From: a bacterium | GTDB lineage: Bacteria > Patescibacteriota > Microgenomatia > Daviesbacterales > UBA10151 | Direction of reading: 5' to 3' | DNA: 64,000 nucleotides | Assembly: GCA_021786315.1 (NCBI GenBank) | Contig: JAJYNN010000002.1 | Coordinates: 398,997 to 462,996, forward strand | Shown: positions 1 to 64,000 of the stretch, in pieces | How the letters are laid out: every line of letters starts with the position of its first letter | How positions within the stretch are numbered: the first letter of the stretch is position 1 | Made by a program: the position numbers and the translations under genes | Notes under the pieces: model-generated | What the model was told of the DNA's origin: nothing | The model's input: the letters and a program-made list of their open reading frames with translations, nothing else | Databases searched by the model: none

Positions 1-347
1 GGATGGTTTATTAGTATCGATACCGTCCAAACTACCAGTGGGTCCGATTCGATGGTGAGCCTGGCGGGCAATGTCGACTAATCCAGAATGGATCCAGCCA
101 TCTTCTTCGCTATAAGCTCCTACTAACTTTGCCCGATCGCTCATTTCGTTAATACCAAAATTATATCCGTAGTAAGCCAAAACCATCCTCAGTGAAGTTA
201 ACCCGCAAGCCTTGCGCCCGTAAAGGTTTAAGGCATCTTCTTCTTGTTGTGAATAATATGGAATTTGTAAATCCACTTTCGTTTTTGGCTCCTGCTGATC
301 TCTGCTTTCAGCTTCAAATTTCAGCATGTTTTTTTCTCTTTCTCCCA
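1..347 (-). CDS. Peptidase C39-like (papain-fold) domain protein, 5' part only; the gene runs off the window start.
   Basis: Minus-strand translation from ATG ~347 (alternative ATG ~327) gives MGEREKNMLKFEAE...YYSQQEEDALNLYGRKACGLTSLRMVLAYYGYNFG. The CG.tSL.MvLayyG pattern matches the catalytic Cys region of C39_2-type peptidases. This ORF is absent from the ORF track because it has no stop within the window. Confidence 0.4.
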
Positions 348-992
348 TAATAATGCTTTCAGTCTTCTAATGCCATCACCTTCGTCACAGTTATAGCTAA
401 AAGACTCTAAGTCTTCCGGAAGCTGGCCATTAATAATCCGGTCAGTATGCACTCCGTTTGTTTGGGTGACTCCGCTTGAATGAGCGTAGGTTATTATACT
501 ATCTTTTGTCTCCAAAATGACAACTGTGTGTAAAATATCACCGGTGCTGTTGAGCTTGATAAAATCCCCCGGCTGGATTTCGCTAAAGCTGGAAACAGGG
601 ATGCTAAATTCATCCGAGGCAAGTTTGGCTACATTAGTCCGGCCAACGTGTGGCAGCCCAAAGGCTTCTAAATTTTTGCCTTTGGCTTCCTGGACAAGAT
701 AATTGAGCATCCGGTAAGCAAAACCGGAGCAATCGATACCGAGTTTGTTTTTCCGCATAAAATCGCGGATTTCCTCTACTGAAGCTTGATCAAGATCAAA
801 ATTTTGTTCCTTGGCGAGTTTGATGGTGGTTTCTGTTAATACTTCAGGGGAACTTTTGCCCTGGAATTCAGGGCCAATTTTTTGAAAGCTGCCTACCTCA
901 TTCCTTCTGTAAGGAGAAGGGACCCTTTTCCCGCCCAAAGGAAGCAGGAATTGGTCATAAGCTTCCCAAAGGATTTTAGAGTAATCTGACAT
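321..992 (-). CDS. Putative papain-fold cysteine peptidase (NlpC/P60- or transglutaminase-like)
   Basis: 223-aa ORF with GIDCSGFAYRM (Cys nucleophile context) and a downstream GDILHTVVI (His). It lies directly upstream of the C39-like gene on the same strand. Confidence 0.4.
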   Translation of the reverse strand: MSDYSKILWEAYDQFLLPLGGKRVPSPYRRNEVGSFQKIGPEFQGKSSPEVLTETTIKLAKEQNFDLDQASVEEIRDFMRKNKLGIDCSGFAYRMLNYLVQEAKGKNLEAFGLPHVGRTNVAKLASDEFSIPVSSFSEIQPGDFIKLNSTGDILHTVVILETKDSIITYAHSSGVTQTNGVHTDRIINGQLPEDLESFSYNCDEGDGIRRLKALLWEKEKKTC

Positions 993-1001
993 GCGGATAT
1001 T

Positions 1002-1070
1002 ATAGGGCTACCTTTTGACTTCGTCAAAACGATCCTGTAATTTCTCCCCGCATTCGCGGTCGAAATTATA
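1002..1070. repeat. Two-hairpin short repeat, full copy A (intergenic)
   Basis: TATAGGGCTACCTT-TTGACTTCGTCAAA-ACGATCCTGTAATTTCTC-CCGCATTCGCGG-TCGAAATTATA. Confidence 0.75.
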
Positions 1071-1082
1071 ACTTAGTCGAGG

Positions 1083-3041
<1,959 letters not shown>

Positions 3042-3133
3042 TTAATTACCACGGTCTAGCCGTGGTCCCCTTGAAAAACAGTTTATCAGGTAAAGTTGAA
3101 TTTTGCAACTCGGGCATCGCAGATTAGGTTGTC

Positions 3134-3769
3134 CTAATGCGATAAAATGGGCATTTTAAGCATGAGGTATTCCAGGATAGCCCGAATGTTTACATTTTGG
3201 TTGGCCCACTTCTCTGCTTCTAAGATATCCTTGATAAAATCCTTATGTTTTTCTGGTTCCTTTAATAATTGTCCCTGAAAGTAAGCTGCCAAATCTTTTA
3301 AAAATTGGTCTTTTCCATCCAGTTTTTCAATAAATTTAAACCTTTCTTCTGTGCTTGCGCCTAAGAGTTTTTCTATATCCGGAAAATATTTCCCCTCTCC
3401 CCTTTTATCTTTATCCAGGTGAGTAATCTGACAGCGGGAGATAACGGTAGGTAATAATTTATCCTCTGAAGATACTCCCAAGATAATGACTGCCTCTGCC
3501 GGAGGTTCCTCCAAAGTTTTTAAAAAGGCGTTTTGGGCATCCAAAGACAGGTTGTCCGCCTGGATAGCTACAACCGCTTGGGATTTTCCCTGGTAAGGTT
3601 TTAAGGATAAAAACTCTTTGATTTTTCTTACCTGCTCAATCCCCAATTTTTCCTCATCAAGCCATAAAAGGTTGGGGTGGGAACGGCTGAGCCCGTTTTG
3701 TTCCAGGATCAAAGTTGCCTTCTCTTCCCTCTTGGATAAATCAGGATGAATCAGAAGCTGGGAAATCAT
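3134..3769 (-). CDS. holB: DNA polymerase III delta-prime-like clamp-loader subunit (N-terminally reduced)
   Basis: 211 aa with the AQNAFLKTLEEPP and TVISRCQ motifs typical of delta'/gamma clamp-loader proteins. No Walker A motif. Confidence 0.55.
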   Translation of the reverse strand: MISQLLIHPDLSKREEKATLILEQNGLSRSHPNLLWLDEEKLGIEQVRKIKEFLSLKPYQGKSQAVVAIQADNLSLDAQNAFLKTLEEPPAEAVIILGVSSEDKLLPTVISRCQITHLDKDKRGEGKYFPDIEKLLGASTEERFKFIEKLDGKDQFLKDLAAYFQGQLLKEPEKHKDFIKDILEAEKWANQNVNIRAILEYLMLKMPILSH

Positions 3770-3860
3770 TGCCCAGATTATATATCATCTTAATCTGTTA
3801 CAGAGAGTCCCATTGACCCGTTCGATCATACTCAGGGTCAATCCTGAACTTGTTGAAGGA

Positions 3861-3890
3861 TTGACACCTCTTTCCATATCTGAACATAAT
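3861..3890 (+). promoter_or_regulatory. Candidate sigma70-type promoter upstream of pilB (TTGACA-18-CATAAT)
   Basis: TTGACA at ~3861-3866 and cATAAT at ~3885-3890, in the AT-rich divergent region between holB and pilB. Confidence 0.25.
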
Positions 3891-4002
3891 GGAATAAATA
3901 GGAATTAAGAATTCAGAATTATGAATTAAGAATATTTGGCTTTAAGTCCATTTGGATGGATTTTATTCTGCATTCTGAACTCTACATTCTAGATTCACAT
4001 TT

Positions 4003-5706
4003 ATGGCACAGCCTGCTCAGTTTGGTATTGAAGATGTCTTATTCAAACAGGGTTTGTTAACCGCAAACCAGCTTTCTTCGATAAAGCTCGAGGCAATCAA
4101 TAGTGGCCAGTCTGCTGAGCAAATTATTGAATCCCATCAGTTAGTGCCTCCGGCTAAGATGGCAGCCGCCCGGTCTCAGCTTTTGGGTGTCCCCTTTATT
4201 AACCTGGAAGGCAAAGCTATTTCCCCTGAGGTTTTAAATTATATTCCTGAAGCCGTAGCTCGCCGTTACCGCTTGGTACCCTTTGACCGTAAAGCCGACA
4301 AGCTTTTTGTAGCTATGGCTGATCCTTTAGATCTCCAGGTTATCCAATTCATTGAGAAAAAATCCGGACTTTTTGTTAAGCCTTACCTGGCGGTTCCGGA
4401 AGATATCTTAAAGGCTGTCTCTGACCAGTACTCCCAGAACTTAACCAGTGAAGTTACCTCTGCCCTGAAGGAAGTAAACTCGATGCAGGCGCCGCACCAG
4501 GAGACTCCGGAAGAAAAGGCCGAGGTCCTTAAAGAGGCGCCGGTTGCCAACATTATCACCCAGCTTTTGGAATATGCTGTTAAGTCCCACGCTTCCGATA
4601 TTCATATCGAGCCTTTGGAGGATAAAACCCGTGTCCGTTACCGGATTGACGGTATTTTGCATGAAAAAGTGATTTTGCCCCGGGGAGTGCATGAGGCGGT
4701 AATTTCCAGGATTAAAATCTTGTCCAACTTAAAGATTGAGGAAAAGAGGTTGCCGCAAGACGGACGTTTTAGCTATACCTCCGGCAAATCTGTGTTTGAC
4801 CTCCGTGTTTCCACTGTCCCTACTATTTACGGTGAAAAGGTAGTGATGAGGTTGCTTCCTAAAAGTACTGTTGCTCCGACTCTGCAGGAGCTGGGACTGC
4901 GGGGTGTGGCTTTGAAAAACCTGGAATTTCAAATTACCCGGCCCCATGGAATCATCTTAATCTGTGGTCCTACAGGTTCCGGTAAAACCACTACCCTCTA
5001 CTCGATCCTGACTAAACTCTCTACCACTAAGGTTAACCTGGTCACTATTGAGGATCCGGTTGAGTACCAGATTCCCGGTGCAAACCAGGTCCAGGCCAAC
5101 CCTCAAATTGGTTTGACTTTTGCCCAAGCCCTCAGGTCTTTCCTGCGGCAAGACCCGAACGTTATCCTGGTGGGAGAGATTCGTGATGCGGAAACTGCCG
5201 ATTTGGCTATTCAGGCAGCCCTCACCGGCCACGAAGTGTTTTCTACCCTGCACACTAATACTGCCTCCGGTGCTCTCCCCAGGCTTTTAGATATGGGGAT
5301 GGAGCCATTCCTTTTAGCTTCCTCTATCAATGCCGTTGTCGGGCAGAGAATTTTAAGAAAGGTTTGCCAGACCTGTAAAGCGCCGTTTACTCCTCCGCCG
5401 GAGGTTGCCGACAATATCCGGAAAGTTTTAGGGAATCTGGTGCCTGCTAATAAACCAATTACTTTGTACAAAGGAGTCGGTTGCGCCAGTTGCGGGCATG
5501 TCGGTTACTCGGGCCGAATTGGAATTTTTGAGGCTCTGATTGTAACCCCTAAAATTATGAAGATGATTTTGGAGCGGACTTCTGCCCAGGAGATAGAAAC
5601 TGAGGCGATATCGGAGGGAATGATTACCTTAAAACAGGATGGGTACTTGAAGGCCTTAGAAGGCGTTACTACTTTAGAGGAGGTACTAAGGGTCGCCGAG
5701 GATTAA
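4003..5706 (+). CDS. pilB: Type IV pilus assembly ATPase PilB (GspE family)
   Basis: 567 aa. T2SE_N-like N-terminus, Walker A GPTGSGKTTTL, and the tetracysteine CQTC...CASCGH motif. Confidence 0.9.
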   Translation: MAQPAQFGIEDVLFKQGLLTANQLSSIKLEAINSGQSAEQIIESHQLVPPAKMAAARSQLLGVPFINLEGKAISPEVLNYIPEAVARRYRLVPFDRKADKLFVAMADPLDLQVIQFIEKKSGLFVKPYLAVPEDILKAVSDQYSQNLTSEVTSALKEVNSMQAPHQETPEEKAEVLKEAPVANIITQLLEYAVKSHASDIHIEPLEDKTRVRYRIDGILHEKVILPRGVHEAVISRIKILSNLKIEEKRLPQDGRFSYTSGKSVFDLRVSTVPTIYGEKVVMRLLPKSTVAPTLQELGLRGVALKNLEFQITRPHGIILICGPTGSGKTTTLYSILTKLSTTKVNLVTIEDPVEYQIPGANQVQANPQIGLTFAQALRSFLRQDPNVILVGEIRDAETADLAIQAALTGHEVFSTLHTNTASGALPRLLDMGMEPFLLASSINAVVGQRILRKVCQTCKAPFTPPPEVADNIRKVLGNLVPANKPITLYKGVGCASCGHVGYSGRIGIFEALIVTPKIMKMILERTSAQEIETEAISEGMITLKQDGYLKALEGVTTLEEVLRVAED

Positions 5707-5709
5707 ACA

Positions 5710-6768
5710 ATGAACATCCAACAACTGCTCGATTTGGCAATTACCCGTAATGCTTCTGATTTGCATTTAGTTGTGGGTTACCCGCCAATGCTAAGAATCC
5801 ACGGAGGCTTATCCCCCATTGCCGGAACACCGGTACTCACAGATGCGGAGATGGCGGCTTTGGTTTTGTCAGTGCTTACCCCTGTCCAAAAGCAGGTTTT
5901 GGAAAGTACTTTTGAACTTGATTTTGCTATTTCTTTTCAAAACAAAGCCAGGTTTAGGGTCAATGTCTTTAAGGAACAGAACCATCTTGCCTCAGCTTTC
6001 CGGCTTATACCCGTGGAGATTCCGGAACTGGAGAGTCTGGGACTTCCCCAGGTTATCTCCCGGTTAACAAACTTGCGCCAAGGTTTGATTTTAGTGACCG
6101 GCCCTACCGGCCATGGTAAGTCCACAACTTTGGCATCCATGATCAACCGGATAAATATGACCAGAAGATCCCATATTATCACCATTGAAGACCCTATTGA
6201 GTATGTTTACCCCAAAGCTAACGCTTTAATTTCCCAAAGGGAGATGTATCTTGACACTAAGACCTGGCCTAACGCTTTGCGGGCGGCTCTTCGTGAAGAC
6301 CCGGATGTGGTGTTGGTTGGCGAAATGCGTGATTATGAAACTATCGCCTCGACCATCACCATTGCCGAGACCGGCCATTTGGTCCTGGCTACCCTGCACA
6401 CGAATTCAGCAGCCCAGTCCGTGGACCGTATTATTGACGTTTTCCCGGAAAACCAACAGCCGCAGATTAGGATGCAGCTTTCCGCGGTGCTGGAAGCAAT
6501 TCTTTCCCAAAGGCTTATTCCGACAATTATCCCGGGACGGGTTTTGGCTGCTGAGCTGCTGCTGAAAACTCCGGCGTTATCCGAACTCATCAGAAGCTCA
6601 AAAACCCACCTTATAGATAACTTAATCCAAACATCGGGAGAGCTGGGAATGATTAATTTGGAAACGTCACTGGCGAAACTGGTTAAGGAAGGCAAAATAG
6701 CTATGGAGGTAGCTCAGAACTACTCGCTTAGGCCGGATTTATTAGCGAAGTTGATCGGAGGTATGTAG
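5710..6768 (+). CDS. pilT: Twitching-motility (retraction) ATPase PilT
   Basis: 352 aa. GPTGHGKSTTLASMI Walker A and the PilT-like AIRNLIRE-region equivalent. Follows pilB after 3 nt. Confidence 0.9.
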   Translation: MNIQQLLDLAITRNASDLHLVVGYPPMLRIHGGLSPIAGTPVLTDAEMAALVLSVLTPVQKQVLESTFELDFAISFQNKARFRVNVFKEQNHLASAFRLIPVEIPELESLGLPQVISRLTNLRQGLILVTGPTGHGKSTTLASMINRINMTRRSHIITIEDPIEYVYPKANALISQREMYLDTKTWPNALRAALREDPDVVLVGEMRDYETIASTITIAETGHLVLATLHTNSAAQSVDRIIDVFPENQQPQIRMQLSAVLEAILSQRLIPTIIPGRVLAAELLLKTPALSELIRSSKTHLIDNLIQTSGELGMINLETSLAKLVKEGKIAMEVAQNYSLRPDLLAKLIGGM

Positions 6769-6772
6769 CTTT

Positions 6773-7981
6773 ATGCCCATTTATAGTTATGTAGCCAAAG
6801 ATTTGCAGGGTGAATATCATAAAGGCGAGGTTGAGACAGCCGACGAGTACCAGGGCGCCCAACTTTTAAGAAGGAAGAAACTGATTGTTATCTCTCTTAA
6901 AGCCAAATCCCAAAACCAGAAGAAATTTCTGGAAAAACTATTATTCAGGGTTTCTTTTGCTGATGTGGTTATTATGACCCGGCAATTGGCCACCATGATT
7001 CAGGCGGGGTTGGTTTTATCCGAAGCTTTGGATATTCTTGAGGAACAGCAAACCAATAAAAAATTTAAGGAAGTTTTAGGGAAGATTTCTTCGGATGTTA
7101 AAGGAGGTTTGGATTTTGCAACCGCCATCGAAAAACACCCCGATGTCTTTCCCAGTCTTTACAGTAAATTAGTCCGTGCCGGACAGGCTTCCGGAAAGAT
7201 GGATACAATCCTGTTGGAGTTGGCAGCGAACCTGGAAAAAGAACGAAGCTTCAAAAGTAAGGTTCGGGGAGCCATGATTTATCCTATTGTGGTTATTACC
7301 ATGATGTTTGCCGTGATGCTCATTATGGTTTTCTTTGTTATGCCAAAGCTTATGAGCTTGTATAGTGAATCAGGCATCGATCTCCCCCTGCCTACCAAGA
7401 TTATGTTGGCATTTGCCAACTTAGCCATTAACTTTTGGTGGTTGGGAATAATCATTGCTGTTATGGTGGTTGCCGGAGTCAGGCGTTTTCTCTCTACTCC
7501 CACAGGGAGGCTATTTTTTGACAAAATGATACTCAAGATCCCGGTTGTCGGTAAGGTTACATCCTTGGTTATCCTGACAAATTTTACCAGGACTTTTGGT
7601 TTACTTGTTGCTTCAGGTTTACCCATGCTGGAATCAATTAAAATTGTGAGCAATATTGTTGGAAACCTGGCTTTTAAGGAAAGTTTGGATGTGGCTTACA
7701 AAGGTGTGGAAAGAGGTTTGACTTTTTCCAGCCAGCTGATGGCTTTGCCGGTGTTTCCCAGAATTATTGGCCAGATGATAAAAACTGGTGAAGAAACCGG
7801 AAAACTGGATGACATTGTTTTCCGTTTAGCCGACTACTTTGAATCTGAAGCGGACAATGCTTTAAAGAATATTACTACCCTGATTGAACCGATTATTTTG
7901 GTGGTTTTGGGTGTTGGCGTTGCCCTTTTGGTTGTTTCCATAATTCTTCCGATCTATCAATTGACTACGAGTGTGAAATAG
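6773..7981 (+). CDS. pilC: Type IV pilus inner-membrane platform protein PilC (GspF family)
   Basis: 402 aa, duplicated GspF domains with 3 TM segments. Its position after pilB/pilT supports the call. Confidence 0.85.
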   Translation: MPIYSYVAKDLQGEYHKGEVETADEYQGAQLLRRKKLIVISLKAKSQNQKKFLEKLLFRVSFADVVIMTRQLATMIQAGLVLSEALDILEEQQTNKKFKEVLGKISSDVKGGLDFATAIEKHPDVFPSLYSKLVRAGQASGKMDTILLELAANLEKERSFKSKVRGAMIYPIVVITMMFAVMLIMVFFVMPKLMSLYSESGIDLPLPTKIMLAFANLAINFWWLGIIIAVMVVAGVRRFLSTPTGRLFFDKMILKIPVVGKVTSLVILTNFTRTFGLLVASGLPMLESIKIVSNIVGNLAFKESLDVAYKGVERGLTFSSQLMALPVFPRIIGQMIKTGEETGKLDDIVFRLADYFESEADNALKNITTLIEPIILVVLGVGVALLVVSIILPIYQLTTSVK

Positions 7982-8058
7982 CCACGCCGGGCTACTTGAC
8001 GAAATTTTTAAACTATGACAACAATGGATTATCTAGCAAAAAAAGGAGGTGAGGAAAA

Positions 8059-8565
8059 TTGAAGAAAACTGCCCGAGGTTTTACACTCGTTGAGCTTCTT
8101 GTAGTTATTGCTATTATCGCCATTTTAGCTGCGGTGGTAGTGTTAATTATTAATCCTATTGAACTTACAAAACGTAGCCGAGATGCAGCCAGACTTACAG
8201 ATTTAGCTAACTTGCAGCAGGCCATTAACGTCGCTGCTCAGGAAGCAACTGCTTCTGGCGCTGCCATTCTTTGTTCAGGGACCACTGCTCCGTGTCAAGG
8301 TGACTCTAAAGCAGATGGCCGTGCCTCTGATGGTAGCGGTTGGGTGAAAGTTAATCTTTCTGCCCAAAAGAGCGTTTCAGTTCCGACTTTGCCAATTGAC
8401 CCGATCAATGACGATACATATAAGTACAGCTATTACTCCGATGGGAATGCATGGGAGATTAATGCCGTGCTTGAGTCAGATCAACAAAAAGGCAAGATGA
8501 GTACTGACGGAGGTAACAATGATAATGCTTACGAGGTCGGTTCAAACCTGACCTTGTTACCATAA
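8059..8565 (+). CDS. pilA: Type IV pilin (prepilin with class III signal peptide); likely the major pilin
   Basis: TTG start preceded by the RBS AAGGAGGTGAGG. MKKTARG|FTLVELLVVIAIIAILAAVVV N-terminus with a C-terminal Cys pair. Confidence 0.8.
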   Translation: MKKTARGFTLVELLVVIAIIAILAAVVVLIINPIELTKRSRDAARLTDLANLQQAINVAAQEATASGAAILCSGTTAPCQGDSKADGRASDGSGWVKVNLSAQKSVSVPTLPIDPINDDTYKYSYYSDGNAWEINAVLESDQQKGKMSTDGGNNDNAYEVGSNLTLLP

Positions 8566-8566
8566 T

Positions 8567-9466
8567 ATGATACCGGCAGTCTTTGGGTTTGTATTAGGAG
8601 CGGTTTTAGGAAGCTTTATTCAAGCAACTGCCGGTAGGATAATTTCTGGAAAAACGTTGAGGGGAAGGTCGTATTGTCTAAGTTGTAAGCATACCCTTAG
8701 GTGGTACGACCTCTTTCCGGTTTTGTCTTATTTAACACTGCGCGGCAGATGCCGCTATTGCCACAAAAGGATTCCGGTTGAGGATTTTTTAGTAGAGATA
8801 ATTATAGCAACGGTTTATGCTCTTCTTTTTTGGGTGAATGTTCCTCAAAGTATTATTTATAACTTCCAACCGGGTTTGTCTTTTACTCTATTCCTTTTAG
8901 ACTTAATTTTTAAAGTATTTATAACCGGAATATTTGCCTTGGTGTTTCTAATCGACCTTAAGTCGGGTCTGATACCGAATGTGGTCACTTATCCGTCTAC
9001 AGTTATAACGATTGTTTATTTACTGGTCTCAAATTTAGTTAAGACCTTAAGTTTTTATCAGGGTTTTCGGGGAAGCCCGTTGGCGAAATACTTAATGCCT
9101 CCCGAATCCAGCTATGTGTATGACCACCTGCTTCGGATTTGGACGCCGCTCGCCTGGACATCGATTGCAGCTGTCACCATAACTTTGATCTTTGTGCTTT
9201 TAATAGTGGTCACAAAAGGCCGGGGTATGGGTTGGGGTGATGTTAAATATGTTTTCTTATTAGGGTTGGCCTTGGGGTTTCCGGATATTATTCCGGCAAT
9301 CTTTATCGCCTTTTTGTCCGGAGCTGTCTTCTCATTATTCCTAATTTTGTTGAGGAAAAAGACTTTTGGCCAAACTGTACCCTTTGGTCCTTTCTTAAGT
9401 TTAGGCGCGATTATTGCTCTACTTTTTGGCACTCAGATTATCAGGATTTACATAGGGATTTTTTAA
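8567..9466 (+). CDS. pilD: Prepilin peptidase / N-methyltransferase PilD (A24 family)
   Basis: 299 aa polytopic membrane protein with the zinc-binding CLSC...CRYC motif in the first cytoplasmic loop. Confidence 0.85.
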   Translation: MIPAVFGFVLGAVLGSFIQATAGRIISGKTLRGRSYCLSCKHTLRWYDLFPVLSYLTLRGRCRYCHKRIPVEDFLVEIIIATVYALLFWVNVPQSIIYNFQPGLSFTLFLLDLIFKVFITGIFALVFLIDLKSGLIPNVVTYPSTVITIVYLLVSNLVKTLSFYQGFRGSPLAKYLMPPESSYVYDHLLRIWTPLAWTSIAAVTITLIFVLLIVVTKGRGMGWGDVKYVFLLGLALGFPDIIPAIFIAFLSGAVFSLFLILLRKKTFGQTVPFGPFLSLGAIIALLFGTQIIRIYIGIF

Positions 9467-9511
9467 AAGGTCTTGACAACTTGTTTGAAAGAATCAATAC
9501 TGGATATATAA

Positions 9512-10009
9512 ATGAAAAAATATCTGCCCAACTCCGCTAAAGGCTTCACCCTCGTTGAAATTCTCGTTGCCATAACTATTATTGCAGTTTTGGCTGCTGT
9601 GGGTATTGTGGTCTTTGGCGGGGTGCAGACTAAAGCCCGGGATGCCAGGAGAAGCCAGGATTTAGATGCAATCGCCAACGCGATTGAAGGTAAGAAACAA
9701 GCCGGAGGCATTTTTTATTCTGGGCTTACTAGCGCTGATTTTTCCAGTGGCTCTATTCCGACTGACCCGAAATCATCAACCCAAAACTATTGTTTCTGGG
9801 GTAAGACCAGTGTTCCTCCTGTAGCTCCAATTACTAAGCCAACTGCTGATTCAGTAACCTGGTCAAATTGTAGCGGTCCAAGCGCCGATTACACTGCAGT
9901 AGTTGGGGCTAACATCCCCGCTGACGCAACTAAAGTTACTTCCTGGACAATTTGCGCCAAACAAGAAGGAGTTACTGGCGGAGTTGAGTGCCGCTACTCC
10001 AAACTTTAA
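9512..10009 (+). CDS. Type IV pilin paralog
   Basis: MKKYLPNSAKG|FTLVEILVAITIIAVLAAVG prepilin N-terminus; Cys residues in the C-terminal domain. Confidence 0.75.
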   Translation: MKKYLPNSAKGFTLVEILVAITIIAVLAAVGIVVFGGVQTKARDARRSQDLDAIANAIEGKKQAGGIFYSGLTSADFSSGSIPTDPKSSTQNYCFWGKTSVPPVAPITKPTADSVTWSNCSGPSADYTAVVGANIPADATKVTSWTICAKQEGVTGGVECRYSKL

Positions 10010-10023
10010 GCGGTTTAAGTACT

Positions 10024-10458
10024 ATGTATAACGTATTAAGGGGAAATACAAAAAAACAAAGTGGATTTACGCTAGTAGAGTTGATGGTGGCAATTTCTAT
10101 TGTTGCTGTTTTGTCTGCTGTGGGGTTTACACTTTTCCAAAGTACTCAGGCTTCAGCAAGAGATGCCAAGAGACGAGCTGATGTTGATGCGATGTCTACT
10201 GCTTTAGAAACTCACTATAATGCTGAATCCGGAGTCTATGCTGCTCTGGACGATTCTTGGTTTTCTGATAAGAAAATTCCAACTGATCCGCTCAATTCCG
10301 GGGGTTATGCTTATTCAGTAACTATTTCGGGTGATAACTCTTCTTATGTTGATTGTGCAAAACTTGAAAGAGGTGGAGGTAACTACTCTGACCAGGGCGT
10401 GACTCCGGCATCGGGAACGTCAGCCGTTTACTATTGTAAACTTAACCAGCAACAATGA
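10024..10458 (+). CDS. Type IV pilin paralog (start moved to the internal ATG, in frame with track ORF 9988..10458)
   Basis: MYNVLRGNTKKQSG|FTLVELMVAISIVAVLSAVG prepilin N-terminus. Confidence 0.7.
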   Translation: MYNVLRGNTKKQSGFTLVELMVAISIVAVLSAVGFTLFQSTQASARDAKRRADVDAMSTALETHYNAESGVYAALDDSWFSDKKIPTDPLNSGGYAYSVTISGDNSSYVDCAKLERGGGNYSDQGVTPASGTSAVYYCKLNQQQ

Positions 10459-10509
10459 TATATTGACAAAGGAGATAATTAAAGAAATACTTAATATAGA
10501 ACCAAAGAA

Positions 10510-10977
10510 ATGAAAAAATACCTGCCCAAAAACACAAGAACTATTGCTGGTTTTACCCTGATTGAATTGATGGTTGCGATTGCTATTGTGGCAGTCCTTT
10601 CAGCTATTGGGTTAGTTGCTTTTTCTTCTGTCCAAAAGAATTCCCGGGACGCCCGAAGAAGGGCTGAGCTCCAGACCATTGCCTCGGCAATCGAATCAGC
10701 CAAAGATCAGGATGCCGGAACCTTTACTTTTACCGCAGCTAATTTATCTAGCGAATTTCCCGGGAATACCAAAGCTGCAGCAGGAACTGATCCCTCAAGC
10801 TACCCCTACTGTTATAAAACTCCTTTGACGGCAACTAATCCGGCAGCCTGGACAACAGGTTGTCCTGCTGGCTGGACCGCAATGAGCGGTGGAATTGCTG
10901 CTGCTGCATCTTGGACAGTTTGTACCAGTCTTGAGGCCAGCAGTACAACCTTCTGTATTTCCAGCCTGACCAGGTAA
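10510..10977 (+). CDS. Type IV pilin paralog
   Basis: MKKYLPKNTRTIAG|FTLIELMVAIAIVAVLSAIG prepilin N-terminus. Confidence 0.7.
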   Translation: MKKYLPKNTRTIAGFTLIELMVAIAIVAVLSAIGLVAFSSVQKNSRDARRRAELQTIASAIESAKDQDAGTFTFTAANLSSEFPGNTKAAAGTDPSSYPYCYKTPLTATNPAAWTTGCPAGWTAMSGGIAAAASWTVCTSLEASSTTFCISSLTR

Positions 10978-11044
10978 TGGTCCTGGAGTACTCTAATTTC
11001 TAACTTGTTTTCTCAAACGTTTACTGGTTATTATAAGTATAGAT

Positions 11045-11581
11045 ATGAATCTGCCTGAAGTATCTAAAAATTCCCGAAGATCCTGTCAAAGTGAAGCCAA
11101 AGGCTTCACTTTGATTGAGCTTATGGTGGCAATTTCTATTATTGCCCTGTTGTCTATTATTGCCCTGTCTGCATTTTCCAGTGTTCAAAAAAGTTCACGG
11201 GATGCAAAGAGGAAATCAGACTTGGGGACCGTCCGGGGAGCTTTAGAACAATACCGTGCCGACCAGCACAATTACCCGGTTAGTGGGAATGTCGGCATTG
11301 GCAACCTTTCCAGTTATTTACCTGATAAGGCTTTAACTAATCCTGCAGCCACAGTCACCTATTTGAATAAATACCCCCGTGACCCCAAATATTCTACTGG
11401 CGGCTGCAGTATTTTGCCCTGTTATAAATACTACTATCAGGCATTGCCCAATGGTTGCAATAATACTACGACTACCTGCAACAGTTATTGCCTCTTTGAC
11501 AGCACGGAAAGCAATGGCAATGCAACAATGGATCCGGCTTGCTCCAATGCCATGTTCAATTACTCAATTACTGCACCATGA
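11045..11581 (+). CDS. Type IV pilin paralog with a long leader and a Cys-rich C-terminal domain
   Basis: ...SRRSCQSEAKG|FTLIELMVAISIIALLSIIAL. The leader DNA contains AAGATCCTGTCAA, which resembles the conserved core of the two-hairpin repeat family. Confidence 0.65.
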   Translation: MNLPEVSKNSRRSCQSEAKGFTLIELMVAISIIALLSIIALSAFSSVQKSSRDAKRKSDLGTVRGALEQYRADQHNYPVSGNVGIGNLSSYLPDKALTNPAATVTYLNKYPRDPKYSTGGCSILPCYKYYYQALPNGCNNTTTTCNSYCLFDSTESNGNATMDPACSNAMFNYSITAP

Positions 11582-12156
11582 GAAAAAACGGATTTAGTGT
11601 GAAGCGCGAAGCCAAGGGTTTCACCCTTGTGGAACTAATGGTGGTAGTCGGAATAATGGGAATTTTGGCTGCTGTGTTGTTACCCCAGCTTGGCAATTTC
11701 AACCGTTTTCAAAGCCTCCAAGCTGCTGCAAACGAGCTTCAAACAAATTTTAGAAGAACGCAAAACAATGCGGCTAGCGGCGTTTCCTGTTCTGCTTCTG
11801 TAAGGGCGACAGATTGGCATTTATTGATTACCGACTCTTCGCACTACTCTATCGCTCCAACGTGTGCCGGTGCTACTTCCACCACCTATACCTTGCCCCG
11901 AGGCATAAAAATTTATAGTGCGTCTCTCGATTCCTGCGAGACTGTTGCTACCGGCAATGGCATTAATTTGTCTAATTTTGGTGTTGCCTACAATAATATT
12001 TCTGCGGCTGTAAACTTCCAAAGTGGAAATACAGGATGTTTAGTCTCCTCCTCCTCAAAACAATCGATCATAAAGTTATTTTTAGATAACGATACCAGCA
12101 AATACATTAAAGTCATAGTTGAAAGAGGCGGTTCTGTCTACTTAAGCTCCAACTAA
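11578..12156 (+). CDS. Minor pilin / pseudopilin (GspH/FimT-like); start at the internal ATG of track ORF 11539..12156
   Basis: MRKNGFSVKREAKG|FTLVELMVVVGIMGILAAV prepilin N-terminus. Confidence 0.6.
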   Translation: MRKNGFSVKREAKGFTLVELMVVVGIMGILAAVLLPQLGNFNRFQSLQAAANELQTNFRRTQNNAASGVSCSASVRATDWHLLITDSSHYSIAPTCAGATSTTYTLPRGIKIYSASLDSCETVATGNGINLSNFGVAYNNISAAVNFQSGNTGCLVSSSSKQSIIKLFLDNDTSKYIKVIVERGGSVYLSSN

Positions 12157-12232
12157 AACTAACTCAATGTTCTCTGCTATTTCCTTGAAAAACTCAGCTT
12201 GAAAATATATAGTGGATGTAGCTACCTCTATA

Positions 12233-12811
12233 ATGAAAAAAACTGCCTCAAAATTCCTCGATACTTCTGGTCAAAGCTTGGTTGAAGTTTTGGTTGCTCT
12301 CACTGTTGCGGCTTTAGTTATTTTAGCTCTGGTTGTGGTTTCGTTAATGGGGCTTAAAAATGCCCAGTTTGCCCAAAATCAGGCAAAAGTGACCAAGTAT
12401 GCCCAGGAAGCAATTGATCAAGTTAGGGCGATCAGGGATAGGAATGGGAATGTAACCTTTCAGAATAACCTGTCTAACCCGGCTTGTACTCCCTGTAGCG
12501 GCAATACTTGCGCTTTTTCCGGGTTGTGGAGCTGTCAACTTACAAAATCCAGCGGATCTCCCTGTACTTTATCTCCCGGAAATGGATGTTACTTAGTGCT
12601 TTCCGCAGATGGAACTAGCCTGAGCGAACCGAGCAGTCTAAATAATGCGAACCAAAATTTAGGTGATGGTTTTTCTAGACAGGTAATTTTGGAAGATGGT
12701 GCTCCCGCTTTGGATTATTCAAAAGAAAAACGGGTAAGGGTTGTAGTCACTTGGACGGATTCCTCAGGAACGCATGAGTCAAATGTCCAAACAATTTTAA
12801 CTAAACATTAA
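12233..12811 (+). CDS. Minor pilin (PilV-like); start at the internal ATG of track ORF 12212..12811
   Basis: MKKTASKFLDTSGQS|LVEVLVALTVAALVILAL, a prepilin-like N-terminal helix. Confidence 0.5.
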   Translation: MKKTASKFLDTSGQSLVEVLVALTVAALVILALVVVSLMGLKNAQFAQNQAKVTKYAQEAIDQVRAIRDRNGNVTFQNNLSNPACTPCSGNTCAFSGLWSCQLTKSSGSPCTLSPGNGCYLVLSADGTSLSEPSSLNNANQNLGDGFSRQVILEDGAPALDYSKEKRVRVVVTWTDSSGTHESNVQTILTKH

Positions 12812-13476
12812 TGAAGCAAAAAGGTTTTAGTGCGAAGCGCGAAGTCAAGGGCTTCACCTTGATTGAAATACTAGTAGTCATGTCTATCATGGCTGTTTTG
12901 GGCTTAATTTTTACCAATACTTTGGTACAAACTTTAAGAAACCAAAATAAAGTTCGGGTAGTAAATCAGGTAAAACAAAATGGCCAGGTTGGCCTGGACC
13001 GGATATCCAATGAGATTCGCCAGGCAGAAAGGGTTTTTTGTATTAACGATAACCAGGCAAATACAGATACTCTTATTCTTTTCCGGCAGGGAGTTTATAC
13101 AAGGATCCGCTTTGCTGCACCTTCCCCTGCAAATAACCCTACTGCTAACGGCTATATTTCCATTGATTATCCTGATGCTGCCAATGCTGACTGCAACGGC
13201 GCTCAGTCTTTACCCCAGTCCCTGACAGATCAGGACACTAAAAATGGAGTGTCTATAGACTTTAATCCCTTAACTGCTGGGTTCCCGAAACTTCGTGATC
13301 CTCTCGTTTCTGATAAGATATTTACTAAGAACTCATTGCCGGGTTACCCTGACACAATAAACATTAAGTTCAGGGCCACTAGCGGGGTGTCAGCAGGCCG
13401 GATGTTTGAAAACCTGGTGTCGGATAACGGTGTCTTATTCGATACTACGGTGGAAGTAAGAGGAGGAAGAATGTAA
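12811..13476 (+). CDS. Minor pilin (PilW-like)
   Basis: MKQKGFSAKREVKG|FTLIEILVVMSIMAVLGLIF. The leader is near-identical at DNA level to that of the 11578 gene. Confidence 0.55.
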   Translation: MKQKGFSAKREVKGFTLIEILVVMSIMAVLGLIFTNTLVQTLRNQNKVRVVNQVKQNGQVGLDRISNEIRQAERVFCINDNQANTDTLILFRQGVYTRIRFAAPSPANNPTANGYISIDYPDAANADCNGAQSLPQSLTDQDTKNGVSIDFNPLTAGFPKLRDPLVSDKIFTKNSLPGYPDTINIKFRATSGVSAGRMFENLVSDNGVLFDTTVEVRGGRM

Positions 13477-14396
13477 TGTTTCAAAAAGGACAAACAATCA
13501 TTATTTTACTTTTGGTGGTGGTTATCGCTTTGGGTATTGGTTTGACTGTGGTTGGCCGAAGCATTACTGAAATTTCTACCTCCACAAAAACAGAGGAATC
13601 TACCCGAGCCTTTGCGGCAGCAGAAGCCGGGATCGAACGCGCACTTTCAAGGAATTCCGGGATAGGCCAAGGAAGCGCCGGGAATTTGAGTTTGGGAAGC
13701 TCTGATTTGACTAATCAATCCAGTGCCGATGTCAGCTGGAACCCGCTTTTGCCTGACACCAGTTTGGCTTTAGAATACCCGCCATTCGGCAAAGAAAGTT
13801 TCGCCCAGGTTTGGCTGGCAGATCCAATCCACTCAACAAACGGATACCCGAACGCATCTTATAACCAGAATAATTTTGATATTTATTTCGGCAAGATTGA
13901 TGATACCTATTACGCAGCAAATCCTGACCAAAAACCTGCTATTGAGGTTGTGGTTGTTTACCGTGACGGAAATAATTTTAATAGTATCAGCAATTTCTAT
14001 GATTCTTATTCCGGTACGAATCCCAGCAGCAGGAACAACAGTTTTTCCGGATGCGCTGCCTTAAAGCCTGCAAGCATAGTAACTAATCAAAACTCTAATT
14101 CAGGGAGAATTTTTTATTGTCAGGTTCATATCACGGGTTTTCCTTATAACGTTGGAGCAAACCAGTATCCGGTGATGGCGAGGATAAGAGTTTTGTACAG
14201 CAATATTAGCCACCCCGTGGCTCTCCAGCCTACCGGAGGCTCATCCCTGCCACGGCAGGTTGCAATTTTCACCTCGACTGGTGAGTCCGGAGGAGCACAG
14301 AAAACTATACGAACTATCCAGGTTTTCCAGCAAAAATCCGTCATGCCTAACCTTTTTAACTATGCACTATTTTCTGCAGGAGCACTAAACAAATGA
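13476..14396 (+). CDS. PilX-like pilus assembly protein (PilX N-terminal domain)
   Basis: N-terminal TM segment followed by RAFAAAEAGIERAL, typical of PilX_N. 306 aa. Confidence 0.55.
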   Translation: MFQKGQTIIILLLVVVIALGIGLTVVGRSITEISTSTKTEESTRAFAAAEAGIERALSRNSGIGQGSAGNLSLGSSDLTNQSSADVSWNPLLPDTSLALEYPPFGKESFAQVWLADPIHSTNGYPNASYNQNNFDIYFGKIDDTYYAANPDQKPAIEVVVVYRDGNNFNSISNFYDSYSGTNPSSRNNSFSGCAALKPASIVTNQNSNSGRIFYCQVHITGFPYNVGANQYPVMARIRVLYSNISHPVALQPTGGSSLPRQVAIFTSTGESGGAQKTIRTIQVFQQKSVMPNLFNYALFSAGALNK

Positions 14397-14854
14397 CGAC
14401 AAAAAAAGAAAAGGGCTTCACCCTTGTAAGGCTACCTTCGCTTCGCGAACGATCTTGCAAGGGCTTTACCCTTGTGGAAGTGATGTTGGCGGTGGCGGCG
14501 GTTATCTTTTTAGGCTTTTTAGTTATGAGTCTGCCTTCGGCAATCTCTTCAATTAACCGGAGCAGGCACACTTCAATTGCAAAAGACATCGCCAGCCGTC
14601 AAATCGAAAAACTAAGAGAACAGACTTACGCTAATTTAGCCAACGGTACCAGCTCGTTTACCGATTCGGATTTGGATAGTCTGAATCAATCTTCTGCTTC
14701 CTACGAAATTGAAGACTGCCCCTCAAGTGTTTGTACGGACATTGGCGTTTATAAATTAAAACAGGTAAAAGCTTCAGTTTCTTGGAATGAATTAGGTGAT
14801 AATAAAAAAGTGGAGATGACTACACTTGTTGGTGAAGGAGGAATAGGACAATGA
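14393..14854 (+). CDS. Pseudopilin-like protein whose leader carries a repeat insertion that duplicates the KG|FTL site
   Basis: MTTKKEKGFTLVRLPSLRERSCKGFTLVEVMLAVAAVIFLGF. The RLPSLRERSC segment is encoded by hairpin 1 of the two-hairpin repeat. Confidence 0.5.
   Translation: MTTKKEKGFTLVRLPSLRERSCKGFTLVEVMLAVAAVIFLGFLVMSLPSAISSINRSRHTSIAKDIASRQIEKLREQTYANLANGTSSFTDSDLDSLNQSSASYEIEDCPSSVCTDIGVYKLKQVKASVSWNELGDNKKVEMTTLVGEGGIGQ
14428..14458. repeat. Two-hairpin repeat, partial copy E (hairpin 1 only) inside a pseudopilin leader, flanked by a 17-bp imperfect direct repeat
   Basis: AAGGGCTTCACCCTTGT-aAGGCTACCTTCGCTTCGCGAACGATCTTGC-AAGGGCTTTACCCTTGT. Confidence 0.6.
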
Positions 14855-15498
14855 GGAAATTTTCAATTTTCAATTTTCAATTTTCAAATTCTGGTTTTAC
14901 CTTGGCGCGAAGTGCCAAAGGGAATTCTTTGGGATTCACTTTGGTGGAAACTTTAGTCGCTTCAGGAGTGGCCTTGATAGTGGGCACCCTATTGGTAGGA
15001 ATTTTAGTCAACCACAGTGGTTTGTCTTACAAAGAAAATGCCTTGGTAAACGAAGGCTTAAGCTTAAATGATGCTATGGGTAAGATTGACAACAATATCC
15101 GGGAATCTGCAGCGGTGGCAATCGGCTACCCGGAAAGTACCCCAACTTATACAACAGGAAACTCTGTTCTAGTGCTAAAGCTTCCCGCCCTATCCTCCTC
15201 CGGAACTATAGAAAACGTTTACGATTATGCGGTTATTGCCGCAGATATAACCCAACCAAAGGTGCTCCGGCTCCAAATTTTTCCCGATTCCCAAAGTATC
15301 CGCCAGCCGGCAAATACTGTGCTCACTACCCTCCTCAATTCCGTTACATTTAATTATTTAGACAGGAATGGAAATAGTGTAACTCCGGCAGATGCTTTTA
15401 AGGTTTCGGTTAATTTATCAGTTCTTTCGCAGACTGGGTCTATTGGTTCAAGCCGGTCGTCGGTTTCGACGACATCACTGAGGAACTATTCAAAATAA
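14851..15498 (+). CDS. Pseudopilin-like protein with an extended leader
   Basis: MRKFSIFNFQFSNSGFTLARSAKGNSLG|FTLVETLVASGVALIVG. Contains four AATTTTC repeats and the palindrome TTGGCGCGAAGTGCCAA. Confidence 0.5.
   Translation: MRKFSIFNFQFSNSGFTLARSAKGNSLGFTLVETLVASGVALIVGTLLVGILVNHSGLSYKENALVNEGLSLNDAMGKIDNNIRESAAVAIGYPESTPTYTTGNSVLVLKLPALSSSGTIENVYDYAVIAADITQPKVLRLQIFPDSQSIRQPANTVLTTLLNSVTFNYLDRNGNSVTPADAFKVSVNLSVLSQTGSIGSSRSSVSTTSLRNYSK
14858..14885 (+). repeat. Perfect tandem heptanucleotide repeat (AATTTTC)x4 in codons 3-11 of the pseudopilin gene
   Basis: aattttcaattttcaattttcaattttc read directly from the sequence. A unit length of 7 means copy-number change would shift the reading frame. 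Confidence 0.8.
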
Positions 15499-17276
15499 TG
15501 AAAAAAGAATCTGGCCAGATATTAGTTTTAGCAATAGTTGTTTCCGCTTTGGTTTTAATTAACACTTTGGTTATCATTGCCGGCTCGCAGATTTTTTCTC
15601 AGAACTCAAACTACAGTGTACAGGCCGGGCAAGCTGTAGCTTTGGCTGAGGCAGGAGTAGATAAGGCTGTCGCCTCACTTAACGCTTTTGGCGGAAATTA
15701 CTCGGGAGAGCCGGAAACTGCTTTAGGGTCGGGTTCGTTTTCGGTAGTAATAACTACCCCTGATGCTAACACCAAGGTTGTTGAGTCTACGGGTTATGTC
15801 CCTTCTAAGGCTAACTATAAAGCTAAAAAAAGCGTCAAAATTGTTGTTTCTAAAGGAGTGGGTGTCGCTTTTGTTTATGGTATCCAGGCAGCTGAAGGCG
15901 GATTGCAGATGTCCAACAACAGCACCGTTAACGGTTCTGTCTACTCGAATGGGAATATTATTATGAATAATAACGCCCGAATAACCGGCGATGCATATGT
16001 TGCGGGAGGGACAACCCCTAACCCCGACCAGTCTGAAGACTGTTCCTCGACCAATTGCACCGATTTCGTTTTCGGAAAAAATATAGGCGGAGAAAACCGT
16101 TTAGATGCGGCTCAAAGCTTCCAGCCTACAGTCAGTAATGTCTTAAATAAAGTTTCCCTCAAGTTAAAAAAGACAGGGTTCCCTTCCGACATTACCGTTC
16201 GTTTACTGCAGGACAATAACGGGCAGCCAAATAAGAACCAGGTTATTGCCTCAACGGTGCTTAGCGCCGGGTTAGTTGGTAGTGACTATGGTTTTGTTGA
16301 TGTAGCGTTCCCGGCTCCACCGAGCTTAACCTCAGGAACAACTTATTGGATTGTGCTCGATGCTTCGTCCGATTCTTCAAACTATTGGTCTTGGTCAGGG
16401 GATTTACTCCAGGGTTACACCGCAGGAAAAGCAATGTGGTCTCCTGACTGGCAGGCAGGAAACCCTTCCTGGAACTCTGTTTCCCTGGACTTGGGCTTCC
16501 AGACTTATCTTGGGGGCCAAGCGACGTATATTCAGGGTGCAAACGGAATAAGTATCGGGGGGAATACGCACGCGCATAGTTTAAAGGACTTAACAATTAC
16601 CGGTGGTGCTTATTACCAAGCTGCGACAAACATAACCGCCAGTAGCTACCACCCCGGAACTCCTGACCCGGCTGTGAGATCAATGCCAATTTCTGAACCG
16701 AATATTGCTACTTGGAAAAATGTTGCTTCAGACCCGAATCAGGGAGGCGGTACCTATATTGGGGATATTACTTCTTGTAGGGCAACCTTAGGTCCTGGTA
16801 AATATGTCGGTAACGTAACTTTCTCTAACAGCTGTAATGTAACTATCAAAGGTTTGGTTTGGATTACCGGCGATTTAAATTTAAACAACAACAATATACT
16901 TCAATTGGATCCGGCGTTTGGAGTTTCGTCAGGTGTAATTATCGTAGACGGTGTGATTAATATTGATAACAACAACAAACTCAAAGGTTCAGGCACTGCC
17001 GGAAGTTACTTAATGGCTCTGTCTACCCACGACTCTACTGTAGACGGATCTGTCGCCATTAATGTCTCCAACGGGGGCAATACCGGTATTTTATATACTA
17101 ATAAAGGCATAATTAGCCTCCAGAATACCAATCACCTGACAGAGGTTAGCGGATGGCAGATTGACCTGAGCAATGGGGTAATTATTGACTATGATACCGG
17201 GCTTGCAAGCTCCTTCTTCTCTTCGGGTCCTTCAGGATCCTACTCCCTGGTTAAAGGTACATACCAGCTAAAGTAG
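15498..17276 (+). CDS. Large pilus-associated secreted protein (PilX_N-like anchor, Asn-rich beta-helix-like C-terminus); putative tip adhesin
   Basis: 592 aa. N-terminal TM followed by AVALAEAGVDKAV. Asn-rich repeats (NLNNNNILQLD, IDNNNKLKGSG). Position inside the pilus locus. Confidence 0.4.
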   Translation: MKKESGQILVLAIVVSALVLINTLVIIAGSQIFSQNSNYSVQAGQAVALAEAGVDKAVASLNAFGGNYSGEPETALGSGSFSVVITTPDANTKVVESTGYVPSKANYKAKKSVKIVVSKGVGVAFVYGIQAAEGGLQMSNNSTVNGSVYSNGNIIMNNNARITGDAYVAGGTTPNPDQSEDCSSTNCTDFVFGKNIGGENRLDAAQSFQPTVSNVLNKVSLKLKKTGFPSDITVRLLQDNNGQPNKNQVIASTVLSAGLVGSDYGFVDVAFPAPPSLTSGTTYWIVLDASSDSSNYWSWSGDLLQGYTAGKAMWSPDWQAGNPSWNSVSLDLGFQTYLGGQATYIQGANGISIGGNTHAHSLKDLTITGGAYYQAATNITASSYHPGTPDPAVRSMPISEPNIATWKNVASDPNQGGGTYIGDITSCRATLGPGKYVGNVTFSNSCNVTIKGLVWITGDLNLNNNNILQLDPAFGVSSGVIIVDGVINIDNNNKLKGSGTAGSYLMALSTHDSTVDGSVAINVSNGGNTGILYTNKGIISLQNTNHLTEVSGWQIDLSNGVIIDYDTGLASSFFSSGPSGSYSLVKGTYQLK

Positions 17277-17297
17277 ATTATGTGATACTATAATTGT

Positions 17298-18329
17298 ATG
17301 TCTGCCGAATATGCTGTTGGAGTCGATATTGGATCATCCTCAATTAAAGCTGTGGTCCTCTCCCACAAAGGCAATACTCCTAAATTAATTTCATTTGGTT
17401 CTATTGCCGCCCCTTCCCCCGGAATCACTTCGGACAATCCGGTTGACTTGGAAATGGAAGCCAAAGCGATTAAAACGTTAATTGCCTCGATCAAGTCTCC
17501 AACTACTTCTGTTGTTATAGCTCTGCCGGAATCGAAGATTTTTACCAGGGTTATTGAAGATTTGCCGTTTCTTTCAGATGAGGAATTGGCTTCAGCCATC
17601 CGCTACTCCGCCGAAGAGTTTGTTCCTTTGCCGGCTGACCAGGTAAATCTTTATTGGCAGGTAATTAACCGTTCAAAGCAGCAAAATTTTACTTCAGTTT
17701 TTGTCATTGCCTCACCTAAAAACACCGTTAATAAATACCTGAAGGTTTTAGATTTGGCAGGATTGAAGCCCCAGGCGTTAGAAACTGAGTTAATCGCCGC
17801 AACCAGGGCATTAGTCGGCAACAACCAGTATGCCCCAACTACAATGATCATTAACTTTGGCGCCGGATCGACAGATTTTGCGGTTGTTTCTAAAGGAACG
17901 ATCCAACTTACCAGATCGATTGGTACCGGTGGCTTAGCCTTAACCCGGGCAATTTCCCAATACCTTAATTTTGAGCCCATGCAAGCTGAAGAATACAAAA
18001 AAGTTTATGGACTATTGGAGGACCAGCTTGGAGGCAAAATCTACCAGGTTTTAAAACCTCTGGTGGATGTCATTGCCTCCGAAGCCCAAAGGGTGGTCCA
18101 GGCTTATCAAACAAAGAACCCCCAAAACCACATAAAACGGGTTGTTTTGGCCGGAGGAGGAGCAAAGCTTCCGGGGTTGGTCATCTATCTGGCAAATGTC
18201 TTAGGTTTGGAAATTCAGGAAGCGGATCCTTGGTATTTTATTGAAAAGGACAATAATATTCTACCCAAACAACTTGCTGAAGCTATCCAATATACTGTTG
18301 CTGTAGGGCTGGCGCTAAGAACAGAGTAG
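17298..18329 (+). CDS. pilM: Type IV pilus assembly protein PilM (actin-like ATPase fold)
   Basis: 343 aa. VGVDIGSSSIKAVVL phosphate-1 motif and GAGSTDF, the actin/HSP70 fold motifs. Confidence 0.85.
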   Translation: MSAEYAVGVDIGSSSIKAVVLSHKGNTPKLISFGSIAAPSPGITSDNPVDLEMEAKAIKTLIASIKSPTTSVVIALPESKIFTRVIEDLPFLSDEELASAIRYSAEEFVPLPADQVNLYWQVINRSKQQNFTSVFVIASPKNTVNKYLKVLDLAGLKPQALETELIAATRALVGNNQYAPTTMIINFGAGSTDFAVVSKGTIQLTRSIGTGGLALTRAISQYLNFEPMQAEEYKKVYGLLEDQLGGKIYQVLKPLVDVIASEAQRVVQAYQTKNPQNHIKRVVLAGGGAKLPGLVIYLANVLGLEIQEADPWYFIEKDNNILPKQLAEAIQYTVAVGLALRTE

Positions 18330-18331
18330 CT

Positions 18332-18925
18332 ATGATTAAGGCTCCCGCTAAACAACCAAATAAAGAATCTTCCCATATTACCAAACTGGTGGTGAATCTT
18401 TTGCCTAATGAAATCTTGCTGCAGAGGAGGCAAAGCTCGAAACTTGCGCTTATCAACAAGATAAGTGTGGCTGCTTTAGTCAGCTTAATTTTCTTTGCTT
18501 CGGCTACTTTAGGGTTACGTATTTCTCAAAACATGAGCCTAAAAAATGCTGAACAAAATTTGGCTTATGCTAAGGAAAAGGTTTCGTCTTTTCAGGATAA
18601 GGAAGCAGCAGCGGTGGTTTTAAAGCAGCGTTTGTCACAAATAAAAACCTTAATGGGTGCGGACTCAAAGATTACCACTATTTTTAATTTGATTGTTTAC
18701 CTGACCCCGGTTGATGTTCAAATTACCGAAGCGTCTGTTGATAAAAATGGGAGTATGATTATGACTCTCACGACATCCTCCCTCCCCTCCCTGGAAACAT
18801 TAATCAGCAGCTTAGGGAATAAAGAAAAAAATTCCGATCTTGTTTCTAAAGTCGAGCTGCAAGGTTTATCTTTGGGCAAGGATTCAATTTACAGGATGGT
18901 GTTAAAAATCACTCCTAAAAACTAG
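18332..18925 (+). CDS. pilN: PilN-like inner-membrane pilus alignment protein
   Basis: 197 aa. NLLPNEILLQRRQ followed by a single TM; immediately downstream of pilM. Confidence 0.6.
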   Translation: MIKAPAKQPNKESSHITKLVVNLLPNEILLQRRQSSKLALINKISVAALVSLIFFASATLGLRISQNMSLKNAEQNLAYAKEKVSSFQDKEAAAVVLKQRLSQIKTLMGADSKITTIFNLIVYLTPVDVQITEASVDKNGSMIMTLTTSSLPSLETLISSLGNKEKNSDLVSKVELQGLSLGKDSIYRMVLKITPKN

Positions 18926-18934
18926 AATAAAGAT

Positions 18935-19633
18935 ATGGATGAGCTAAAAAATATCTATAGGCAATATAAACTAATCATTTGGCCGGTGTTAAGCGGAGTG
19001 GCATCAATAATTATCCTGGCATTGGTGATAATTCCTCAGTTTATGTCTTATTTACAAGTAAAGGATGAGATAAATAAAACCCAAAACCATTCCAGTCGTT
19101 TGGAAGCAAAAGCTTCAGAGTTGGAACAATTTGATGAATCCGCCGCAAAAAAGAACCTACAGACCGCTTTCACGGTTTTGCCCGAGGACCAAGATGTACC
19201 CAAATCTTTGGCAATTTTACAATCACTGGTAAAAGCTTCCGCCTTGGAACTTAAAAATACAAATTTTATTTCAACTTCTAAAAATTCCGGAGGCAAAAGT
19301 AGCTTCCAGCTTAACCTAACTGTTGCGGGTCCCATTCCTCTGATCAGGAATTTTCTTTTAAGCCTTAAAGGTGCGCCTCAGATTTTTCAGGTTGAGTCTA
19401 TCAGTATCAAATTTGAAAACATGGGATCGGCTGTGGAGGCTACAATACCTATCTCAGTCTTTTACCAAAATGTGTCTAAGACTGTAACGAACTCAGACCA
19501 GCCGGTGCCGCAATTATCCAATGATGAGATTGAACTTTTAGACAAACTTTCTAAAATTACTGTCGGACTTGAAGCCTCAAGCAGTGCTGTATCGGCCTCT
19601 GTACCTTTGGGTAAATCAGACCCTTTTCAATAG
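18935..19633 (+). CDS. pilO: PilO-like pilus alignment protein
   Basis: 232 aa. N-terminal TM plus a coiled-coil segment; position after pilM/pilN. Confidence 0.5.
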   Translation: MDELKNIYRQYKLIIWPVLSGVASIIILALVIIPQFMSYLQVKDEINKTQNHSSRLEAKASELEQFDESAAKKNLQTAFTVLPEDQDVPKSLAILQSLVKASALELKNTNFISTSKNSGGKSSFQLNLTVAGPIPLIRNFLLSLKGAPQIFQVESISIKFENMGSAVEATIPISVFYQNVSKTVTNSDQPVPQLSNDEIELLDKLSKITVGLEASSSAVSASVPLGKSDPFQ

Positions 19634-20314
19634 ATCCGGCCTGATTGCTTTAGTTTTTTCCAGGGATTTTTGCTCACGCCATTTTTTAATTTCCTGATGG
19701 TTTCCTGATGTTAAGACATTGGGGGCTGGTTCTCCTTCAAAGGTTTCCGGGCGGGTGTATTGCGGGTATTCAAGTTGCCCGGAAAGTGCGGGCGAGAAAC
19801 TTTCTTCGGTGGCAGCCTCCTCTTTCTTTAGCACTCCCGGAAGCAGCCGGACTATTGAATCAATTACCAATAAAGCTGGAAGTTCCCCCCCCGTTAAGAC
19901 ATAATCCCCAATTGAGATTTCAGCGTCAACATATTTATCAATAAACCTTTGGTCAATGCCTTCATAATGTCCGCAAATGATAACCAGGTGCTCGATCCCG
20001 GAAAGTTCCCAAGCCTGGGTTTCGTTGTAAGGTTTCCCTGATGCAGACATTAAAACTGTATACGGTTTTCGGGAAGATAAAGAATTTTTAGTTACGGATT
20101 CCCACGCGTTTGCCAAAACATCCGCCCGGAGTATCATGCCTGGGCCTCCCCCAAACGGCCGATCGTCTACGGATTTGTGGGTGCCGATACCAAATTCACG
20201 TAAATCAACGATCTCGTATTCCACCATGCCTTTATCTTGGGCGCGGTCCAGTATAGAGGTATTTAAAAAGGGATAAAAAAGGTCAGGAAATAAAGTTATT
20301 ACAGAGATCTTCAC
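19616..20314 (-). CDS. trmD: tRNA (guanine37-N1)-methyltransferase
   Basis: 232 aa. ISVITLFPDLF, DDRPFGGGPGM and SPIRE-fold motifs characteristic of TrmD. Confidence 0.9.
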   Translation of the reverse strand: MKISVITLFPDLFYPFLNTSILDRAQDKGMVEYEIVDLREFGIGTHKSVDDRPFGGGPGMILRADVLANAWESVTKNSLSSRKPYTVLMSASGKPYNETQAWELSGIEHLVIICGHYEGIDQRFIDKYVDAEISIGDYVLTGGELPALLVIDSIVRLLPGVLKKEEAATEESFSPALSGQLEYPQYTRPETFEGEPAPNVLTSGNHQEIKKWREQKSLEKTKAIRPDLLKRV

Positions 20315-20554
20315 TTAGACTTCCTGTAAGCTAACATTGACTCTCAACCGGCTGTTTTCGGCCATTGCCCGGGCTACCAGCAGTCTTCTGATCGCTCGGA
20401 TAGTTTGGCCGGACTTGCCGATAACCATTCCCATATCTTCCGGATCAACAGTTAAGTTTAAATTTAAGGCCTCGGAAGTAGTGTCTTCCTCTATCTTTAC
20501 AGCATCCGGCTTGGAAACCAAATTTTTAACAATGTAATCTAAGAGATCTTTCAT
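20315..20554 (-). CDS. KH-domain RNA-binding protein (UPF0109/YlqC-like)
   Basis: 79 aa containing GMVIGKSGQTIRAIRRLL (the KH GxxG loop). Located between rpsP and trmD, as in many bacteria. Confidence 0.75.
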   Translation of the reverse strand: MKDLLDYIVKNLVSKPDAVKIEEDTTSEALNLNLTVDPEDMGMVIGKSGQTIRAIRRLLVARAMAENSRLRVNVSLQEV

Positions 20555-21049
20555 TTACTCGCTTTTTTCTTCAGACTCTTCAGCTGGTTCTTCCTGGGGT
20601 TGCTCAGTCTGCTCTGTTTGTTCTGCTGGTGCAGCTTCTGCCTCTGCTTTCTCTGCTGTCTCTTCCGGTTCCACTGATTCGCTGACTAACTGATTTTCAG
20701 ATTCTCCGGTTTCATCTGGTTTCATCTGATCTTCTGATTTCTCTGATTCTACTGGAGCTGCTTGTGCCGCCGGCTTTTCTTCTTTTTCTTTCTTTGGTTT
20801 TCGGGGGGGCTTTTGGGGAGCCTGCTTGGTAATCCGAAGGTATCCGTCAGAAAATACTGCTCCGTTTTTGATCCATACTTCAATGCGGTCTTTCTTTAAG
20901 ATAATCTCTTTCGGTTCAGTTAACGGATTATAGGTACCGAGAAGTTCGAGGTATTTCCCGGTGCGCTTATTTCTTTCGTCAACAGCAACGACCCGGTAAA
21001 ACGGGCGCTTCTTTGAACCGATTCTCATTAACCTAATTTTTACTGACAT
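20555..21049 (-). CDS. rpsP: 30S ribosomal protein S16 with an acidic low-complexity C-terminal tail
   Basis: MSVKIRLMRIGSKKRPFYRVVAVDERNKRTGKYLE. The C-terminal ~85 aa are E/K/P/A-rich. Confidence 0.9.
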   Translation of the reverse strand: MSVKIRLMRIGSKKRPFYRVVAVDERNKRTGKYLELLGTYNPLTEPKEIILKKDRIEVWIKNGAVFSDGYLRITKQAPQKPPRKPKKEKEEKPAAQAAPVESEKSEDQMKPDETGESENQLVSESVEPEETAEKAEAEAAPAEQTEQTEQPQEEPAEESEEKSE

Positions 21050-21141
21050 GACGGAAAGTATACCTAAAAATAGCTACAGATACAAGAGTAAGAATTGTTA
21101 CTTTTAATTTCTAATTTAAAATTATTTACAGTAGTTGGGAA

Positions 21142-21828
21142 TCAGGTTAATTTCTTGAGGGCTTCTTTGGCAGCCTCTTCCTCAGCTTGTTGCTTATTGG
21201 AACCGTTACCCTCACCTATCTGGTCTTCTCTGACAAATACCCCCACTGTAAACCTTTTGGCATGGTCCGGTCCCAAAGATGCCAGCGTTTTATACTTCGG
21301 GGAAACCTGGAACCTGCTTTGGACAAGCTCCTGTAGTTCGCTTTTGGGGTCACGGGGCGCACCTTTTTTAATTTCTTCCGAGAACAGAGGCAACAGTGCC
21401 TTATGGACAAGTGTTCTGGCTGCCTCAATTCCCTGGTCCAAGAACGTTGCCCCGAGGACTGCTTCAAAGGTATTGGCCAGTATCTGGGTATTCTCTCTGC
21501 CTCCGGAGACTTCTTCGCCTTTGGAAAGTTTTAAGTATTTACCAAGGCCTAATTTTTGGGATGCTTTGGCTAAACTGTCAGTTTTAACAATATAAGCCCG
21601 TAAATTTGTTAGAGCTCCTTCGTTGTCTTCAGTTCTTAAATTAAATAAAAATGAAGAGACGATAAAAGAAAGCACAGAATCGCCCAAAAACTCCAAACGC
21701 TCGTTGGATTCTGTTGCTTCTTTGGACTCGTTTAAATACGAACGGTGTGTGAAAGCTTTTTCGTAAATTTGCCGGTCTTTGGGTGAAAGTCCTAACTCTT
21801 TTAAAATGCCTATAAAATCATTCTCCAT
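21142..21828 (-). CDS. rnc: Ribonuclease III
   Basis: 228 aa. RNase III signature ERLEFLGDSVL, plus a dsRBD C-terminus. Confidence 0.9.
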   Translation of the reverse strand: MENDFIGILKELGLSPKDRQIYEKAFTHRSYLNESKEATESNERLEFLGDSVLSFIVSSFLFNLRTEDNEGALTNLRAYIVKTDSLAKASQKLGLGKYLKLSKGEEVSGGRENTQILANTFEAVLGATFLDQGIEAARTLVHKALLPLFSEEIKKGAPRDPKSELQELVQSRFQVSPKYKTLASLGPDHAKRFTVGVFVREDQIGEGNGSNKQQAEEEAAKEALKKLT

Positions 21829-21899
21829 ACCTTATTTTAACAGTTTTGGGCGAGGCATAGCTGTTAGATTTACTCTAGCAGCTTAGCGCGTAGCGCCAA

Positions 21900-21958
21900 T
21901 TGCTTGAGTTACTCAAGCAATTTATTGTGAAACATCAAGCTCTAGAATTTATTCTAGT
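21900..21958. terminator. Two perfect palindromes (TTGCTTGAGTTACTCAAGCAA; CTAGAATTTATTCTAG) in the ACP-like/rnc intergenic region
   Basis: Read directly from the sequence. They lie downstream of the stop of the ACP-like gene (minus strand) and upstream of rnc. They could be a terminator, a processing site or an operator. Confidence 0.3.
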
Positions 21959-22182
21959 AGCTTATCTTCAATCAAGTCTACCAAGTCACCTACCGTTTCG
22001 ATATCTTCCATCTCTCTGGGATCAAATATAATAGTAAATCTCTTGGAAAGACTGGTAAAAAGGTCTGCAATCTCTACCCTGTTTAAGCCTAAATCGTCAG
22101 AAAGATCTGAATCTAAGTCTACATCGGTAACCGGCAGGGTTAATTCTTCGGCAATTGCTTCGATAATTTCCTTTTGTGTCAT
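21949..22182 (-). CDS. Acyl carrier protein-like protein with Ser replaced by Asn at the phosphopantetheine attachment site
   Basis: 77 aa. DLGLNRVEIADLFTSLSKRF aligns to the ACP [20 protein letters not shown] motif, with N in place of the modified S. Sits in the usual acpP position next to rnc. Confidence 0.55.
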   Translation of the reverse strand: MTQKEIIEAIAEELTLPVTDVDLDSDLSDDLGLNRVEIADLFTSLSKRFTIIFDPREMEDIETVGDLVDLIEDKLLE

Positions 22183-22556
22183 GCTTTTTCCTCCTTTTCT
22201 AAATGATGAGCAGTAATTACATTGCCCAACACGCCGTTAATGAAGCTGGAGCTGGTTTCTGCGCCAAACTCTTTAGCCAGTTCTACTGCTTCATCAGCGA
22301 CAACCTTAAACGGCACGTCTTTTTTAATTATTAACTCAAAAATTGCTAAACGCAAGATGGCTAAATCAACCCTATTAATTTGGTTTATAGGCCATTCAGG
22401 GGCAGCCTTGGTAAGTTCCTCGTCGATTTCAGAGAGGTTTTCAACAATCTTTTTTGCTTCCTCAGTATCGAGCTTGTCTTTACGGAATTCCCAGGTAAAC
22501 AGATCTTGCATGGCGGCAATTCGGGCTTTGTGTCTGGGGTCATGGGAGGTTTTCAT
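22179..22556 (-). CDS. nusB: Transcription antitermination factor NusB
   Basis: 125 aa. HKARIAAMQDLF... NusB-like helical protein; 4-nt overlap with the downstream gene. Confidence 0.8.
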   Translation of the reverse strand: MKTSHDPRHKARIAAMQDLFTWEFRKDKLDTEEAKKIVENLSEIDEELTKAAPEWPINQINRVDLAILRLAIFELIIKKDVPFKVVADEAVELAKEFGAETSSSFINGVLGNVITAHHLEKEEKA

Positions 22557-22577
22557 AATTTTTTTGAGGGTCTTAAA

Positions 22578-22778
22578 TTAAGCCTTGGTAACTACTACTC
22601 CCGTTTTGGCCTTAACCTTTTTTCCTGCGTAGAAACCACAGCTCTTGCAAACCTGGTGTGGAAGGGTCGGCTTGCCGCAATTAGCACACTTTAAAAGTCC
22701 AAGACTTTCCAGCTTAATACTGGCGCGTCTGGTTCTTTTTCTAGCCTTACTGTGTCGTCTTTTTGGTTCCTGTGGCAT
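22578..22778 (-). CDS. rpmF: 50S ribosomal protein L32
   Basis: 66 aa. PKRRHSKARKRTRRA... CANCGK...CKSCG, the zinc-ribbon L32 pattern. Confidence 0.85.
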   Translation of the reverse strand: MPQEPKRRHSKARKRTRRASIKLESLGLLKCANCGKPTLPHQVCKSCGFYAGKKVKAKTGVVVTKA

Positions 22779-22787
22779 ATGTTAATT

Positions 22788-24803
22788 TTAATCTGGCATC
22801 ACATCTGATGCAAGGTCTGACAATTTTCCTCTAATTTCAGGGTATTTGTCAAGCGTAGGATCTAAATTTAAAAGTAATGCAGCCGATTTCTTGGCTTCTT
22901 CAATCAGTTTCAAGTCAAAGAAGTTAGCTATCTTTAAGTTCCACCTGCCGCTTTGGCGGAGCCCGAATACTTCTCCGGATCCGCGGATTTTAAGGTCCAG
23001 TTCGGATAACTCCAGGCCTTCATGAATTGTTTCTAAATTTTTGAGTCTTTGGACAATTTCCGGATTTTCCTGTTCACTAAAAAGAAAGGTATAAGACTGA
23101 ACTAACCCTCTTCCTACCCTACCCCGCAGCTGATGGAGCTGTGCCAAACCAAATCTTTCTGCTCCTTCGATAACCATAATAGTGGCGTTGGTGACGTCTA
23201 CCCCTACTTCGACTACGGAAGTTGAAACCAGGATATCAATCTTATGGTTTTTGAAATCATTAATGACTTGTTCTTTCTCCTTAGCCTTTAGCTTTCCGTG
23301 TAAGAGCCCCAAATGTAAATCGGGAAAGATTTTTGTTTGCAGCCTTTCGTACTCTGTTTTGGCGGCTTTGGCCGATAAATTTGTCTCCGATTCTTCAATT
23401 AACGGGGTAATGATGTATACCTGGAAACCTTGCTTAACTTGGTCTGAGATAAATTTATACCCATCATCCCTCTTTTCTGAGGGTACAAAGTGGGTCCGGA
23501 CAATTTTCCTGCCCTTTGGTAGTTCGTCAATAATCGAAAGGTCCAGATCACCGTAAAGGGTCAAGGCAACGGTCCGGGGGATTGGTGTGGCGGTCATGGT
23601 CAAAAAATGCGGAACCTTTGCCTTTTTCCTCAAAACGGTCCTTTGCTCCACCCCAAAACGTTGTTGTTCATCCACGATAACCAGCCCAACATTTTCTAAA
23701 GAGAGTTTCTCTGAAAGTAGAGCATGTGTTCCTATAATAATAGATGAGCCGGTATTGGCGGCTTTCCTGCTTCCGGTATAAAGGCCTATTTCTATTCCCA
23801 AAGGAGAAAGCAGCCTGGAAAAAGTCTCAAAATGCTGAAAAGCTAAGATTTCGGTTGGAGCCATCAGAGTGACTTTGAGCCCATTTAAGTGGACGAGATA
23901 GGCTGCCAAGGCTGCAACGACAGTTTTACCGGAACCAACCTCTCCTTGGACCAATCTATTCATTGGCTGGGTCTTCCCTAAATCCTTAATTATTTCTTCT
24001 AAGACTCTAAGTTGCGCTCCGGTTAGCTCAAAAGGTAATGATTGAATAAACTCCTCTAACCTTTTCCGGTCGATTCTTAATGGCTCAACAACTTGTTGTT
24101 TTTGCCATTCTAACCTTTTCTTCTGGGTGGCCAGCTGTAAATAAAACAGTTCGTCAAAAGATAAACGTTGCCGGGCTTTTTCCAGCTTTTCCCCGTTATC
24201 CGGGAAGTGGACCTGTTCTAAAGATTCGCTCAAAGATAGCTTATCTTTTTTAATGATATCGGGAAGCGGGTCGGAAATTTTAGGAAGCATCACCGGCAAA
24301 ACTAAAGACATCTTTTGCCTGATCCAGCGGGAGGAAACGTTAGCTGTTTCCGGATAAACCGGAACTAATCTTCCTGTGTGGAGCGATTCCATCTGAACTT
24401 CCGGCGCCTTTTCCCAGACCGGTGAAACCAAACTAACTTTTGCATGGTACTTGTCAACCTTTCCGGCTACCCTTATCCGGTCCCCTGACTTTAAAGTCTT
24501 AGTCAGCCAGGGTTGGTTAAACCAGACTAGCTCGACTGTGCCTCCCCCATCATTTAATAATGCCTTGGTGAGAATTTTGCGGTTTCGGGTATAAACATTG
24601 GAGATTGACCAAAGCTCACCGGTTAGAGTTACTTTTTCCCCAACCTGGGCTTCCGCCACTGTACTGGTGTGGGAAAGATCGTCATAACGGAAAGGATAAT
24701 GGGTGATTAAATCGCCGACATTAAAAAGCTCTAATCTTTCCAGTCTCTTGGCAAAAGATGGACCGATACCAGGGATGTTATAAAGTGGTGTCTTAAGATC
24801 CAT
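22788..24803 (-). CDS. recG: ATP-dependent DNA helicase RecG
   Basis: 671 aa. Wedge domain N-terminus, Walker A GEVGSGKT, DEQQRFG (DExH box), and helicase C motifs QLHQLRGRVGRG. Confidence 0.9.
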   Translation of the reverse strand: MDLKTPLYNIPGIGPSFAKRLERLELFNVGDLITHYPFRYDDLSHTSTVAEAQVGEKVTLTGELWSISNVYTRNRKILTKALLNDGGGTVELVWFNQPWLTKTLKSGDRIRVAGKVDKYHAKVSLVSPVWEKAPEVQMESLHTGRLVPVYPETANVSSRWIRQKMSLVLPVMLPKISDPLPDIIKKDKLSLSESLEQVHFPDNGEKLEKARQRLSFDELFYLQLATQKKRLEWQKQQVVEPLRIDRKRLEEFIQSLPFELTGAQLRVLEEIIKDLGKTQPMNRLVQGEVGSGKTVVAALAAYLVHLNGLKVTLMAPTEILAFQHFETFSRLLSPLGIEIGLYTGSRKAANTGSSIIIGTHALLSEKLSLENVGLVIVDEQQRFGVEQRTVLRKKAKVPHFLTMTATPIPRTVALTLYGDLDLSIIDELPKGRKIVRTHFVPSEKRDDGYKFISDQVKQGFQVYIITPLIEESETNLSAKAAKTEYERLQTKIFPDLHLGLLHGKLKAKEKEQVINDFKNHKIDILVSTSVVEVGVDVTNATIMVIEGAERFGLAQLHQLRGRVGRGLVQSYTFLFSEQENPEIVQRLKNLETIHEGLELSELDLKIRGSGEVFGLRQSGRWNLKIANFFDLKLIEEAKKSAALLLNLDPTLDKYPEIRGKLSDLASDVMPD

Positions 24804-24815
24804 GAAGGCATTATA

Positions 24816-27800
24816 TCAGGCTTGAGTTACGGTGAAGGTGACAGCGCCGCTTTGAGGATCGTACGTTACCGAGCTAAAGTGGCGGCCTTTTTCTTGGACT
24901 ATTTCTTTATATGCTGCAATCTTGTCCAAGTCTGTTTCGGTCAGCTTGTTTATTGAAACCGGGATTCTCAAAGTTCCGTTGGCGCCCAGAATGTTGTTTG
25001 TCATAGCGATTTTCATGCTTCCTGCCATCCGCTCATCCATGCCCTGCCAGTACCTGTCAGCATTGCCATTTCCGTTAATTCCTGCCTCTGGCTCGGTTAC
25101 TTCAGGAGAGGATAGCAGTTCCTTAATATCTGCCTGGGTCGATGTTCCGTTCTGCTTCGGAGGTGTTTTTGCTGACGGAGTACTTTGGGAATTATTTCCG
25201 GCCTCTTTTGCCTCAATTGCCCGTTGGATGTTACGGTCAGGCGTTCCATATTGCTGGTAGTGCTGGTAGGCATCGAAAAGCATTCTGGCAACTAACTTAA
25301 TTTGCATCTGGTTCAATAGCTTATTGTGCGATTCCAGTTGCAGATATTTCCCCAGATTCATTCCGTCAACATCTGTAAAGTCCGGCATTCTTAAATTAAG
25401 GTTGAGTACTTGTTCGGTGACTGGAAGGTGAGCATCTTCACCCGGCCTCAAAGATCTTTGGATCTCCGGCTCGAATAATTTGTAGAATTGGTCGCTGATT
25501 TTATAGTAGTTTTGAGAAAGGATATAAATCCTTTCAGCTACAGCGTTAGCTAAATCTTCTTCATTTTTGAAGTTTCCGCTTTTGCGGATGGAATCTGTAA
25601 GTGAACCCAGGGTGATGTCATTGTCCCCGGTGATTGTCCGTAAAACATTAATGTCGCTGACTGCGGTTTTGGCGGTAACTTCCGCTTCCCTGTCGGGAAT
25701 CAGCTGGTCATTGTCCTGGATCAACCCAAAAACCCTGGTTGTAACAGCATCTTCAAAACTACTCTCCAGCTCCTCAACTTTAGTTTCTTCTGCTATTGGC
25801 TGGTTATCTTCAATTGGTTGGGTATTCGCAAGGTTCTCGGTAGTTGTCTTTATAGGAGCTACCATTCGATCGTGATGGTCTGGATCAGGAGCATATTCAC
25901 CAATCTCCAATCCTCTCTTTTCTCTGGCGAGCATTCTATAAACTGCCATTACCTCCTTGTCGTATAAGGTGGGGTTATCAGGGCTTTTTGCATTGATCCA
26001 GGTAGCTCCGTTCTTTAGATCATTGTCAATGTTATCTAGGATTTGTTGCTCCACCTCTTCCCTGTCTCCTATGGCTTCAAAGTACTGTTCAACCAACTCT
26101 GCCTCGGAAAGATTATTTCCTATTTGGTCCGGAGCTGAATCTGCATCAATCTGTATGGATTCAGTCTGGTTCGGGTTAGAATTGGTTGGTCCAGGTTTTT
26201 GTATTGGGGCTATCATAAATTCTGGGTTGTTCGGGTCTGGTTTAAACTCTCCGATTTCTAACCCCCTTTTGTCTTTGGCCAGTTTTTGCACTGCAGCTAA
26301 TTGCTGTTTATCGTAGTCGGTTAGGTCGTCGCCATGTGCCGGTATGGAGATGGTTCCAGAGGCAACGGATTTGTCAATATTATCCAAAGCAAGAGTTTCA
26401 AACTCTTGCCGATTAGATCCAAGCAGATTATAAAATTGTTCGGCTAAGTCATTGTTTGTATCTTTAGAAGATGGATTGGTTGTTTCTGCTTGTTGTCCTG
26501 CTCTCTGTATCTTATCTGCTTCTTCTTGAGCATGATGTCTTTCGGTTTCGGGCTTATAACCCTGGTCTTTATTCGGTCCAAGCGGTTTTCTTGGCGCCAA
26601 AATAGTGGGAATAAATCCAGCTGCGGGATCAGAAGGACCGGCAATATTTGTGGGTATTGCATGAAGAATTGCATAACCAGGTGAATGGGTGGTGATAGTA
26701 TCTACACCCTGTCCGACGGAGGTGGCAACAATGGAGCGGCCTAAATTTCCGGCTGCATCATGCTCAACATGGGCAATCTCTACAAATTTCGCCAACTGGA
26801 CAACTTTGCCGTTCTCTACTTTAAAGAATTGGTTAAGGTCAGAACCGGAAGGAAGATTAATATGGCCATGGCTATCCTCACTAACTACCAATTTAATGAC
26901 ATCACGAGCCTGGTCGGCTGCATCATTGGGGGTAATTAAAATTTCGAAATTCTTGAAAGTTTTTACTCCGTCGGCTCCGGTTAAGATATCGTGGTTAATA
27001 TCCGTCGGCACGGTATTTTCCCGGATAACATTGGACATATCAATGTCTACTGTTCCGTCAGGGTTAGTGTTTAGCTGAAGCTGGAGCTCATCCCGGTCGT
27101 AGACGCCGGGAGTTCCGTTATCAATGAACCTGGTCCGGTGAGCCTTGTCCGCACTATCTTTGAAAGCATCCAAAGGGTTTTTGGTCTCCGTTTTTCCGGG
27201 GATTTCGGTGGTTGATGTATTAAAACCAGCGGCTTTGAGGTCGGACTGGAGTTTGTCAAAATCAGTCCCGGGAAGCTTGGATTGGTCAAAATCTATTTGG
27301 GCATCATTGCCAACGGTTCCGTGATACTCAACCCCGGTAGATTTATCAGTAAGCACTACCTCGTGGGTTTTCCCGATAACGGTAAGGTTCATCTTGTCGG
27401 TGGAGAAGCTTTCGGTGTTGCCGGAGGTAACAACTGTTTTAATATGGTCAGCGCTCAGCCCCGGGTTTTTGGGTGTCAACTCATGCGCTACATTGAGCCC
27501 GGCGCCGCCGATAAAATTTTGGACGGCGGCTGCTTCAGCAACGTTTGGCCGGCCAAATAAATTGCCGAGGTGTTTGGCGCCACTCTCCACCATTGTTTCG
27601 CCCATGTTTATCCCCAGGGCTCTGCCTCCTACAGCCATGACTTCCTGGGAAATCAATCCTCCCGCAAGACCCGAGATTGCTCCGAATGCCACTGCTTTTG
27701 CCGCTTCTGCCCGACGGTATTTATTAAAATTACTGGTTTGTTCTTGTTGGATATCAGCAAAGTTATTCCAGAACCTTTCATCTGCTTCTATCAACTTGCC

Positions 27801-29681
27801 TGTAATTTGTTCATCGGTTAACCCGGCACCTTTCAATTTTTCCTTGGCGATAACCTGGGCTTTAACAAGTTCCAGCTTTTCTACCTCAGTGGTGAACCGG
27901 TCAGAAAACTGGATTAAATCGACTTTATTGAGGATGCCGTAATCGATACGGGCGTCAATTTCGGCAACTTTTTCAATCAGCTTATTAATGGACAGCTCTG
28001 TAGAAAGGTCAGCATTTGTCAGTGTATCCAGTTCTGAAGATAAACCTTTGGCGGTAACCCTTTCCCCATCCTCTGAGATATTGAGGCGGAACTCATCAAG
28101 CTTAGCCCTTCTTTTGTCCGCCTTCCCTTTATCAGTTTTACCATAAGCACGGTCCCTTTCGTTAAGCTCAAAATCTCTTTTAAGGTCTGTCCATCGCCTG
28201 AGCCCGGCAAAAACTCCGCCTAGGGCTGCTCCAGCCAGAGGGAAACCTGTAGCTGCCTTTGATCCCCAGCCTAAAATCCCTTTTGCCCCAGCCCCGGCTG
28301 CCCCAAAAGCTACTCCAATAAAGAATGGGTTTGCCAGGAGTCCGCGGTATTGTCCTCCCTGCAGCCAGTTCATTGTCTTTTCCAGTTTTGAATAATCTGC
28401 CTCAGTAGTCGCGGCATTGATGGTTCGGGCAAATTGGAAATCCAATCTTTGGTCAAGGTTATCCAGTCCCTCAGTTCCCCGTTCGAAGGACAGCCGGATT
28501 TTTTGGGCAACCTCAAGAATATTGTTACCGATAAATTTAGCGTCTTTAATATAGGCTGCTACATCGGGGTTATTTTTAAGATCTTCGATCAGGGATTGAG
28601 ATTCACTGTTAAATTCATCAACCGTTATCTCTCCTTTGGTAAAACGGGTAATTAACCCGGAAACCTTATTATTAAACTCTGCATTTTCATACTTTGCGGA
28701 TTCTTCCTCTTTGTAAACCTTGCCTTCCGCAACCCGCTCCGCAACGCTGGTAGTTTGAAGTTTTTGTTTTTCCCGGGCGTCGTTTACTTCCTTCAAAGCG
28801 CCGGATAAAGAATCAATTTCGGTAAAGTAAATCCCGCTTTCAATTGCAGCCGCTTGGCATTGCTCAGCTTTAGTATATTTATAATATTGCTCCCCTAGCC
28901 TGAATTTTGCTGCCCTGAACCATTCCAGCGGGTTTAACCTGTTTTTAACATGCAGTTGTTCCCGGACATATTCCCCTGCCTGCTCCCGGGCCATCTTTTT
29001 GGCATCATCGTCGACATTGGCTACACCGATGGTATAACGCTCCACTGAAGACGGCGGTGTAGGTGGGGTTGGTGGAGGTGGGGTTGGCGGGGTTGGTGGA
29101 GGTGGCTCTTCATCCTTCGGAGGCACAAACAGCTCCCGGCGTTTTTTCAGGGTATCAATGGCAATTTCGACATTCTTGTTGTAATCTGGCGTGATTCGCC
29201 CGTCCATCCGCATACGGTAGATCTCTTCCCTTACCCTGGCTTGGTAATAACGGGGTACCCATCTCCAGGGTAAATCAAAGTAGTCCTTGGTATTTTTTCT
29301 TTGGGTTAAAGTCCGGAGTATATCCTGCAGCTCTTGGGCACGGGCCAAATCCTTATTTTTGCGCGCTTCTTTGTGTTGAGCTTCGAGATAGGTCAGCATT
29401 TCATCAACCGGGATTCCTTCTTTCTGCTCCTTGATGACTTTCCCTTTCTCATCTGCCAGTTCAAGTGTTTCCGTACCGTCGCCTCCAGCCTCCAGGTCGG
29501 CAATCCTGGTTTTTATGGTATCGAGTTCAATGCTCTGGGCTTTGGTTCTTTTGGCTTCGGGAATAGTTTCAAAAAGCGACACCCCGTTTTTAAGGGATTC
29601 CACTACCCTCTCGTGAGTTAACCTTTCTTTTCCCTTCGCAGCCTCAGGGGAGATGACAGAGATATCAGGGCTGGTGACCAT
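24816..29681 (-). CDS. Giant hypothetical protein (1621 aa) with a Pro/Thr linker, a Gly-rich hydrophobic segment and internal ~75-aa repeats
   Basis: Single uninterrupted ORF. Contains PPPPTPPTPPPPTPPTPP; GVAFGAAGAGAKGILGWGSKAATGFPLAGAALGGVFAGL; and the duplicated segments ...LAKDKRGLEIGEFKPDPNNPEFMIAPI... and ...LAREKRGLEIGEYAPDPDHHDRMVAPI.... No recognisable enzymatic motif. Confidence 0.6.
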   Translation of the reverse strand: MVTSPDISVISPEAAKGKERLTHERVVESLKNGVSLFETIPEAKRTKAQSIELDTIKTRIADLEAGGDGTETLELADEKGKVIKEQKEGIPVDEMLTYLEAQHKEARKNKDLARAQELQDILRTLTQRKNTKDYFDLPWRWVPRYYQARVREEIYRMRMDGRITPDYNKNVEIAIDTLKKRRELFVPPKDEEPPPPTPPTPPPPTPPTPPSSVERYTIGVANVDDDAKKMAREQAGEYVREQLHVKNRLNPLEWFRAAKFRLGEQYYKYTKAEQCQAAAIESGIYFTEIDSLSGALKEVNDAREKQKLQTTSVAERVAEGKVYKEEESAKYENAEFNNKVSGLITRFTKGEITVDEFNSESQSLIEDLKNNPDVAAYIKDAKFIGNNILEVAQKIRLSFERGTEGLDNLDQRLDFQFARTINAATTEADYSKLEKTMNWLQGGQYRGLLANPFFIGVAFGAAGAGAKGILGWGSKAATGFPLAGAALGGVFAGLRRWTDLKRDFELNERDRAYGKTDKGKADKRRAKLDEFRLNISEDGERVTAKGLSSELDTLTNADLSTELSINKLIEKVAEIDARIDYGILNKVDLIQFSDRFTTEVEKLELVKAQVIAKEKLKGAGLTDEQITGKLIEADERFWNNFADIQQEQTSNFNKYRRAEAAKAVAFGAISGLAGGLISQEVMAVGGRALGINMGETMVESGAKHLGNLFGRPNVAEAAAVQNFIGGAGLNVAHELTPKNPGLSADHIKTVVTSGNTESFSTDKMNLTVIGKTHEVVLTDKSTGVEYHGTVGNDAQIDFDQSKLPGTDFDKLQSDLKAAGFNTSTTEIPGKTETKNPLDAFKDSADKAHRTRFIDNGTPGVYDRDELQLQLNTNPDGTVDIDMSNVIRENTVPTDINHDILTGADGVKTFKNFEILITPNDAADQARDVIKLVVSEDSHGHINLPSGSDLNQFFKVENGKVVQLAKFVEIAHVEHDAAGNLGRSIVATSVGQGVDTITTHSPGYAILHAIPTNIAGPSDPAAGFIPTILAPRKPLGPNKDQGYKPETERHHAQEEADKIQRAGQQAETTNPSSKDTNNDLAEQFYNLLGSNRQEFETLALDNIDKSVASGTISIPAHGDDLTDYDKQQLAAVQKLAKDKRGLEIGEFKPDPNNPEFMIAPIQKPGPTNSNPNQTESIQIDADSAPDQIGNNLSEAELVEQYFEAIGDREEVEQQILDNIDNDLKNGATWINAKSPDNPTLYDKEVMAVYRMLAREKRGLEIGEYAPDPDHHDRMVAPIKTTTENLANTQPIEDNQPIAEETKVEELESSFEDAVTTRVFGLIQDNDQLIPDREAEVTAKTAVSDINVLRTITGDNDITLGSLTDSIRKSGNFKNEEDLANAVAERIYILSQNYYKISDQFYKLFEPEIQRSLRPGEDAHLPVTEQVLNLNLRMPDFTDVDGMNLGKYLQLESHNKLLNQMQIKLVARMLFDAYQHYQQYGTPDRNIQRAIEAKEAGNNSQSTPSAKTPPKQNGTSTQADIKELLSSPEVTEPEAGINGNGNADRYWQGMDERMAGSMKIAMTNNILGANGTLRIPVSINKLTETDLDKIAAYKEIVQEKGRHFSSVTYDPQSGAVTFTVTQA

Positions 29682-29686
29682 ATCTT

Positions 29687-30124
29687 TTAACTTCCGGCTG
29701 GTTGATTATCCGCTGGCTGGGGGGCTTCCGTTTGCGGAGCTGTTTGCTGGGTACCAGCTAGAAAATAAGTCCGGAAATCCACCAGGCTTTGCACAAACAC
29801 CTCTTTGGCATTAGGCAAATGGGCATTAATAAACTGCTCAATTTCCTCTTTATTTGTTGATGTCTGAATTACCTGAGTAAAAGCTTCCACGTCCTCCGGC
29901 TTCATATTTTCCATAGCATCGGCAATTAATTTCTTTTCCAGCCTTGTATAGAGGTCAAAAAGCATCGGCTCTTTCAATTCAGGTGTTAAAGTCATTCCGG
30001 CATCTTCCAGGATGTTTTCCAAAAACGCTCGAATATCCTGAGGAATCTCCGGCTGCCGGGTTGTTTCCTGTGTAGGTTGCGGTGTCGGTTGAGGAGCTGT
30101 CTGATTTGCTGTTTGGTTATCCAT
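29687..30124 (-). CDS. Hypothetical Q/P/T-rich protein, apparently co-transcribed upstream of the giant protein
   Basis: 145 aa; only a 6-nt gap to the downstream giant ORF. Confidence 0.45.
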   Translation of the reverse strand: MDNQTANQTAPQPTPQPTQETTRQPEIPQDIRAFLENILEDAGMTLTPELKEPMLFDLYTRLEKKLIADAMENMKPEDVEAFTQVIQTSTNKEEIEQFINAHLPNAKEVFVQSLVDFRTYFLAGTQQTAPQTEAPQPADNQPAGS

Positions 30125-30215
30125 TGCTCACCTTCCTTTCTTCTTGGATATATCCAGTATTTCATTTATTAATAAAAGTTGTCAATGACTTTTGGCTTGA
30201 AATATACTTAAATTA

Positions 30216-30995
30216 ATGGGATTTTCCGGGGTTATTTTAGCAGGCCTATTTTTATCAGAACTCTTTATCTTATTCTTTCTTTCTCGATTTTTAACCAAAT
30301 CACTCTCACGGGTTTTATATGCCGTGACCCGAAGCCGGAAAGTAACGGTCTATCTTCTGGCAATTATCTTTTTGCCGGGAACAATTATTCACGAGCTGGC
30401 CCACTTTTTATCTGCGGAGATGATGTTGGTGCCAACCGGAGATATTGATATTTTCCCGGAAATAGGGCTACCTTCCGACGTGCGTCGGAACGATCCTGTA
30501 ATTTCTCGAGGACTCGAAATTATTGAAGAAAAAAGTATTCGCTTGGGTAGTATCCAAGTTGGGCAAACTGATATGGTCAGAAGGTTTCTTATCGGTGTGG
30601 CACCCGTTGTTGTCGGGCTGGGTTTAATCTTTGGGGTTTTGTGGGTCATGCAGGAGCATCTTTTGGGAAGCTTGTCTTTTTGGCAACAGACGTTGGCTTT
30701 TTATACGGTTTTTGTGATTTCCAACAATATGTTTTCCAGTAAAAAGGACATGGAAGGGGCAGCAGCATTTTTAGTGGCAATATTTGCTGTCTCGGCTTTG
30801 GTTTTGGGAGTACTGTACTTTACCGGAAATCTTGATTTTGGATTTATTTTCCGGAAATTAGAAGCTTCGGAACTTGTAAATTTCTTTCAAAAGGTAGATC
30901 AGTTTTTGGTCGTTCCCTTAGGTTTGGATGTGGCAATTTTAGGATTGGCTACAGTTTTGACAGGGATAAGTCGAAAGGCAAAGAGCCTAATTTAA
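30216..30995 (+). CDS. Polytopic membrane protein with an HExxH motif (putative zinc metalloprotease-like) carrying an in-frame repeat insertion
   Basis: 259 aa. HELAH lies in a TM context. Residues 83-103 (IGLPSDVRRNDPVISRGLEII) are encoded by a full copy of the two-hairpin repeat. Confidence 0.5.
   Translation: MGFSGVILAGLFLSELFILFFLSRFLTKSLSRVLYAVTRSRKVTVYLLAIIFLPGTIIHELAHFLSAEMMLVPTGDIDIFPEIGLPSDVRRNDPVISRGLEIIEEKSIRLGSIQVGQTDMVRRFLIGVAPVVVGLGLIFGVLWVMQEHLLGSLSFWQQTLAFYTVFVISNNMFSSKKDMEGAAAFLVAIFAVSALVLGVLYFTGNLDFGFIFRKLEASELVNFFQKVDQFLVVPLGLDVAILGLATVLTGISRKAKSLI
30462..30524. repeat. Two-hairpin repeat, full copy B, in frame inside CDS 30216..30995
   Basis: ATAGGGCTACCTT-CCGACGTGCGTCGG-AACGATCCTGTAATTTCTC-GAGGACTC-GAAATTATT. 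Inserts 21 codons. Confidence 0.75.
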
Positions 30996-31163
30996 AGGCT
31001 GGAGAGAAGCGGGAGAAGTGAAAAAAGGATAATGGAAATTCCCCCAATTACCGATAAAACAATCCAAAAAACTTTAAATTTCTTTGAATACATGATTAAA
31101 AGTCCTAAGTACTAATTTCTAATTACTAAATAATTACAAAAACCCTAAGACAAGAACATTATA

Positions 31164-31526
31164 CTACGAAACTTTTTTATAAATCGAATTAAAGATTAAG
31201 TTTAATTCTTTGGCTTCGTTCCATAATTCTCGAGCTTCATCTTTAAGTTCTGGAATTGCGACTGCAATCATCCTAATGAAATGCTTTGCTTCATGAGACT
31301 CTTTTTTGCATATACCAATCTTATGCCTAAAGTCTACTTTACTTTCCGCATCATCTGCTTCACAATAATTTGCTCCTGCGCTAGTTGCACATTTTACTAA
31401 CTGATTTATTAGTGGGTCATTTAATGGGCTTCGTGGAATTTTTTGACAGAATTTAATTATTGACTCACCAAATTTAGCAGTTCTCTCTTCCAGATCAAAT
31501 CTCTTAGAACTTAGATCATTAGGCAT
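31164..31526 (-). CDS. Four-helix-bundle protein (23S rRNA intervening-sequence protein family, TIGR02436-like)
   Basis: 120 aa. Similar in pattern to IVS four-helix-bundle proteins (...CATSAGANYCEADDAESKVDFRHKIGICKKESHEAKHF...). Confidence 0.65.
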   Translation of the reverse strand: MPNDLSSKRFDLEERTAKFGESIIKFCQKIPRSPLNDPLINQLVKCATSAGANYCEADDAESKVDFRHKIGICKKESHEAKHFIRMIAVAIPELKDEARELWNEAKELNLIFNSIYKKVS

Positions 31527-31552
31527 TCTTTAGAAATTAGGTTAATTAGTAA

Positions 31553-32677
31553 TTACTTTCTTGTTAAACTTTCAACTTCTTCCAAAGCTGCTTTTCTTTT
31601 GGGATCCTCGAAATATTTTCTGGCTGGTTCCAATTTATTGATTAGCCATTCAGCTACGGCATTTTTTAAATCCATGGGGTGGAGTTTTTTCTCAGCATAA
31701 TCTTTCTCTAACTCTTCATAGGAAGTGTAAGTTAAATTCCCTCCAAACCTCTCCTCCCTTTTAACCACAAAAGAGGTGTTTAGTTCGTAAAAGATTAACC
31801 ATTTTGTCCAATCCAAAATGGGATTGAATTCAACCTCTCCCTCCGGCGCATAAGCGTGATTGATCTTTCTTTTGATTTCTTCCGGGGTATCGTTCATGTA
31901 AATACCGCTATCGGGTTTGGATTTGCTCATCTTGGCTGCCTCGAGATCCATTTCCTTACGGCCGGTTTCCGGGTTTTCAATTAGGGATGGTTGAAGAAGA
32001 CCTTGGAATAAATGGCCGTGAATAGTGATGGGCTTTTGAAAACCTAACTCATTGGCCGCATCCCGGGCAACGACATGGACATTCCTTTGGTCAGTTCCTG
32101 CCTGGGCAATGTTTACTTCCTGCATAAAGATATCCGCTGCCTGCATGGCCGGATAAATCAGCATGGCTGCATCGGAGACTTCGTTTTCCTTCCTTCCCAT
32201 GATAGTTGTGGAACGGATCATCCTGGATAATGAGGTAGCCTTGGCAACCCGGATAACGGTAGCCCAATAGCTTAAGCCTAATTTTTCATATAGTTCACTG
32301 CCTAGGACAAATTCTATCTTGTCAGGGTCGGCGCCCACACAAAGAGCGGCGGCCTTTAAAACTTCTTCCAGGTAGTCCCTTCCAAGCCTTTTGGCTGTTT
32401 CCAGCTTTCCGTCCAGCTTTTTATTTAACCAGGTGTGCCAATCAGCCAATAATATTGTGGTCTTTACTCCGGCTTCCTGCAGGTCTTTGATTTTGTGCAT
32501 AATGTAAAGTCCCTGGCCAATGTGTATTTTGCCTGAGACTTCGTAGCCGATGTAATGTTTCATGGTTTTGCCAGAGGCAATCAAATCCTCTAACTCTTCA
32601 GGGGTGATAACTTCCTCTAAGTTTCTGGTAATTAAATTAAATTTCTCTTCGTTGGTCATAAATTGATTATACACCAC
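31553..32677 (-). CDS. tyrS: Tyrosyl-tRNA synthetase, archaeal/eukaryal type
   Basis: 374 aa. HYIGYEVSGKIHIGQG (HIGH-like region) ...TILLADWHTWLN... KMSKSKPDSGIYMNDTPEEIKRKI (KMSKS). Strongly resembles archaeal TyrRS (for example the M. jannaschii [27 protein letters not shown] region). Confidence 0.8.
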   Translation of the reverse strand: MVYNQFMTNEEKFNLITRNLEEVITPEELEDLIASGKTMKHYIGYEVSGKIHIGQGLYIMHKIKDLQEAGVKTTILLADWHTWLNKKLDGKLETAKRLGRDYLEEVLKAAALCVGADPDKIEFVLGSELYEKLGLSYWATVIRVAKATSLSRMIRSTTIMGRKENEVSDAAMLIYPAMQAADIFMQEVNIAQAGTDQRNVHVVARDAANELGFQKPITIHGHLFQGLLQPSLIENPETGRKEMDLEAAKMSKSKPDSGIYMNDTPEEIKRKINHAYAPEGEVEFNPILDWTKWLIFYELNTSFVVKREERFGGNLTYTSYEELEKDYAEKKLHPMDLKNAVAEWLINKLEPARKYFEDPKRKAALEEVESLTRK

Positions 32678-32736
32678 AAAAAAACTGCCCGGCCAAAGCT
32701 ATGACCGGACAGTCTATTCAGAGGTTTTCATACCTT

Positions 32737-32967
32737 TTACTGGTTGTTTTCAACCGGCTGTTCCTCTGTTTTCGGCTGCTCTTCTCCAGCGGCTTCGGGA
32801 GCCTCTGCCTGAGGAGCTACTGCCTGAGAGTCAGTAGTCTCGGCGACTTGGCCTTCCTCTACTCCTCCGGCAACTGGTTGTACAGGTGCATCTACCGGGG
32901 CTACCGGAGCTACACCTTGACCCTGAGTTTGGTCCTGAGTGTTTTGATCATCCATGAAATTTCTCAC
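32737..32967 (-). CDS. Small acidic low-complexity protein (doubtful)
   Basis: 76-aa ORF, A/P/E/Q-rich, upstream of tyrS. No conserved motif. Confidence 0.2.
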   Translation of the reverse strand: MRNFMDDQNTQDQTQGQGVAPVAPVDAPVQPVAGGVEEGQVAETTDSQAVAPQAEAPEAAGEEQPKTEEQPVENNQ

Positions 32968-33080
32968 CCCCTCTCTTTTTGTGAAGTTCTAGACATGTTA
33001 AAGGAGAATTACAGGATTAGTCAACCCTGTCAATATTATTATAACTAATTTATTTAATATAGGTATATAGTTGTGCTAAG

Positions 33081-34916
33081 ATGAAGGGTATGCCACAAGA
33101 TCAAAAATCTCCAATGTCGAAAAAAACCAAGTTCAGAGAGACGATGTTAGTCTCAGCAAAATTGTTGGGTTTTGTCTGGGAAGTTGACCGGCTGCTTTTT
33201 GTGGGCAACCTGGTGGCAATGATCGTGCCTCCGGCAATCTCCTTTATTAACGCCTATCTTTTTAAGTTAACAATCGATTTGGTGGTTAAAAGCGTTTCCG
33301 GAGGGAATTTTGATGTTGGCAGGCTTTATTATTTGCTGGCATTAATTGCTGTTGCTTCCTTTGCCCGGGAAATATCCTATGTCTTTCAGGATTACGTAGT
33401 GAAGGCGCTTTATTTAAAGATGCCGTTAACTTTATACCAAAAGGTACTTACCAAGATTGCCTCGTTAGACCTGCAGTACTTTGAGGATGATAAATTCCGT
33501 GACCGGTTACAAAAAGTCAGGGAAAATTACGACCACCGCCCCCTGGGAATGCTGCAGAACTTGTTCCTCTTGATCCAAAGCGTGGTCCAGATGCTTATAG
33601 CCTTAGCGGCGATTCTAAAACTCAGTCCGTTTTTGGCTATCCTGCTTCTGGTGGTCTCGGTCCCGGATTTTGTTAACCGGATCTACTTCTCCAAGTTTAC
33701 CTGGTGGATCTGGAGTGAACGCGCGCCTTACCGGAAGAAATATATCTATATTACTGAGCTGATCCAAAAGAATGAAAGCGTTAAAGAGTTAAAGATCTTC
33801 CAATTGGGCAAGAGATTTCTCCACGAACTTTCCTCAATCCAGGAAGAGTTTTACCACACCAATATTAAAGTGGCCCGCCAGCAAATGGGGGTTAATTCTA
33901 TCTTTGGATTTTTGGACAGCGTGGTAATGACCGGAGTTTTGGGGTATGTGGTTTTACAGGCCTTTGTCAAAAAGATTACCGTCGGAGACATCACTTTTTA
34001 TTTTCAGGTGGTCAACAACTTTAACCAGGGTTTAGGAGGATTATTCCGGACAGCCAGCCGGGTTTTTGAGGATAGCCTTTATGTCAAAGAGGTATTTGAT
34101 CTATTGGATGTCGAACCAAAGATTGTTCCCGCGGAAAATCCGGTGAAGATTGATTACAACAAAGCCCCGAAAGTGGAGTTTAAAAACGTCACTTTTGCTT
34201 ATCCGGGAACTACCAGGAAAGTATTTCAGGACTTTTCCCTGGTTATTAACCCTGGAGAAAAGATTGCTTTGGTCGGAGAAAACGGTGCCGGAAAGACGAC
34301 TCTAATTAAGCTTTTGTCCCGTTTTTATGATGTTGACGGGGGAGAGATTTTAGTTGACGGCATTAATATTAAGAATTTAGATTTGGACACCTGGTACAAG
34401 ACTATCGGAATCTTGTTCCAGGACTTTGTCCGTTATGAATATTCAGCCAAGGATAATATCTATTTTGGTAAGGCTTGGGAAAAGGAGGATCTGGAGGGAA
34501 TTGTTGATGCTGCCCGTTCTGCCGGGGCCCACGAGATGATCCATAAGTTTGATGCCGAATACGAACAGATGTTGGGGCGGACTTTTGAGGGCGGAATGGA
34601 ACTCTCCGGCGGCCAATGGCAAAAGGTGGCCTTGTCCCGGGCTTTCTTCCGTAATGCCCCAATCCTGGTTTTGGATGAACCGACTGCGGCCATTGATGCC
34701 AAGGCGGAATCAGAAATCTTTAACCGGGTGGAAAAACTTTCCAAGGATAAAACGGTCATTATTATCTCCCACCGCTTTTCTACCGTCCGCAATGCTGACA
34801 AAATTTATGTTGTGGAAAATGGAAAGATTACTGAATCCGGTGACCACAAAGAATTAATGAAGTTAAACGGCCAATACGCCAACCTCTTTAATCTCCAGGC
34901 AAAAGGTTATCAGTAA
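33081..34916 (+). CDS. ABC exporter, fused permease and ATP-binding protein (MsbA/MdlB-like)
   Basis: 611 aa. Six TM helices, Walker A GENGAGKTTL, signature LSGGQWQKVALSRA, Walker B ILVLDEPTAAID. Confidence 0.85.
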   Translation: MKGMPQDQKSPMSKKTKFRETMLVSAKLLGFVWEVDRLLFVGNLVAMIVPPAISFINAYLFKLTIDLVVKSVSGGNFDVGRLYYLLALIAVASFAREISYVFQDYVVKALYLKMPLTLYQKVLTKIASLDLQYFEDDKFRDRLQKVRENYDHRPLGMLQNLFLLIQSVVQMLIALAAILKLSPFLAILLLVVSVPDFVNRIYFSKFTWWIWSERAPYRKKYIYITELIQKNESVKELKIFQLGKRFLHELSSIQEEFYHTNIKVARQQMGVNSIFGFLDSVVMTGVLGYVVLQAFVKKITVGDITFYFQVVNNFNQGLGGLFRTASRVFEDSLYVKEVFDLLDVEPKIVPAENPVKIDYNKAPKVEFKNVTFAYPGTTRKVFQDFSLVINPGEKIALVGENGAGKTTLIKLLSRFYDVDGGEILVDGINIKNLDLDTWYKTIGILFQDFVRYEYSAKDNIYFGKAWEKEDLEGIVDAARSAGAHEMIHKFDAEYEQMLGRTFEGGMELSGGQWQKVALSRAFFRNAPILVLDEPTAAIDAKAESEIFNRVEKLSKDKTVIIISHRFSTVRNADKIYVVENGKITESGDHKELMKLNGQYANLFNLQAKGYQ

Positions 34917-34920
34917 TATA

Positions 34921-35673
34921 TTACAGAGAGTTTTTAATTACTTGAGCCCAGAGTTGGTAACCCTTGTCTGAGGGGTGGAAGAAATCGGAAGAATACAAGC
35001 CTTGGTCGTTCTTCATGGAAGCTTGGGTAGAAGTATATAGATCGATTAACTGCAGATTATTTTTTTCGGCCAAACTTTTAATAGCTTCATTATATTTTTG
35101 AGTTCTGTAATCCACTAAATAGTTAAAGGGCGGAAGAAGTGTTTTTGATCCTAGATATGGCAAATTAATCAAGACAATTTTGGCTTGGTTATTAGTTTTT
35201 AATCCAGAGATAATTTCCTGGTAGTTTTTCTTAAAATTGTTTAGACTTTCAAAGTTATGTAGATCGTTTATACCAATAAAGATAGTAATTACAGTGGTTA
35301 AATGTGGATTTTTGGCTGGGGAAATATTTGTTTTGGCTAGATTTATTTGAGAGTTTAAGACATCTGCAGTAGTGGCCTGGGGCTGGCCAAAATTATTCAG
35401 GACGACTGACTCATATCTTTTCGCTAAACTTTGGGCAATAAGAACAGGGAAAGGCTTCATATGATCAGAAGCACCAATACCTGCAGTCAGGCTGTCTCCT
35501 AAGGCAATATAGACTAAGGTGTTTTCTCTCCCCTGCCCTTCAAAAACATAATATGTTTGATTTGGGTTAGTTAAAGGATGTGATCCGAGATAGTCATAAT
35601 AATAAGCATAGGATCGGTTGAAATAAAGAAAAACTAAACCGGCAATAATGATTGCGTAAATGAGCAGACGCAT
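34921..35673 (-). CDS. SGNH/GDSL-family hydrolase with N-terminal membrane anchor
   Basis: 250 aa. GDSLTAG block I, FIGINDL block III, and a DxxH-like C-terminal block (FHPSDKGY). Confidence 0.6.
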   Translation of the reverse strand: MRLLIYAIIIAGLVFLYFNRSYAYYYDYLGSHPLTNPNQTYYVFEGQGRENTLVYIALGDSLTAGIGASDHMKPFPVLIAQSLAKRYESVVLNNFGQPQATTADVLNSQINLAKTNISPAKNPHLTTVITIFIGINDLHNFESLNNFKKNYQEIISGLKTNNQAKIVLINLPYLGSKTLLPPFNYLVDYRTQKYNEAIKSLAEKNNLQLIDLYTSTQASMKNDQGLYSSDFFHPSDKGYQLWAQVIKNSL

Positions 35674-35749
35674 AGATTTAATATACTATATTTAAATGTC
35701 CTTGACGCACTTTTAGTTTCTCCCTTACAATATATCGTTGGAAAAAGTT

Positions 35750-35789
35750 TATAGGGCTACCTTCGCTTCGCGAACGATCCTGTATTATA
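35750..35789. repeat. Two-hairpin repeat, short copy D (hairpin 1 plus truncated core) 10 bp upstream of the atpB start
   Basis: TATAGGGCTACCTT-CGCTTCGCG-AACGATCCTGTA-TTATAA. Confidence 0.7.
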
Positions 35790-35799
35790 AAAATGTCAT

Positions 35800-36537
35800 A
35801 TGAATATTGAATTAGCAGCAGAACAAATTGGTCACATCGGTGCTTTGCCGGTTACTAACACCATGCTGATGAGCTGGGTGGTAACGGCAATCTTGAGTAT
35901 TACCGCCATTATCGTTTCCCGGAAAGTTACCCTTGTTCCGGCAGGATTACAAAACTTTTTTGAATTTGTTATTGAATATGCCTACAACATGACTGAAGAA
36001 TTGGCTCACTCCAAAGCCAAGGTATTTTTCCCGTTTATCATGACCTTCTTCCTTTTCATTATCACTTCCAACTGGCTGGGGCTTTTGCCTGGATTCGGAA
36101 CTATTGGTTTTAATGAGATTAAGGATGGCAAGGAAACTTTCATTCCCCTGCTCCGCTCCATTAACGCCGACCTGAATATGACTTTGTCCCTGGCTTTAGT
36201 CTCAGTAATAGTTACCCACTTTTTTGCGGTTAGATACTTAGGAATTAAAGATTATTTAAAGAAATGGTTTGCTTTAAACCCCATTTTTCTATTTGTTGGC
36301 CTTTTAGAGTTGGTGGGAGAAGTTACTAAAGTAGTCTCGCTTTCCTTTCGGCTTTTTGGTAATATATTTGCGGGCGAAGTTGTACTGGCAACAATTGCCG
36401 GTATTTTTGCTTTTGTGGCACCTCTCCCCTTCTATTTCTTGGAAATTATTGTGGGGTTTGTACAGGCAGCAGTCTTTATGATGCTTACCTTAACGTTTAT
36501 GGTGCTTTTAACGGAAAAACATGGTGAGGAGCATTAG
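35800..36537 (+). CDS. atpB: F-type ATP synthase F0 subunit a
   Basis: 245 aa. SLSFRLFGNIFAGEVVL contains the conserved Arg of subunit a. Confidence 0.85.
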   Translation: MNIELAAEQIGHIGALPVTNTMLMSWVVTAILSITAIIVSRKVTLVPAGLQNFFEFVIEYAYNMTEELAHSKAKVFFPFIMTFFLFIITSNWLGLLPGFGTIGFNEIKDGKETFIPLLRSINADLNMTLSLALVSVIVTHFFAVRYLGIKDYLKKWFALNPIFLFVGLLELVGEVTKVVSLSFRLFGNIFAGEVVLATIAGIFAFVAPLPFYFLEIIVGFVQAAVFMMLTLTFMVLLTEKHGEEH

Positions 36538-36679
36538 ATTTAAGATTTAAGAGGTAAGATTTAAGAATGTTAAAATTCCTAAATCCTAATTCCTAAATCT
36601 TAATTCTTGCCAATTTAGGTTTGAATTAAGTATTTAAATGGAGTTTATCTTAAAAGATAGCTCGGAAAGGAGAATTTAA

Positions 36680-36884
<205 letters not shown>

Positions 36885-36886
<2 letters not shown>

Positions 36887-36955
36887 AGTCTAGAGTCGAG
36901 AGTCCGGAGTCTGGAAATAACTTTCTAGTCACTTGACTCTAGCGACTAGACTCTG
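36885..36955 (+). promoter_or_regulatory. Long imperfect hairpin in the atpE-atpF intergenic region
   Basis: AGAGTCTAGAGTCGAGAGTC ... GACTCTAGCGACTAGACTCT form ~15 bp of pairing. Candidate mRNA processing/stability or attenuation element. Confidence 0.4.
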
Positions 36956-36961
36956 TCACAT

Positions 36962-37453
36962 ATGAATTTTTTAACTGAGTTTGGAGTCAAACCAATTTTA
37001 CTTTTGGCCCAGGTGGTCAACTTCCTGATCCTCCTTTTTATCTTAAAGAGGTTTTTGTATAAACCGATCCTGAAGGTGTTGGAAGACCGCAAGCAAAAGA
37101 TTGCCCAAGGGTTACAAGATGCCGACGAGATTGAAAAAAGACTACAGCAAATTACCGCTGAGCGCGAGGAGAAGCTAAAAGCTGCCGGTAAGGATGCCGA
37201 GGGGATCTTAAGAGAAGCTACTAAAACAGCGGAACAAATTATTGCTGAGGCACACGTTAAGGCCCAAAAGGATATTGAAAAATTAATGGAAAAATCAGAG
37301 GCCAATATGAAACTGGAAAGGGCGAAGATGCAACAGGAAATGCAGGCAGAATTAGTGGATTTGGTGGTGTTGGCTTTGGGGAAAATTACCGGCAAAGTTG
37401 TCAGCAGCAGGGATCACAAGGAGATGATTGAAAAAACACTTAAAAATCTATGA
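36962..37453 (+). CDS. atpF: F-type ATP synthase F0 subunit b
   Basis: 163 aa. N-terminal TM followed by a long charged helix (EKRLQQITAEREEKLKAAGKDAEG...). Confidence 0.75.
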   Translation: MNFLTEFGVKPILLLAQVVNFLILLFILKRFLYKPILKVLEDRKQKIAQGLQDADEIEKRLQQITAEREEKLKAAGKDAEGILREATKTAEQIIAEAHVKAQKDIEKLMEKSEANMKLERAKMQQEMQAELVDLVVLALGKITGKVVSSRDHKEMIEKTLKNL

Positions 37454-37839
37454 AATCGAAACAAATTAAAAATCTAGCCAGAAAAACAGCAGTTTTAAGT
37501 TTTAATACCCAGGGGGTAATTGATGCTGAGAGAGTGAAAAAATATACTTCTCAGATTAAAAAACTCCCCCTTTCCCAAGCTTTGCCGCTTCTTCAGGAAT
37601 ACCTTAAAGAACTTAAAAAAGAGATGATGAATCGAACCTTAAGTATTGAGTCTGTAGTGGAAATTAGTGCTGCTCAGATGGAACACATTAAAAAAGCCTT
37701 TTCCCATACTCCTGTATCCCAAATAGAAACTTCCCATAATCCGTCTCTGTTGGGCGGGGTGAAAGTCAAAATCGGTGACATGGTATATAATGATTCGTTG
37801 GCTGAAAAAATAAACCAGCTGAAGAAGGCAACAATATGA
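37450..37839 (+). CDS. atpH: F-type ATP synthase delta subunit (OSCP), unusually short
   Basis: 129 aa. C-terminal [22 protein letters not shown] matches the delta/OSCP C-terminal motif. 4-nt overlaps on both sides. Confidence 0.6.
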
Positions 37840-39428
37840 ACAACGTTATCAGCTTAGTTGAAAAAGAAATAGAAAACTTAAAAACTTCAGCCGTCATGGA
37901 AAATGTCGGAACCGTGGTGGAAGTGGGAGACGGAATCGCTAAAGTTGAAGGTTTGTCCCAGGTCCAGATGTCTGAGTTGGTAGAATTTTCCGGCGGAATC
38001 CAAGGACTAGCTTTGAATTTGGAGGAGCATTCTGTTGGTGTCATTGTTTTGGGCGACTTTACCCAGATCAAAGAAGGTGATGAGGTAAAAACCACCGGTA
38101 AATTACTTCAGGTTCCGGTGGGTGATGAATTAGCCGGCCGGGTGGTTGATGCAATGGGTAATCCTTTGGATGGTAAAGGCCCAATTAAAACCAAAAAATC
38201 CTATCCGGTGGAAAAAGTTGCTCCGGGTGTTATTACCCGAAAACACGTTTCTGTACCTCTCCAAACCGGTATCAAAGCCATTGATGCCATGATCCCCATT
38301 GGCCGGGGTCAAAGGGAGTTAATTATCGGCGACCGGAATACCGGAAAGACCACCATCGCCATTGATACCATCATCAACCAAAAAGACGTTATCTGTATTT
38401 ATGTGGCCATCGGCCAAAAGGCTTCCAAGATTGCTCAACTGGTCAACAAGCTGGAAGAAAACGGGGCCATGGAACACACCATTATTGTTTCCGCTTCCGC
38501 TGCTGATCCGGCAACTATGCAATATCTTGCTCCCTACTCCGGTTGTGCTATGGGCGAATATTTTATGGATGAAGGAAAAGATGCCTTAATCATCTATGAT
38601 GATTTGTCCAAGCACGCTTGGGCTTACCGCCAGGTTTCCTTGCTTCTCCGAAGGCCTTCCGGCCGTGAAGCTTATCCGGGAGATGTCTTTTACCTTCATT
38701 CCCGACTGCTCGAGCGGGCGGCCAGAATGGATGAAAAATATGGCGGCGGATCACTCACTGCCTTGCCGGTGATTGAAACCCAGGCAGGTGACGTTTCTGC
38801 TTACATCCCAACTAACGTTATCTCCATTACCGACGGACAAATTTATCTGGAAAGTGACCTTTTCTATGCCGGTACCAGACCTGCCTTAAACGTTGGTTTA
38901 TCTGTTTCCCGGGTGGGTGGTGACGCCCAACTGAAAGCCATGAAAGCTGTGGCCGGCAAGCTGCGTTTGGACTTGGCCCAGTTTAGGGAATTGGCTGCTT
39001 TTGCTCAATTCTCTTCGGACTTGGATCCGGCTACCAAAGCCCAAATTGACCGGGGCCGCAGAATTACCGAGATCTTAAAGCAACCGCCTTATAACCCGGT
39101 TCCGGTTGCCGAGCAAATTGCTATTCTTTGGGCTGTGACTCAGGGACATCTGGATGAGATTGAAGTGGAGAAAGTTCGGGAATTTGAAGAAAGATTCTTA
39201 ACTCACTTAAGACTCTCAGACAAAAAACTTCTTTCTGACATTACTGAAAAGAAAGTATTGGATGAGGGCTTAACAGCGCAGTTAGAAAAAGCGGTGAAGA
39301 AAGTTTTAGCACAATTTTCTGGAGCGTCAGAGTATCAGAGTGTTAGCGTATCAGAGGAGAAAAGTTCCGACACTCCGACACGCCGAAATTCTGATACGCC
39401 GAAAACAAAGAAAGGAAAGAAAAAATAA
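37836..39428 (+). CDS. atpA: F-type ATP synthase alpha subunit
   Basis: 530 aa. [18 protein letters not shown] (P-loop) and the full alpha-subunit architecture. C-terminal K/S/T-rich tail. Confidence 0.95.
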
Positions 39429-40306
39429 TGCCGAGCACCAGAGATCTAAGACGACGGATTAAATCCATTAAAAACACCAGCCAGATTACCAAGGCTATGC
39501 AGATGGTTTCGGCTACCAAGATGAGAAAGGCTCAAAACCAAGCCTTACAAGCTCGTCCCTATACTCAAACCTTATTGACAGTCCTAGCTCAAGCTCAGGG
39601 GAAAATTAATATTGAAGCTCATCCCCTGCTTTCCGGCAGTACCGGTACAAAGAGAGGGGTTCTCTTCTTCTCGACGGATAAGGGGCTTTGTGGGGCCTTA
39701 AACACGAACTTGATGAGAATTATGAATTCTGAATTACGAATTATGAATAAACAAACAATTGTTTATACTGTTGGGAAAAAAGGCAGGGATTTTGTTGTAA
39801 GAACTGGAAATGATCTAGCCGCTGATTTCGAAAACCAGGAGAAAGTTGAATTTAGACAGGCTAGTTCGTTAAGGAAGATGGTTATTGATGCCTATCTTAA
39901 GGGAGAGGTTGGTGAGGTCTATCTTCTCTACCCTCATTTTCTCTCAACACTCCGACAGGAACCCCGAATGGTGAAGATTTTGCCTATTGATCAGGGTTTA
40001 TTTAACGAATTTGTCACCCAAAATACCCAGGAACAAGGAGTTTCTTCCAGTGAATTTTTATTTGAACCCAATATGGATCAAATCCTGGATTTTGCCTTAA
40101 CTCACTTTATTGAAACCCAAATTTATCAGGCACTTTTGGAAACCAAAGCCTCAGAACATTCTGCAAGAATGATTGCCATGCAGAATGCGACAGACAATGC
40201 CAAGGATCTGGTCTCGGATCTTACTTTGGCATATAATCAAATCCGCCAAAATGCCATTACAACTGAACTTTTGGAAATTACATCAGCGGGAGCTGCCTTG
40301 GAGTAG
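39428..40306 (+). CDS. atpG: F-type ATP synthase gamma subunit
   Basis: 292 aa. IKSIKNTSQITKAMQMVSATKMRKAQ N-terminal helix. Contains an unusual MRIMNSELRIMNK insert encoded by GAATT-rich repeats. Confidence 0.85.
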   Translation: MPSTRDLRRRIKSIKNTSQITKAMQMVSATKMRKAQNQALQARPYTQTLLTVLAQAQGKINIEAHPLLSGSTGTKRGVLFFSTDKGLCGALNTNLMRIMNSELRIMNKQTIVYTVGKKGRDFVVRTGNDLAADFENQEKVEFRQASSLRKMVIDAYLKGEVGEVYLLYPHFLSTLRQEPRMVKILPIDQGLFNEFVTQNTQEQGVSSSEFLFEPNMDQILDFALTHFIETQIYQALLETKASEHSARMIAMQNATDNAKDLVSDLTLAYNQIRQNAITTELLEITSAGAALE

Positions 40307-40312
40307 AAAGTT

Positions 40313-42724
<2,412 letters not shown>

Positions 42725-42815
42725 AGGCAGATAATAACATATTCCGACCAATAAAAATATTATAGGTTAAAACCTAAGCCTTCTACATGAAAGGCACCAT
42801 CAACGAAGTTACTAC

Positions 42816-43358
42816 TTAATCAAAAAGTTTAACCAGAAAAGGAAATTCTTTGTAGGGCTGGTTATAAGTATCTGAACCCATATGTCCCTCTCCTTTTTGA
42901 ATAATTAAAGTACCTTTACCTAAATTATCTAATATGTTTCTACCCTGTTTATCGTCACATCCCCAGGGGTCATTGTCAGAATTAATAAGGATAATATCCT
43001 CTACATTTTCGCCAATTTTTTTCCAGTCATACTTATCTTGAAGTATTGATGTAGAGCCATCCGGTAAGGGAGTGGAAAACCCAGCTACTAAAATTGCTTG
43101 CTTAATCTTAACGTTAAGTTGTTCTAAAACACTTAAGATTAAAGGGCAACCTGCTGAGTGCCCAACGAGCAAGGTCTCTTCATTGTAAGCTTCTTTAAAT
43201 GCTGCCGGCAACCAGCTGGCCAAATCTGGATTGTCAGTATTGGGCAATTGAGGTATGGAAATAATATATCCTTTTTTCTCGAGTTCTAATTTTATGTAAG
43301 GAAACCAAAAAGATTCTGGTGTTTCTCCTGAACCATGCAATATTACTGCATTTTTCAT
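42816..43358 (-). CDS. Alpha/beta serine hydrolase of the RBBP9/YdeN family
   Basis: 180 aa. VGHSAG nucleophile elbow, NSDNDPW (Asp), and GEGHMG (His). Size and motif order as in YdeN-type esterases. Confidence 0.6.
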   Translation of the reverse strand: MKNAVILHGSGETPESFWFPYIKLELEKKGYIISIPQLPNTDNPDLASWLPAAFKEAYNEETLLVGHSAGCPLILSVLEQLNVKIKQAILVAGFSTPLPDGSTSILQDKYDWKKIGENVEDIILINSDNDPWGCDDKQGRNILDNLGKGTLIIQKGEGHMGSDTYNQPYKEFPFLVKLFD

Positions 43359-43484
43359 CTTGGGGATAATATATCATAAAAGGAAAAATAACTTAAAGTA
43401 GATAAACTCTTTGTTATAATCCAGATATGAATTTGTGTTTTGTGTATATTACTAATCCTAATTTAGAAGAGGCTAAGAAGGTGG

Positions 43485-43802
43485 CTAAGGATTTGGTGTA
43501 GGTAAAAGTGGCATGCCGACGTGTTTTCTGATTTGGTTGTGTTCTTCTAAATGCCGACGCTCCTTATTTCCTAAATCATCCCTTAAGGCACCCATTTCAT
43601 CCTGAAGCTGCTTTACATCCACTAATAAAGCATCCTGCTTTGTTTCCAGTCGATCTACTTTTTCTTCCAGCCGATCTAATTGTTTATAGACGGGCTCTAC
43701 GAGCCTCGTCATCTCCTCGCTAATTTGTTTAATATCATCACCAGTCATAAAGTTATAGTAAGTCTGTGGGAATAAAAACACAAGATTCCTCATGTATATC
43801 AA
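43485..43802 (-). CDS. Hypothetical coiled-coil protein
   Basis: 105-aa ORF with TTG start; an internal ATG gives MTGDDIKQISEEMTRLVEPVYKQLDRLEEKVDRLETKQ (heptad-like). Confidence 0.3.
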   Translation of the reverse strand: MIYMRNLVFLFPQTYYNFMTGDDIKQISEEMTRLVEPVYKQLDRLEEKVDRLETKQDALLVDVKQLQDEMGALRDDLGNKERRHLEEHNQIRKHVGMPLLPTPNP

Positions 43803-43911
43803 AATATCAAATCCCTACTCACTCTTTGTTGGTACACACTATTTTCTGAAAAGGCCAGATAAGTTCTCTTTCCTTTGACTTAACTCCCCAATAACCCTAT
43901 AATCTTTACCC

Positions 43912-44805
43912 ATGTCAGTTGATATAAAACCAGAATGGCTGCCTGATTTACAGGAATATAGAGCCGAACCCCGTTTGGATTCTGTGGCAAGAAGTTTTAC
44001 TTCAGCCAATCGGGGTATGTTTGTTGTCCATGCCCTAAGAGAGGAAATTTTTCCTCAACATCCCCGAAGAGTTCGATTGTTGGATGTGGGTGTTGGAAAA
44101 CAAGGATATTATTTCTATTGTTCATATGAGCCATACATGATAGCTGCAGCTTTGGAAGGAGCAGGTATCAACTATCAAATGGATATAGTTGATACTGACA
44201 GCGCAGTTATTGCTGACTTAAAAAAGCGGAGAAAAATATTTTTCCCGGCGCAGTATTTGGGGGACCTTGATCACCGGGATGCTTGGCTAAGTTATTTAGC
44301 TGCGACTAAACAAAAAGCCAGGAGCCGGGATAAATCAGACAGTGTGGAGCCTACTTCCCTTACATCCCCTGAGGATTTAAGAGCTCAGTGGGACATTATG
44401 GCAAATTTATTAGTAGCCAGAGTTCCCAATTCATTTGTGAGTAAGTTACAAGATGGCGGTATAAAACCAATTCAGGGTGATATTGCTACTGCCAGAATAG
44501 GCCAAAGAGGAAGATATAACTTAATAGCTTGTGTAAACGTATTGTATTTACTGAGTGAGTCAGGCCAAAAATTAGCCTTCTATAATATGGCCAACAGTCT
44601 GGAAAAAGACGGTTTGTTGATTATGAATGACTTAAGGAGAGGGCGAATGCCTTCAGAAACGGGGAAAGTTTTTACAACTAGCCCGATATTGGATTTTTAT
44701 GGCGGCTGGTTAACTGAAGAAAAGATGAAAGATCTGGGACTTGTTCCTTACAAGCAACTTGAATCTACCGGAGGCAACGTTACCTTCTCTTTCAAAAAAA
44801 TTTGA
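43912..44805 (+). CDS. Hypothetical protein with a possible class I SAM-methyltransferase-like fold
   Basis: 297 aa. LLDVGVGKQG (motif I-like) and MDIVDTD (acidic end of beta2). Weak support. Confidence 0.35.
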   Translation: MSVDIKPEWLPDLQEYRAEPRLDSVARSFTSANRGMFVVHALREEIFPQHPRRVRLLDVGVGKQGYYFYCSYEPYMIAAALEGAGINYQMDIVDTDSAVIADLKKRRKIFFPAQYLGDLDHRDAWLSYLAATKQKARSRDKSDSVEPTSLTSPEDLRAQWDIMANLLVARVPNSFVSKLQDGGIKPIQGDIATARIGQRGRYNLIACVNVLYLLSESGQKLAFYNMANSLEKDGLLIMNDLRRGRMPSETGKVFTTSPILDFYGGWLTEEKMKDLGLVPYKQLESTGGNVTFSFKKI

Positions 44806-44851
44806 TGGGATTTTGGGCAATTAAAGTAGATGACAAGATAAGCACAAGAAG

Positions 44852-45742
44852 TTGACATTATGGTTCTGGATGGGTACTATAAATTTAATGTCCAATTACT
44901 CCCCTTCTTCCAAAGAAACAGGTTTTGCCCATGTTCTAGTGTTGCTTGTTGCCCTAGCGGCTGCCAGTTTAATTGCTTCCTCTACAATTCAGACAACAAA
45001 TACCGTCCAGACCACAAAAGTTTTAGGAGAAGATACCCAGGCGGATGAACAAACACAAGAGGCTGCCAAACATGCCGCCGAGCAGCAGCAGGAAGCATTA
45101 AAGACCCAATCCGAAGGCCAAAAACAGGAGACGGAAGTGGAAACCGCAAATGGGCAAAAGATTAAAACCAAGGTGGAAGATAACGGTGCCGTAAAAGTTG
45201 AGATTGAGCAGGGTAAATCAAAGTTTAAATATCAATCCGAGAACGGAAAAGTGCAGCTGGAAGCCGAGGATGAGGCTAAAGTCGAAAATGAACTGGAACA
45301 GGAAGGCATTAAAGTATCCAGTTCCAGCGGGAATCTGGTGATCGCTAAAAATAAGTTTGCCGCCAAAATCAACTTCCCCCTTTCCGTTGATCCGAATACC
45401 AAACAGCTGATAGTAACCACTCCGGCCGGTCAAAAGGCTGTCACAATCCTTCCCGACCAGGCAGTACAGAATCTTTTGACCCGTAGTATCCTCAGCGAGA
45501 TCGGAAATCAGGAGGTGAGCGCTGATTTAACTAATAAACTAGGCAGCCTGGATGGTGTTGTTCAACTGGAAAGTAAAGATAATGAAGTTGTTTACAAAGT
45601 CGATGGTTTGAAAACACGCAAACTGTTAGGATTAATTCCGGTTACTGTACCGGCTACCGCTTATGTTTCTGCCCAAACCGGCAGCGTTACCTCTTTAAAC
45701 CAGTCAGTTCTTGCTAACTTACTGGATTTACTATCCCGTTAA
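44852..45742 (+). CDS. Hypothetical secreted/membrane-anchored protein
   Basis: 296 aa. N-terminal hydrophobic anchor, then a Q/E/K-rich coiled region and a beta-rich C-terminus. No motif. Confidence 0.4.
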   Translation: MTLWFWMGTINLMSNYSPSSKETGFAHVLVLLVALAAASLIASSTIQTTNTVQTTKVLGEDTQADEQTQEAAKHAAEQQQEALKTQSEGQKQETEVETANGQKIKTKVEDNGAVKVEIEQGKSKFKYQSENGKVQLEAEDEAKVENELEQEGIKVSSSSGNLVIAKNKFAAKINFPLSVDPNTKQLIVTTPAGQKAVTILPDQAVQNLLTRSILSEIGNQEVSADLTNKLGSLDGVVQLESKDNEVVYKVDGLKTRKLLGLIPVTVPATAYVSAQTGSVTSLNQSVLANLLDLLSR

Positions 45743-45764
45743 CTTTCGATTTTAACCCACTCCC

Positions 45765-45794
45765 TTGACAAGTCCTATAGTTATATGATATTTT
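45765..45794 (+). promoter_or_regulatory. Candidate promoter (TTGACA, 18-nt spacer, extended -10 TGaTATTTT) ahead of a ~230-nt leader of the ABC exporter gene
   Basis: TTGACA at ~45765 and TGATATTTT at ~45786-45794. The leader contains hairpins (CCGCCAATTTCTGGCGG) and a strong RBS AAAGGAGG 8 nt before the GTG start. Confidence 0.25.
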
Positions 45795-46028
45795 GGAGGC
45801 CGCCCGAAATTTTGGGCAAAAAAAGACAATAATGCAAAACATGAAAGTCTGGTCTAACAACTTAATACTTCAACTTCCGCCAATTTCTGGCGGACGTTGT
45901 GCTGACGCAGTTTTGGCTGCGGTTCTTGCGCGTACAAAAGTACCTCTTTAACTCCTTTTGTGTGCAGTTGCCGTAAGCCAAATGCTTGCGGAAATGCACA
46001 TTAACAAAATAAAAGGAGGCAATTCCAA

Positions 46029-47807
46029 GTGTTGTCATCACTCAGGCGTCGGTTCCAAGTACCAAGTCTTCTGGGCAGGTATTGGCGAATCCTCAAGCCA
46101 TTTCGGGGAGTTTATACAAAGTGTATCTTACTTCTTTTGGCTTACGAAGGTATCCAAATCCTAGGGTCTTACCAGATGAGCATGATGATCAGGCTCTTTG
46201 GAGATAAGGCCAACTACTGGTGGTGGGTGCTCTTTTTTGTCGGGTTGGTAATCTACGATGAAACGTTCATCCGGTTAGACAACCTGCTGGATTGGCACAT
46301 CATCATCAGGCAGAACTATCCCCTATACCGTTATTTGAAGCTGGGGGCCATCAAAAAGTTCCTGCAAATGGACATTGATTGGCACCAGAAACACAATAGC
46401 GGAGCCTTGGTGGGCAAGGTTGCCCAGGGCGTGGAAAAGGTTGAGGACATTATGGGTATGATCTGGATAGAGTTTATACCAACAACTATCCAGGCTGTCT
46501 TTTCCCTAATTCCTCTTCTCTTTATCTCACCGCTCGCAGTGGCGATCTCGGCACTTTCTTTCCTGTTGTTTGTCAGGTTCAGCCTAAAAAACAACAAAGA
46601 AAGAAGACCGTCCAAGGAAAGGCGGTTTGACCTTTACGAGACGGAATGGCATCGCTCGATTGAGATCGTCCAGTCGGTGGAAACCAACTATATGTTTGGC
46701 CAGACTGACAGGTTGATCAATGAGCAGGCAGATCTTCACCAGGAAATCATGGATATAGGCAGGAAGGAGGCACATCGCGGGATATACCACTACAACAGGC
46801 TTGAGCTACGGATTATCCGTTTTGCCCGGGTGGCAATCCTGGGAATCTGGGGGTACCAACTAATCAATGGAGGTATGGATATTCCTACTCTCATCTTTGT
46901 CTACACGCTAACCGAAAGGCTCTTTTCTAGTTTTTGGAGGTTCTCCAGACTCATTGAAAAGACATCGGAATCAGCAGAAGGGGCAAACAGATTGGCCAAT
47001 CTCCTCGAAGAGGAAACAGGCCATGAAGCGGAAGGTGAGGTTACCACGCCCAAAACTCAACCCGTGGGGGTCGAGTTGAAAGGGGTCCGTTTCACTTACA
47101 AAAAGGAATACGACGAGGAGCAAGACGGATTACATGATGTAACTCTGGATATTCCTGCAGGAAGCGTAGTGGCACTGGTTGGCCCATCAGGTGCCGGGAA
47201 GACGACAATTCGGAAAATTGTCACCGGTCTGATGGAAATCCAAGGAGGAGATATTCGTGTTGGAGGTGTAAGTGTTAAGGACTGGGACCCGGAGAAGCTG
47301 TTGGAGCAATTCTCATATGTTCCTCAAGGGGACGACGTGTTCTTATTCAACGGAACCGTCAGGGACAATATTGCCTTTGCTAGGCCCAAAGCTTCTATGG
47401 AGGAAGTTGAAAGGGCGGCGGTATTGGCAGGTATCCATGACTTTATTATGTCCATGGCAGAAGGTTACGAGACCGTCGTTGGTGAACGCGGAAAAAGGCT
47501 ATCAGGAGGACAAAAGCAAAGAGTAGCACTGGCACGGGCAATCCTAGCTGATCGGCCAGTCCTTATCTTGGACGAAGCCACAAGTGCAGTGGATGCTATT
47601 ACTGAGGAGGAAATCCAACAAAAAATGGCGGAAATTCTCCATGGAAAAACCTCCATCATTATTGCCCATAGACTTTCCACTGTTTGGGACATTGCGAATA
47701 AAATCGTTGTTCTGGAACGTGGTCGAAAAGTCGAAGAGGGCACGCATGCCGAATTGATGGCGTTAAATGGTCTCTACAGCAAAATGGCGCTGTTGCAGAC
47801 CAAATAG
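46029..47807 (+). CDS. ABC exporter, fused permease and ATP-binding protein
   Basis: 592 aa. GTG start after AAAGGAGG. Walker A GPSGAGKTT, signature LSGGQKQRVALARA, Walker B LILDEATSAVD. The stop codon is supplied by the first bases of a repeat copy. Confidence 0.85.
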   Translation: MLSSLRRRFQVPSLLGRYWRILKPFRGVYTKCILLLLAYEGIQILGSYQMSMMIRLFGDKANYWWWVLFFVGLVIYDETFIRLDNLLDWHIIIRQNYPLYRYLKLGAIKKFLQMDIDWHQKHNSGALVGKVAQGVEKVEDIMGMIWIEFIPTTIQAVFSLIPLLFISPLAVAISALSFLLFVRFSLKNNKERRPSKERRFDLYETEWHRSIEIVQSVETNYMFGQTDRLINEQADLHQEIMDIGRKEAHRGIYHYNRLELRIIRFARVAILGIWGYQLINGGMDIPTLIFVYTLTERLFSSFWRFSRLIEKTSESAEGANRLANLLEEETGHEAEGEVTTPKTQPVGVELKGVRFTYKKEYDEEQDGLHDVTLDIPAGSVVALVGPSGAGKTTIRKIVTGLMEIQGGDIRVGGVSVKDWDPEKLLEQFSYVPQGDDVFLFNGTVRDNIAFARPKASMEEVERAAVLAGIHDFIMSMAEGYETVVGERGKRLSGGQKQRVALARAILADRPVLILDEATSAVDAITEEEIQQKMAEILHGKTSIIIAHRLSTVWDIANKIVVLERGRKVEEGTHAELMALNGLYSKMALLQTK

Positions 47808-47872
47808 GGCTACCTTCGGCTTCGCCGAACGATCCTGTAATTTCTCTCCGCCAAAAGCGGATCGAAATTATG
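47805..47872. repeat. Two-hairpin repeat, full copy C; its first bases form the stop codon of the ABC exporter
   Basis: ATAGGGCTACCTT-CGGCTTCGCCG-AACGATCCTGTAATTTCTC-TCCGCCAAAAGCGGA-TCGAAATTATG. Confidence 0.75.
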
Positions 47873-47990
47873 ACGCATCTTTTAGGCAAGTAAAGCACCA
47901 GGTTGTTCGAGTAATCGAACGTAAGTCCTGGTGCTTTTTGCCATCTTGACTTTGGGTTTTTTACGGGTGTATAAATAGAACACATCTAGT

Positions 47991-48503
47991 ATGAAAGAAT
48001 CCTGGTTAAAAGAACTGGCTGATTTTATAGTTGAGGCCAATAAAAACACCTGGGCTGCCGATAAAGGTAAAGTAGAGCCTTTTTTTCCGGGTGATAAGGA
48101 GCTGGAATATAAAAGGGGTCTTTGGCATCTTCGGGATAAATTTAGCGGACATTTTCGGGCACCAGGTGAGACTGTGATTCGTTACAAAAATTTTCCAGTT
48201 TGGCAGATAAGTTATGGCGGTCATGGTATGCTTGAAGATTACTACCCTATCGCTAAACCAACGTTTCAGTTTTTACGGGCGGCTTTAATGCAGGTTAAAC
48301 CTAAACTTCCTTTTCGTGGACCTACTACGTATCAGGAGGACGAGTGGAATTATACTTTTGTAGTTAATGGAGATATGGAAGATTGTACTTGGGTAGAGAG
48401 AATAACCAAAGGCGGAGAGTTAGTTTTTACCCAAAATGGCTTTGCCGGAATTGTCATTGGCAAAACTGCGGATAAAAAACCTGTTTACCCTTGGGATTTA
48501 TAG
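47991..48503 (+). CDS. Hypothetical protein (DUF-type)
   Basis: 170 aa, no recognisable catalytic motif. W/Y/F-rich. Confidence 0.45.
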   Translation: MKESWLKELADFIVEANKNTWAADKGKVEPFFPGDKELEYKRGLWHLRDKFSGHFRAPGETVIRYKNFPVWQISYGGHGMLEDYYPIAKPTFQFLRAALMQVKPKLPFRGPTTYQEDEWNYTFVVNGDMEDCTWVERITKGGELVFTQNGFAGIVIGKTADKKPVYPWDL

Positions 48504-48506
48504 TTT

Positions 48507-48953
48507 ATGAAAGATAAGATTATTAAAGATTTACTTGAGGCAAAAGAACATCTACTGGCATCAATTAATTTAATGCCTGATGGAACAGCGGTAGATAAGT
48601 GGTCCAAGAAAGAGATTCTAGCTCATATTGCTGGGTGGTATGAAGAAGGGGTTGACGGCACTTCAAAGATCCTAAAAGGTGAAAAACCAAACTCTTTTAG
48701 ATACTCAGTGGACGGATACAATAAAAGAAGTGTCGAAAAAAGGAAGGATAAGAATATTGTAGAGATTCTTCAGGAAATGGAAGACCTTCACCGGCAATTT
48801 GTGGATCAAGTTAAGAATTTGTCGGAGGAACAGATAACCGGATATTTTGGGACCAAACTAGGAGGAGAGCCAATTAATGTTTTGTGGATGATTAATGAAT
48901 GTATCTCCCATGACCATGCTCATGCAGAAGAGTTAGAACAAAAATATAGATAA
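48507..48953 (+). CDS. ClbS/DfsB-like (DUF1706) four-helix-bundle protein
   Basis: 148 aa. WSKKEILAHIAGWYEEG resembles the conserved N-terminal W...HL..W pattern of the ClbS/DfsB family. Low-moderate support. Confidence 0.35.
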   Translation: MKDKIIKDLLEAKEHLLASINLMPDGTAVDKWSKKEILAHIAGWYEEGVDGTSKILKGEKPNSFRYSVDGYNKRSVEKRKDKNIVEILQEMEDLHRQFVDQVKNLSEEQITGYFGTKLGGEPINVLWMINECISHDHAHAEELEQKYR

Positions 48954-48954
48954 A

Positions 48955-49338
48955 ATGGATTATACAGGCGTAATCATCGAAGAGAGTTTAAAGGATGCTT
49001 CTATCCTTAAAAAGGTCAAAGTTTTGGATACTAGAATAGAGCCAGTGACAGAAGCTGACAAAACTCCGTGGCTTAAGATATGGACTTTGCATACTGTCGA
49101 AATTCCAGAAGATCAGGCTGAAAGCTATGCTGAGGAAGTAAGGCAAGCTTTGAAAATAGATCATACTGCCTGGTATGCAGATTTTAAAAATGATACCACC
49201 CATTATATTATTTTTCCCCAAAAGATCTTCAAGATTGATCGGACCAGGGCAGAAGAATATCAAGAGGCTTCAGACTATGGAATCTCTCTAGGAATTCCTT
49301 ACTATCAGGTAGATTTTTCCCAGAGCATTATCAAATAA
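48955..49338 (+). CDS. Hypothetical protein
   Basis: 127 aa. Forms a tight gene string with its neighbours (2-4 nt spacing). Confidence 0.4.
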   Translation: MDYTGVIIEESLKDASILKKVKVLDTRIEPVTEADKTPWLKIWTLHTVEIPEDQAESYAEEVRQALKIDHTAWYADFKNDTTHYIIFPQKIFKIDRTRAEEYQEASDYGISLGIPYYQVDFSQSIIK

Positions 49339-49342
49339 TTTC

Positions 49343-49699
49343 ATGATTTATGAGATGAGGTTACATCCGGCGCCGTTTGATCTTATCAAAGCCGGGAAAC
49401 AAAAGATTGAAACCAGGCTTTTTGATGAAAAAAGACGTGATCTTCAGGTGGGTGACCAGGTGATTTTCCTTAAAAGACCGGATGGCAAGGAAAGGATGAC
49501 CGTGGAAGTAACCGGCTTATCCCTTTTTAAAACTTTTGAGGAATTATTCCGTTCCATCAATAAAACTGAATTTGGATACAAACCTACCGATACCCTGGAA
49601 TACCAAATCCTTTGTATGAGGCAATACTACACCGAAGAGGACGAACAAAAGTACGGAGTAATTGGGATTCACGTTAAGCCCTTAAGTGTTTATATGTGA
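49343..49699 (+). CDS. ASCH-domain (PUA-like) protein
   Basis: 118 aa. FDLIKAGKQKIETRL...GDQVIF is the typical ASCH N-terminal pattern. Confidence 0.5.
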   Translation: MIYEMRLHPAPFDLIKAGKQKIETRLFDEKRRDLQVGDQVIFLKRPDGKERMTVEVTGLSLFKTFEELFRSINKTEFGYKPTDTLEYQILCMRQYYTEEDEQKYGVIGIHVKPLSVYM

Positions 49700-49718
49700 A
49701 TTAAGGTAAGGTAGGAAA

Positions 49719-49758
49719 GGTAACGGATTTTACCGTTTTTATTGGCAAATTTGCCAAT
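49719..49758. terminator. Candidate bidirectional terminator between convergent genes (AACGG-ATTTTA-CCGTT + T-run; perfect 16-bp palindrome TTGGCAAATTTGCCAA)
   Basis: Read directly from the sequence, in the 134-bp gap between the ASCH gene (+) and the minus-strand membrane-protein gene. Confidence 0.3.
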
Positions 49759-49833
49759 CCTACCACCTGTACCTAAGTGCTAAACTTTATGAGAAAAACG
49801 GAACTTAGATTTTTTGGTTGTCAGCCCGAAGAC

Positions 49834-50319
49834 CTAAGCGTATTCGAACCATTTCCATCCAAAGACGATGGTAACCAATAGAACTACCACCGAGGTCCAG
49901 GTTAATGGGTTTCGAATAAGGGTAAAGTACCAGGCATCGATGCTGATTTCCCGCAAAGTGCCACGCAGATCATCAAGACCAGTTTGGTACTCCACTGAGT
50001 TTTTGTGCAACTGGGCAATTTGTTTAGCCCGGTTACTCAAATCTTGCAGTGCCTCATAATCCAAAGCCACGTCGTTAACGGGGTTTCTGAAAATGAGAGC
50101 TGCATTACCTCTGGTAACGCCTCTTTTCTGCATATTGGCTAACGTTTCATCGATACGATCAGCCATCTTGCTGGCGTCTGCCGCCACCTGGGCTCGGTAC
50201 TCGACAGCATCGATTTCGCTATACGAAGTATAGGAATCGATACCGGCAATGATGAGCATTACAAGGAACACTACTGCCGCAATGATGGTTCGTACTCCCC
50301 ACTTCTCCGAGTCGTACAT
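49834..50319 (-). CDS. Hypothetical membrane protein, last gene of the Hyf/Ehr-like operon strand
   Basis: Start moved to the ATG preceded by AAAGGAGAG (track ORF extends to 50448). Two TM segments flank a soluble domain. Confidence 0.45.
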   Translation of the reverse strand: MYDSEKWGVRTIIAAVVFLVMLIIAGIDSYTSYSEIDAVEYRAQVAADASKMADRIDETLANMQKRGVTRGNAALIFRNPVNDVALDYEALQDLSNRAKQIAQLHKNSVEYQTGLDDLRGTLREISIDAWYFTLIRNPLTWTSVVVLLVTIVFGWKWFEYA

Positions 50320-50511
50320 GTCATTCTCTCCTTTGTTAGGTAAAAAATTTGCCGGGATTCGGGGTAAGCTTGATTGCCTGCTAATAGGAGCTCCTTTCTC
50401 TTTATTGTTCAGCTTAAGGTGCGAAAAATAGCGAAAATAGAATTTCAACCTCAGTCGGCTGGTCCATCTTCACTATAGGGTATAATATCACTTTGGTGAG
50501 GGGGAATCAAA

Positions 50512-52065
50512 TTAAAGGTCGTTACCGGTGTAGGATAAATTAAAGCTTTTGTTAATCAACGGGAAATCCGGAACCATGTTCCCCTGGCCTGCGTGTCCCA
50601 AGACTGTCCAGTTAATAAATGACGGATCACGGACATCAACCCGGGTGATTTGACCTTTGCTGTCAGTGGCCACAAGATAGACAATATCACCTCTCCAGCC
50701 CTCTACAACCCCGATAGAATAGGAGTTTTTCTCCAAGTTGATATCTTTTCCATCCCTCCCTTTTTCTTCCTTGGGAAGATCCCAGAGGGCTTGTTTTAAG
50801 ATCTCGATGGAATTTAAAAGCTCCTGCACCCGCACCCTGAACCTGGCGTAAACATCGCCGGAATTTTCTTTTGCCACTTCAACTTTAATCTTGTCATAAG
50901 CTGCATAAGGATAATCCACCCGGGCATCCATCTCAAAGCCCACTGCCCTGCCGGCCACCCCTAAAGCTCCGTGGTCCCGGGCAATCCTTTCGTTCAATAC
51001 CCCGGTTTTTTTCAACCTGGTAAGCAAGGACCCCGTACCCATGGCAATCTTAATTACTTCCGAAAAATCTGCCTTTAATTTTTCCAGGTCTTCCGCCAAT
51101 TTCTTGGCCTGGTCGGAAGTCAAATCAGCATTTACTCCTCCGATCTTAATCACTCCCCGGAGGAATCTGCTTCCGGTTAACTTTTCATTGATCTGCATGA
51201 CTATTTCCCTTAAACGTCCGCCCTGGGCGCCGCCAAAGTTAAACCCGGTATCGGTCATGATTGCTCCGATGTCCCCCAAGTGGTTGGCGACCCTTTCCAG
51301 CTCGGCAAAGATGACCCTTAAGTATTCTTCCCTCTCGGAAATCTCAATTTTCCCCAACTGTTCTACCGCCTGGCAGAAAGCCAAGGCGTGGGAAAAGGAG
51401 CTGTCGCCGGAGATCCTCTCAGCCAGCTTTACTTTCTCCTCCAAAGATAGAACCTCAAAAAGCTTCTCGCTCCCCTTGTGGGTATACCCCAACCTCGGTT
51501 CCAGCATCAGGATCTCCTCTCCGGCCACGCTAAACCGGAAATGCCCCGGTTCAATAATACCGGCGTGGACTGGCCCAACCGGAATTTCATAAATCCCTTC
51601 CCCGATCATCTTTCGGAATTGGAATTGGACTCCGCCTTTTTGAGGCCTTTCCTTCCAGTTAAAGCTTTTCCTTAAAGGATAAACATTGTCCGGCCAATTT
51701 TCATGAAGGATGATCGACCTTAAGCTGGGGTGGCCCTTTGGCGTTAAGCCAAAGAGGGTTTTTATTTTTCGCTCGTAATTGGAGGCTTCATGCATGATTG
51801 GTGTAACTGAAGGGAAGCTTTCTTTTACCAGAATGTAGGGCGCCAAAAATACGTGTTCTTTAGGAACGCCAAAAATGTAGATGATTTTGAATTCTTTTCC
51901 TAAATCCTGGGCAGTGATAGTTTTTAAATGTAGCTTATGGTTTACGGATAAGTCCTGGCAGACTCCCACAATGTCTTCTACCTTAACCTGAAAACAAGTC
52001 AAAGCTCCAAAGACTTCCGGTTTGTTTTTCGAAGCATGTTTTTTAATTAAATCCTGGTATTTCAT
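50512..52065 (-). CDS. NuoC-NuoD fusion / hydrogenase-4 large-subunit-like protein (HyfG/HycE-like) without [NiFe]-binding cysteines
   Basis: 517 aa. IPVGPVHAGIIEPGHFRF (NuoD/HycE motif). It has LGYTHKGSEK where hydrogenases have RxCGxCxxxH, and a DPSFIN C-terminus where they have DPCxxC. Confidence 0.8.
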   Translation of the reverse strand: MKYQDLIKKHASKNKPEVFGALTCFQVKVEDIVGVCQDLSVNHKLHLKTITAQDLGKEFKIIYIFGVPKEHVFLAPYILVKESFPSVTPIMHEASNYERKIKTLFGLTPKGHPSLRSIILHENWPDNVYPLRKSFNWKERPQKGGVQFQFRKMIGEGIYEIPVGPVHAGIIEPGHFRFSVAGEEILMLEPRLGYTHKGSEKLFEVLSLEEKVKLAERISGDSSFSHALAFCQAVEQLGKIEISEREEYLRVIFAELERVANHLGDIGAIMTDTGFNFGGAQGGRLREIVMQINEKLTGSRFLRGVIKIGGVNADLTSDQAKKLAEDLEKLKADFSEVIKIAMGTGSLLTRLKKTGVLNERIARDHGALGVAGRAVGFEMDARVDYPYAAYDKIKVEVAKENSGDVYARFRVRVQELLNSIEILKQALWDLPKEEKGRDGKDINLEKNSYSIGVVEGWRGDIVYLVATDSKGQITRVDVRDPSFINWTVLGHAGQGNMVPDFPLINKSFNLSYTGNDL

Positions 52066-52069
52066 ATTG

Positions 52070-53518
52070 CTATTTTACTAAAAGCGATGCCTGCTGAACC
52101 AGTGATTTTACCGGTTCCGGCAGGAAAATGCTGATAATAACAAACAAGCTTAAAAGAAAAATTGCCGGGATAACTGTCAGGTAATTTGATTCCCCTACCG
52201 GTACATTTTCTATATTCGGCCCCAAAGCCATATTGGTAGTATGCCTTAAAAACCCGACAAAAATAATGGCTAAAGCAATTAGGATTCCGACTACCACCAG
52301 AGGATAAGCAGCCATCCCGGAAGTTAAAATATAAAATTCCGTCATAAAAATTCCAAACGGCGGCATGCCGATAATGGCCAAAAACCCGATGAGTAGGATA
52401 ATACCGGTGATTGGTAAGACGGTAAGGGTTCCCTTGACGTTGTATATTTTGGTAGAACTGTATTTTAAGAAGATATTTCCGGCAGAGAAAAAGAGGGTTG
52501 ATTTAGTGAGTGAGTGATAGATCATGTGAAGGAGCGCGGCGAAAGTTCCCAGCCCCCCAAAACCAAACCCCAAGGCCATAATCCCCATGTGTTCGATACT
52601 GGAGTAAGCAAAGAGCCGTTTGTAGTTTTTTTGGATGACGATAATGAAAGCCGGAATGACAACCGACATGGCTCCAAAGAGTATCAGCAGGTTCTGCGAA
52701 AAAAGTGGTCCGACGGTTATATCTGCGACAGCCTTATATCTTAAAATAGCCATTAAAGCGACATTAAGCAGTGCTCCTGACAAAAGGGCGCTGACTGGGG
52801 ATGGAGCTTTACTGTGGGCATCAGGCAACCAGGTGTGCATTGGTGCCAGTCCTGCTTTGGTCCCGTAGCCGATCAGGACAAAAACGAAGGCAATTTTGGC
52901 CAGTAATGGGTTTAATAAATGGGCATTGGCCAAAAGTACTTGCCAGCTGATAAAGGAATCGGCTGCCAGATTCATGGTTGGGCTTAAGAAAAGTAATGTC
53001 CCGAAGAGCCCGAGCGAGAGCCCAATGGAGTTGATAATTAAGTATTTCCAGGCTGCTTCCATGGCTGAGGGCTTGTTGTAAAAGCTGATTAAGAAGGCAG
53101 TGGCCAATGTAGTGGCCTCAATTGAAAGCCAGGTTAAGATTGGGTTGGTGGTGGTGACGGCAAAAAACATGGCTAGCAAGAAAAGGTGGAAAAGGACAAA
53201 GTATTGTCTGACCCGGCGGAAACCGATGATCTCCTTTTGAACTTCCCGCCTTAGATAGCCAATGGAATAATATGAAGCGGCAAAGCCGACGACAACAATG
53301 GTGGAAAGGACGATAGTCCCCAGCGGATCAAGGGAAAGGAAAGATCCGAAAGAATAACTTTTTTGCCCCAGCACGGAAATCGCGGACATGATTAGCGATC
53401 CCAGCTCAATAGGCGCGGCCATGGCAGCAATTAGTTCCAAAGGCCAAATTTTCCTCGGCACCGCAAGTGAGAGCAGAACTGCGATGATCGGTGTAATCAC
53501 TAATAAAATTAAAGCCAT
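52070..53518 (-). CDS. NuoN/NuoM/MrpD-family antiporter-like subunit (HyfF/HyfD-like)
   Basis: 482 aa, ~14 TM helices of the proton-antiporter membrane-subunit family (Proton_antipo_M). Confidence 0.8.
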   Translation of the reverse strand: MALILLVITPIIAVLLSLAVPRKIWPLELIAAMAAPIELGSLIMSAISVLGQKSYSFGSFLSLDPLGTIVLSTIVVVGFAASYYSIGYLRREVQKEIIGFRRVRQYFVLFHLFLLAMFFAVTTTNPILTWLSIEATTLATAFLISFYNKPSAMEAAWKYLIINSIGLSLGLFGTLLFLSPTMNLAADSFISWQVLLANAHLLNPLLAKIAFVFVLIGYGTKAGLAPMHTWLPDAHSKAPSPVSALLSGALLNVALMAILRYKAVADITVGPLFSQNLLILFGAMSVVIPAFIIVIQKNYKRLFAYSSIEHMGIMALGFGFGGLGTFAALLHMIYHSLTKSTLFFSAGNIFLKYSSTKIYNVKGTLTVLPITGIILLIGFLAIIGMPPFGIFMTEFYILTSGMAAYPLVVVGILIALAIIFVGFLRHTTNMALGPNIENVPVGESNYLTVIPAIFLLSLFVIISIFLPEPVKSLVQQASLLVK

Positions 53519-53519
53519 A

Positions 53520-54176
53520 TTATTCTGTTAACTCCCTCATTGAGCTGACATCAAGCGAACCGAATTGGCGGAAAATCATGGTGGTAAAGATACTGGCGAT
53601 TGTGACCCAGATAAAGATACTGGCGGTAATCCCCAGTTGTAAGGCTGGGCTTTGTTCCAGGCCGGCGAATAAGGCGAATGAAACAATGCTATTTTCCAGC
53701 GATAGGACCCCTAAGGCTTGGGACAGGGCGCCTTTGCGGTTAATGCTCAAAAAGAGTGAGATTAAGATTGTGGCCATTGAAATAAACAATAGGTCCTGGC
53801 TGGAGGGAGATAGGAAGATTAGCGGTTTGAAAAAGCTGGCCTGGGTCAGGATGGAAAGAAGCACCATGACGGCAACCGTTAAGGGGGTGTTAAGAAAGGT
53901 GCTATGGGAAAAATTTGACGGATGGCGCTTAATCAGTTTCAGGAAAAAGTATGGGGCAAAAACAACCTTGACGGCGATGGTGGCGATAATGGCAATCAAA
54001 AGCAACAAGGACAGTTTCTGGAAGGAAGAAAGAAGTAATAAAATGGCGATGGCGGCGGATTGAAGCATATATAGTTTAACGGCGATTGAGTCCTTTTTTG
54101 TCAGGTTTAGAAGGACCACTGTTCCAAAGATCAGTGTGGAGAAGATTAATGAAATTTGTGGTGTTAAGTAATGCAT
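53520..54176 (-). CDS. HyfE-like small membrane subunit
   Basis: 218-aa polytopic membrane protein. Size and position match HyfE of hydrogenase-4-type operons. Confidence 0.45.
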   Translation of the reverse strand: MHYLTPQISLIFSTLIFGTVVLLNLTKKDSIAVKLYMLQSAAIAILLLLSSFQKLSLLLLIAIIATIAVKVVFAPYFFLKLIKRHPSNFSHSTFLNTPLTVAVMVLLSILTQASFFKPLIFLSPSSQDLLFISMATILISLFLSINRKGALSQALGVLSLENSIVSFALFAGLEQSPALQLGITASIFIWVTIASIFTTMIFRQFGSLDVSSMRELTE

Positions 54177-54180
54177 ATTT

Positions 54181-55131
54181 TTAGATAATTAAGATAATTG
54201 CTGCTACGCTCAGGGCAAATGAGGTAAATAACAGTTTCGGCAATTTAAAGATCCGGAGCTTGGCAATGCTGGATTCCAAAGCGGCAATGCCCAGACAAAA
54301 CAGCCCGGCTTTGACCATAAATAATAATAAAGTTACCAAAATTTGGCTGGCATTACCCGATCCGGTAATTCCCCAAGGGAAAAACATATTTACTCCCAAG
54401 GCAATAAAGATCAGGTATTTATTGGCGGAAGCCCACTCGATAAGAGCCAGCCTTTTCCCGGAGTATTCCAGGATCATGGCCTCATGGATCATGGTCAGCT
54501 CAAGATGAGTCGACGGATTATCAAACGGGTAGCGGCAGGTTTCCGCCAGAAGAGAGATGGTAAAGCTGGCAAAGGCCAAGATAACCGGGGCAAAGTTAAT
54601 AAGCGGCATGGAGGTCATGTTGTGAATAATTCCGGTAAGGTTAGTGGTGTGGCTGATTAAGGCCAGGGTCAAGATTGACAGGACCAACCCTCCTTCGGTC
54701 AAAGATGCCACTAACATCTCCCGGCTGGAACCGAAGCCGCCGAAGGCTCCCCCGGTATCAATTCCGGCCAAAGCCAAAAAGAATGTCCCAAAGGCCAAAA
54801 GATAAATAACCACCAGAAAATCACTGGTAAATATCGTTGGCAGAGTTGTAGAAAAAAGCGGGATAATGGCCCCGATAAAGATTGTGGAGGCAAAGATAAG
54901 GTATGGTGCAGCCAGGAAAACCCAGGAAGCATCATGGCTAACCACTTCATCCTTGTGAAGCAGTTTCCAAAGATCCCGGTATGGTTGGGTTATGGGTGCG
55001 CCCCGGCGGTTTTGCAATTTGGCTTTGACTTTTCTGGTTAACCCAATAAATAACGGCGATACCGCGGGAATTAAGATTATCTGGAGTAATACTAACAAAA
55101 TGTTTGTCATATATTTATAAGGCAAGGACAA
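54181..55131 (-). CDS. NuoH/HycD/HyfC-like membrane subunit
   Basis: 316 aa. KLQNRRGAPITQPYRDLWKLLHKDEV matches the conserved NuoH/HycD loop (R.GP...QP..D..K). Confidence 0.8.
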   Translation of the reverse strand: MSLPYKYMTNILLVLLQIILIPAVSPLFIGLTRKVKAKLQNRRGAPITQPYRDLWKLLHKDEVVSHDASWVFLAAPYLIFASTIFIGAIIPLFSTTLPTIFTSDFLVVIYLLAFGTFFLALAGIDTGGAFGGFGSSREMLVASLTEGGLVLSILTLALISHTTNLTGIIHNMTSMPLINFAPVILAFASFTISLLAETCRYPFDNPSTHLELTMIHEAMILEYSGKRLALIEWASANKYLIFIALGVNMFFPWGITGSGNASQILVTLLLFMVKAGLFCLGIAALESSIAKLRIFKLPKLLFTSFALSVAAIILII

Positions 55132-57139
55132 ATAATATACCGATTAAGGCAATCAGAATATAAAGAATATAAGCATTAGTGTAGCCAACCTGGATCTTTT
55201 TCATTTGTCCCGCAGTGTCTAAAACAAGCTTCCTTAATGGTTGATAAATATAGGGCATATAGATATCCTGGAGCTCCAGGTGAATGGCGTTACTTTTGGG
55301 GAAATATTTCATCCTCTCATCGTCATATTCAACTTCAGTTTCCTTCAATGGCTTTAAAACTTTTTGGAAAACCGTAATAAAGGACCGGGAAAATCCGGTG
55401 GCGGTAATTTCCATTCTTGGGGAAAGATCTGAACCGCAATCCCAGGTGATATTGCGGCTGACTTTTTGGGTTCGGGTTAGAAGGTAAGTTATCCCGGCAA
55501 CTACTGTCAGAGCTGCCACCAATCCAATGAAGATTTGGGGCATGGAAATAAAGGCAAAGTTGTTGGCAATATTTACGGATTGGGTTTGGGCATGGATCAT
55601 TGTTTCAGTTCCTGAAAGGTTAATTAAGCTTGCGGCAACTTTATTTAAGAATCCGGTCACGGTTCCGGAGAAAAACCCTAATACTATGGTTAAAGCAGCC
55701 AGCCCGGCCATTCCTGCCCTTAAAGGAACCCCGGGTTCCTTAGTATGAGCTACTTCCTGGTTTCTGGGTCTGGCTAAAAAAGTGGCTCCGAAGGCCTTAA
55801 CAAAACAGGCTGCCGCCAGCCCTCCGGTAAAAGCCAAGGCTCCGGCAGAAAGGATAAAGGTCAGTTTGGTTAAGACATCAAACCTCAAAACCCCCTGGAA
55901 AAGGGATTGGAAGGTCATCCATTCGCTGAAGAAGCCGTTGAATGGAGGCAAGGCTGAGATGGCCATCGACCCAATCAAAAAGAACAACGCAGTTTGAGGC
56001 ATATGCTTAATTAACCCCCCGTATTCCTCGATATTCCGGGTATGGGTTTCGGAAATGACTGATCCCGCCCCCATAAACAGGAGGGCTTTAAAGGTGGCGT
56101 GGTTTAAGGTGTGGTATAAGGCGGCTATCAACCCGATGGCAGCCAAGGAGTAAAGGTGGGCGGAGACAAAGACAAAAGCGCTCCCCAACCCCAATAAGAT
56201 AATGCCGATATTTTCAATACTGTGGTAGGCCAAAAGTTTTTTGATATCGTGTTCTGCCAAAGCGTAAAGTACTCCCAAAAGTGAAGAGACTGCTCCAAGA
56301 ATAAGTATCAAAAGCCCCCACCAAAGCGGAACAGCCGGCAGGAAGAAGAGGCTGAACCTAATTAACATATAGATACCTGTTTTAATCATTACGCCCGACA
56401 TTAAAGCTGAGACATGGGTTGGTGCGGCGGGATGGGCGCTGGGGAGCCAGATATGCAACGGAATAATCCCGGCTTTGGTGCCAAATCCAAAGAGGGCAAA
56501 GAGCAAAATCAAATTAGTAATTTGGGAAGGGGCATGGACAATACCTGTCTTAATGGCTTCAAACTCAAATGACCCGGTGACGCTGTACATTAACAGAAAG
56601 GCTAGGACAATGAAGGCGGTGCCGACGTGGGTCATCATGAAATAAAGCGATCCGGCCTTTATATTGTTGTGTTCCCGGTTTTCGTAAATGACCAGGAAGT
56701 AAGAGGCCAAAGACATCAATTCCCAAACGATTAAGAAAAATAAGGCATTATGGGAGGTAGCCACTAAAATCATGCTGGCGATAAAGATGTTATAGAAAAA
56801 CCCTAAAACGCCGATGTTGTACTTTTTGTAGTAATGCTTAACGTAACCTAAAGCATAAATTGAGGCCAAGGTGGCAATTGTACAGATGATCAACATAAAG
56901 TAGGTTGAAAGCTGGTCAAACTTAAAAGTAAAGGAAAGCAAGGGGAAGGCAGAAGGTACAGTTAAAATTGGGGTAGTTCCTGAAAGTAACGTTTGGATGG
57001 AAAATATCAGCCCGGCTACTGACCCAGCGATGGCAAAGAGGTTACCCCAGAGGTTGGCCGCCTGGTCTTTCTTCCCTAAAAATAATGAGCCCAGGGCTCC
57101 AATAGTAAACAATAACAAAATGCTGTAAAAATAATTCAT
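55115..57139 (-). CDS. NuoL/MrpA/HyfB-like antiporter subunit
   Basis: 674 aa (HyfB is ~672 aa). Proton_antipo_M core plus the long C-terminal extension typical of NuoL/HyfB. Confidence 0.8.
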   Translation of the reverse strand: MNYFYSILLLFTIGALGSLFLGKKDQAANLWGNLFAIAGSVAGLIFSIQTLLSGTTPILTVPSAFPLLSFTFKFDQLSTYFMLIICTIATLASIYALGYVKHYYKKYNIGVLGFFYNIFIASMILVATSHNALFFLIVWELMSLASYFLVIYENREHNNIKAGSLYFMMTHVGTAFIVLAFLLMYSVTGSFEFEAIKTGIVHAPSQITNLILLFALFGFGTKAGIIPLHIWLPSAHPAAPTHVSALMSGVMIKTGIYMLIRFSLFFLPAVPLWWGLLILILGAVSSLLGVLYALAEHDIKKLLAYHSIENIGIILLGLGSAFVFVSAHLYSLAAIGLIAALYHTLNHATFKALLFMGAGSVISETHTRNIEEYGGLIKHMPQTALFFLIGSMAISALPPFNGFFSEWMTFQSLFQGVLRFDVLTKLTFILSAGALAFTGGLAAACFVKAFGATFLARPRNQEVAHTKEPGVPLRAGMAGLAALTIVLGFFSGTVTGFLNKVAASLINLSGTETMIHAQTQSVNIANNFAFISMPQIFIGLVAALTVVAGITYLLTRTQKVSRNITWDCGSDLSPRMEITATGFSRSFITVFQKVLKPLKETEVEYDDERMKYFPKSNAIHLELQDIYMPYIYQPLRKLVLDTAGQMKKIQVGYTNAYILYILIALIGILFVLAL

Positions 57140-57672
57140 GCTTTCTTTTCCATATCACTTAATATTGTTAATAATGCTTCAATAATTTGCTTAGGTGAAG
57201 GCGGATCTCCGGGAATCTGGTAATTTACCGGGATAACACTCGCTACTCCATCCTCTACCGCATAAGAACCCTTAAAAATTCCTCCGGAGATGGCGTCATT
57301 CCCCACTGCCACCACAATTTTGGGATCAGGAGTGGCGTTATAGGTTTTAATCAAAGCTTCTTTCATGTTGCGGCTGACCGGTCCTGTGACCATTAACATA
57401 TCCGCATGCCTGGGAGAGGCCACAAAATGTACCCCGAAACGGTCAACATCGTAATAGGAATTTCCTAAGGCCACCAATTCCTGTTCGCAGGCATTGGTGG
57501 ATCCTGCGGTGACTACCCTAATAGCCAAAGACCCTTTAAAAAGTTTTTTAACCTTCTTTTGGATCTCTTTTCCTACAAGATATGCGTCCTTATCCTGGCT
57601 CAAATTAAAGGACTTTGTGTCAACTAAAGTTCCTGGTGTCTTAAAAATCTTCAAAAATAAGTTGGTTATCAC
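57136..57672 (-). CDS. NuoB/HycG-like small subunit with 3 of 4 [4Fe-4S] cysteines substituted
   Basis: 178 aa, GTG start. DVDRFGVHFVASPRHADMLMVTG core is conserved. TNACEQE replaces the CC motif, VGNDAISGG replaces GxCAxxGG, and IPGDPPSP replaces PGCPP. Confidence 0.75.
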   Translation of the reverse strand: MITNLFLKIFKTPGTLVDTKSFNLSQDKDAYLVGKEIQKKVKKLFKGSLAIRVVTAGSTNACEQELVALGNSYYDVDRFGVHFVASPRHADMLMVTGPVSRNMKEALIKTYNATPDPKIVVAVGNDAISGGIFKGSYAVEDGVASVIPVNYQIPGDPPSPKQIIEALLTILSDMEKKA

Positions 57673-57680
57673 AACTGATT

Positions 57681-57709
57681 AGTATATGCCTTTTTTAAAA
57701 GGGGGTCAA
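57681..57709 (-). promoter_or_regulatory. Candidate promoter for the Hyf/Ehr-like operon (TTGACC-17-TATACT on the minus strand)
   Basis: Reverse complement of ~57704-57709 reads TTGACC; that of ~57681-57686 reads TATACT. Spacer is 17 nt, ending ~9 nt before the GTG start. Confidence 0.3.
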
Positions 57710-57761
57710 TTGATATGTTTAAGTAGGTGTTTGATCATAAAACACATAGAATACACAGAAT

Positions 57762-58913
57762 TTAACGAGTTGGAGCCAGGGCGACAGCGTTTGAATTAAC
57801 CCGGACGAATTTATCCCAGTAATCATTTGCTGCTGCTATAGTCTTATTGGCCTCATTCTTATCGTAATTCCAGGACATAATAGTGTTAAAGATTGTTTGA
57901 TCATTTCCTCTCATATAACCTTTCATTGCCAGAAAGACCCAGGCACCGATTACTGCTGAGGTGGGGTCAAAGGGATTAAACTTTACTCCTACCCGGTCCA
58001 TTAATTGGTAAACTTTAAGGGCGTTATCAGGCATAAATTGGGGACCGATTGCTCCTCCGCTAACATCACCTTCGCCTGAATACGATCCGGGAATTTTTTC
58101 ATAATTAAAATTGATGCCGGTATCTGTACTTACCAACTCACAAAGCTTTTTTAAGGAGTCAACTCCATCGGGAAATATTTTTGGATTTATGTGGCGGATG
58201 GCGGGTTGTTCTCCGGTATTGATAAAACCAAACTTAAGTTCATTTCCTCCAAAAGAGCTGCCCGTTTCCAGCGCCATCAGCATGGCCATTCCGCCCGGAT
58301 TCATCATTACCGTTTCTGGATCAATTTTCTGGTTGGCTAGTGAGGGTCTAAGAGTAGGCAACAAAGTTTTAATTACTTCCAGGGCTTGAGGATAAGCCTC
58401 TTTACAGATCGCCAATACCTCGGGCTGAAGCTTCTGGCTGATTGCCCATTCCATTTCCTGAGGAGAGAGATTTTTAGGTAGATCTCCTTTTGTTCGGAGT
58501 TCAGTTCGAGCATCAAGTAAACAAGCGCGTAGATCTTTACTGGTTACAGCCCAAAAGCCTTGGTTGATTTGCTCCTTTGTTTGTGCTAAAGCAACATAAG
58601 CCGCTTCTTTTCTGACTCTTTTGGGTGTATAGGGATCAAGAGAGAGGATCTCGTTAAGAAATGCTTTAAGGTCTGTTTTTTCTACGGTTTTTGGAACTTC
58701 CTTGGTGGTAGCGTTTGTGGTTGGGGTTTCTTTGGTAGCCACAGGAGTTGTGGCTGGTGCAGGTGCTTCTGTAGCCGAGGAAGTAGACGTATTCAAAGCT
58801 CGACCGGCAATTGCACCAAGTATCCCTCCACCGGCAATATAGAGGCCAGCTTTAACTAATCTCCTTCTTGTTGCGTCATATTCATGCGGATTAGGATTGT
58901 CTTTGTTATCCAC
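57762..58913 (-). CDS. Lytic murein transglycosylase (MltB/SLT_2-like) with a twin-arginine signal peptide
   Basis: 383 aa. N-terminal ATRRRLVKAGLYIAGGGILGAIAG (Tat motif T-R-R-x-L-V-K plus an h-region). SGGAIGPQFMP matches the GxMGxxQFMP motif of MltB-type transglycosylases. Confidence 0.5.
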   Translation of the reverse strand: MDNKDNPNPHEYDATRRRLVKAGLYIAGGGILGAIAGRALNTSTSSATEAPAPATTPVATKETPTTNATTKEVPKTVEKTDLKAFLNEILSLDPYTPKRVRKEAAYVALAQTKEQINQGFWAVTSKDLRACLLDARTELRTKGDLPKNLSPQEMEWAISQKLQPEVLAICKEAYPQALEVIKTLLPTLRPSLANQKIDPETVMMNPGGMAMLMALETGSSFGGNELKFGFINTGEQPAIRHINPKIFPDGVDSLKKLCELVSTDTGINFNYEKIPGSYSGEGDVSGGAIGPQFMPDNALKVYQLMDRVGVKFNPFDPTSAVIGAWVFLAMKGYMRGNDQTIFNTIMSWNYDKNEANKTIAAANDYWDKFVRVNSNAVALAPTR

Positions 58914-58940
58914 TTATTTCATGGTAGAATTTACTCTCGT

Positions 58941-59351
58941 ATGAGTCAACTACATCTAAAGATTGTCACTCCGGAAAAAGAAATCTATGATTCTGAGGTG
59001 GATATGGTAACCGTCACTACTCCTGATGGAGAAATTGGGGTACTCCCCCACCACGCCAATTTAATGGCCCAGGTTATCCCAGGCGAGCTGAAAGTAAAAA
59101 TTGGTGATAAGGAAACTCATATGGCTACCGGAAGCGGTTTGCTGCAGATGATAAACAATACCTTAATTATAGCTACTGATTTGGCAGAAAGAGCGGAAGA
59201 TATTGATGAGAAAGCTGTGGAAGAGGCAAAAGCTCGGGCCCAAGCTGCTTTAGAACAGACACTAACTGATGAGGAATATGCTACGGCTGCTGCAGCTTTG
59301 GAAAAGGCATTAGCCCAGCTTAAAGTTAAACGCCGCCACCGAGTTTCCTAG
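58941..59351 (+). CDS. atpC: F-type ATP synthase epsilon subunit, separated from atpD by ~17 kb
   Basis: MSQLHLKIVTPEKEIYDSEVDMVTVTTPDGEIGVLPHHANLMAQVIPGELKV is the canonical epsilon N-terminal beta-sandwich. Start moved to the internal ATG of track ORF 58884..59351. Confidence 0.8.
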   Translation: MSQLHLKIVTPEKEIYDSEVDMVTVTTPDGEIGVLPHHANLMAQVIPGELKVKIGDKETHMATGSGLLQMINNTLIIATDLAERAEDIDEKAVEEAKARAQAALEQTLTDEEYATAAAALEKALAQLKVKRRHRVS

Positions 59352-59781
59352 TAGCTACCAATAAGGAAATAAAACTGCCTGTCCCTTCAGCGATACTTGG
59401 AAGAAATAACGCACCTTGTCCGTCTCTTTGGGCAATCATGTCAATTGCGGCTGCAAAATCATGGGTGGGAAGTGAGTTCCAGGCTAGGATTCCGAGCCCA
59501 ACAGCAGCGAGTATAAAAGGGCCCCGATATTTAGCAAAAGATTTAACATCCTTCCAACCAAACCTGTTTTCTGCCCTTAAATTCCTAACGTCTTTAACAC
59601 TTTGAAGGTACTTGGTCCAATTTTCAAGGGCTTGTTCGGAGGGCTCTTTGCTGGGATCCGTTAGTTCATTCCAAGTATCATAATTAAGGGGGCGGATGGC
59701 ATAGTGGCGTGAATGTAAGACTCTTGTCCTTTTATCGGAACCGGAAAACGAATAGGTTTCTGAACCTTCGACATTTGGCAT
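59326..59781 (-). CDS. Hypothetical protein with one TM segment
   Basis: 151-aa ORF convergent with atpC, no motif. Confidence 0.3.
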   Translation of the reverse strand: MPNVEGSETYSFSGSDKRTRVLHSRHYAIRPLNYDTWNELTDPSKEPSEQALENWTKYLQSVKDVRNLRAENRFGWKDVKSFAKYRGPFILAAVGLGILAWNSLPTHDFAAAIDMIAQRDGQGALFLPSIAEGTGSFISLLVATRKLGGGV

Positions 59782-59830
59782 AATAGGTAAATTATACCTT
59801 TATTCTATCCCTCTGTCAAAGACTATCGGT

Positions 59831-60844
59831 CTAAAAAAGAGGTAATGCCAGTTGGCCGGTCTGCAAGATTGCTTCGATTTTTCTCTGGGTTACCGCTAAA
59901 GAACCATTTGCCCATCTCCCGACGTCTGTCGGGTCAAACAGGCCATCCCTGTCCATTGGTTCCCTGGATATCAAGCTGCTGCACATGGTAGACAAGGGGC
60001 AGAGATGGTGCCAGTAATTATTACAACATGTACTACCTATAAGCCATAATGTTTCTGACACGCGGGATGGTAAAAGTTTATTTTCTCTGCACAAGTCTTC
60101 AAATAAGGGTACTAATCGTTGGTCCACTACATGATGTTTGTGTGTTGGCCCGTCAAGCTTTACCCCTCCTGTTTGAATAGCCAGTCGCGCAACTTGGAAG
60201 TCGACAGGAATACCAATACTTTCTGCCTCAAAAATTGTGGCTAAATCATATTGCGAAACCCATTGTAAAAATAACCTACCTATTTTAGGTCCGAATCTTT
60301 GAAACCCTCCCCACCCTTCTTTCCTTTTAGGACCGACAAGTTCTGCCAGGATTGCCGGAGCATGATCTTGGTACTCGGAAAAGAAGTTTTTTAAATCTCC
60401 GCCGTATTTGTCACAAAGTACTTGGGCATTGTGTTGCCACCTGTAAAGCGCAATTTTGTTTATTCCGGGTCTTAACAAATCTTGTGCCGTCTGAATAACC
60501 TCCTGCTCATCTCTTTGAACAATATCCTCCGGCTTAAAAATCCAAGCGTGATCATTCAGATGCAAACGTTTGTTGAAGCTTTTTAATTGTTTGGCGGAAT
60601 CATCCGCAAAAAGTGAAGTGACCGTAAAAAAAACTCCATGTAAGGCAAAACTCTCTATATTATTATTTCGTCCATAAGCTTTTAGCCTGGTGATAAACGT
60701 TTCCTCAGGCGGTTTAACTCCGAGTCCAAAGATCCCCTCCCCTTTGTCTCGGGAATCCAGGGCATGCTTCACAATCTCCAAGATTCTTTCCCTATCCACA
60801 GTTACCCTGGAAGAATTATCCGCTTCGGTCATACCTGTGCCCAA
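59831..60844 (-). CDS. Hypothetical protein with a C-terminal Cys cluster; possibly a distant HhH DNA-glycosylase-like fold
   Basis: 337 aa. RFGPKIGRLFLQW (HhH-like GxG loop). STCCNNYWHHLCPLSTMCSS Cys cluster. Weak support. Confidence 0.35.
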   Translation of the reverse strand: MGTGMTEADNSSRVTVDRERILEIVKHALDSRDKGEGIFGLGVKPPEETFITRLKAYGRNNNIESFALHGVFFTVTSLFADDSAKQLKSFNKRLHLNDHAWIFKPEDIVQRDEQEVIQTAQDLLRPGINKIALYRWQHNAQVLCDKYGGDLKNFFSEYQDHAPAILAELVGPKRKEGWGGFQRFGPKIGRLFLQWVSQYDLATIFEAESIGIPVDFQVARLAIQTGGVKLDGPTHKHHVVDQRLVPLFEDLCRENKLLPSRVSETLWLIGSTCCNNYWHHLCPLSTMCSSLISREPMDRDGLFDPTDVGRWANGSLAVTQRKIEAILQTGQLALPLF

Positions 60845-60898
60845 TTATGCCTGAATTCCTTACAGATTCGCAAGCCTTAAAAGTGCTAGACTGGATAT

Positions 60899-61459
60899 AT
60901 GGATATCTTGCTGGACAACCTAAATTGGATGTCCTTTAATGTAGCCTTGGCTTTGATGGCCGTGATTTTTGGCTATCTTTTCCTTCATTCGAGGAATTTG
61001 TACGCAAGGATATTATTTTTTGTCCTCTGGATACTTTTTATTCCCAACACAATTTACTTGGTTACGGATTTAAAGTGGCTGCCGGAACAATTCCCAAAAT
61101 TGGATTTGCAAAACCAGTTAATTCTTGTTGCCCAATATCTTGTCCTTTTGCTTACCGGGTTGGTTACCTTTTTCTTTGGGTTACGTCCCCTGGAAGAGGT
61201 TTTATCCAAGCCCAAACACAGAATTAATATTCCAGTTCCTGTAATTATTTTCCTGGCTAATTACCTAATTGCCTTTGGAGTGGTTTTGGGGAGGGTGGAA
61301 AGGATCAACTCCTGGGATGTCTTTACCCGGCCATCAACAGTTTTTACGAGTGCCAGCAATATCTTTAATTCCCAAGAGGATCTAATCTTCATTCTTCTTT
61401 TTGGAACCTTGTCCAACTTAATTTATTTTGCATGGAAGCAATTTTTAAAGTTTAATTAG
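60899..61459 (+). CDS. DUF1361-family membrane protein
   Basis: 186 aa, 5 TM helices. RVERINSWDVFTRP matches the conserved R.NSWD motif of DUF1361. Confidence 0.6.
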   Translation: MDILLDNLNWMSFNVALALMAVIFGYLFLHSRNLYARILFFVLWILFIPNTIYLVTDLKWLPEQFPKLDLQNQLILVAQYLVLLLTGLVTFFFGLRPLEEVLSKPKHRINIPVPVIIFLANYLIAFGVVLGRVERINSWDVFTRPSTVFTSASNIFNSQEDLIFILLFGTLSNLIYFAWKQFLKFN

Positions 61460-61533
61460 CAAAGTTATTCTCCTGGTTTAACTTACTATTATAGGTGGTT
61501 TTTGCCTACAGGGATTGATATAATATCTCGTGA

Positions 61534-61606
61534 CCTGAGGTGGCCGAACGGTTGAGGCGACAGTCTGTAAAACTGTTTTAAGTAGGTTCGACTCCTACCC
61601 TCAGGA
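61534..61606 (+). tRNA. tRNA-Tyr (anticodon GTA), class I (5-nt variable loop), C1:G72, A73, no encoded CCA
   Basis: Manual fold: acceptor CCTGAGG/CCTCAGG (7 bp); D stem GCC/GGC; anticodon stem ACAGT/ACTGT with loop CTGTAAA (U33, GUA, A37); variable TTTAA; T stem GTAGG/CCTAC with loop TTCGACT; discriminator A. Confidence 0.8.
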
Positions 61607-61698
61607 CAAAGACGGAGTTTTTGGTATGAGGGCAAGCTCTGCTTACCCTCAGGGCTAAGTATACTGAGTATGGGAAAAACTGCTATACTTTACTTAAT

Positions 61699-64000
61699 AT
61701 GCCGCTGAAACGCTTGCATGGAGGCTACTCCAATCATTCTTATTCCCGGGCGAAGTTTTTATCTAAATTCTCCAGTTTTACTTTGGCCGCTATCTTAATA
61801 TTCCTGGTGCTTTGTGTGATTGGTGTGGTGGTATTTATGTTCCAGGTCCCCTCTCCCCAGTCGCTCTCTAACCGGGATGTGGCCCAAGCCACAAAAATTT
61901 ACGACCGTAACGGGGAGCTCCTTTATGATATCTTTCAAAATGAAAACCGGACACCGGTTAAGCTTAACGACGTTCCCCCTTATGTAAAACAAGCCACAAT
62001 TTCTATTGAGGATAAAGACTTTTATAAACACCAGGGTTTTTCCGTAACCGGTATTATCCGCTCCATGCTCGATTTGGTTATCCACCGCCAGGTTGAGGGA
62101 GGAGGTTCTACCTTAACCCAGCAGCTGGTCAAGAATGCGCTGCTTTCCCCGGAGAGAACAATTACCCGAAAAATTAAAGAATTTATTTTAGCTATTCAGG
62201 TTGAAAGAGCCTATTCCAAGGACCAGATTTTAGAAATGTACCTTAATGAAATTCCTTATGGTGGTACGGCCTATGGTATCGAAGCGGCAGCAAATTTGTA
62301 TTTTGGCAAGCACGCCAAGGATTTGGATTTAGCGGAAAGTGCGCTACTCGCCGGGCTTCCCCAGATGCCTTCTGTTTATTCCCCTTATGGGACTCACCCG
62401 GAGCTTTCTAAAGTCCGGCAGGCGGAGGTTTTGCGCCGGATGGAAGAGGATGGGTATATAACGAAGGAACAAGAAGCAGCCGCTAAAGCGGAAACCTTAA
62501 CTTACCGAACATCACAAAATGAGCTTGGCTTTAAAGCTCCCCACTTCGTGCTTTATGTTAAACAAAAGTTAATCGAACAATATGGTGACAAGATGGTGGA
62601 ACAAGGCGGGTTAAAGGTTACCACAACTTTGGATTACAAGTTACAAGAAAAGGCGGAAAAAATTGTTAAGGATGAGATCGGTAAGCTAAAGGCTGACCAT
62701 GTAGGCAACGGAGCGGCGGTAGTGATGAACCCTCAAAATGGGCAGATCTTAGCTTTAGTAGGCAGTAAGGACTACTTTGGCAAATCCGAACCTGATGGTT
62801 GTGAGGAAGGCAAAACATGTACCTTTGAACCAAATGTAGATGCTGCATTGTCTCCGAGGCAGCCGGGATCGGCAACTAAACCGATCACCTACTCAGTTGG
62901 TTTGCAGAAGGGTTATACTGCGGCTACAGTTTTAATGGATGTGAAGACAGAATTTCCCGGAGGTGCCGGCCAGCCGTCTTACATGCCGGTTGATTACGAC
63001 GGCCAGTGGCATGGACCGGTGGAGGCACGTTATGCGCTGGGTAACTCCTTAAATATTCCCGCTGTGAAGATGTTGGCTTTGGCCGGAGTAAAAAATGTGA
63101 TGGATTTAGGATTTAGAATGGGCCTTTCAACCTGGGAGCCGACTGACGAAAATATCAGCAGTGTTGGGCTTTCTCTGACCTTGGGCGGTCGTGAAGTAAG
63201 GCTGTTGGATTTGACCTCGGCTTACGCTGTTTTTGCTGATGCCGGTGTCAAGCAAGAACCCATTTCTATCTTAAAAGTTGAAGATTCTAAAGGTAAAGTT
63301 TTATATGACTACAAACAATCTGATGGCACTAAAGTTTTGGATCCGGGAATAGCCTTCATTATTTCTAATATTTTATCGGACAACGGCGCCCGAACTATGG
63401 CTTTCGGAACTAACTCTGTTTTAAACATTCCCGGTAAAACAGTTTCAGTAAAAACCGGAACTACTGATGAAAAAAGGGATAACTGGGCTGTAGGATTCAC
63501 TCCTTCTGTGGTGGTTGGTGTCTGGGTAGGAAATAATAACAACGATAAGATGAATCCGGCTATTGCTTCCGGTATTACCGGGGCTTCCCCGATTTGGCAA
63601 AAAATCATGACGGCGGCCCTAAAGGACAAGTCGGATGAAAAACCGCAGCAGCCGGATAACGTTTCCTATGTTGATGTGGATGGCCTAATGGGAGGAAAAC
63701 CTCACGACGGTTCACCGACCAGGAAGGAGTATTTTATTAAGGGCACTGAGCCAACCAATACGTCTTGGGCTTACCAAAACCAAAAGGTTTGTCAAAATAA
63801 TCCTCACAGGCTGGCAAACGACGGTGAACCGGCAGACCAAAAAGATGTCATTGTCTTGAAAGAGGATGATCCAACAGGTGCCAATAAATGGCAGGCTGGA
63901 ATTGACCAGTGGGTGCTGACGGCTCCTAATCCGCTTCTAGTAGGTATGGGCCGGGGTTGTAACGGAATTCCCGGATTTTCCGGTGGTTCAACGGGTGGAG
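61699..64000 (+). CDS. Class A penicillin-binding protein (bifunctional glycosyltransferase/transpeptidase, PBP1A-like), 3' partial
   Basis: No stop before the window end, so it is absent from the ORF track. N-terminal TM. GT51 motifs EDKDFYKHQGF, GGSTLTQQLVKN, RKIKEFILAIQVE. Transpeptidase motifs SATKP (SxxK), SLN (SxN) and KTGTT (KTG). Confidence 0.85.
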   Translation, partial: MPLKRLHGGYSNHSYSRAKFLSKFSSFTLAAILIFLVLCVIGVVVFMFQVPSPQSLSNRDVAQATKIYDRNGELLYDIFQNENRTPVKLNDVPPYVKQATISIEDKDFYKHQGFSVTGIIRSMLDLVIHRQVEGGGSTLTQQLVKNALLSPERTITRKIKEFILAIQVERAYSKDQILEMYLNEIPYGGTAYGIEAAANLYFGKHAKDLDLAESALLAGLPQMPSVYSPYGTHPELSKVRQAEVLRRMEEDGYITKEQEAAAKAETLTYRTSQNELGFKAPHFVLYVKQKLIEQYGDKMVEQGGLKVTTTLDYKLQEKAEKIVKDEIGKLKADHVGNGAAVVMNPQNGQILALVGSKDYFGKSEPDGCEEGKTCTFEPNVDAALSPRQPGSATKPITYSVGLQKGYTAATVLMDVKTEFPGGAGQPSYMPVDYDGQWHGPVEARYALGNSLNIPAVKMLALAGVKNVMDLGFRMGLSTWEPTDENISSVGLSLTLGGREVRLLDLTSAYAVFADAGVKQEPISILKVEDSKGKVLYDYKQSDGTKVLDPGIAFIISNILSDNGARTMAFGTNSVLNIPGKTVSVKTGTTDEKRDNWAVGFTPSVVVGVWVGNNNNDKMNPAIASGITGASPIWQKIMTAALKDKSDEKPQQPDNVSYVDVDGLMGGKPHDGSPTRKEYFIKGTEPTNTSWAYQNQKVCQNNPHRLANDGEPADQKDVIVLKEDDPTGANKWQAGIDQWVLTAPNPLLVGMGRGCNGIPGFSGGSTGG

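Follow-up and report, generated by a model that had tools for sequence, protein, structure and literature searches.

A hairpin-forming repeat family of Microgenomates genomes as a candidate mobile RNA cassette of stop-to-start gene junctions

A hairpin-forming repeat unit of ~31-66 nt recurs in the genomes of Microgenomates (ultra-small CPR bacteria) and, as far as sampled, is confined to them. Comparison of related loci shows that it is an inserted unit, gained and lost between close relatives, and that it characteristically occupies the stop-to-start junctions of operons, in sense orientation. We hold with moderate confidence that the family is previously undescribed and comprises miniature, non-autonomous mobile cassettes; no account of it was found in the full-text literature. 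With similarly measured confidence, and from the sequences, we propose that the repeat is a mobile stop-to-start intercistronic cassette of folded RNA, one that would be transcribed, would fold and would affect translation. It is likely that many copies are neutral passengers and that others have been domesticated.

CPR genomes are tiny and tightly packed and are thought to be poor in repetitive or regulatory RNA. If our reading is right, a cassette of 31-66 nt invades the most conserved operons, apparently by supplying its own stop and start edges, and the family would provide a natural system for the domestication of mobile RNA structures into devices of translational control or coupling. 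Its junction anatomy would likewise point to a spread that may be free of transposase, which is of general interest for genome evolution. In practical terms, the repeat breaks assemblies, lengthens annotated proteins, can create promoters and is a possible clade marker.

Definition and distribution of the family

The copies share the core UA[R]GG-CUACC-UU[variable hairpin]AA-CGAUC[Y]UG(UA). In the window, that is, the whole 64-kb stretch of DNA that was analysed, which comes from a CPR bacterium of Microgenomates type, five sites have in common a DNA-level module in which a palindrome, free in sequence, stands between TA[R]GGCTACCTT and AACGATC[Y]TG(TA). The full copies c1, c2 and c3 carry a second unit after this core, comprised of AATTTCTC, a variable interior and TCGAAATTAT, and the exact 12-mers AACGATCCTGTA and TAGGGCTACCTT occur four times each in the window. 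The original prediction had listed at least five copies, both intergenic and coding, and had suggested a covariance-model scan. Our model, built from 32 seed copies, recovers exactly these five (47.9-62.6 bits; E 5e-13 to 7e-18), all on the + strand, and nothing else in the 64 kb, where the best non-member match scores 10.9 bits (E 0.9). Reading of the individual sites bears out the same positions. A further fragment, proposed as related at ~11080, is not detected by the model and is best taken as chance.

The prediction had also been staked on further copies elsewhere, and many are present in related genomes. A loose pattern scan (GGCTACCTT-N-AACGATCYTG; one genome per species) returned mostly chance matches, with ~13 of 106 loci real; the real copies belong to Woesebacteria, Daviesbacteria, the 'Microgenomates group' and several mislabelled MAGs. 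A stricter metagenome scan returned 15 loci, 15 of them real and one with five copies, and the pattern scan of viral contigs gave chance matches only, in a phage gene. A larger structure set comprises 48 distinct copies from ~30 Microgenomates loci. The search of Rfam that had been recommended alongside matched no curated family: there were zero matches at gathering thresholds in the window and 13 loci, zero at E <= 10 on c3, and only chance-level matches on locus L121.

Copies in the window

The full-form copy c1 (1003-1069, +; 62.6 bits) consists of the core hairpin module (1003-1039) and a second hairpin (UAAUUUC/GAAAUUA; 1038-1069). It lies between gyrB (1083-3041, -) and an ORF at 321-992 (-), antisense to both neighbours. 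Its reverse complement plus 4 nt of flank makes up a predicted sigma-70-like promoter (999-1027, -; TTGACG, 17 nt, TATAAT; 11 of 12 consensus matches), and the sequence upstream of ORF 321-992 reads caaaaggtagcccTATAATatccgcATG. The predicted transcription start, seven bases past TATAAT, is the A of that ORF's ATG, a leaderless-type arrangement. Judged by sequence, the c1 reverse strand is thus probably an exapted leaderless promoter. A general promoter role of the repeat was rejected, since a consensus promoter arises only from c1 and only on its reverse strand. In an independent assembly of the same organism, a contig end falls inside c1.

Two copies are translated inserts. The full-form c2 (30463-30523, +; 60.8 bits) lies in an ORF for an HExxH membrane protein (30216-30995). 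The short-form c5 (14427-14459, +; 47.9 bits) carries only the hairpin-1 module, in the variant UAAGG...CUUGCA, and sits in frame within the leader of a type IV pilin-like ORF (14393-14854). It is bracketed by 17-nt direct repeats that score 14 against a null maximum of 9: the first (AAGGGCTTCACCCTTGT; 14411-14427, +), 5' of c5, duplicates the segment encoding pilin KGFTLV, and the second (AAGGGCTTTACCCTTGT; 14459-14475, +) holds the real N-methylation motif, KGFTLVE. Because the second repeat holds the real prepilin motif (N_methyl, residues 20-35 of the host pilin), the c5 insert falls within the cleaved leader.

The remaining two copies lie in UTRs. The short-form c4 (35752-35786, +; 54.4 bits) occupies the 5' UTR of atpB (ATG at 35800), 3' of a predicted promoter, TTGACG-18-TACAAT, at 35702-35731. 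The full-form c3 (47805-47871, +; 55.7 bits) lies in the 3' UTR of an ABC-transporter gene. Its first bases, UAG (47805-47807), are the stop codon of that gene's ORF (46029-47807), and its 3' end runs into the ATG (47870-47872) that opens a 7-codon mini-ORF. A hairpin followed by a T-run was seen by eye downstream of c3.

Secondary structure and covariation

Folding and alignment place the conserved flanks in an outer helix, P1, in which U-A-R-G-G pairs with Y-C-U-G-U-A between two invariant G.U wobbles (G9.U42 in 47 and U5.G46 in 43 of 48 copies). The flanks had been described as single-stranded; instead they are paired, and they include a covarying R-Y pair (R7-Y44; G-C in 29 and A-U in 18 of the 48 distinct copies). 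P1 is followed by an asymmetric internal loop, in which CUA of the 5' strand faces A of the 3' strand, and neither this loop nor the C13-G40 pair varies in the 48 distinct copies. Five copies of one subfamily (GGCUACU...AGAUC) replace the C.C position on both sides to give U-A. P2 is a hairpin that is free in sequence and length, and its loops are mostly C-UUC-G triloops rather than the UUCG tetraloops first described. Directly 3' of the core, full copies form a second helix (UAAUUU.../...AAAUUA) whose 3' strand adjoins or contains the start codon, often with a GGA-type ribosome-binding site in the loop. AAUUUC/GAAAUU closes hairpin 2, the interior of which varies; the variant GAG-GA-CUC, formerly listed for it, is impossible, as its loop would be 2 nt.

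Pairing is kept in 92.4% of cells among the 32 seed copies, versus 40-47% after a shift of the partners by 1-3 columns. The covariation score reaches 0.379, versus 0.05-0.12, and none of 500 shuffles reaches the observed value. In the 48 distinct copies, all four Watson-Crick types are present at four P2 pairs. The original prediction that stem changes are compensatory and reflect selection on a folded structure is therefore sustained, and holds on the larger set as well; so does its suggestion of a small structured RNA, given strong covariation that reaches into the outer helix.

The + strand is the likely folded strand because the two invariant wobbles would become A.C mismatches on the opposite strand. 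The P2 stems are nearly pure Watson-Crick (239 pairs, with 4 G.T and 6 A.C), so stems alone cannot separate RNA from single-strand DNA, and their pairing could be kept up at the DNA level by quasipalindrome correction (template switching) or by the recognition of a single-strand DNA enzyme. A possible, although clearly less probable, alternative to our reading is that the repeat is a purely selfish single-strand DNA element, either a PATE-like IS200/IS605 derivative or a REP-like element serviced by RAYT/HUH. Its hairpins and G.T mismatches would then be enzyme recognition features, its orientation would follow the lagging-strand template, and any effect on RNA would be incidental. The almost perfect Watson-Crick stems are in keeping with such an element, as are hairpins at both ends, with the ends joined by two adjacent helices, and the commonest loop, which on the reverse strand is C-GAA-G, a very stable DNA mini-hairpin motif. 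The stem sequences, however, vary between copies of one genome, unlike the ends of IS elements or REP families.

Insertion, gain and loss

Within its host protein, c2 is a clean in-frame insertion of 60 nt, or 20 aa (IGLPSDVRRNDPVISRGLEI), that is missing from 11 aligned homologues; the protein has 259 aa, versus 220-234 aa in homologues. The homologues carry the names Daviesbacteria and Patescibacteria. The reconstructed empty site reads CCCGAAAT/TGAAG (here and below, a slash marks a boundary of the insert), the 60-nt unit being AGGGC...GAAATTAT with a boundary ambiguous by 2 nt. Similarly, the copy at locus L020 splits a Mn/Fe superoxide dismutase: it contributes 19 extra residues, with GKLE before and INTPNQD after them, and the flanking halves of the enzyme align to contiguous parts of PDB 2rcv. 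Coding sequence holds c2, c5, L020 and L112, and each in-frame copy is free of stop codons and has a length divisible by three. A spliced mini-intron or an archaeal-type bulge-helix-bulge was rejected, since such stop-free copies are read through.

Gain is further evident from synteny. The corresponding region of two relatives (DUF5663, the c2 host protein, tRNA synthetase, ABC transporter and atp operon) is copy-free, with no copy in the syntenic loci L137-L141, and we conclude that c2 and c4 were gained in the lineage of the window.

Locus L145, whose Adk is 92% identical to that of L121, carries 13 copies over 16 kb of the S10/spc/alpha operon. The corresponding operons of L146 (Adk 73% identical), L147 and L148 hold zero copies, and most of the corresponding junctions in these three are tight or overlapping. 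All four loci, L145-L148, were fetched via adenylate-kinase homologues and so were not selected for the repeat. Between L121 and L145, five junctions (L14-L24, S11-S4, S17-L14, L6-L18 and L13-S9) are filled in one and empty in the other. For example, the S11-S4 junction is empty in L121 (GAGTTTAACATG) and filled in L145 (GAGTTTAA/GGCTACC...AAATAT/ATG), and the L14-L24 junction is likewise empty in L121 (GGTAA/TAAAAAAGGAG...) and filled in L145 (GGTAG/GGCTACC...). The reverse holds at L6-L18, which is filled in L121 (AAATA/GGGCTAC...CATAAAG/ATG) and an overlap, AAATAATG, in L145.

Junctions and possible routes of spread

The repeat ends, (T)AGGGCTACC... and ...GAAATTAT, are not reverse complements, so there are no terminal inverted repeats. 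The boundary ambiguity of c2 and the superoxide dismutase copy is only 0-2 nt, and target duplications of 11-52 nt flank about a third of copies. The repeat is thus MITE-like, as had been suggested, in being a mobile inserted unit (c2, L020, L121/L145) that is small, non-coding, multi-copy and polymorphic for presence and absence; it departs from classical MITEs in its lack of inverted termini and of a target duplication of fixed length (0-2 nt or 11-52 nt here).

Target sequence bears on the selfish-DNA alternative as well. A T precedes nearly all copies, and the reconstructed targets loosely fit ANT/YGAA, a motif matched by tRNA T-loop DNA, with a boundary that slides. The conserved 5' T, the loose target and the precise ends, which in clean insertions have neither terminal inverted repeats nor a regular target duplication, would suit an enzyme acting on single-strand DNA. 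Against such an enzyme, the overlap of left junction and target slides between T, TA and TAA and the right ends are variable, unlike enzyme-defined cleavage. A mover is also lacking among what we examined: there is no transposase among the 25 of 61 Pfam families listed for 68 window ORFs, nor next to copies in the gene tables of the loci fetched. A mobilising enzyme may still be encoded elsewhere in the genome.

Copies linked to tRNA genes are preceded by a duplicate of the tRNA 3' end, 17-52 nt long and stopping in the T-loop, and followed by a short copy of the remaining T-arm. These inserts lie in duplicated tRNA T-loops. The duplicated 3' ends include the genomic trailer and miss CCA. Priming of reverse transcription by tRNA, which a 5' flank like a primer-binding site might suggest, was rejected, since trailer and missing CCA indicate that the duplicates were copied from DNA. 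T-loop sequence has been carried over in L012, L040 and L120, and the right ends of copies may carry sequence from a previous site.

Four features of these junctions are best read as template switching, by copy-choice or mediated by microhomology, that a strong hairpin would provoke: left junctions that slide, right ends that vary, T-loop sequence that has been carried over and duplications of no set length. Alternatively, copies could be moved by a putative hairpin-recognising single-strand DNA enzyme rather than by a classical transposase, and such a hairpin-specific enzyme remains a serious rival to template switching.

Placement and orientation relative to genes

Most copies lie 18-90 nt 5' of a start codon, in the orientation of the gene, and the preceding gene often ends only a few bases before. 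Copies are sense and intercistronic in 13 of 13 cases in L145 and in five of five in L121, and genes found 3' of copies include rplC, rplE, rplK, rpmC, rpsQ, rpsK, tsf, frr, lepA, adk, map, rpoA and atpB. The fit to the junction is close: a copy fills the stop-to-start gap, with its UAR overlapping the T, TA or TAA of the target and its 3' end abutting the downstream ATG. In 5-6 of 50 copies, c3 included, the UAR is itself the upstream stop codon.

Roughly eleven copies, namely c1, L072 and the tRNA-linked ones, run antisense to the genes around them; nine of the antisense copies lie 10-110 nt past the 3' end of a tRNA gene and are convergent with it. These antisense copies, together with relatives that lack the repeat entirely, indicate that it is not an essential regulatory feature. 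Likewise, a conserved regulatory feature of ribosomal-protein operons was rejected as a general claim, as L146-L148 are without the repeat.

The uniform orientation of the window copies, all on the G-rich strand (net positive GC skew), is also what a selfish single-strand DNA element would be expected to leave. Ribosomal-protein operons are normally co-oriented with replication, and so the sense bias may reflect the direction of replication rather than of transcription.

Constraint on leaders and proposed action

The segment directly 3' of the core pairs significantly with the start-codon region in 10 of 20 gene-proximal copies, as judged against shuffled sequence; the alternative pairing, of 5' flank and anti-sequence, is significant in only 4-6 of 20. 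In lepA, the segment and codons 6-10 form a 12-bp helix; L043 and L116 differ there by a synonymous UUU/UUC exchange, for which the opposite strand of the helix compensates with A/G. The lepA and rplC leaders both contain, 5' of the repeat, a second copy of the gene's opening 26-33 nt, counted from the ATG. This duplication creates an upstream ORF that is read through the repeat as (I)GLPS...NDPV and terminates at or beside the main ATG, and the frame is kept despite indels (leader lengths of 80 vs 83 nt and 86 vs 86 nt). The upstream ATG of lepA lies 7 nt past TACAAT, a leaderless-type start.

The orthologous rplC and lepA leaders are 80-84% identical, versus 37-45% for the third positions of identical codons and 44-47% for the upstream spacer. 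Third positions and spacers between these pairs are at the random level, synonymous sites being saturated. Leader identity so far above both indicates purifying selection on the rplC and lepA copies, together with their locus-specific flanks, and selection for mobility cannot be the explanation for these individual leaders. The selfish-DNA alternative is hard to reconcile with orthologous copies and flanks conserved so far above neutral, with compensatory changes that reach into the coding region.

We therefore return to the reading of a folded-RNA cassette and suggest how it might work. Copies would act as folded RNA within mRNAs, where a hairpin at the stop codon and a helix enclosing the next start would link upstream termination to downstream initiation. 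The action, as the pairing suggests, would be translational coupling or modulation, possibly with stabilisation or processing of the mRNA, and the invariant loop would be the likely contact for a putative clade-specific factor.

That loop could instead be the primary function. We regard it as unlikely, and as less likely than the readings above, that the repeat is a cis-regulatory operator or aptamer whose internal loop binds a clade-specific protein or a small ligand, mobility being secondary; the stability of P1 would then set pairing with the 5' flank or the start region, in riboswitch-like fashion, for genes of translation and core metabolism. An operator would account for a loop that is invariant between G.U pairs while stems vary freely, for positions directly 5' of the start codons of ribosomal-protein and translation-factor genes, and for the pairing of the strand after P1 with the start region. 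In lepA, rplC, L111 and rpoA, a 5' flank duplicating the start region offers this strand a second possible partner, and whole leaders are under purifying selection. It accounts poorly for copies within coding sequences, in a 3' UTR, antisense and beside tRNA genes, or for 13 copies in one operon and none in relatives at 73% Adk identity. Rfam holds no class of such architecture, and no ligand or protein can be named.

The intercistronic position, with discrete unit boundaries, would also befit an RNA processing signal, such as an RNase III site, the target of another endonuclease or a small self-cleaving ribozyme, that cuts polycistronic transcripts at junctions so that one product keeps a protective hairpin and the other gains a start-proximal 5' end. 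Phage T7 RNase III sites are hairpins with an asymmetric internal loop, as is the repeat, and the genome encodes RNase III and uses many leaderless-type starts. We nevertheless consider this reading improbable: no Rfam ribozyme family was matched, the consensus features of hammerhead, HDV-like and K-turn RNAs are missing on inspection, the in-frame, stop-free copies with lengths in multiples of three argue for translation and against excision, and the 3' boundary of the unit falls inside the AUG rather than before it.

Finally, the invariant nucleotides could form a sensor complementary to 16S rRNA rather than a protein site, which we deem very improbable, and the least probable of the readings considered. 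The 5' side, UA.GGCUACCUU, and the ACGA on the 3' side of the variable hairpin are, by our assumption, complementary to universally conserved 16S rRNA positions 1495-1498/1502-1513, a segment that we take to be the reverse complement of the 1492R primer site. Were this true, P1 would open on pairing with free or immature 16S rRNA, which would free the strand enclosing the next start codon, and a mobile cassette would tie the translation of ribosomal-protein and translation-factor cistrons to the supply of rRNA.

Relation to known repeats and structured RNAs

By its behaviour, the family is a small structured repeat like REP/BIME, ERIC or RPE elements. Its distinctive traits are the stop-to-start fit at gene junctions, the RNA-type conservation, and a rapid turnover beside the long-term retention of some copies.

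REP/BIME elements (Enterobacteria and Pseudomonas; mobilised by RAYT transposases) are similarly short, imperfect palindromes that are transcribed within operons, between cistrons or after stop codons, in which pairing is kept while stem sequence drifts. They also form mosaics with other small motifs, much as the modules M2 and M3 co-occur with our repeat in L145 and L121. A REP/BIME near a stop codon can affect translation and mRNA stability. The present repeat differs in that it lacks a 5' GTAG or CGTC tag; the structured strand has CTAC 5' of the hairpin and the opposite strand has GTAG 3' of it, the wrong side either way. It also conserves an asymmetric internal loop and an outer helix with G.U wobbles, is not strictly extragenic (c2, c5, L020 and L112 are in coding sequence), starts at or as a stop codon, ends at a start codon and belongs to CPR hosts. 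We saw no RAYT, either among the Pfam families listed for the window or in the gene tables of fetched loci.

ERIC/IRU and Correia (NEMIS) elements, which are MITE-like intergenic repeats with effects on RNA, resemble the repeat as non-autonomous units that show presence/absence polymorphism. They are co-transcribed with flanking genes and have orientation-dependent effects, as the repeat would, and they can create promoters, as the c1 reverse strand appears to do. These elements are 100-170 bp long with terminal inverted repeats, and Correia has a TA duplication, whereas the repeat is 31-66 nt with neither. Rickettsia palindromic elements (RPE) are likewise hairpin repeats that lie in frame in genes and are translated, as are c2, c5 and the superoxide dismutase copy. 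Unlike the repeat, however, RPE are ~100-150 bp, specific to Rickettsia and not specialised for stop-to-start junctions; neither Rfam nor sequence relates the two, and the hosts here are Microgenomates. PATE, derived from IS200/IS605, also lack inverted termini, leave no duplication in clean insertions, have hairpins near both ends and are strand-specific. In the repeat, by contrast, stem sequence is not conserved, the position of the left junction shifts over 1-3 nt and duplications of 11-52 nt are frequent, and neither the gene tables of fetched loci nor the Pfam families listed for the window include a cognate TnpA.

Ribosomal-protein leaders and riboswitch expression platforms share with the repeat a conserved small fold 5' of translation genes, next to which a strand pairs with the start region or the ribosome-binding site; purifying selection and compensatory changes are common to them as well. 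The repeat differs from both in serving many unrelated operons, in being mobile, high in copy number and absent from close relatives, and in occurring also in coding sequence, in a 3' UTR and antisense. Hammerhead motifs (CUGANGA/GAAA), HDV-like nesting and integron attC boxes gave no fit on inspection, and a K-turn was rejected because GA is present on one strand and CC where the other strand needs GA.

The 10 kb to the left of the window contain no more repeat copies and encode a tyrosine recombinase and a DGR-type Avd. Within the window, the gene content includes gyrB, the atp operon, DUF5663/DUF5680 and a type IV pilus cluster with eight N-methyl proteins.

Repeat modules at gene junctions

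A second small repeat family, M2, with the pattern (A)AGC-NN-AGCTTG...GCTT(C/T)GC, shares intercistronic gaps with the element and occurs in the closely related operons L145 (808-900, 4605-4706, and 9882-10000) and L121 (13896-13947), as well as at L110 520-560 and L107 1270-1312. In L121 the insertion is nested: M2 interrupts the hairpin loop of the element itself. A third recurrent module, a hairpin followed by ATGAC(A/G) slightly 5' of ATG (for example, GATCCTGAAATAAATTCAGGATGACGG), is found in both L121 and L145 at the L24-L5, L18-S5, IF1-L36, and L13-S9 junctions. A relative without the element, L146, features a different AT-rich palindromic repeat, AATTTTCAATTTTCAA ... TTTGGCGAAGCCAAA ... 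TTGAAAATTGAAAATT, at the SecY-Adk (1882-2019) and S11-S4 (5298-5418) junctions. The filling of junctions with hairpin repeats may be a general tendency in these genomes that takes a lineage-specific form.

Unusual copies and core sequence of the element

Two identical short-form copies occur in direct tandem, 41 nt apart, at L024 262-339. In each of them the outer helix that closes the copy is lengthened, GGGAAUAAGG/CUUGAUCCC. Another copy (L145 4637-4660) lacks the entire variable hairpin and reads UAAGGCUAC followed by GAUCUUG, as if the hairpin had been deleted between flanking short repeats.

In all copies, the core UA.GGCUACCUU and ACGA would be complementary to the universal 16S rRNA segment 1495-1498/1502-1513, the 1492R primer site. 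GAUCCUG of the core would be identical to 16S positions 15-21.

Promoters and gene starts

The reverse complement of copy c1, together with 4 nt of flank, reads as a promoter-like sequence, TTGACG-17-TATAAT (window 999-1027, - strand), that matches consensus at 11 of 12 positions. Transcription from it is predicted to begin at the first base of the ATG that opens ORF 321-992 (-). Many window ORFs carry a TATAAT-like hexamer ending 6-8 nt 5' of the start codon (e.g., the gene starts at 3769, 24803, 42751, 43912, and 59781), and the proximity of these hexamers to start codons suggests that leaderless mRNAs are widespread in this genome. TACAAT-N7-ATG in the lepA leaders of L043 and L116 follows the same pattern.

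Directly after copy c3, a long hairpin, GCACCAGG...CCTGGTGC, is followed by TTTTT (window 47892-47945); it is absent from the automatic scan's list because its loop is long. A TTGACT-17-TATAAA box lies 5' of the DUF5680 gene, and the arrangement looks like a terminator-promoter pair.

Neighboring genes and RNAs

Approximately 5 kb left of the window, at L143 5168-6490, a DGR-type accessory gene (bAvd/23S_rRNA_IVP) adjoins a tyrosine recombinase, and a diversity-generating retroelement may be located near this site. Cohesin/dockerin-domain proteins come after these two genes. In L001, a copy of the element has a DUF3800-V RNA (Rfam RF02964, 64 bits; 7373-7470) some 400 nt away, and this RNA precedes the gene for a restriction-enzyme helicase.

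Follow-up and report, generated by a model that had tools for sequence, protein, structure and literature searches.

The class III signal peptide of a minor pilin (pseudopilin) has been lengthened from ~8 to 24 residues by an in-frame 48-bp insertion. The gene encodes 153 aa and lies at 14393..14854 on the plus strand of the window, as we call the whole 64,000-nt stretch of DNA that was analyzed; it was identified from the ORF list, a Pfam N_methyl match at residues 20-35 and an alignment with 16 orthologues. The inserted sequence combines a single complete module of a small structured repeat, which is dispersed in Daviesbacteria/Microgenomates genomes, with a second copy of the 17-bp target, AAGGGCTTYACCCTTGT. 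Because the duplicated 17 bp encode KGFTLV, the Gly/Phe cleavage motif is now doubled. We consider it probable that the whole arrangement reflects an in-frame insertion of the element with a coupled duplication of its target, tolerated in a pilin leader that is cleaved off.

The ORF translates as MTTKKEKGFTLVRLPSLRERSCKGFTLVEVMLAV, with the N-terminus MTTKKEKGFTLV-RLPSLRERSC-KGFTLVEVML, in agreement with a preliminary description of the window in which RLPSLRERSC stood between two KGFTLV sites. The likely ancestral leader, judged from orthologue leaders such as MKKDHSEKG, MMKRSEGG and MKKSQAG, is MTTKKEKG (14393..14416, +), with the first Gly at its end. The upstream direct repeat, AAGGGCTTCACCCTTGT (14411..14427, +), codes for KGFTLV and contains the first, non-canonical G/F site; the downstream one, AAGGGCTTTACCCTTGT (14459..14475, +), codes for the KGFTLV of the canonical site, G/FTLVE, to which the Pfam N_methyl match belongs. 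These two 17-mers are identical at 16 of 17 positions and are offset by 48 nt, or 16 codons. The flanking repeat was better than in all of 200 shuffles, which bears out the earlier reading of a 17-bp imperfect direct repeat around the hairpin. The spacer between the 17-mers, AAGGCTACCTTCGCTTCGCGAACGATCTTGC, is where the preliminary description had put it but is 31 nt long rather than 30, one A having been dropped. The upstream 17-mer is also a hairpin on its own, with a 5-bp stem AAGGG/CCCTT that was detected on the minus strand.

Between the two G/F sites there is no in-frame ATG, GTG or TTG, and the ATG of the gene forms an ATGA with the stop codon of the PilX_N-like gene upstream, an overlap that is also found in the orthologous loci, including L008. 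The long leader is thus translated, and an alternative start codon was rejected. Translational bypassing at the leader was dropped as well, there being no in-frame stop at the take-off codon. The identical pilin protein occurs on 7 contigs from several samples, which argues that the insertion is not an assembly artefact; the metagenomes SRR13178629 and SRR22746126 contain the identical gene.

Module 1 of the repeat occupies 14426..14459 (+) as a 34-nt extended hairpin, placed by a covariance model (R1) and by its fold: a GUAAGG/UCUUGC stem, an internal loop and a CGC-UUC-GCG apical stem, translated in frame as (V)RLPSLRERSC. R1 was built from 17 other copies, with the pilin copy left out, and it matches that copy over model positions 1-38 with 36.8 bits (E=1.3e-10) and with all pairs standard. 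The copy folds like the consensus (-9.2 kcal/mol) and carries the hallmarks of module 1, namely the boxes GGGCUACCUU and AACGAUCCUGUA, the basal helix AUAGGG/UCCUGU and the covarying apical stem. Its four deviations from the consensus form two compensatory pairs in the basal helix, one A-U to G-C and one G-C to A-U, and its 34 nt are identical at 31 positions to 35749-35782 of the window. In the family as a whole, the basal helix and the boxes (GGCUACCUU ... AACGAUC) are conserved and the apical stem covaries, with 6-8 double changes at each of its four pairs. Across the family alignment, 97.1% of cells pair, compared with 82% in shuffles (0/500 reach the observed value) and 33-48% with the partner slid. 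By these pairing statistics and this covariation, the structure of the repeat is real. The family is also previously uncatalogued: with Rfam 15, a search of the whole window at the gathering threshold returned a tRNA-Tyr and no family for the repeat, a search with the two-module copy W4 (described below) at E<=10 returned nothing, and searches with five loci at E<=1 returned only tRNAs and chance matches.

Comparison with relatives indicates that the 48-nt block is a lineage-specific, in-frame insertion rather than ancestral sequence. All 16 orthologues (36-73% identity) lack it and have leaders of 7-9 residues, and gene order is conserved at the relatives' pilin loci along with the ATGA overlap. 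In the orthologous DNA of L025 and L008, the alignment shows an empty site without the duplication. An extended leader in repeat-free relatives, which would have spoken against an insertion, was thus found neither in the 16 orthologues nor in this DNA, and the central claim of the preliminary description, that insertion of a hairpin repeat doubled the prepilin peptidase site, holds for a segment that is a full-length, correctly folding member of the family. Leader length does vary among orthologues, from 7 to ~24 residues, as would be expected if the leader had simply diverged and resembled the repeat by chance, with no insertion event. That reading is extremely improbable, however, and we regard it as refuted by the match to the covariance model (E-value 1e-10), the shuffle test on the flanking repeat and the empty site in the closest orthologous DNA.

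Of the two G/F sites, the second appears to be the canonical one by motif rules. Around G24/F25 there is Gly at -1, Phe at +1, Glu at +5 (14477-14479) and then ~20 hydrophobic residues, as in class III signal peptides (KG/FTLVEVMLAVAAVIFLGFLVMSL), and Pfam N_methyl matches there above the family cutoff (1.3e-06, residues 20-35 only, nt 14450-14497). The first site, G8/F9, is followed by FTLVRLPSLRERSCKG, which places Arg at +5 within a charged segment, unlike a class III signal peptide, and Pfam gave no N_methyl match there. Since only the second site has the Glu+5, the hydrophobic helix and the N_methyl match, the insert lies within the part that PilD should remove. A prepilin peptidase (PilD, family A24) is encoded in the same pilus locus at 8567..9466 (+; Pfam A24_N_bact 1e-24, Peptidase_A24 4.9e-10), in keeping with a type IV pilin system, as are a PilM_2 match at 17298-18326 (Pfam) and the T2SSE and T2SSF genes of the syntenic loci. 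In its length, its terminal Gly and the hydrophobic, Glu5-containing N-terminus behind it, the leader recalls those of type IVb, Tad or Com pilins, which have 15-30 residues. Here, in contrast, the long leader is no family trait: leaders of the orthologues comprise 3-9 residues, and what makes this one longer is a recent insertion in which the cleavage motif is repeated.

A scan of the window for the two boxes found 5 copies, compared with 0.15 expected in shuffled sequence, so that there are four copies besides the one in the pilin gene; at least 20 occur in Daviesbacteria/Microgenomates contigs. The closest family copy is the short form W3 (35751..35784, +; R1 48.1 bits, W3 not being in the model), which has the same apical stem as the pilin copy, lies in the 5′ untranslated region of gene 35800 and has a promoter-like TTGACG-18-TACAAT upstream of it at 35702-35731. 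W2 (30462..30523, +; R1 57.7 bits) is a two-module copy in frame in the ORF of an HExxH membrane protein (30216-30995), where it codes for IGLPSDVRRNDPVISRGLEI and forms an exact 20-aa insertion relative to 11 homologues. The two-module copy W1 (1002..1069, +; R1 61.1 bits) lies between gyrB (1083-3041, minus; assigned by Pfam) and ORF 321-992 (minus), antisense to both. W4 (47804..47871, +; R1 58.4 bits; fold -23.7 kcal/mol, z=-3.35), also a two-module copy, contributes its TAG as the stop of an ABC-transporter ORF (46029-47807), as seen from the sequence and the ORF ends. All five window copies are on the plus strand; GC skew is weak and uninformative on this bias. CTAC stands 5′ of the repeat hairpin; REP/BIME elements with a RAYT and IS200/IS605-derived PATEs are defined by a conserved tetranucleotide beside the hairpin, strand-specific copies and a partner Y1 (HUH) transposase gene. 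Elsewhere, the same element forms an in-frame insertion of 19 aa in a Mn/Fe superoxide dismutase (SOD), and the copies in the pilin leader, the HExxH protein and the SOD are all read in the (I/V/L)(G/R)LPS frame.

These in-frame, translated copies invite comparison with the Rickettsia palindromic elements (RPEs), short structured repeats without a transposase gene that occur both between genes and in frame in unrelated genes, where they are translated (PMC10969869). The likeness drawn here is one of architecture and consists in the translated insertions, here in a pilin leader, an HExxH membrane protein and a superoxide dismutase. RPEs measure ~100-150 bp, whereas the present element is smaller, with modular forms of 34 nt, ~60 nt and ~150 nt, and its host belongs to a different phylum (CPR/Patescibacteria). 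Unlike RPEs, some of its copies have long target duplications, and many stand exactly at start codons in the sense orientation. Bacterial MITEs (Correia, ERIC, RUP, BOX) are likewise non-autonomous, hairpin-forming and multi-copy and sometimes make in-frame fusions (PMC10969869). The element shares these properties but has neither a fixed-length target duplication nor a known parent insertion sequence, and it has one precise end and one modular, variable end. Its basal helix relies on G-U pairs, so that it also has no true terminal inverted repeats. We therefore rejected the MITE class: the termini pair as an RNA-type helix with G-U, and flanking repeats are absent or range from 9 to ~38 nt. 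Our literature searches turned up neither an element of this kind in CPR bacteria nor a report of doubled prepilin sites.

The preliminary description had likened the layout of the pilin repeats to a target-site duplication. What stands is that a copy of the target abutting the GGGCTACC end recurs: significant flanking repeats lie 0-2 nt from this end at the 3′ ends of tRNA-Trp and tRNA-Gly, both exact over 17 nt, at the start of lepA in two lineages and at the start of rplC. The sense in which a transposase makes such duplications is not established: 14 of 21 copies have no flanking repeats, among them the two in-frame copies in the HExxH protein and SOD ORFs, and in the 6-7 of 21 that do the lengths are 9, 17, 17, 17, 27 and ~35-38 nt. 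So few copies with repeats of such variable length are a misfit to a transposase with a fixed stagger. In lepA, the two repeat copies differ solely at third codon positions (10/10) and share a K-to-R change, a pattern not expected if a simple duplication had decayed neutrally. Pfam found no transposase, reverse transcriptase, integrase or HUH transposase in the 30 window ORFs scanned (a 64-kb window of a 0.94-Mb genome). A diversity-generating retroelement was dropped since the differences are not adenine-specific, as was a phage-type promoter at TATAGGG, the sequence upstream of which is not conserved; duplication of the CRISPR-repeat type was considered and dropped.

The repeat layout is also that of systems that integrate at gene ends. 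In prophages and islands at tRNA 3′ ends, SXT in prfC, and phage 21 and e14 in icd, integration replaces the end of the gene; the direct repeats are the target gene end, the gene stays intact and the displaced copy is synonymously different. One could thus picture a miniature integrative element whose direct repeats are attL/attR cores and which brings its own copy of the target end, as do prophages at tRNA genes, SXT and phage 21. Indeed, each of the repeats at tRNA-Trp and tRNA-Gly consists of the final 17 nt of the tRNA. At tRNA-Asp in L006, tRNA-end fragments border a small ORF cassette as well as the element, one for each. In lepA and rplC, it is on the variable side of the element that the gene end is intact, and the displaced copy shows synonymous differences, as it does in icd and prfC. 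We nevertheless judge such site-specific, integrase-type recombination very unlikely. The insert here is only 31-150 nt and comes without an integrase, and 31 nt is too small for arm sites or a recombinase gene. The many different targets (at least 6) would need as many integrase specificities, and the two tRNAs do not have their 17 nt in the same register with the T-loop. Among the 30 scanned window ORFs there was no integrase, and a pattern scan of IMG/VR viral contigs for the element gave no match, hence no sign of an origin from a phage attP.

In the account that we favor, element insertion with a coupled target duplication, the duplication would have arisen as part of the insertion event itself: insertion would fix the GGGCTACC end beside the target, and a variable stretch of the target would be copied to the other side. 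We infer that the pilin insertion is tolerated because the LPS reading frame is kept and the insert lies upstream of the canonical site. The frame would be preserved in the same stop-free LPS frame as in the other translated copies, and with the insert wholly upstream of G24/FTLVE, the peptidase encoded at 8567-9466 should remove it together with the leader.

The neighboring genes raise the question of whether the two KGFTLV copies instead came from different pilin paralogues. Extended leaders with two sites are found in several of them. The next pilin gene has the leader MRKFSIFNFQFSNSGFTLARSAKGNSLGFTLVE (14851..14949, +), with a (AATTTTC)x4.3 tandem at 14858-14887, a first GFTL at 14893-14904, the palindrome TTGGCGCGAAGTGCCAA at 14902-14918 and a second site, G/FTLVE, at 14932-14949; its orthologues have MRG/FTLLE and MRENG/FTLLE. 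Genes 11578 and 12811 have the leaders MRKNGFSVKREAKGFTL and MKQKGFSAKREVKGFTL, each with GAAGCGCGAAG. In 12811, the leader MKQKGFSAKREVKG/FTLIE (12811..12867, +) contains ~27 extra nt at 12829-12855; this protein alone has two G-F-[ST] sites among the 40 returned (the query and 39 homologues), and its L008 counterpart reads MKRNG/FTLIE. The leader of 11578, MRKNGFSVKREAKG/FTLVE (11578..11634, +), has the same architecture and is 71% identical to 12811 over 91 nt, which confirms the earlier observation of doubled GF sites in related DNA at these two genes. By comparison with relatives, the extended leaders of 14851, 11578, 12811 and 11045 likewise appear to be lineage-specific insertions. They are not detectable as copies of the repeat: R1 had no match at E<=10 in 11045-11640, 12811-12870 or 14851-14950, where there is loose resemblance by eye only, and with filters off it found nothing below E=0.2 in the whole window besides the five clear copies. 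The reading of these leaders as decayed family copies thus gained no support, and of the proposal that 14851 repeats the pattern of 14393, the two GFTL sites around a palindrome stand but the same repeat is not shown. No meaningful further copies of the 14851 palindrome or of GAAGCGCGAAG were found, and R1 detected no family member in the relatives' pilin loci, including a 60-nt leader insert of L026.

Exchange between the 5′ ends of paralogous pilin genes, by ectopic recombination or gene conversion, would make the pilin repeats something other than a target duplication. The element would first have resided in one pilin gene, either in its leader or in its 5′ untranslated region, and the element plus KGFTLVE... 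would then have been copied into the 14393 gene, with one junction after its own GFTLV. The locus has at least 10 pilin genes with a common GGNTTYACNYTNRTNGA; the upstream 17-mer is as close to the paralogue at 11613 (16/17) as to its own downstream copy; the GF(T/S) copies in 14393, 14851, 12811, 11578 and L010 5898 differ almost only at third codon positions; and 11578 and 12811, which belong to different pilin families, have the same leader insert. Still, duplications occur at the same end of the element at single-copy targets without a paralogue (tRNA-Trp, tRNA-Gly, lepA, rplC), R1 finds the element in no second pilin gene of the window, and in the relatives the gene order of the locus is unchanged and includes no additional pilin gene. 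On balance, exchange between paralogues seems unlikely to us.

A further question is whether the insertion is merely tolerated. Selection may have kept it because the hairpin, perhaps together with the doubled site, is now functional in the pilin gene, either through a structure in the mRNA, 30 nt into the coding region, by which translation or stability would be tuned, or through two-step processing of the leader. All four deviations of the pilin copy are compensatory, with the basal helix kept, and in one of them a base of the element pairs with the G of GT, which comes from the target, suggesting adjustment after insertion. The family is sense-oriented in 17 of 21 copies, as might be expected of a role at the RNA level. 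It lies at tRNA ends and directly before the starts of ribosomal-protein, rpoA, frr, atpB, lepA and rplC genes; in other lineages it directly precedes start codons, with the Shine-Dalgarno within hairpin 2, and one ribosomal-protein operon (L022) has five copies in 14 kb. The compensatory changes could, however, predate the insertion in an unsampled source copy, the hairpin is absent from all orthologues, and the first site lacks the Glu+5 and the hydrophobic segment; we consider a selected function in the pilin gene doubtful.

The same positions before genes suggest a broader idea, which we put forward tentatively and think improbable as it stands: that the repeat is more than selfish DNA and serves CPR bacteria as an RNA leader, or a cassette for translation initiation, that propagates itself. 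In its native position it would run right up to a start codon, and hairpin 2 would contain the Shine-Dalgarno. The repeat would spread via an RNA or single-stranded intermediate with a fixed 5′ end (..TA/GGGC) and a variable 3′ end, as one, two or four modules and sometimes with flanking gene sequence. Landing within the first codons would duplicate the gene start, and the gene would survive by termination-reinitiation (a uORF stop overlapping the start as ATGA) or, in pilins, by cleavage of the leader. A precise end, modular truncation and variable target duplications would together be the signature of target-primed, SINE-like insertion, a mechanism that to our knowledge has no precedent among bacterial small repeats.

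Small structured repeats are thought to be scarce in tiny genomes such as those of CPR bacteria. Here we find a new family of them in this group, with no Rfam match, strong covariation and RPE-like, in-frame insertions in enzymes. In annotation, one should not "correct" the starts and leader lengths of pilins in these genomes to the closest G/F site. Should it act at the level of RNA, the element would be a new cis-regulatory motif; should it insert by target priming, it would represent a new class of bacterial mobile element. The pilin gene suggests a way for a small mobile hairpin to enter coding sequence at no cost: a signal peptide, being removed by cleavage, would offer a free landing zone, and in this case the insertion also happens to double the protease motif.

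Gene 14393 (14393-14854, + strand; pilin genes are named here by their window coordinates) encodes a 153-residue pilin-like protein with the N-terminus MTTKKEKGFTLVRLPSLRERSCKGFTLVEVMLAV, which contains two Gly-Phe sites, at residues 8-9 and 24-25. At the DNA level, an upstream direct repeat (AAGGGCTTCACCCTTGT, 14411-14427, + strand) and a downstream one (AAGGGCTTTACCCTTGT, 14459-14475, + strand) are identical at 16 of 17 positions, offset by 48 nt (16 codons) and separated by 31 nt; the 30-nt spacer given in the preliminary description had left out one A. Between the first and the second Gly-Phe site no start codon lies in frame, and the ATG overlaps the upstream gene's stop as ATGA, an arrangement found identically in the orthologous loci, implying that the long leader is really translated. 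An assembly artefact was ruled out, as an identical protein is present on seven contigs from several samples. The duplicated 15-mer encoding KGFTL is itself a hairpin, AAGGG-CTTCA-CCCTT: because the Lys codon AAG and the Leu codon CTT are mutually reverse complementary, KGFTL-coding AAGGGYTTYACCCTT (14411-14425 and 11613-11627) is an AAGGG/CCCTT inverted repeat, and in several pilin genes the DNA of the cleavage site is thus a small hairpin.

The 16-residue block is absent from all 16 homologues of this pilin (36-73% identity), whose leaders include MKKDHSEKG, MMKRSEGG and MKKSQAG. Aligned at the DNA level, the two closest loci have an empty site with well-conserved sequence both up- and downstream, and the surrounding gene order is kept across the compared loci. 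The preliminary description had named extended leaders in relatives as evidence that would count against insertion; the relatives lack the block, which favours insertion, and the 48-nt-offset block is an insertion.

The inserted sequence belongs to a dispersed, structured hairpin repeat (the element). Positions 14424-14457 and 35749-35782 match at 31 of 34 positions, and a scan anchored on the conserved boxes GGGCTACCTT and AACGATCCTGTA located five copies in the window (1002-1069, 14426-14459 in the pilin leader, 30462-30523, 35751-35784 and 47804-47871), compared with 0.15 two-box matches in shuffled sequence. All five lie on the + strand, though neighbouring genes use both strands, and GC skew in the window is too weak to tie this bias to replication direction. 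The first copy is antisense to gyrB and to its neighbour, and the TAG that opens the last is the stop codon of an ABC-transporter ORF (46029-47807). Exact-pattern scans of species-representative genomes gave seven loci, five of them in Candidatus Daviesbacteria MAGs and two in MAGs labelled Gammaproteobacteria; metagenomes gave ten more. The MAGs holding loci L001 and L003, labelled "uncultured Gammaproteobacteria", have perfect copies, and the other carriers are Daviesbacteria/Microgenomates contigs; mis-binning or a mislabelled taxon is possible. The element is modular: in module 1, an extended hairpin of 34-44 nt, the basal helix (AUAGGG/UCCUGU) is followed by an internal loop, a C-G pair, two U-A pairs and then an apical stem whose sequence varies between copies; a further hairpin, GUAAUUUC...GAAAUUAU, makes up module 2. 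Across 16 sequences, 97.1% of pair cells hold standard pairs, compared with 82% for column shuffles (0 of 500 as high) and 33-48% when the partner was slid, and four apical pairs show 6-8 double (compensatory) changes each. Rfam has no family matching the element. A covariance model built from 17 copies, leaving out the pilin copy and its closest relative, detects the former with 36.8 bits (E=1.3e-10), covering the whole model with all pairs standard. The four positions at which this copy differs from the consensus form two compensatory basal-helix pairs (A-U to G-C and G-C to A-U), and it folds into the consensus structure. The pilin insert is therefore a family member with conserved structure, equivalent to module 1.

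Class III signal peptide rules were used to choose between the two sites for the prepilin peptidase, for which a family A24 gene lies at 8567-9466. The Pfam N-terminal methylation motif matches residues 20-35 of the product and nowhere else in it; the second site has Glu at +5 followed by a hydrophobic helix, whereas the first is followed by VRLPSLRERSCKG. The second site is thus the predicted substrate, and the entire insert would be discarded with the leader. That would readily explain how the gene tolerates the insertion, which is probably neutral or nearly so.

Comparison of the window pilin genes with syntenic loci L008 and L010 showed that three further window leaders are lineage-specific expansions (a slash marks the G-F site): MRKFSIFNFQFSNSGFTLARSAKGNSLG/FTLVE in 14851, compared with MRG/FTLLE and MRENG/FTLLE in orthologues; MKQKGFSAKREVKG/FTLIE in 12811, compared with MKRNG/FTLIE; and MNLPEVSKNSRRSCQSEAKG/FTLIE in 11045, compared with MKQSLKG/FTLVE. 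Among 40 returned proteins (the 12811 product and 39 homologues), it alone has two G-F-[ST] sites. Duplication of the FTL motif within a leader is not unique to the window, since a pilin at L010 5898-5965 has the doubled motif MKNNRRFTLSERSKSKG/FTLVE and its near-identical paralogue at L010 6394 has MKNKG/FTLVE. The preliminary description was right to see the same pattern in other leaders, but these are not assignable to the element: the covariance model detects it in none of the 14851, 12811, 11045 and L010 5898 leaders. These four may plausibly have come from exchange among the 5′ ends of paralogous pilin genes; for 14393, where the model does score the insert, such exchange is a minority alternative to insertion of the element. 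In a homologue of the 12811 pilin (P0163, L026 645-735), AATGGG repeats flank an in-frame leader insert of 60 nt, which holds GGGCT...GCGATCC...TCGAAT, reminiscent of the element's boxes, but receives no score from the covariance model. The leader-coding region of 14851 also contains a perfect heptanucleotide tandem repeat, (AATTTTC)x4.3 (14858-14887), that its orthologues lack; because seven is not divisible by three, gain or loss of a unit would put the following codons out of frame, which makes it a candidate slipped-strand on/off switch.

In-frame tolerance of the element is also seen elsewhere, and all translated copies use one reading frame, (I/V/L)(G/R)LPS.... A two-module copy (30462-30523) within a conserved HExxH membrane protein (ORF 30216-30995) adds exactly 20 residues, IGLPSDVRRNDPVISRGLEI, absent from 11 of 11 aligned homologues. 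Another such copy (L001 4990-5050, ORF 4552-5232) lengthens a Mn/Fe superoxide dismutase by 19 residues, GLPSPSVNDPVISRRLEII; comparison with Bacillus SodA (2rcv) places them between the KLE(T/I) strand and the NTPNQDSP motif. The element end encodes RLEI, resembling the enzyme's KLEI strand, which HMMER consequently aligns twice. At lepA in two lineages (L002 2734-2840; L017 3600-3710, minus strand) and at rplC (L003 6750-6860), the first 9-12 codons are duplicated upstream of the element, and the duplicated start plus element form a small uORF in the same frame, its TGA overlapping the gene's true start codon as ATGA. The lepA repeat copies differ only at third codon positions (10/10, synonymous), and one lineage has a Lys-to-Arg change in both copies; simple neutral decay does not explain this pattern.

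In several lineages the element terminates exactly at a start codon (...AAAUU-AUG): at rpoA, rpsK, adk, map and rpsQ in L022, rpmC in L019, frr in L018 and rplE in L015. The L022 case comprises five sense copies (4551-4594, 5692-5735, 7508-7544, 8123-8166 and 13893-13950, minus strand) in 14 kb of a ribosomal-protein/secY-adk-map-rpoA operon, each ending at the next gene's start codon with a Shine-Dalgarno sequence within the 3′ strand of hairpin 2, and looks like an intercistronic RNA device. In the window, a short-form copy lies 16 nt 5′ of the ATG of gene 35800, which appears to be the first gene of a putative ATP-synthase cluster, downstream of a promoter-like TTGACG-18-TACAAT (35702-35731), with no obvious Shine-Dalgarno sequence between copy and ATG. 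The sense orientation of 17 of 21 copies suggests that the element may have an RNA-level role besides mobility. Long-form copies, with an extra ~80-100 nt (modules 3-4, homologous between L004 and L006), lie just past tRNA 3′ ends on the opposite strand, with exact tRNA-end duplicates: 17 nt for tRNA-Trp (L004 7188-7360; same sequence in L016 and L021), 17 nt for tRNA-Gly (L005 2989-3162) and 9 nt for tRNA-Asp (L006 2796-3300). At the last, a small ORF cassette bounded by a decayed tRNA-end fragment sits between tRNA and element.

For 21 non-redundant copies, we aligned the 70 nt upstream to the 260 nt downstream of the element. Significant direct repeats (0 of 200 shuffles as good) flank the pilin copy, two lepA copies (26-27 nt), one rplC copy (about 35-38 nt) and the tRNA-Trp and tRNA-Gly copies (each 17 nt, exact); tRNA-Asp is borderline (9-11 nt), and 14 of 21 copies have none. 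In every case with a repeat, its upstream member ends 0-2 nt before GGGCTACC, so one end of the element is set precisely against the target copy and the other varies. Target duplications thus recur at one element end, and the duplication would have arisen during insertion. The target-site duplication of the preliminary description is supported in general, since the repeats abut the same end and three independent cases share a length of 17 nt; a classical transposase does not fit, because repeat length varies and repeats are often absent. A single-stranded or RNA intermediate would fit the precise end, the modular truncation at the other and the variable duplications, and we give it a small chance of being correct. 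Scans of 30 window ORFs turned up no transposase, reverse transcriptase or recombinase, and viral contigs gave no element matches. Separately, a 1621-residue ORF of the window (24816-29681, minus strand) has no Pfam match at E<=0.001.

Together, family membership, orthologues without the block and recurrent duplications bear out the central proposal that a hairpin-repeat insertion created the doubled peptidase site. The element behaves most like the Rickettsia palindromic elements, for which in-frame insertion into unrelated genes is likewise described (PMC10969869); as they are, it is a small, structured, non-autonomous repeat with in-frame insertions. The case stands out for its host group, the CPR; for its landing site, a pilin leader that can be cleaved off and in which the peptidase motif was duplicated; and for the unusual way in which the family occurs at the starts of genes and the ends of tRNAs.

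Follow-up and report, generated by a model that had tools for sequence, protein, structure and literature searches.

A heptanucleotide repeat in the predicted leader of a minor pilin gene of a Microgenomates-lineage bacterium looks closer to a recurrent, tolerated leader module than to a proven phase-variation switch

The window analyzed here, the whole stretch of 64,000 nucleotides, comes from an uncultured bacterium and contains a complete type IV pilus (T4P) operon with a pilB-pilT-pilC-peptidase-pilins-pilM-pilN-pilO-like gene order. The PilB/GspE ATPase was recognized by a profile match, and the ORFs that follow pilB are probably PilT-like and PilC-like, to judge by their size and position. 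About nine pilin-like genes with N_methyl motifs belong to the operon, and PilM_2 is encoded downstream. As expected for genuine pilins, a cognate prepilin peptidase and assembly genes are found in the same locus. One of the pilin-like genes, whose protein product has homologues named Candidatus Daviesbacteria (CPR/Microgenomates lineage), carries a tandem repeat of AATTTTC near its 5' end. The features around it are as follows.

4003..5706: PilB/GspE ATPase (profile match)
8567..9466, + strand: prepilin peptidase with A24_N_bact and Peptidase_A24 domain matches (PF06750 and PF01478)
14393..14854, + strand: upstream minor pilin of 153 aa, its leader with a lineage-specific 45-nt insertion and a duplicated KGFTLV motif
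14835..14841, + strand: Shine-Dalgarno sequence AAGGAGG, 9 nt 5' of the ATG at 14851, in a context conserved in the relative L005
14851..15498, + strand: type IV minor pilin-like CDS of 215 aa, assigned from the ORF, its homologues, and an alignment
14851..14934, + strand: leader-peptide segment of 28 codons, MRKFSIFNFQFSNSGFTLARSAKGNSLG, with cleavage predicted after G28 and before F29-T-L-V-E33
14858..14887, + strand: perfect heptanucleotide array (AATTTTC)x4.3, encoding K-FSIFNFQFS-N of the leader
15498..17276, + strand: choice-of-anchor R domain protein of 592 aa whose start overlaps the pilin stop codon (TAATG)

The preliminary description had placed a pseudopilin gene at 14851..15498, and a 215-aa ORF with a Shine-Dalgarno sequence does exist there. 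Its ATG shares the tetranucleotide ATGA with the TGA stop codon of the upstream gene, an overlap that suggests translational coupling between the two. The assignment to the pilus also holds, but the product is more exactly a type IV pilin-like minor pilin encoded in a T4P operon. The protein has no Pfam match at E<=0.01 and a weak match to the HpsC pseudopilin in NCBIfam; among its homologues, PF07963 was assigned to P0012 and to P0022, the latter bearing the name prepilin-type N-terminal cleavage/methylation domain protein. In an alignment of 27 sequences (A1), G28, F29, L31, and E33 are nearly invariant and are followed by a hydrophobic helix, which places the start of the mature pilin at F29. 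The junction reads G28|F29 T L V E33 followed by TLVASGVALIVGTLLVGILV, with the G at position -1, the F at +1, and the E at +5 that are typical of pilins. The repeat is confined to the 28-residue leader, which is predicted to be removed by prepilin peptidase, and the peptidase encoded at 8567..9466 would be the enzyme that removes it. The earlier view that the repeat acts on a surface (pilus) component is borne out by its location in a minor pilin gene inside a T4P operon.

Tandem Repeats Finder reported a period of 7, the unit AATTTTC, 4.3 copies, and 100% matches at 14858..14887 on the + strand. Direct reading from 14851 gives ATG AGG A-(AATTTTC)x4-AAATTCT-GGT TTT ACC TTG, in which a degenerate fifth unit, AAATTCT, directly follows the array and ends at 14892. 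Both approaches recover the four perfect tandem units noted earlier at the 5' end of the pilin gene. The units do lie in early codons of the CDS, but their 28 nt extend over codons 3 to 12 and not, as first given, over codons 3 to 11. When (AATTTTC)x3 was used as a 21-nt probe with <=3 mismatches allowed, the array site was the single match, against 0.02 expected from 100 dinucleotide shuffles. The perfection of the tract implies homogenization that is recent or ongoing. The tract might be dismissed as low-complexity sequence that arose by chance, or as an artefact of assembly, in either case without biological meaning, because the region is A/T rich and k=31 assemblies are interrupted at the tract. 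However, the chance expectation is only about 0.02-0.03, the NCBI/ENA genome record contains the identical four units with their flanks, as do both contig edges of independent Logan samples, the reading frame is uninterrupted, and L005 has kept the start context. Given these statistics and the independent assemblies, chance and artefact can be set aside, and we attach practically no weight to them.

The unit length is not a multiple of 3, and the prediction that a change by one unit creates a frameshift null was confirmed by rebuilding the gene with 0 to 8 units. Copy numbers of 1, 4, and 7 are in frame and yield products of 208, 215, and 222 aa, whereas 0, 2, 3, 5, 6, or 8 units lead to a stop after 25-82 aa. 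Slippage by one or two units would thus shift the frame and cut the pilin to 32-82 aa, and it would probably uncouple translation of the downstream gene for the 592-aa protein; the TAATG start/stop overlap suggests that an upstream frameshift probably has a polar effect on the gene at 15498..17276. The orientation of the repeat is also relevant: AATTTTC contains no stop codon in any frame, whereas its complement, (GAAAATT)n, contains TGA. The AATTTTC orientation is therefore the one found in coding regions, because it alone is open in all frames.

A perfect intra-ORF repeat with a unit indivisible by 3 is what a contingency locus requires, and here it lies in a gene for a surface pilus protein within a T4P operon. 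If this is a genuine contingency locus, slipped-strand mispairing would reversibly switch the minor pilin ON (n=1, 4, or 7) or OFF, and the lost coupling may also switch the downstream 592-aa protein. Together with arrays on other pilins, this would make up a pilus "phasome" of several genes through which the episymbiont could vary its attachment or host range. We consider such a locus a serious but, on balance, rather unlikely explanation, and the evidence that bears on it is given below along with the comparisons that produced it.

Repeat tracts in the opa genes of Neisseria comprise 7-28 units. These leader-region CTCTT repeats switch by slippage at about 1e-3 per generation, and the architecture of the pilin gene matches theirs in that a repeat unit indivisible by 3 lies in the 5' cleaved-leader segment of a surface protein, in-frame copy numbers restore the full protein and all others cause a frameshift, and the same unit occurs on several paralogous genes (PMC3960869). 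Unlike the opa tracts, which are longer and variable, the tract described here has 4 units and no length variant was seen; in addition, the signal is of class III (prepilin) instead of Sec type, and the host is a CPR bacterium. The second precedent comes from Haemophilus influenzae, in which heptanucleotide tracts of at least 3 units served as the screening threshold for phase-variation candidates, so that a tract like ours would be accepted as a candidate (PMC2651432). Strain PittAA has (AATTTTG)14 inside hmw1A, where a change in repeat length is linked to a frameshift; the 7-nt unit is nearly identical to ours (AATTTTG versus AATTTTC) and is likewise adhesin associated (PMC2651432). The hmw1A/hmw2A tracts differ in that they comprise 13-38 units, have documented strain variation, and are located mostly in promoters (PMC2651432). 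Set against the 7-38 units of validated switches, a tract of only 4 units argues against a contingency function.

Comparison with relatives shows that the repeat is specific to this lineage. All 25 orthologues (53-74% identity, about 190 aa) lack it and start with MRGFTL, MKGFTL, or another short leader. In the closest relative, L005, which shares 74% identity, a syntenic operon, and the upstream context, the sequence reads ...GGTCAATGAGAGGCTTTACCCTTTTGGAA, and the leader ATGAGAGGCTTTACC, that is, MRGFTL, is found in an identical Shine-Dalgarno/ATGA context. Relative to L005, the window has about 78 nt extra after ATGAG, which can be divided as follows.

14857..14934, + strand: in-frame insertion of about 78 nt, absent from L005
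To 14892, + strand: array module of the insertion
14893..14904, + strand: first pseudo-cleavage motif, GFTL
14905..14931, + strand: GC-rich hairpin piece

The front part of the insertion carries its own G-F-T-L (NSGFTLA) in a form also seen in the leaders of other CPR pilins, and the second part contains the GC-rich hairpins TTGGC-GCGAAGT-GCCAA and CCAAAGGGAATTCTTTGG. The 45-nt insertion in the neighboring pilin gene at 14393 is flanked by duplicated AAGGGCTTyACCCTTGT (encoding KGFTLV), and the leader-coding ends of both pilin genes evidently attract small insertions. Growth of the array in place is unlikely, because the corresponding L005 sequence offers no AATTTTC seed; instead, the repeat probably arrived as a captured leader module. 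The gene has retained its own G|FTLVE site behind the insertion, which makes recombination between the 5' ends of pilin genes the likelier route of capture.

Type IVb pilins have long leaders of 15-30 aa, and the 28-aa leader that precedes the G-1 cleavage site here resembles theirs. Unlike type IVb prepilins, the orthologues have leaders of 2-20 residues before G-1, and the length of the leader therefore reflects a recent insertion, not membership in that class.

Similar leaders exist on other pilins. A protein-guided scan of JGI metagenomes returned no close relative of the 215-aa pilin; via the peptide KFSIFNFQ, it recovered four unrelated pilins (27-43% identity) from other organisms. In all four, (AATTTTC)3-4 stands right after the ATG and Lys codons, with about 4 units each; a degenerate unit accompanies the three or four perfect ones. 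Their leaders, all from JGI metagenomes, are listed here.

L007: MKNKFSIFNFQFFRQSA|FTLLE
L008: MKKFSIFNFQFSKKRG|FTLIE
L009: MIKKFSIFNFQFLKKIGAG...NGAG|FTLIE
L010: MKFSIFNFQFSKNSRG|FTLVE

The pilin next to that of L009 has a different leader array, (AAAGTTC)x4-5, encoding MNKSSKFKVQSSKLNIG|FTLIE, and L010 has intergenic (GAAAATT)n arrays in the spacers before pilC and before another pilin. The presence of several array-bearing pilin genes per operon in other CPR loci is what a contingency system would lead one to expect. The number of units points the other way: all five (AATTTTC) leaders, including the one described here, have about 4.

To survey leaders more broadly, we used the L008 pilin, a member of a major-pilin family, as the query and collected 118 leaders from its 120 best homologues (Levybacteria and relatives). 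Several families of heptad-encoded leaders were recognized: FSIFNFQFS; LSSLNSHLS/FSTLNSQFS; KNSKLKIQN; and NQELRIKN...IIHDSLFII. In these 118 Levybacteria-type leaders, residues seven positions apart are identical in 15.6% of cases, compared with 6-9% at other lags, and lag-7 periodicity is found in 44 of the 118 (shuffle mean, 20.5; maximum, 29). At the DNA level, period-7 units were confirmed for three leader families, one of them with a 14-nt period. Some arrays even contain the ATG, as in GAATTAT|GAATCAA|GAATCAA. Heptamer-encoded leaders are thus common among Microgenomates pilins. Two other searches contributed nothing to this count: a synthetic 40-aa query with the FSIFNFQ leader matched short, probably spurious ORFs over (AATTTTC)n in unrelated organisms (e.g., Moraxella, Desulfonema, and Symploca), from which leaders could not be counted, and an exhaustive HMMER search with the N-terminal 48 aa gave one irrelevant match.

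The survey bears on slippage in two ways. (i) Leaders evolve far faster than mature pilins; for instance, two pilins with 93% identical mature parts have the leaders MKIKIFNKKG and MIKKLIKNCKLKIVNWRRG. Leader lengths among the 118 peak at 10 and 16-17 aa, about 7 aa (3 units) apart. The fast leader turnover and the spacing of the length peaks by 3 units suggest that slippage operates at leader sites and passes through out-of-frame states, and rapid turnover between near-identical pilins is in line with a contingency function. (ii) By manual reading, FSIFNFQ-type stretches are present in 13 of the 118 leaders, all of 9-11 residues, and none of the 118 has the 7-unit in-frame form. Many leader arrays are degenerate in DNA (e.g., AATTTTC AACTCTC AATTCTC AATTCTC AACTACC) and would slip poorly, and arrays that have decayed by substitution keep their length and frame. 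This second set of observations weighs against a contingency function.

Period-7 arrays are not limited to pilin genes. With thresholds of at least 4 units and at least 80% self-identity, the 64-kb window contains 7 period-7 arrays where 0.03 would be expected; periods 5, 6, and 8-12 yielded none. The six arrays other than the leader array are imperfect, have 4-5 units, and are mostly intergenic. They are located at the following sites.

3899..4001, no strand assigned: inverted pair (GAATTAA)n and (ATTCTNN)n, abutting the pilB start codon at 4003
31100..31132, no strand assigned: degenerate period-7 array between convergent genes
36536..36608, no strand assigned: inverted pair (AGATTTA)n and (AATTCCT)n, upstream of the ATP synthase operon
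36883..36955, no strand assigned: (GAGTCNN)n with an inverted partner, between atpE and atpF
39716..39750, + strand: (GAATTNN)x5, in frame inside atpG (RIMNSELRIMN), with no net insertion relative to solved gamma subunits

An interpretation of the atpG array as a further insertion was discarded, since colinearity with solved gamma subunits shows that the array has added no length to the protein. Arrays in the window are equally long in coding and noncoding DNA, which fits a mutational process and not selection for a switch, and is a further point against a contingency locus. Our literature search did not find this class of period-7 arrays described in CPR genomes. Cyanobacterial short tandemly repeated repetitive (STRR) sequences consist of heptanucleotide units such as CCCCAGT, and the arrays described here resemble them in being dispersed, strictly 7-nt periodic, and mostly intergenic; in the window, the excess of tandem arrays is confined to period 7, as in STRR sequences. 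In contrast, neither the consensus units nor the host agrees with an STRR assignment: the units here are A/T rich (GAATTNN or AATTTTC type; GAGTCNN also occurs), the arrays have 4-5 units, are often paired in inverted orientation, and are concentrated at the starts of pilin genes, and the organism belongs to the CPR, not to the cyanobacteria.

The same comparisons raise the question of whether the tract acts as nucleic acid, its translation being incidental and its length being held near 28 nt by selection. Possible roles include periodic binding by a regulator of pilus genes, promoter activity (antisense or internal), and service as an A/U-rich unstructured translation-initiation region. The DNA sequence, the number of copies (about 4), and the position relative to the ATG are alike in unrelated pilins, with almost no synonymous drift. 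Furthermore, the peptides encoded by the different leader arrays (F rich, S/L rich, and K rich) share no chemistry, which indicates that the peptide is not what is conserved. Arrays outside leaders also abut or straddle starts, as at pilB (4003, no Shine-Dalgarno sequence), L010 pilC, and L015, in which the ATG lies in (GAATNNN)n. On the other hand, all 25 orthologues function without the tract, a single sequence-specific binder is difficult to reconcile with units that vary by gene and lineage (AATTTTC, AAYTCTC, GAATCAA, and AAAGTTC), and no regulator was identified. On the reverse strand, TTGAAA-17 nt-GAAAAT matches a sigma-70 promoter at 9 of 12 positions, but this is a weak match of a kind that occurs 4 times in the region, with 1.6 expected. 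The predicted RNA fold is only marginally better than that of shuffled sequences (z = -2.0), and the idea of an mRNA structure that sequesters the Shine-Dalgarno sequence was rejected. Overall, we find a role at the nucleic acid level improbable, and more so than a contingency locus.

A switch should be visible as variation in copy number. All full-length records have n=4, and the protein (P0001) occurs on 3 contigs and forms a single-member cluster. An exact DNA pattern for alleles with 1-9 units and both flanks retrieved none from JGI metagenome contigs or GTDB genome contigs, and a protein-guided search of GTDB genomes retrieved no relatives of the locus. Exact-product look-ups returned no record of the 215-aa protein or of the alternative-start products MARSAKG... 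(198 aa) and MGFTLVE... (189 aa) that are expected from out-of-frame alleles. Thus, of the phase-variation switch proposed in the preliminary description, the frameshift logic and the surface gene stand, and no copy-number variant was seen in the databases searched; this last point again speaks against a contingency locus.

Contig ends in Logan assemblies (k=31) provide a more indirect view, since contigs that carry the neighboring genes break off within the tract. L001 (SRR13178629) ends at 14886 and L002 (SRR22746126) at 14887, and L003 and L004 (both SRR13178629) start at 14858. Because the pure repeat is only 30 nt, a four-unit tract alone would not break a k=31 graph. In a de Bruijn graph simulation, a mixture of 4 and at least 5 units at the locus placed one contig end at 14887, where L002 stops, and a contig start at 14858, where L003 begins, a correspondence in favor of a contingency locus. 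However, the L001 end at 14886 can arise only if a further locus in the sample has the sequence [not G]AA(ATTTTCA)4, i.e., another MKK-type leader module, and a different repeat-bearing locus could explain the breaks without polymorphism; one with at least 5 units followed by AAA would also account for the start at 14858. For L002, a 1.4-kb contig, any alternative path has to have the entire left flank in common, which leaves same-locus heterogeneity or a coverage dead end. The simulation therefore led us to downgrade the breaks as evidence of polymorphism, since the L002 end alone specifically fits same-locus heterogeneity. As a sign of a copy-number mixture, the Logan breaks at the tract are suggestive but ambiguous.

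Taking these observations together, we favor, with a probability of roughly 45%, an explanation in which the tract is a microsatellite module of the period-7 class that is of recent origin, is tolerated in a cleaved leader, is labile over evolutionary time, and switches at low frequency at best. The 78-nt in-frame insertion would have brought the tract into the lineage. Its front, M-R-K-FSIFNFQFS-N-S-G-F-T-L, would represent a complete array-type leader module of the kind found on unrelated CPR/Microgenomates pilins, and this module may have been captured by recombination between pilin 5' ends. The leader would be a permissive segment because it is cleaved off, and the array would be translated and tolerated while in frame because AATTTTC has no stop in any frame. 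The four units, a number equal to that in noncoding arrays, would be the product of a period-7 repeat-generating process, and the tract, slipping at a presumably low rate, would be a weak point at which mutation can turn the gene ON or OFF. That it serves as a dedicated contingency switch operating at high frequency is improbable, and phase variation is plausible but unproven. One observation may go beyond tolerance alone: arrays may be more concentrated at the 5' ends of pilin genes than it would predict.

A broader hypothesis is that Microgenomates/CPR pilins share a clade-wide hypermutable or recombinationally mobile leader module and that slippage toggles pilins as a pilus "phasome". We hold this to be doubtful, slightly more so than a contingency locus at this single gene. 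If true, CPR would gain its first described case of repeat-based phase variation, with unusually short tracts (about 4 units) placed in the cleaved prepilin leader. Papers on Saccharibacteria T4P present type IV pili as the main known organelle for attachment, host recognition, and DNA uptake in CPR episymbionts. Should leader arrays slip at useful rates, they would provide CPR bacteria with a stochastic pilus-variation system. Even without useful slippage, the arrays are relevant to annotation and assembly, given that period-7 arrays occur at pilin 5' ends, in intergenic hairpins, and in atpG. In particular, pilin genes are systematically truncated in Logan-type contigs, because k=31 assemblies break at the arrays.

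Tandem arrays at period 7 number seven in the whole window (0.03 expected), with four to five units each, and the same count yielded none at periods 5, 6, or 8 to 12 in the window. The units are A/T rich (GAATTNN, AGATTTA, and AATTCCT), with the exception of GAGTCNN, and several of the arrays form inverted pairs for which hairpin folding is predicted.

Period-7 arrays in the window
3899-4001
31100-31132
36536-36608
36883-36955
39716-39750, within atpG (39428..40306): GAATTAT GAATTCT GAATTAC GAATTAT GAAT

The atpG array lies inside the gene for an essential protein, the ATP synthase gamma subunit, and is translated in frame as RIMNSELRIMN; the length of the subunit carrying it is unchanged compared with PDB chain 9itj_G. 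At pilB, a heptamer array directly adjoins the start codon at 4003, and no Shine-Dalgarno-like sequence is visible before it (positions 3965-4005). Likewise, the 33-nt spacer upstream of pilC (2008) in the JGI metagenome locus L010 holds only a (GAAAATT)n array.

Logan k=31 contigs stop within leader-coding heptamer arrays (at the ends of L001 and L002 and the starts of L003, L004, and L011), and array-bearing pilin genes are therefore truncated or missing in Logan assemblies. The 215-aa repeat-bearing minor pilin is on record from NCBI/ENA and absent from the Logan records. Beyond CPR, (AATTTTC)n arrays are widespread, since short predicted ORFs consisting of FSIFNFQ repeats, returned by a synthetic 40-aa leader query (P0029-P0061), are present in unrelated bacteria (by record name, Moraxella lacunata, Desulfonema magnum, and Symploca sp.).

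In several pilin leaders, a GC-rich hairpin of the GCGAAG type sits between an upstream pseudo-cleavage motif (GFT/GFS) and the real KGFTL[IV]E motif.

Leaders with a pseudo-cleavage motif and hairpin
11578-11640
12811-12870
14393-14500
14893-14934

In the upstream minor pilin gene starting at 14393, this segment is a 45-nt lineage-specific insertion with a 17-nt direct repeat, AAGGGCTTyACCCTTGT, on both sides, and a duplication of the same kind occurs in JGI locus L009. Such duplications at pilin 5' ends look like products of target duplication or template switching.

Other genes in the window
15498-17276, 592-aa protein: hydrophobic segment at the N terminus, match to choice-of-anchor R domain NF041539 (E=1.6e-10)
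24816-29681, minus strand, 1621-aa ORF

The 592-aa protein is possibly a pilus-associated adhesin. The Logan annotation of the corresponding contig, L006, lists no Pfam family for the 1621-aa ORF. From the sequence, the 592-aa protein gene is predicted to be translationally coupled to the repeat-bearing pilin.

What the first reader, a model, noticed from the sequence alone, without database searches (positions are those of the whole stretch)
30462..30524. Repeat copy inserted in-frame inside a membrane HExxH protein, adding a 21-residue loop
The full two-hairpin element lies within CDS 30216..30995. It begins exactly at a codon boundary and is 63 nt long, so the frame is kept. It encodes IGLPSDVRRNDPVISRGLEII, about 20 residues after the HELAH motif. 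The host protein has therefore tolerated or exploited a MITE-like insertion as a peptide segment.
Basis: seen in the sequence. Interest (0 to 1): 0.6.

Follow-up and report, generated by a model that had tools for sequence, protein, structure and literature searches.

The report
Structured repeat inserted in-frame in protease gene
A copy of a small, hairpin-forming repeat that is scattered through this tiny (candidate-phyla-radiation) bacterial genome has landed inside a membrane metalloprotease-like gene without breaking the reading frame, adding 20 amino acids to a loop. This is a known kind of event (as in Rickettsia), but the repeat family itself seems not to have been described.

Summary
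A covariance model of the repeat hits 30460-30506 (+) at 61.8 bits, E 5e-15, inside the intact CDS 30216-30995. The window has exactly five copies, all on the + strand. Between invariant P81 and G111, 117 of 119 homologs have 9 residues and the window protein has 29. The net insertion is therefore 20 aa (60 nt), not 21 (63 nt). Three syntenic orthologs read CCN-NAR-ATT at the empty site, and the 40 kb around them carries no copy. The peptide is thus derived, not ancestral. AlphaFold places the insert at the tip of a beta-hairpin between TM2 (HELAH) and TM3, with pLDDT 51-59 against 86.6 overall. Independent assemblies give the identical gene.

"MITE-like" is not supported, because there are no terminal inverted repeats and at most an AT junction homology. 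The element is a modular structured repeat. Module A has strong covariation and invariant G-U pairs, so it is strand-specific. Module B is a second hairpin. Related metagenome copies are almost all intergenic, in sense orientation, and end at the downstream start codon (for example five in one ribosomal-protein operon). Rfam has no match. Translation of the insert is inferred, and "exploited" has no evidence. The closest analogue is the Rickettsia palindromic elements.

The parts
30216..30995 (+). Host CDS, 259 aa. It is a multi-pass membrane protein with HExxH in TM2 and is distantly Peptidase_M50B-like.
   Evidence: ORF. There are 253 homologs at E<=1e-3, mostly 215-235 aa, from Patescibacteria, Daviesbacteria and Microgenomates. 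Five of 30 homologs hit PF13398 and one hits PF02163; the window protein itself has no Pfam hit. AF2 mean pLDDT is 86.6.
30390..30404 (+). HELAH motif (residues 59-63) near the end of TM2.
   Evidence: Read from the sequence. H59, E60 and H63 are invariant in 120 sequences.
30462..30523 (+). Intragenic copy of the repeat (62-nt consensus span). The net inserted DNA is 60 nt, encoding a 20-aa block that can be read either as IGLPSDVRRNDPVISRGLEI or, shifted by one residue, as GLPSDVRRNDPVISRGLEII.
30460..30506 (+). Module A. Outer stem AUAGGG (30462-30467) pairs with UCCUGU (30494-30499). The internal loop is CUAC.C / C.GA. The inner hairpin is UUCCGAC-GUGC-GUCGGAA (30473-30490).
   Evidence: CM hit of 61.8 bits, fold, covariation.
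30498..30523 (+). Module B (hairpin 2): GUAAUUUC-UCGAGGACUC-GAAAUUAU. The loop contains the Shine-Dalgarno-like GAGGA.
   Evidence: RNAalifold consensus of 7 full copies gives an 8-bp basal stem.
1000..1070 (+). Full copy, intergenic between two minus-strand genes (321-992 and gyrB 1083-3041), so antisense to both.
   Evidence: Three Logan assemblies break inside it at position 1031.
14424..14465 (+). Half copy (module A only), in-frame in the leader of pilin-like CDS 14393-14854. It reads KGFTLV[RLPSLRERSCKGFTLV]EVML and is flanked by a 17-nt direct repeat.
   Evidence: The N_methyl Pfam match falls on the second KGFTLVE.
35749..35790 (+). Half copy, intergenic, 10 nt upstream of atpB-like CDS 35800-36537, in sense orientation.
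47802..47871 (+). Full copy. Its TAG (in ATAGGG) is the stop codon of ABC-transporter CDS 46029-47807.

Best explanation
A member of a dispersed, modular, hairpin-forming repeat family of Microgenomates-type CPR bacteria was copied into the loop-coding part of a Peptidase_M50B-like membrane protein gene. Module A is an irregular helix of about 17-20 bp with a conserved internal loop, and module B is a second hairpin.

The inserted DNA is 60 nt, lies in the sense orientation, and is read in one of the two stop-free frames of the element. The gene therefore stays open. The protein most likely carries 20 extra hydrophilic residues at the tip of the beta-hairpin between TM2 (HExxH) and TM3, where length variation is tolerated.

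Shown: the copy is a bona fide family member. It is absent from all homologs, including syntenic orthologs. The frame and all invariant residues are intact. The family has a strand-specific conserved secondary structure and is normally intergenic and sense-oriented, ending at the start codon of the next gene.

Inferred: the insert is translated rather than removed, it is neutral or tolerated, and the element spreads by a DNA-level copying mechanism that remains unknown (no TIR or TSD, and no transposase in the window).
For: Family membership and copy number.

Structure: 93% of cells are paired versus 78% in shuffles. The covariation score is 0.414 versus 0.108, reached by 0 of 500 shuffles. 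Sliding the 3' partners gives 43-53% paired. Pair 9-46 is GC in 13 sequences and AU in 10, with none unpaired. G-U pairs 7-48 and 11-44 are invariant. In copies not ascertained by the search pattern, the C.C mismatch is lost on both sides together or converted to G-C.

Insertion is derived: alignments A1 and A4, the spacing count, synteny, the empty-site codons, and no element in 40.6 kb of the three syntenic loci with filters off.

Loop location: hydropathy and the AF2 model, with strands E74-78 and E112-115 flanking residues of pLDDT 51-59. P0048 has +7 aa at the same site.

Not an artefact: identical sequence in independent assemblies.

Frames: frames 1 and 3 of the element are open and frame 2 has TAG and TAA. 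The second intragenic copy (pilin) uses the same frame 1.

Precedent: in-frame intragenic copies of Rickettsia palindromic elements and ERIC are reviewed in PMC10969869.
Against: - There is no transcript or peptide evidence, so translation of the insert is inference.
- The nearest homolog is only about 50% identical, so the insertion cannot be dated and no insert-free close strain was seen.
- The intragenic copy keeps a perfect structure (second-best CM score in the window). This means either a recent insertion or continuing RNA-level constraint, which a purely 'tolerated peptide' reading does not explain.
- The mobility mechanism is unknown.
- Only 2 of 32 copies examined are intragenic, so in-frame insertion is an exception here, not a habit as in Rickettsia.
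Confidence: 0.75

Rival explanations
1. The element acts at the RNA level inside the gene. In its normal context it is a sense-strand cassette in the 5'-UTR or between cistrons: a structured helix followed by a hairpin that displays a Shine-Dalgarno-like loop and ends at the AUG. The intragenic copy would then create an internal processing site or an internal translation start (GAGGA at 30509-30513, then in-frame AUU AUU at 30519-30524). The gene would be down-regulated or expressed in two pieces, and the extra loop would be a by-product.
For: - Orientation: 20-21 of 24 non-intragenic copies that have a called downstream gene are co-oriented with it, usually 10-42 nt from module A.
- Locus L160 has five sense copies between cistrons (rpsD|rpoA, rpsM|rpsK, adk|map, secY|adk, and before rpsQ).
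- Hairpin-2 loops of the gene-abutting copies carry AGGA or AAGGT and are followed by ...AAATTATG.
- Invariant G-U pairs make the fold specific to the sense strand.
- The intragenic copy is structurally perfect.
- RNase III is encoded in the window at 21142-21828.
Against: - AUU is a poor start codon.
- There is no experimental evidence that the element is processed.
- In the window all five copies share the DNA strand (+) and one (1000-1070) is antisense to both neighbours. The orientation bias could therefore follow replication or ssDNA transposition rather than transcription.
- Copies in this genome other than 30462 lack an SD-like loop.
Confidence: 0.15
2. The 20-residue peptide is ancestral to the protein family and the dispersed repeats derive from it.
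For: None found. The only support is that the peptide reads as a plausible loop.
Against: None of 119 homologs has the segment. Three syntenic orthologs show a clean empty site. Related copies are intergenic in many unrelated loci and keep a covarying RNA-type structure rather than a coding pattern.
Confidence: 0.01
3. The insert is not part of the mature protein. It would be removed from the mRNA (intron-like) or skipped by the ribosome, as in T4 gene 60 or the mitochondrial 'byp' elements, using the GAA AU repeats at 30459-30463 and 30516-30520 as take-off and landing sites.
For: A direct repeat GAAAT flanks most of the element, and a stable hairpin follows the putative take-off codon.
Against: Both intragenic copies are multiples of 3 (60 nt and 48 nt) and stop-free in the host frame, which removal would not require. 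No stop codon follows the take-off site. No known intron or ribozyme family matches.
Confidence: 0.03
4. The gene is a recently disrupted pseudogene, or the insertion is an assembly chimera caused by the repeat.
For: Repeats do break short-read assemblies here: the copy at 1000-1070 ends three Logan contigs.
Against: The ORF is full-length and keeps all 17 family-invariant residues. Independent assemblies from different runs read through the insert identically. The hairpin-1 sequence of this copy is unique in the window.
Confidence: 0.04

Closest known systems
Rickettsia palindromic elements (RPE; Ogata et al. 2000, as reviewed in PMC10969869)
   Same: Both are dispersed palindromic repeats whose copies can sit in-frame inside unrelated protein-coding genes. 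They add a peptide segment that orthologs lack, always read in a compatible frame, at sites compatible with the protein fold.
   Different: RPEs are about 100-150 bp, belong to Rickettsia, and in several families about half or more of the copies are intragenic. This element is 40-70 nt and modular (module A alone, or A plus B). It is found in CPR/Microgenomates-type genomes. It is overwhelmingly intergenic and sense-oriented next to start codons, with only 2 of 32 copies examined intragenic. Sequence relatedness to RPEs was not tested.
REP/BIME elements with RAYT (Y1) transposases
   Same: Both are short imperfect palindromes with conserved non-palindromic flanking nucleotides. They are strand-specific, occur between genes of operons, and combine in modules. 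One inverted pair is seen here, at L161 1749-1801 (-) and 1827-1876 (+).
   Different: REPs are extragenic by definition and have a 5' GT[A/G]G tetranucleotide. Here GGCUAC lies 5' of the hairpin on the structured strand. No Y1 transposase is encoded in the window. The Y1_Tnp gene found in a syntenic relative (L168) is flanked by a different hairpin, TTCCCAC..GTGGGAA.
Pneumococcal BOX / RUP / SPRITE and enterobacterial ERIC elements
   Same: Both are small modular structured repeats that are transcribed with neighbouring genes and form stable RNA hairpins. Occasional intragenic in-frame copies are known (ERIC, BOX; PMC10969869).
   Different: The taxa and sequences differ. BOX has an A-B-C module order and no fixed relation to start codons. 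ERIC is about 127 bp with inverted-repeat ends.
Neisseria Correia elements (MITE)
   Same: Both are multi-copy, often lie next to gene starts, can alter expression, and are candidate RNase III substrates.
   Different: Correia elements have 26-bp terminal inverted repeats and a TA target duplication. Neither is present here.

Membership tests
MITE | Terminal inverted repeats | tested here: not met
   The first 14 nt compared with the reverse complement of the last 14 nt match at only 3-5 of 14 positions in the three full copies.
MITE | Target-site duplication flanking each copy | tested here: inconclusive
   Comparison with the orthologs' empty site leaves only an AT dinucleotide shared at both junctions. 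The 5' AT is also part of the conserved outer stem. The 17-nt repeat around the pilin copy may predate the insertion.
MITE | Short, non-coding, multi-copy and dispersed | tested here: met
   Five copies in 64 kb. Thirty CM hits at E<=0.01 in the fetched loci: about 25 confident copies in metagenome contigs (L159 duplicates L138), plus L121, which is the window's own intragenic copy re-fetched, and four weak hits below 27 bits (L146:3539, L147, L161:1749, L008).
MITE | Cognate autonomous IS with the same ends | not testable with these tools
   No transposase domain was found among the window ORFs scanned. The rest of the 0.94-Mb genome could not be fetched.
Rickettsia palindromic elements | In-frame intragenic copies adding a peptide absent from orthologs | tested here: met
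   A second case lies in the pilin leader.
Rickettsia palindromic elements | About 100-150 bp element encoding a conserved peptide of about 30-50 aa, with a high intragenic fraction | tested here: not met
   The element is 40-70 nt. The peptide differs between copies because the hairpin length shifts the frame. Only 2 of 32 copies are intragenic.
Rickettsia palindromic elements | Sequence homology to RPE-1..10 | not tested
The host is a CPR bacterium, not Rickettsia.
REP / RAYT system | Conserved GT[A/G]G 5' of an imperfect palindrome | tested here: not met
   On the structured strand the invariant flank is GGCUAC 5' of the hairpin. Its complement, GUAGCC, lies 3' of the hairpin on the other strand.
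REP / RAYT system | Associated Y1 (RAYT) transposase gene flanked by the repeats | not testable with these tools
   None is present in the window. The Y1_Tnp gene in relative L168 has unrelated flanking hairpins that are absent from the window.
Any Rfam RNA family | Match to a curated covariance model | tested here: not met
   The gathering-threshold scan of the whole window gave only a tRNA. Permissive scans of two copies gave nothing for the window copy and only chance-level hits (E of 3 or more) for the L160 copy.
Peptidase M50B-like membrane metalloprotease (host protein) | HExxH inside a transmembrane helix plus conserved downstream acidic motif | tested here: met
   H59, E60, H63, D119, N170 and D178 are invariant in 120 sequences. 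HELAH lies in helix 41-69.
Peptidase M50B-like membrane metalloprotease (host protein) | Pfam PF13398 match above the gathering score | tested here: not met
   There is no Pfam hit for the window protein, with or without the insert. Five of 30 homologs match PF13398 (best E 9.4e-7). Foldseek against the PDB gave nothing significant.

The most novel reading that the evidence does not exclude
The repeat is an undescribed, mobile 'portable 5'-UTR' RNA cassette of CPR bacteria. Module A would be a protein- or RNase-recognised helix. Module B would be a hairpin that presents the Shine-Dalgarno sequence and ends at the start codon. The copy inside the M50B-like gene would then be functional at the RNA level, as an internal processing site or an internal initiation site that splits or regulates the protease, rather than a passively tolerated peptide.
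Probability: 0.12. Interest if true: 0.7.

Novelty: new member of a known kind. Interest (0 to 1): 0.42.

Why it matters
In-frame 'exonisation' of selfish or structured repeats is one route by which proteins gain new loops. It is best documented in Rickettsia. Finding it in a streamlined CPR genome of about 0.94 Mb shows the process also operates where intergenic space is scarce: three of the five copies in this window touch coding sequence.

The check also uncovered a repeat family that seems not to have been described. It has clear covariation, is absent from Rfam, and sits in sense orientation directly before start codons of housekeeping genes, including ribosomal-protein operons, in related uncultivated bacteria. 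That makes it a candidate cis-acting RNA element or a candidate substrate for an unknown mobility system, in a lineage where gene regulation is almost unstudied. It also breaks short-read assemblies and can mislead gene callers.

Tried and rejected
- The genome-contig scan with GGCTACCTTN{6,24}AACGATC was too loose.
- I searched for other proteins carrying the element-encoded peptide. A 41-aa concatenate found only a spurious 57-aa ORF over the intergenic copy in L153.
- The viral-contig scan gave 0 hits.
- Rfam gave no family.
- By eye, and from my own knowledge of the motifs, the element is not a K-turn because the bulged strand has CC where G.A is required. It is not a hammerhead because it has CUGUAA, not CUGAUGA.
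- Foldseek of the AF2 model against the PDB gave no match with E<=0.001.
- Deleting the insert did not rescue a Pfam hit for the host protein.
- The apparent intragenic hit in L147 (24.7 bits) lies in a spurious ORF antisense to another 104-aa ORF (not scanned; possibly a toxin) and is probably chance.
- The Y1 transposase in syntenic relative L168 is not linked to this element. Its flanking hairpins differ and are absent from the window, and the window ORF 32701-33048 at the same position is unrelated.
- Extending the window by 10 kb on the left (L162) gave no further copy. The right-hand contig did not extend beyond the window.
- The organism name could not be recovered.

Full report

They lie inside the only long ORF there, 30216-30995 (+, 259 aa).

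The window contains related sequences. Pattern searches and reading the sequence gave full two-hairpin copies at about 1000-1070 and 47802-47871, and one-hairpin 'half' copies at 14424-14465 and 35749-35790.

I built a covariance model (R1) from 24 copies and ran it without filters over both strands of the window. It returns exactly these five, all on the + strand, at 48-67 bits (E 4e-11 to 2e-16). The next best hit scores 11 bits. The intragenic copy is the second best, at 61.8 bits.

**2. Is it an insertion, and how long is it?**

The protein has 253 homologs at E<=1e-3, mostly 215-235 aa. The named ones come from Patescibacteria, Microgenomates and Daviesbacteria MAGs.

- In a 30-sequence alignment, every homolog has a gap of 20 columns opposite IGLPSDVRRNDPVISRGLEI.
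- In a 120-sequence alignment, the distance between the invariant P81 and G111 is 9 residues in 117 homologs, 10 in one, 16 in one, and 29 in the window protein.
- Three homologs are positional orthologs: P0005, P0011 and P0003. Their loci keep the order RecG, giant protein, DUF5663, this gene, class-I tRNA synthetase, ABC transporter, (ATP synthase), which matches window 22788-36537.
- At the insertion point these orthologs read CCN-NAR-ATT-(GAT/ACT). The window reads CCG GAA [60 nt] ATT GAA GAA.

The repeat consensus spans 30462-30523 (62 nt), of which an AT dinucleotide is shared with the host sequence.

With filters off, R1 finds no copy in the 40.6 kb of these three syntenic loci.

The gene with its insert is identical (0 mismatches) in Logan assemblies of two other sequencing runs, so it is not an assembly chimera.

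**3. Where does the insert fall in the protein?**

Hydropathy places the insert (residues 83-102/103) in the hydrophilic stretch 66-119, between TM2 (43-65, carrying HELAH at 59-63) and TM3 (120-147).

An AlphaFold2 model built from alignment A1 has mean pLDDT 86.6 and pTM 0.78. Strands at 74-78 and 112-115 flank the insert, and pLDDT falls to 51-59 over residues 81-110. Part of that drop is expected, because no homolog covers the insert.

All 17 columns that are invariant across 120 sequences are intact in the window protein, including H59, E60, H63, D119, N170 and D178. One homolog (P0048) has +7 residues at the same place, so the hairpin tip tolerates length change.

From the positive-inside rule (five K/R residues in loop 28-42), the loop is probably extracytoplasmic. 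This is inference only.

The family is only distantly Peptidase_M50B-like. Five of 30 homologs match PF13398, and the window protein does not, with or without the insert. Foldseek against the PDB gave nothing.

**4. What is the repeat?**

A metagenome scan with GGCTACCTTN{6,24}AACGATCYTGYA returned 39 loci, about 22 of them true relatives. R1 then found further copies in those loci that the pattern had not selected.

*Module A* folds as follows:
- An outer stem, (U)AUAGGG with UCCUGU(A).
- An internal loop with invariant GGCUAC...GAUC.
- A single C-G pair and a C.C mismatch.
- An inner hairpin whose sequence and length vary freely while staying complementary.

On the named structure, 93% of cells pair, against 78% after shuffling and 43-53% when partners are slid by 1-3 columns. 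The covariation score is 0.414 against 0.108, reached by 0 of 500 shuffles. Pair 9-46 is G-C in 13 sequences and A-U in 10, with no exception, and the search pattern did not constrain this. Two G-U pairs are invariant, so the fold exists on one strand only. In copies not ascertained by the pattern, the C.C mismatch is either deleted on both sides together (L160:13887, L146:3539) or turned into G-C (L160:8117).

*Module B* is a second hairpin with basal stem GUAAUUUC/GAAAUUAU and a variable top. It is absent from the half copies.

There are no terminal inverted repeats (3-5 of 14 matches). Rfam gives no match at gathering or permissive thresholds. IMG/VR viral contigs hold no copy. No transposase domain was found among the window ORFs scanned. 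I found no paper describing such an element in CPR bacteria in the held library.

**5. Normal genomic context of the family**

Of the roughly 27 hits examined in the related loci, none is convincingly inside a gene. The one apparent case, L147, is a weak hit in a spurious ORF.

Copies are usually co-oriented with the gene that follows. This holds for 20 of 24 non-intragenic copies with a called downstream gene. One of the four exceptions (L144) is an ORF-calling artefact, because an 86-aa thioredoxin-like ORF starts at the element's end.

In L160, five sense copies fill spacers of the ribosomal-protein/alpha operon: rpsD|rpoA, rpsM|rpsK, adk|map, secY|adk, and upstream of rpsQ. L146 has copies before the L2 and L22 genes.

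In these copies the element ends ...AAAUUAUG, with the AUG serving as the start codon. The loop of hairpin 2 often carries AGGA or AAGGU.

In the window itself all five copies share the + strand, but one (1000-1070) is antisense to both neighbours. The data therefore cannot separate an orientation rule tied to transcription from one tied to the DNA strand or to replication.

**6. Other coding contacts in this window**

The half copy at 14424 is in-frame in the leader of a pilin-like gene, which reads MTTKKEKGFTLV[RLPSLRERSCKGFTLV]EVML... It uses the same element frame as the protease copy. The Pfam N_methyl match falls on the second KGFTLVE. It is flanked by a 17-nt direct repeat. Several paralogous pilins also have a KGF(S/T)...KGFTL pseudo-repeat in their leaders, so that repeat may predate the insertion. 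This is unresolved.

The copy at 47802 supplies the TAG stop codon of ABC transporter 46029-47807.

Three of the five copies thus touch coding sequence in this compact genome.

**7. Mechanism**

*Best-supported reading (confidence about 0.75).* A DNA-level copy of the element landed in the hairpin-tip codons. It survived because it is 60 nt, is read in one of the element's two stop-free frames (frame 2 has TAG and TAA), and encodes a hydrophilic G/P/D/N/R-rich stretch. It is translated as an extra 20-residue loop. The survival-filter logic and the translation are inferred. Everything else in this reading is shown by the results above.

*Main rival (about 0.15).* The element is functional RNA, and the intragenic copy affects the mRNA through processing or through an internal start at GAGGA-N5-AUU. 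This would explain why the copy is structurally perfect.

*Minor rivals.*
- Removal of the insert or ribosomal bypass (about 0.03). It is disfavoured because both intragenic copies are multiples of three and stop-free.
- Pseudogene or assembly artefact (about 0.04).
- Ancestral peptide (about 0.01, effectively refuted).

**8. Comparison with known systems**

In behaviour, the finding is the RPE phenomenon: palindromic repeats inserted in-frame in genes (PMC10969869). The element is not an RPE by size, modularity, taxon or usual location. It fails the MITE criteria (no TIR, no clear TSD). It lacks the REP GTAG geometry and any RAYT link. Its modularity recalls BOX and BIME elements.

I file it as a new member of the general kind 'small structured dispersed bacterial repeats with occasional in-frame intragenic copies'.

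**9. Verdict**

The event itself is of a known type. The repeat family is apparently new and well supported by covariation, and it is the more interesting object. Interest 0.42.

Noticed in passing
window 14393-14854 (element half copy at 14424-14465): This is a second in-frame intragenic copy. Module A sits in the leader peptide of a pilin-like gene and duplicates the prepilin motif KGFTLV, flanked by a 17-nt direct repeat AAGGGCTTYACCCTTGT. Paralogous pilins (ORFs at 11584, 12811, 14851, 11045) also have KGF(S/T)...KGFTL pseudo-repeats. The 11045 leader DNA contains CGAAGATCCTGTCAA, which resembles the element's 3' part. Older decayed copies, or a pre-existing duplication, may be involved.
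   Followed up: partly
window 47802-47871 and CDS 46029-47807: The TAG inside the element's ATAGGG start serves as the stop codon of an ABC-transporter gene, so the repeat defines that protein's C-terminus.
   Followed up: partly
window 1000-1070; loci L162, L163, L164: Three independent Logan short-read assemblies all end at window position 1031. This is inside the repeat, at the 18-mer ACGATCCTGTAATTTCTC shared by three copies. On the reverse strand this copy gives CCCTATAAT seven bases before the ATG of gene 321-992 (-), which looks like a -10 box placed for a leaderless transcript.
   Followed up: partly
L160 (metagenome contig Ga0163150_10006595) 4545-13952; L146: In a related AT-rich organism the element fills five spacers of the ribosomal-protein/alpha operon, all in sense orientation, each ending at the next gene's start codon. 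AGGA or AAGGT often sits in the hairpin-2 loop. It may be an intercistronic processing or translation-initiation cassette.
   Followed up: partly
L161 1749-1801 (-) and 1827-1876 (+); L160 13887-13952: L161 holds an inverted pair of copies 26 nt apart, in a BIME-like arrangement. There is also a subtype with a 26-nt extra hairpin inserted in the apical loop (TAAGCA[A/G]AGCTTGTCT...).
   Followed up: no
L168 5504-6163 (syntenic relative carrying ortholog P0003): A 219-aa Y1_Tnp (IS200/RAYT-type) gene lies between the tRNA synthetase and ABC-transporter genes. It is flanked on both sides by direct copies of a different hairpin, GTATTCC(C/T)AC..GTGGGAAGCT. This hairpin is absent from the window. 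It shows that hairpin-dependent ssDNA transposition systems exist in this lineage.
   Followed up: partly
window 24816-29681 (-): A 1621-aa ORF has no Pfam hit. It contains a proline-rich PPPPTPPTPPPPTPPTPP tract and internally repeated segments (...RGLEIGEFKPDPNNPEFMIAPIQ / ...RGLEIGEYAPDPDHHDRMVAPIK). Syntenic relatives have equally large, unannotated proteins at this position (2023 aa and 2434 aa).
   Followed up: no
window 31164-31526 (-); L162 5168-5542: Four-helix-bundle '23S rRNA intervening sequence protein' (bAvd-like) genes are present. One lies directly downstream of the host gene. Another lies next to a phage-integrase-family gene just outside the window. A link to diversity-generating retroelements was not examined.
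   Followed up: no
window 50512-57672 (-) and 35800-41918 (+): The window holds a complex-I-like / group-4 hydrogenase-like membrane module (Complex1_30kDa/49kDa, Proton_antipo_M, NADHdh, Oxidored_q6) and a full F-type ATP synthase operon. This is notable for a CPR-type genome of about 0.94 Mb.
   Followed up: no
window 21080-21130 and 31088-31138: A 51-nt AT-rich direct repeat (71% identical) lies next to the rpsP-RNase III spacer and next to the spacer after the host gene. Its significance is unknown and it is possibly chance.
   Followed up: no
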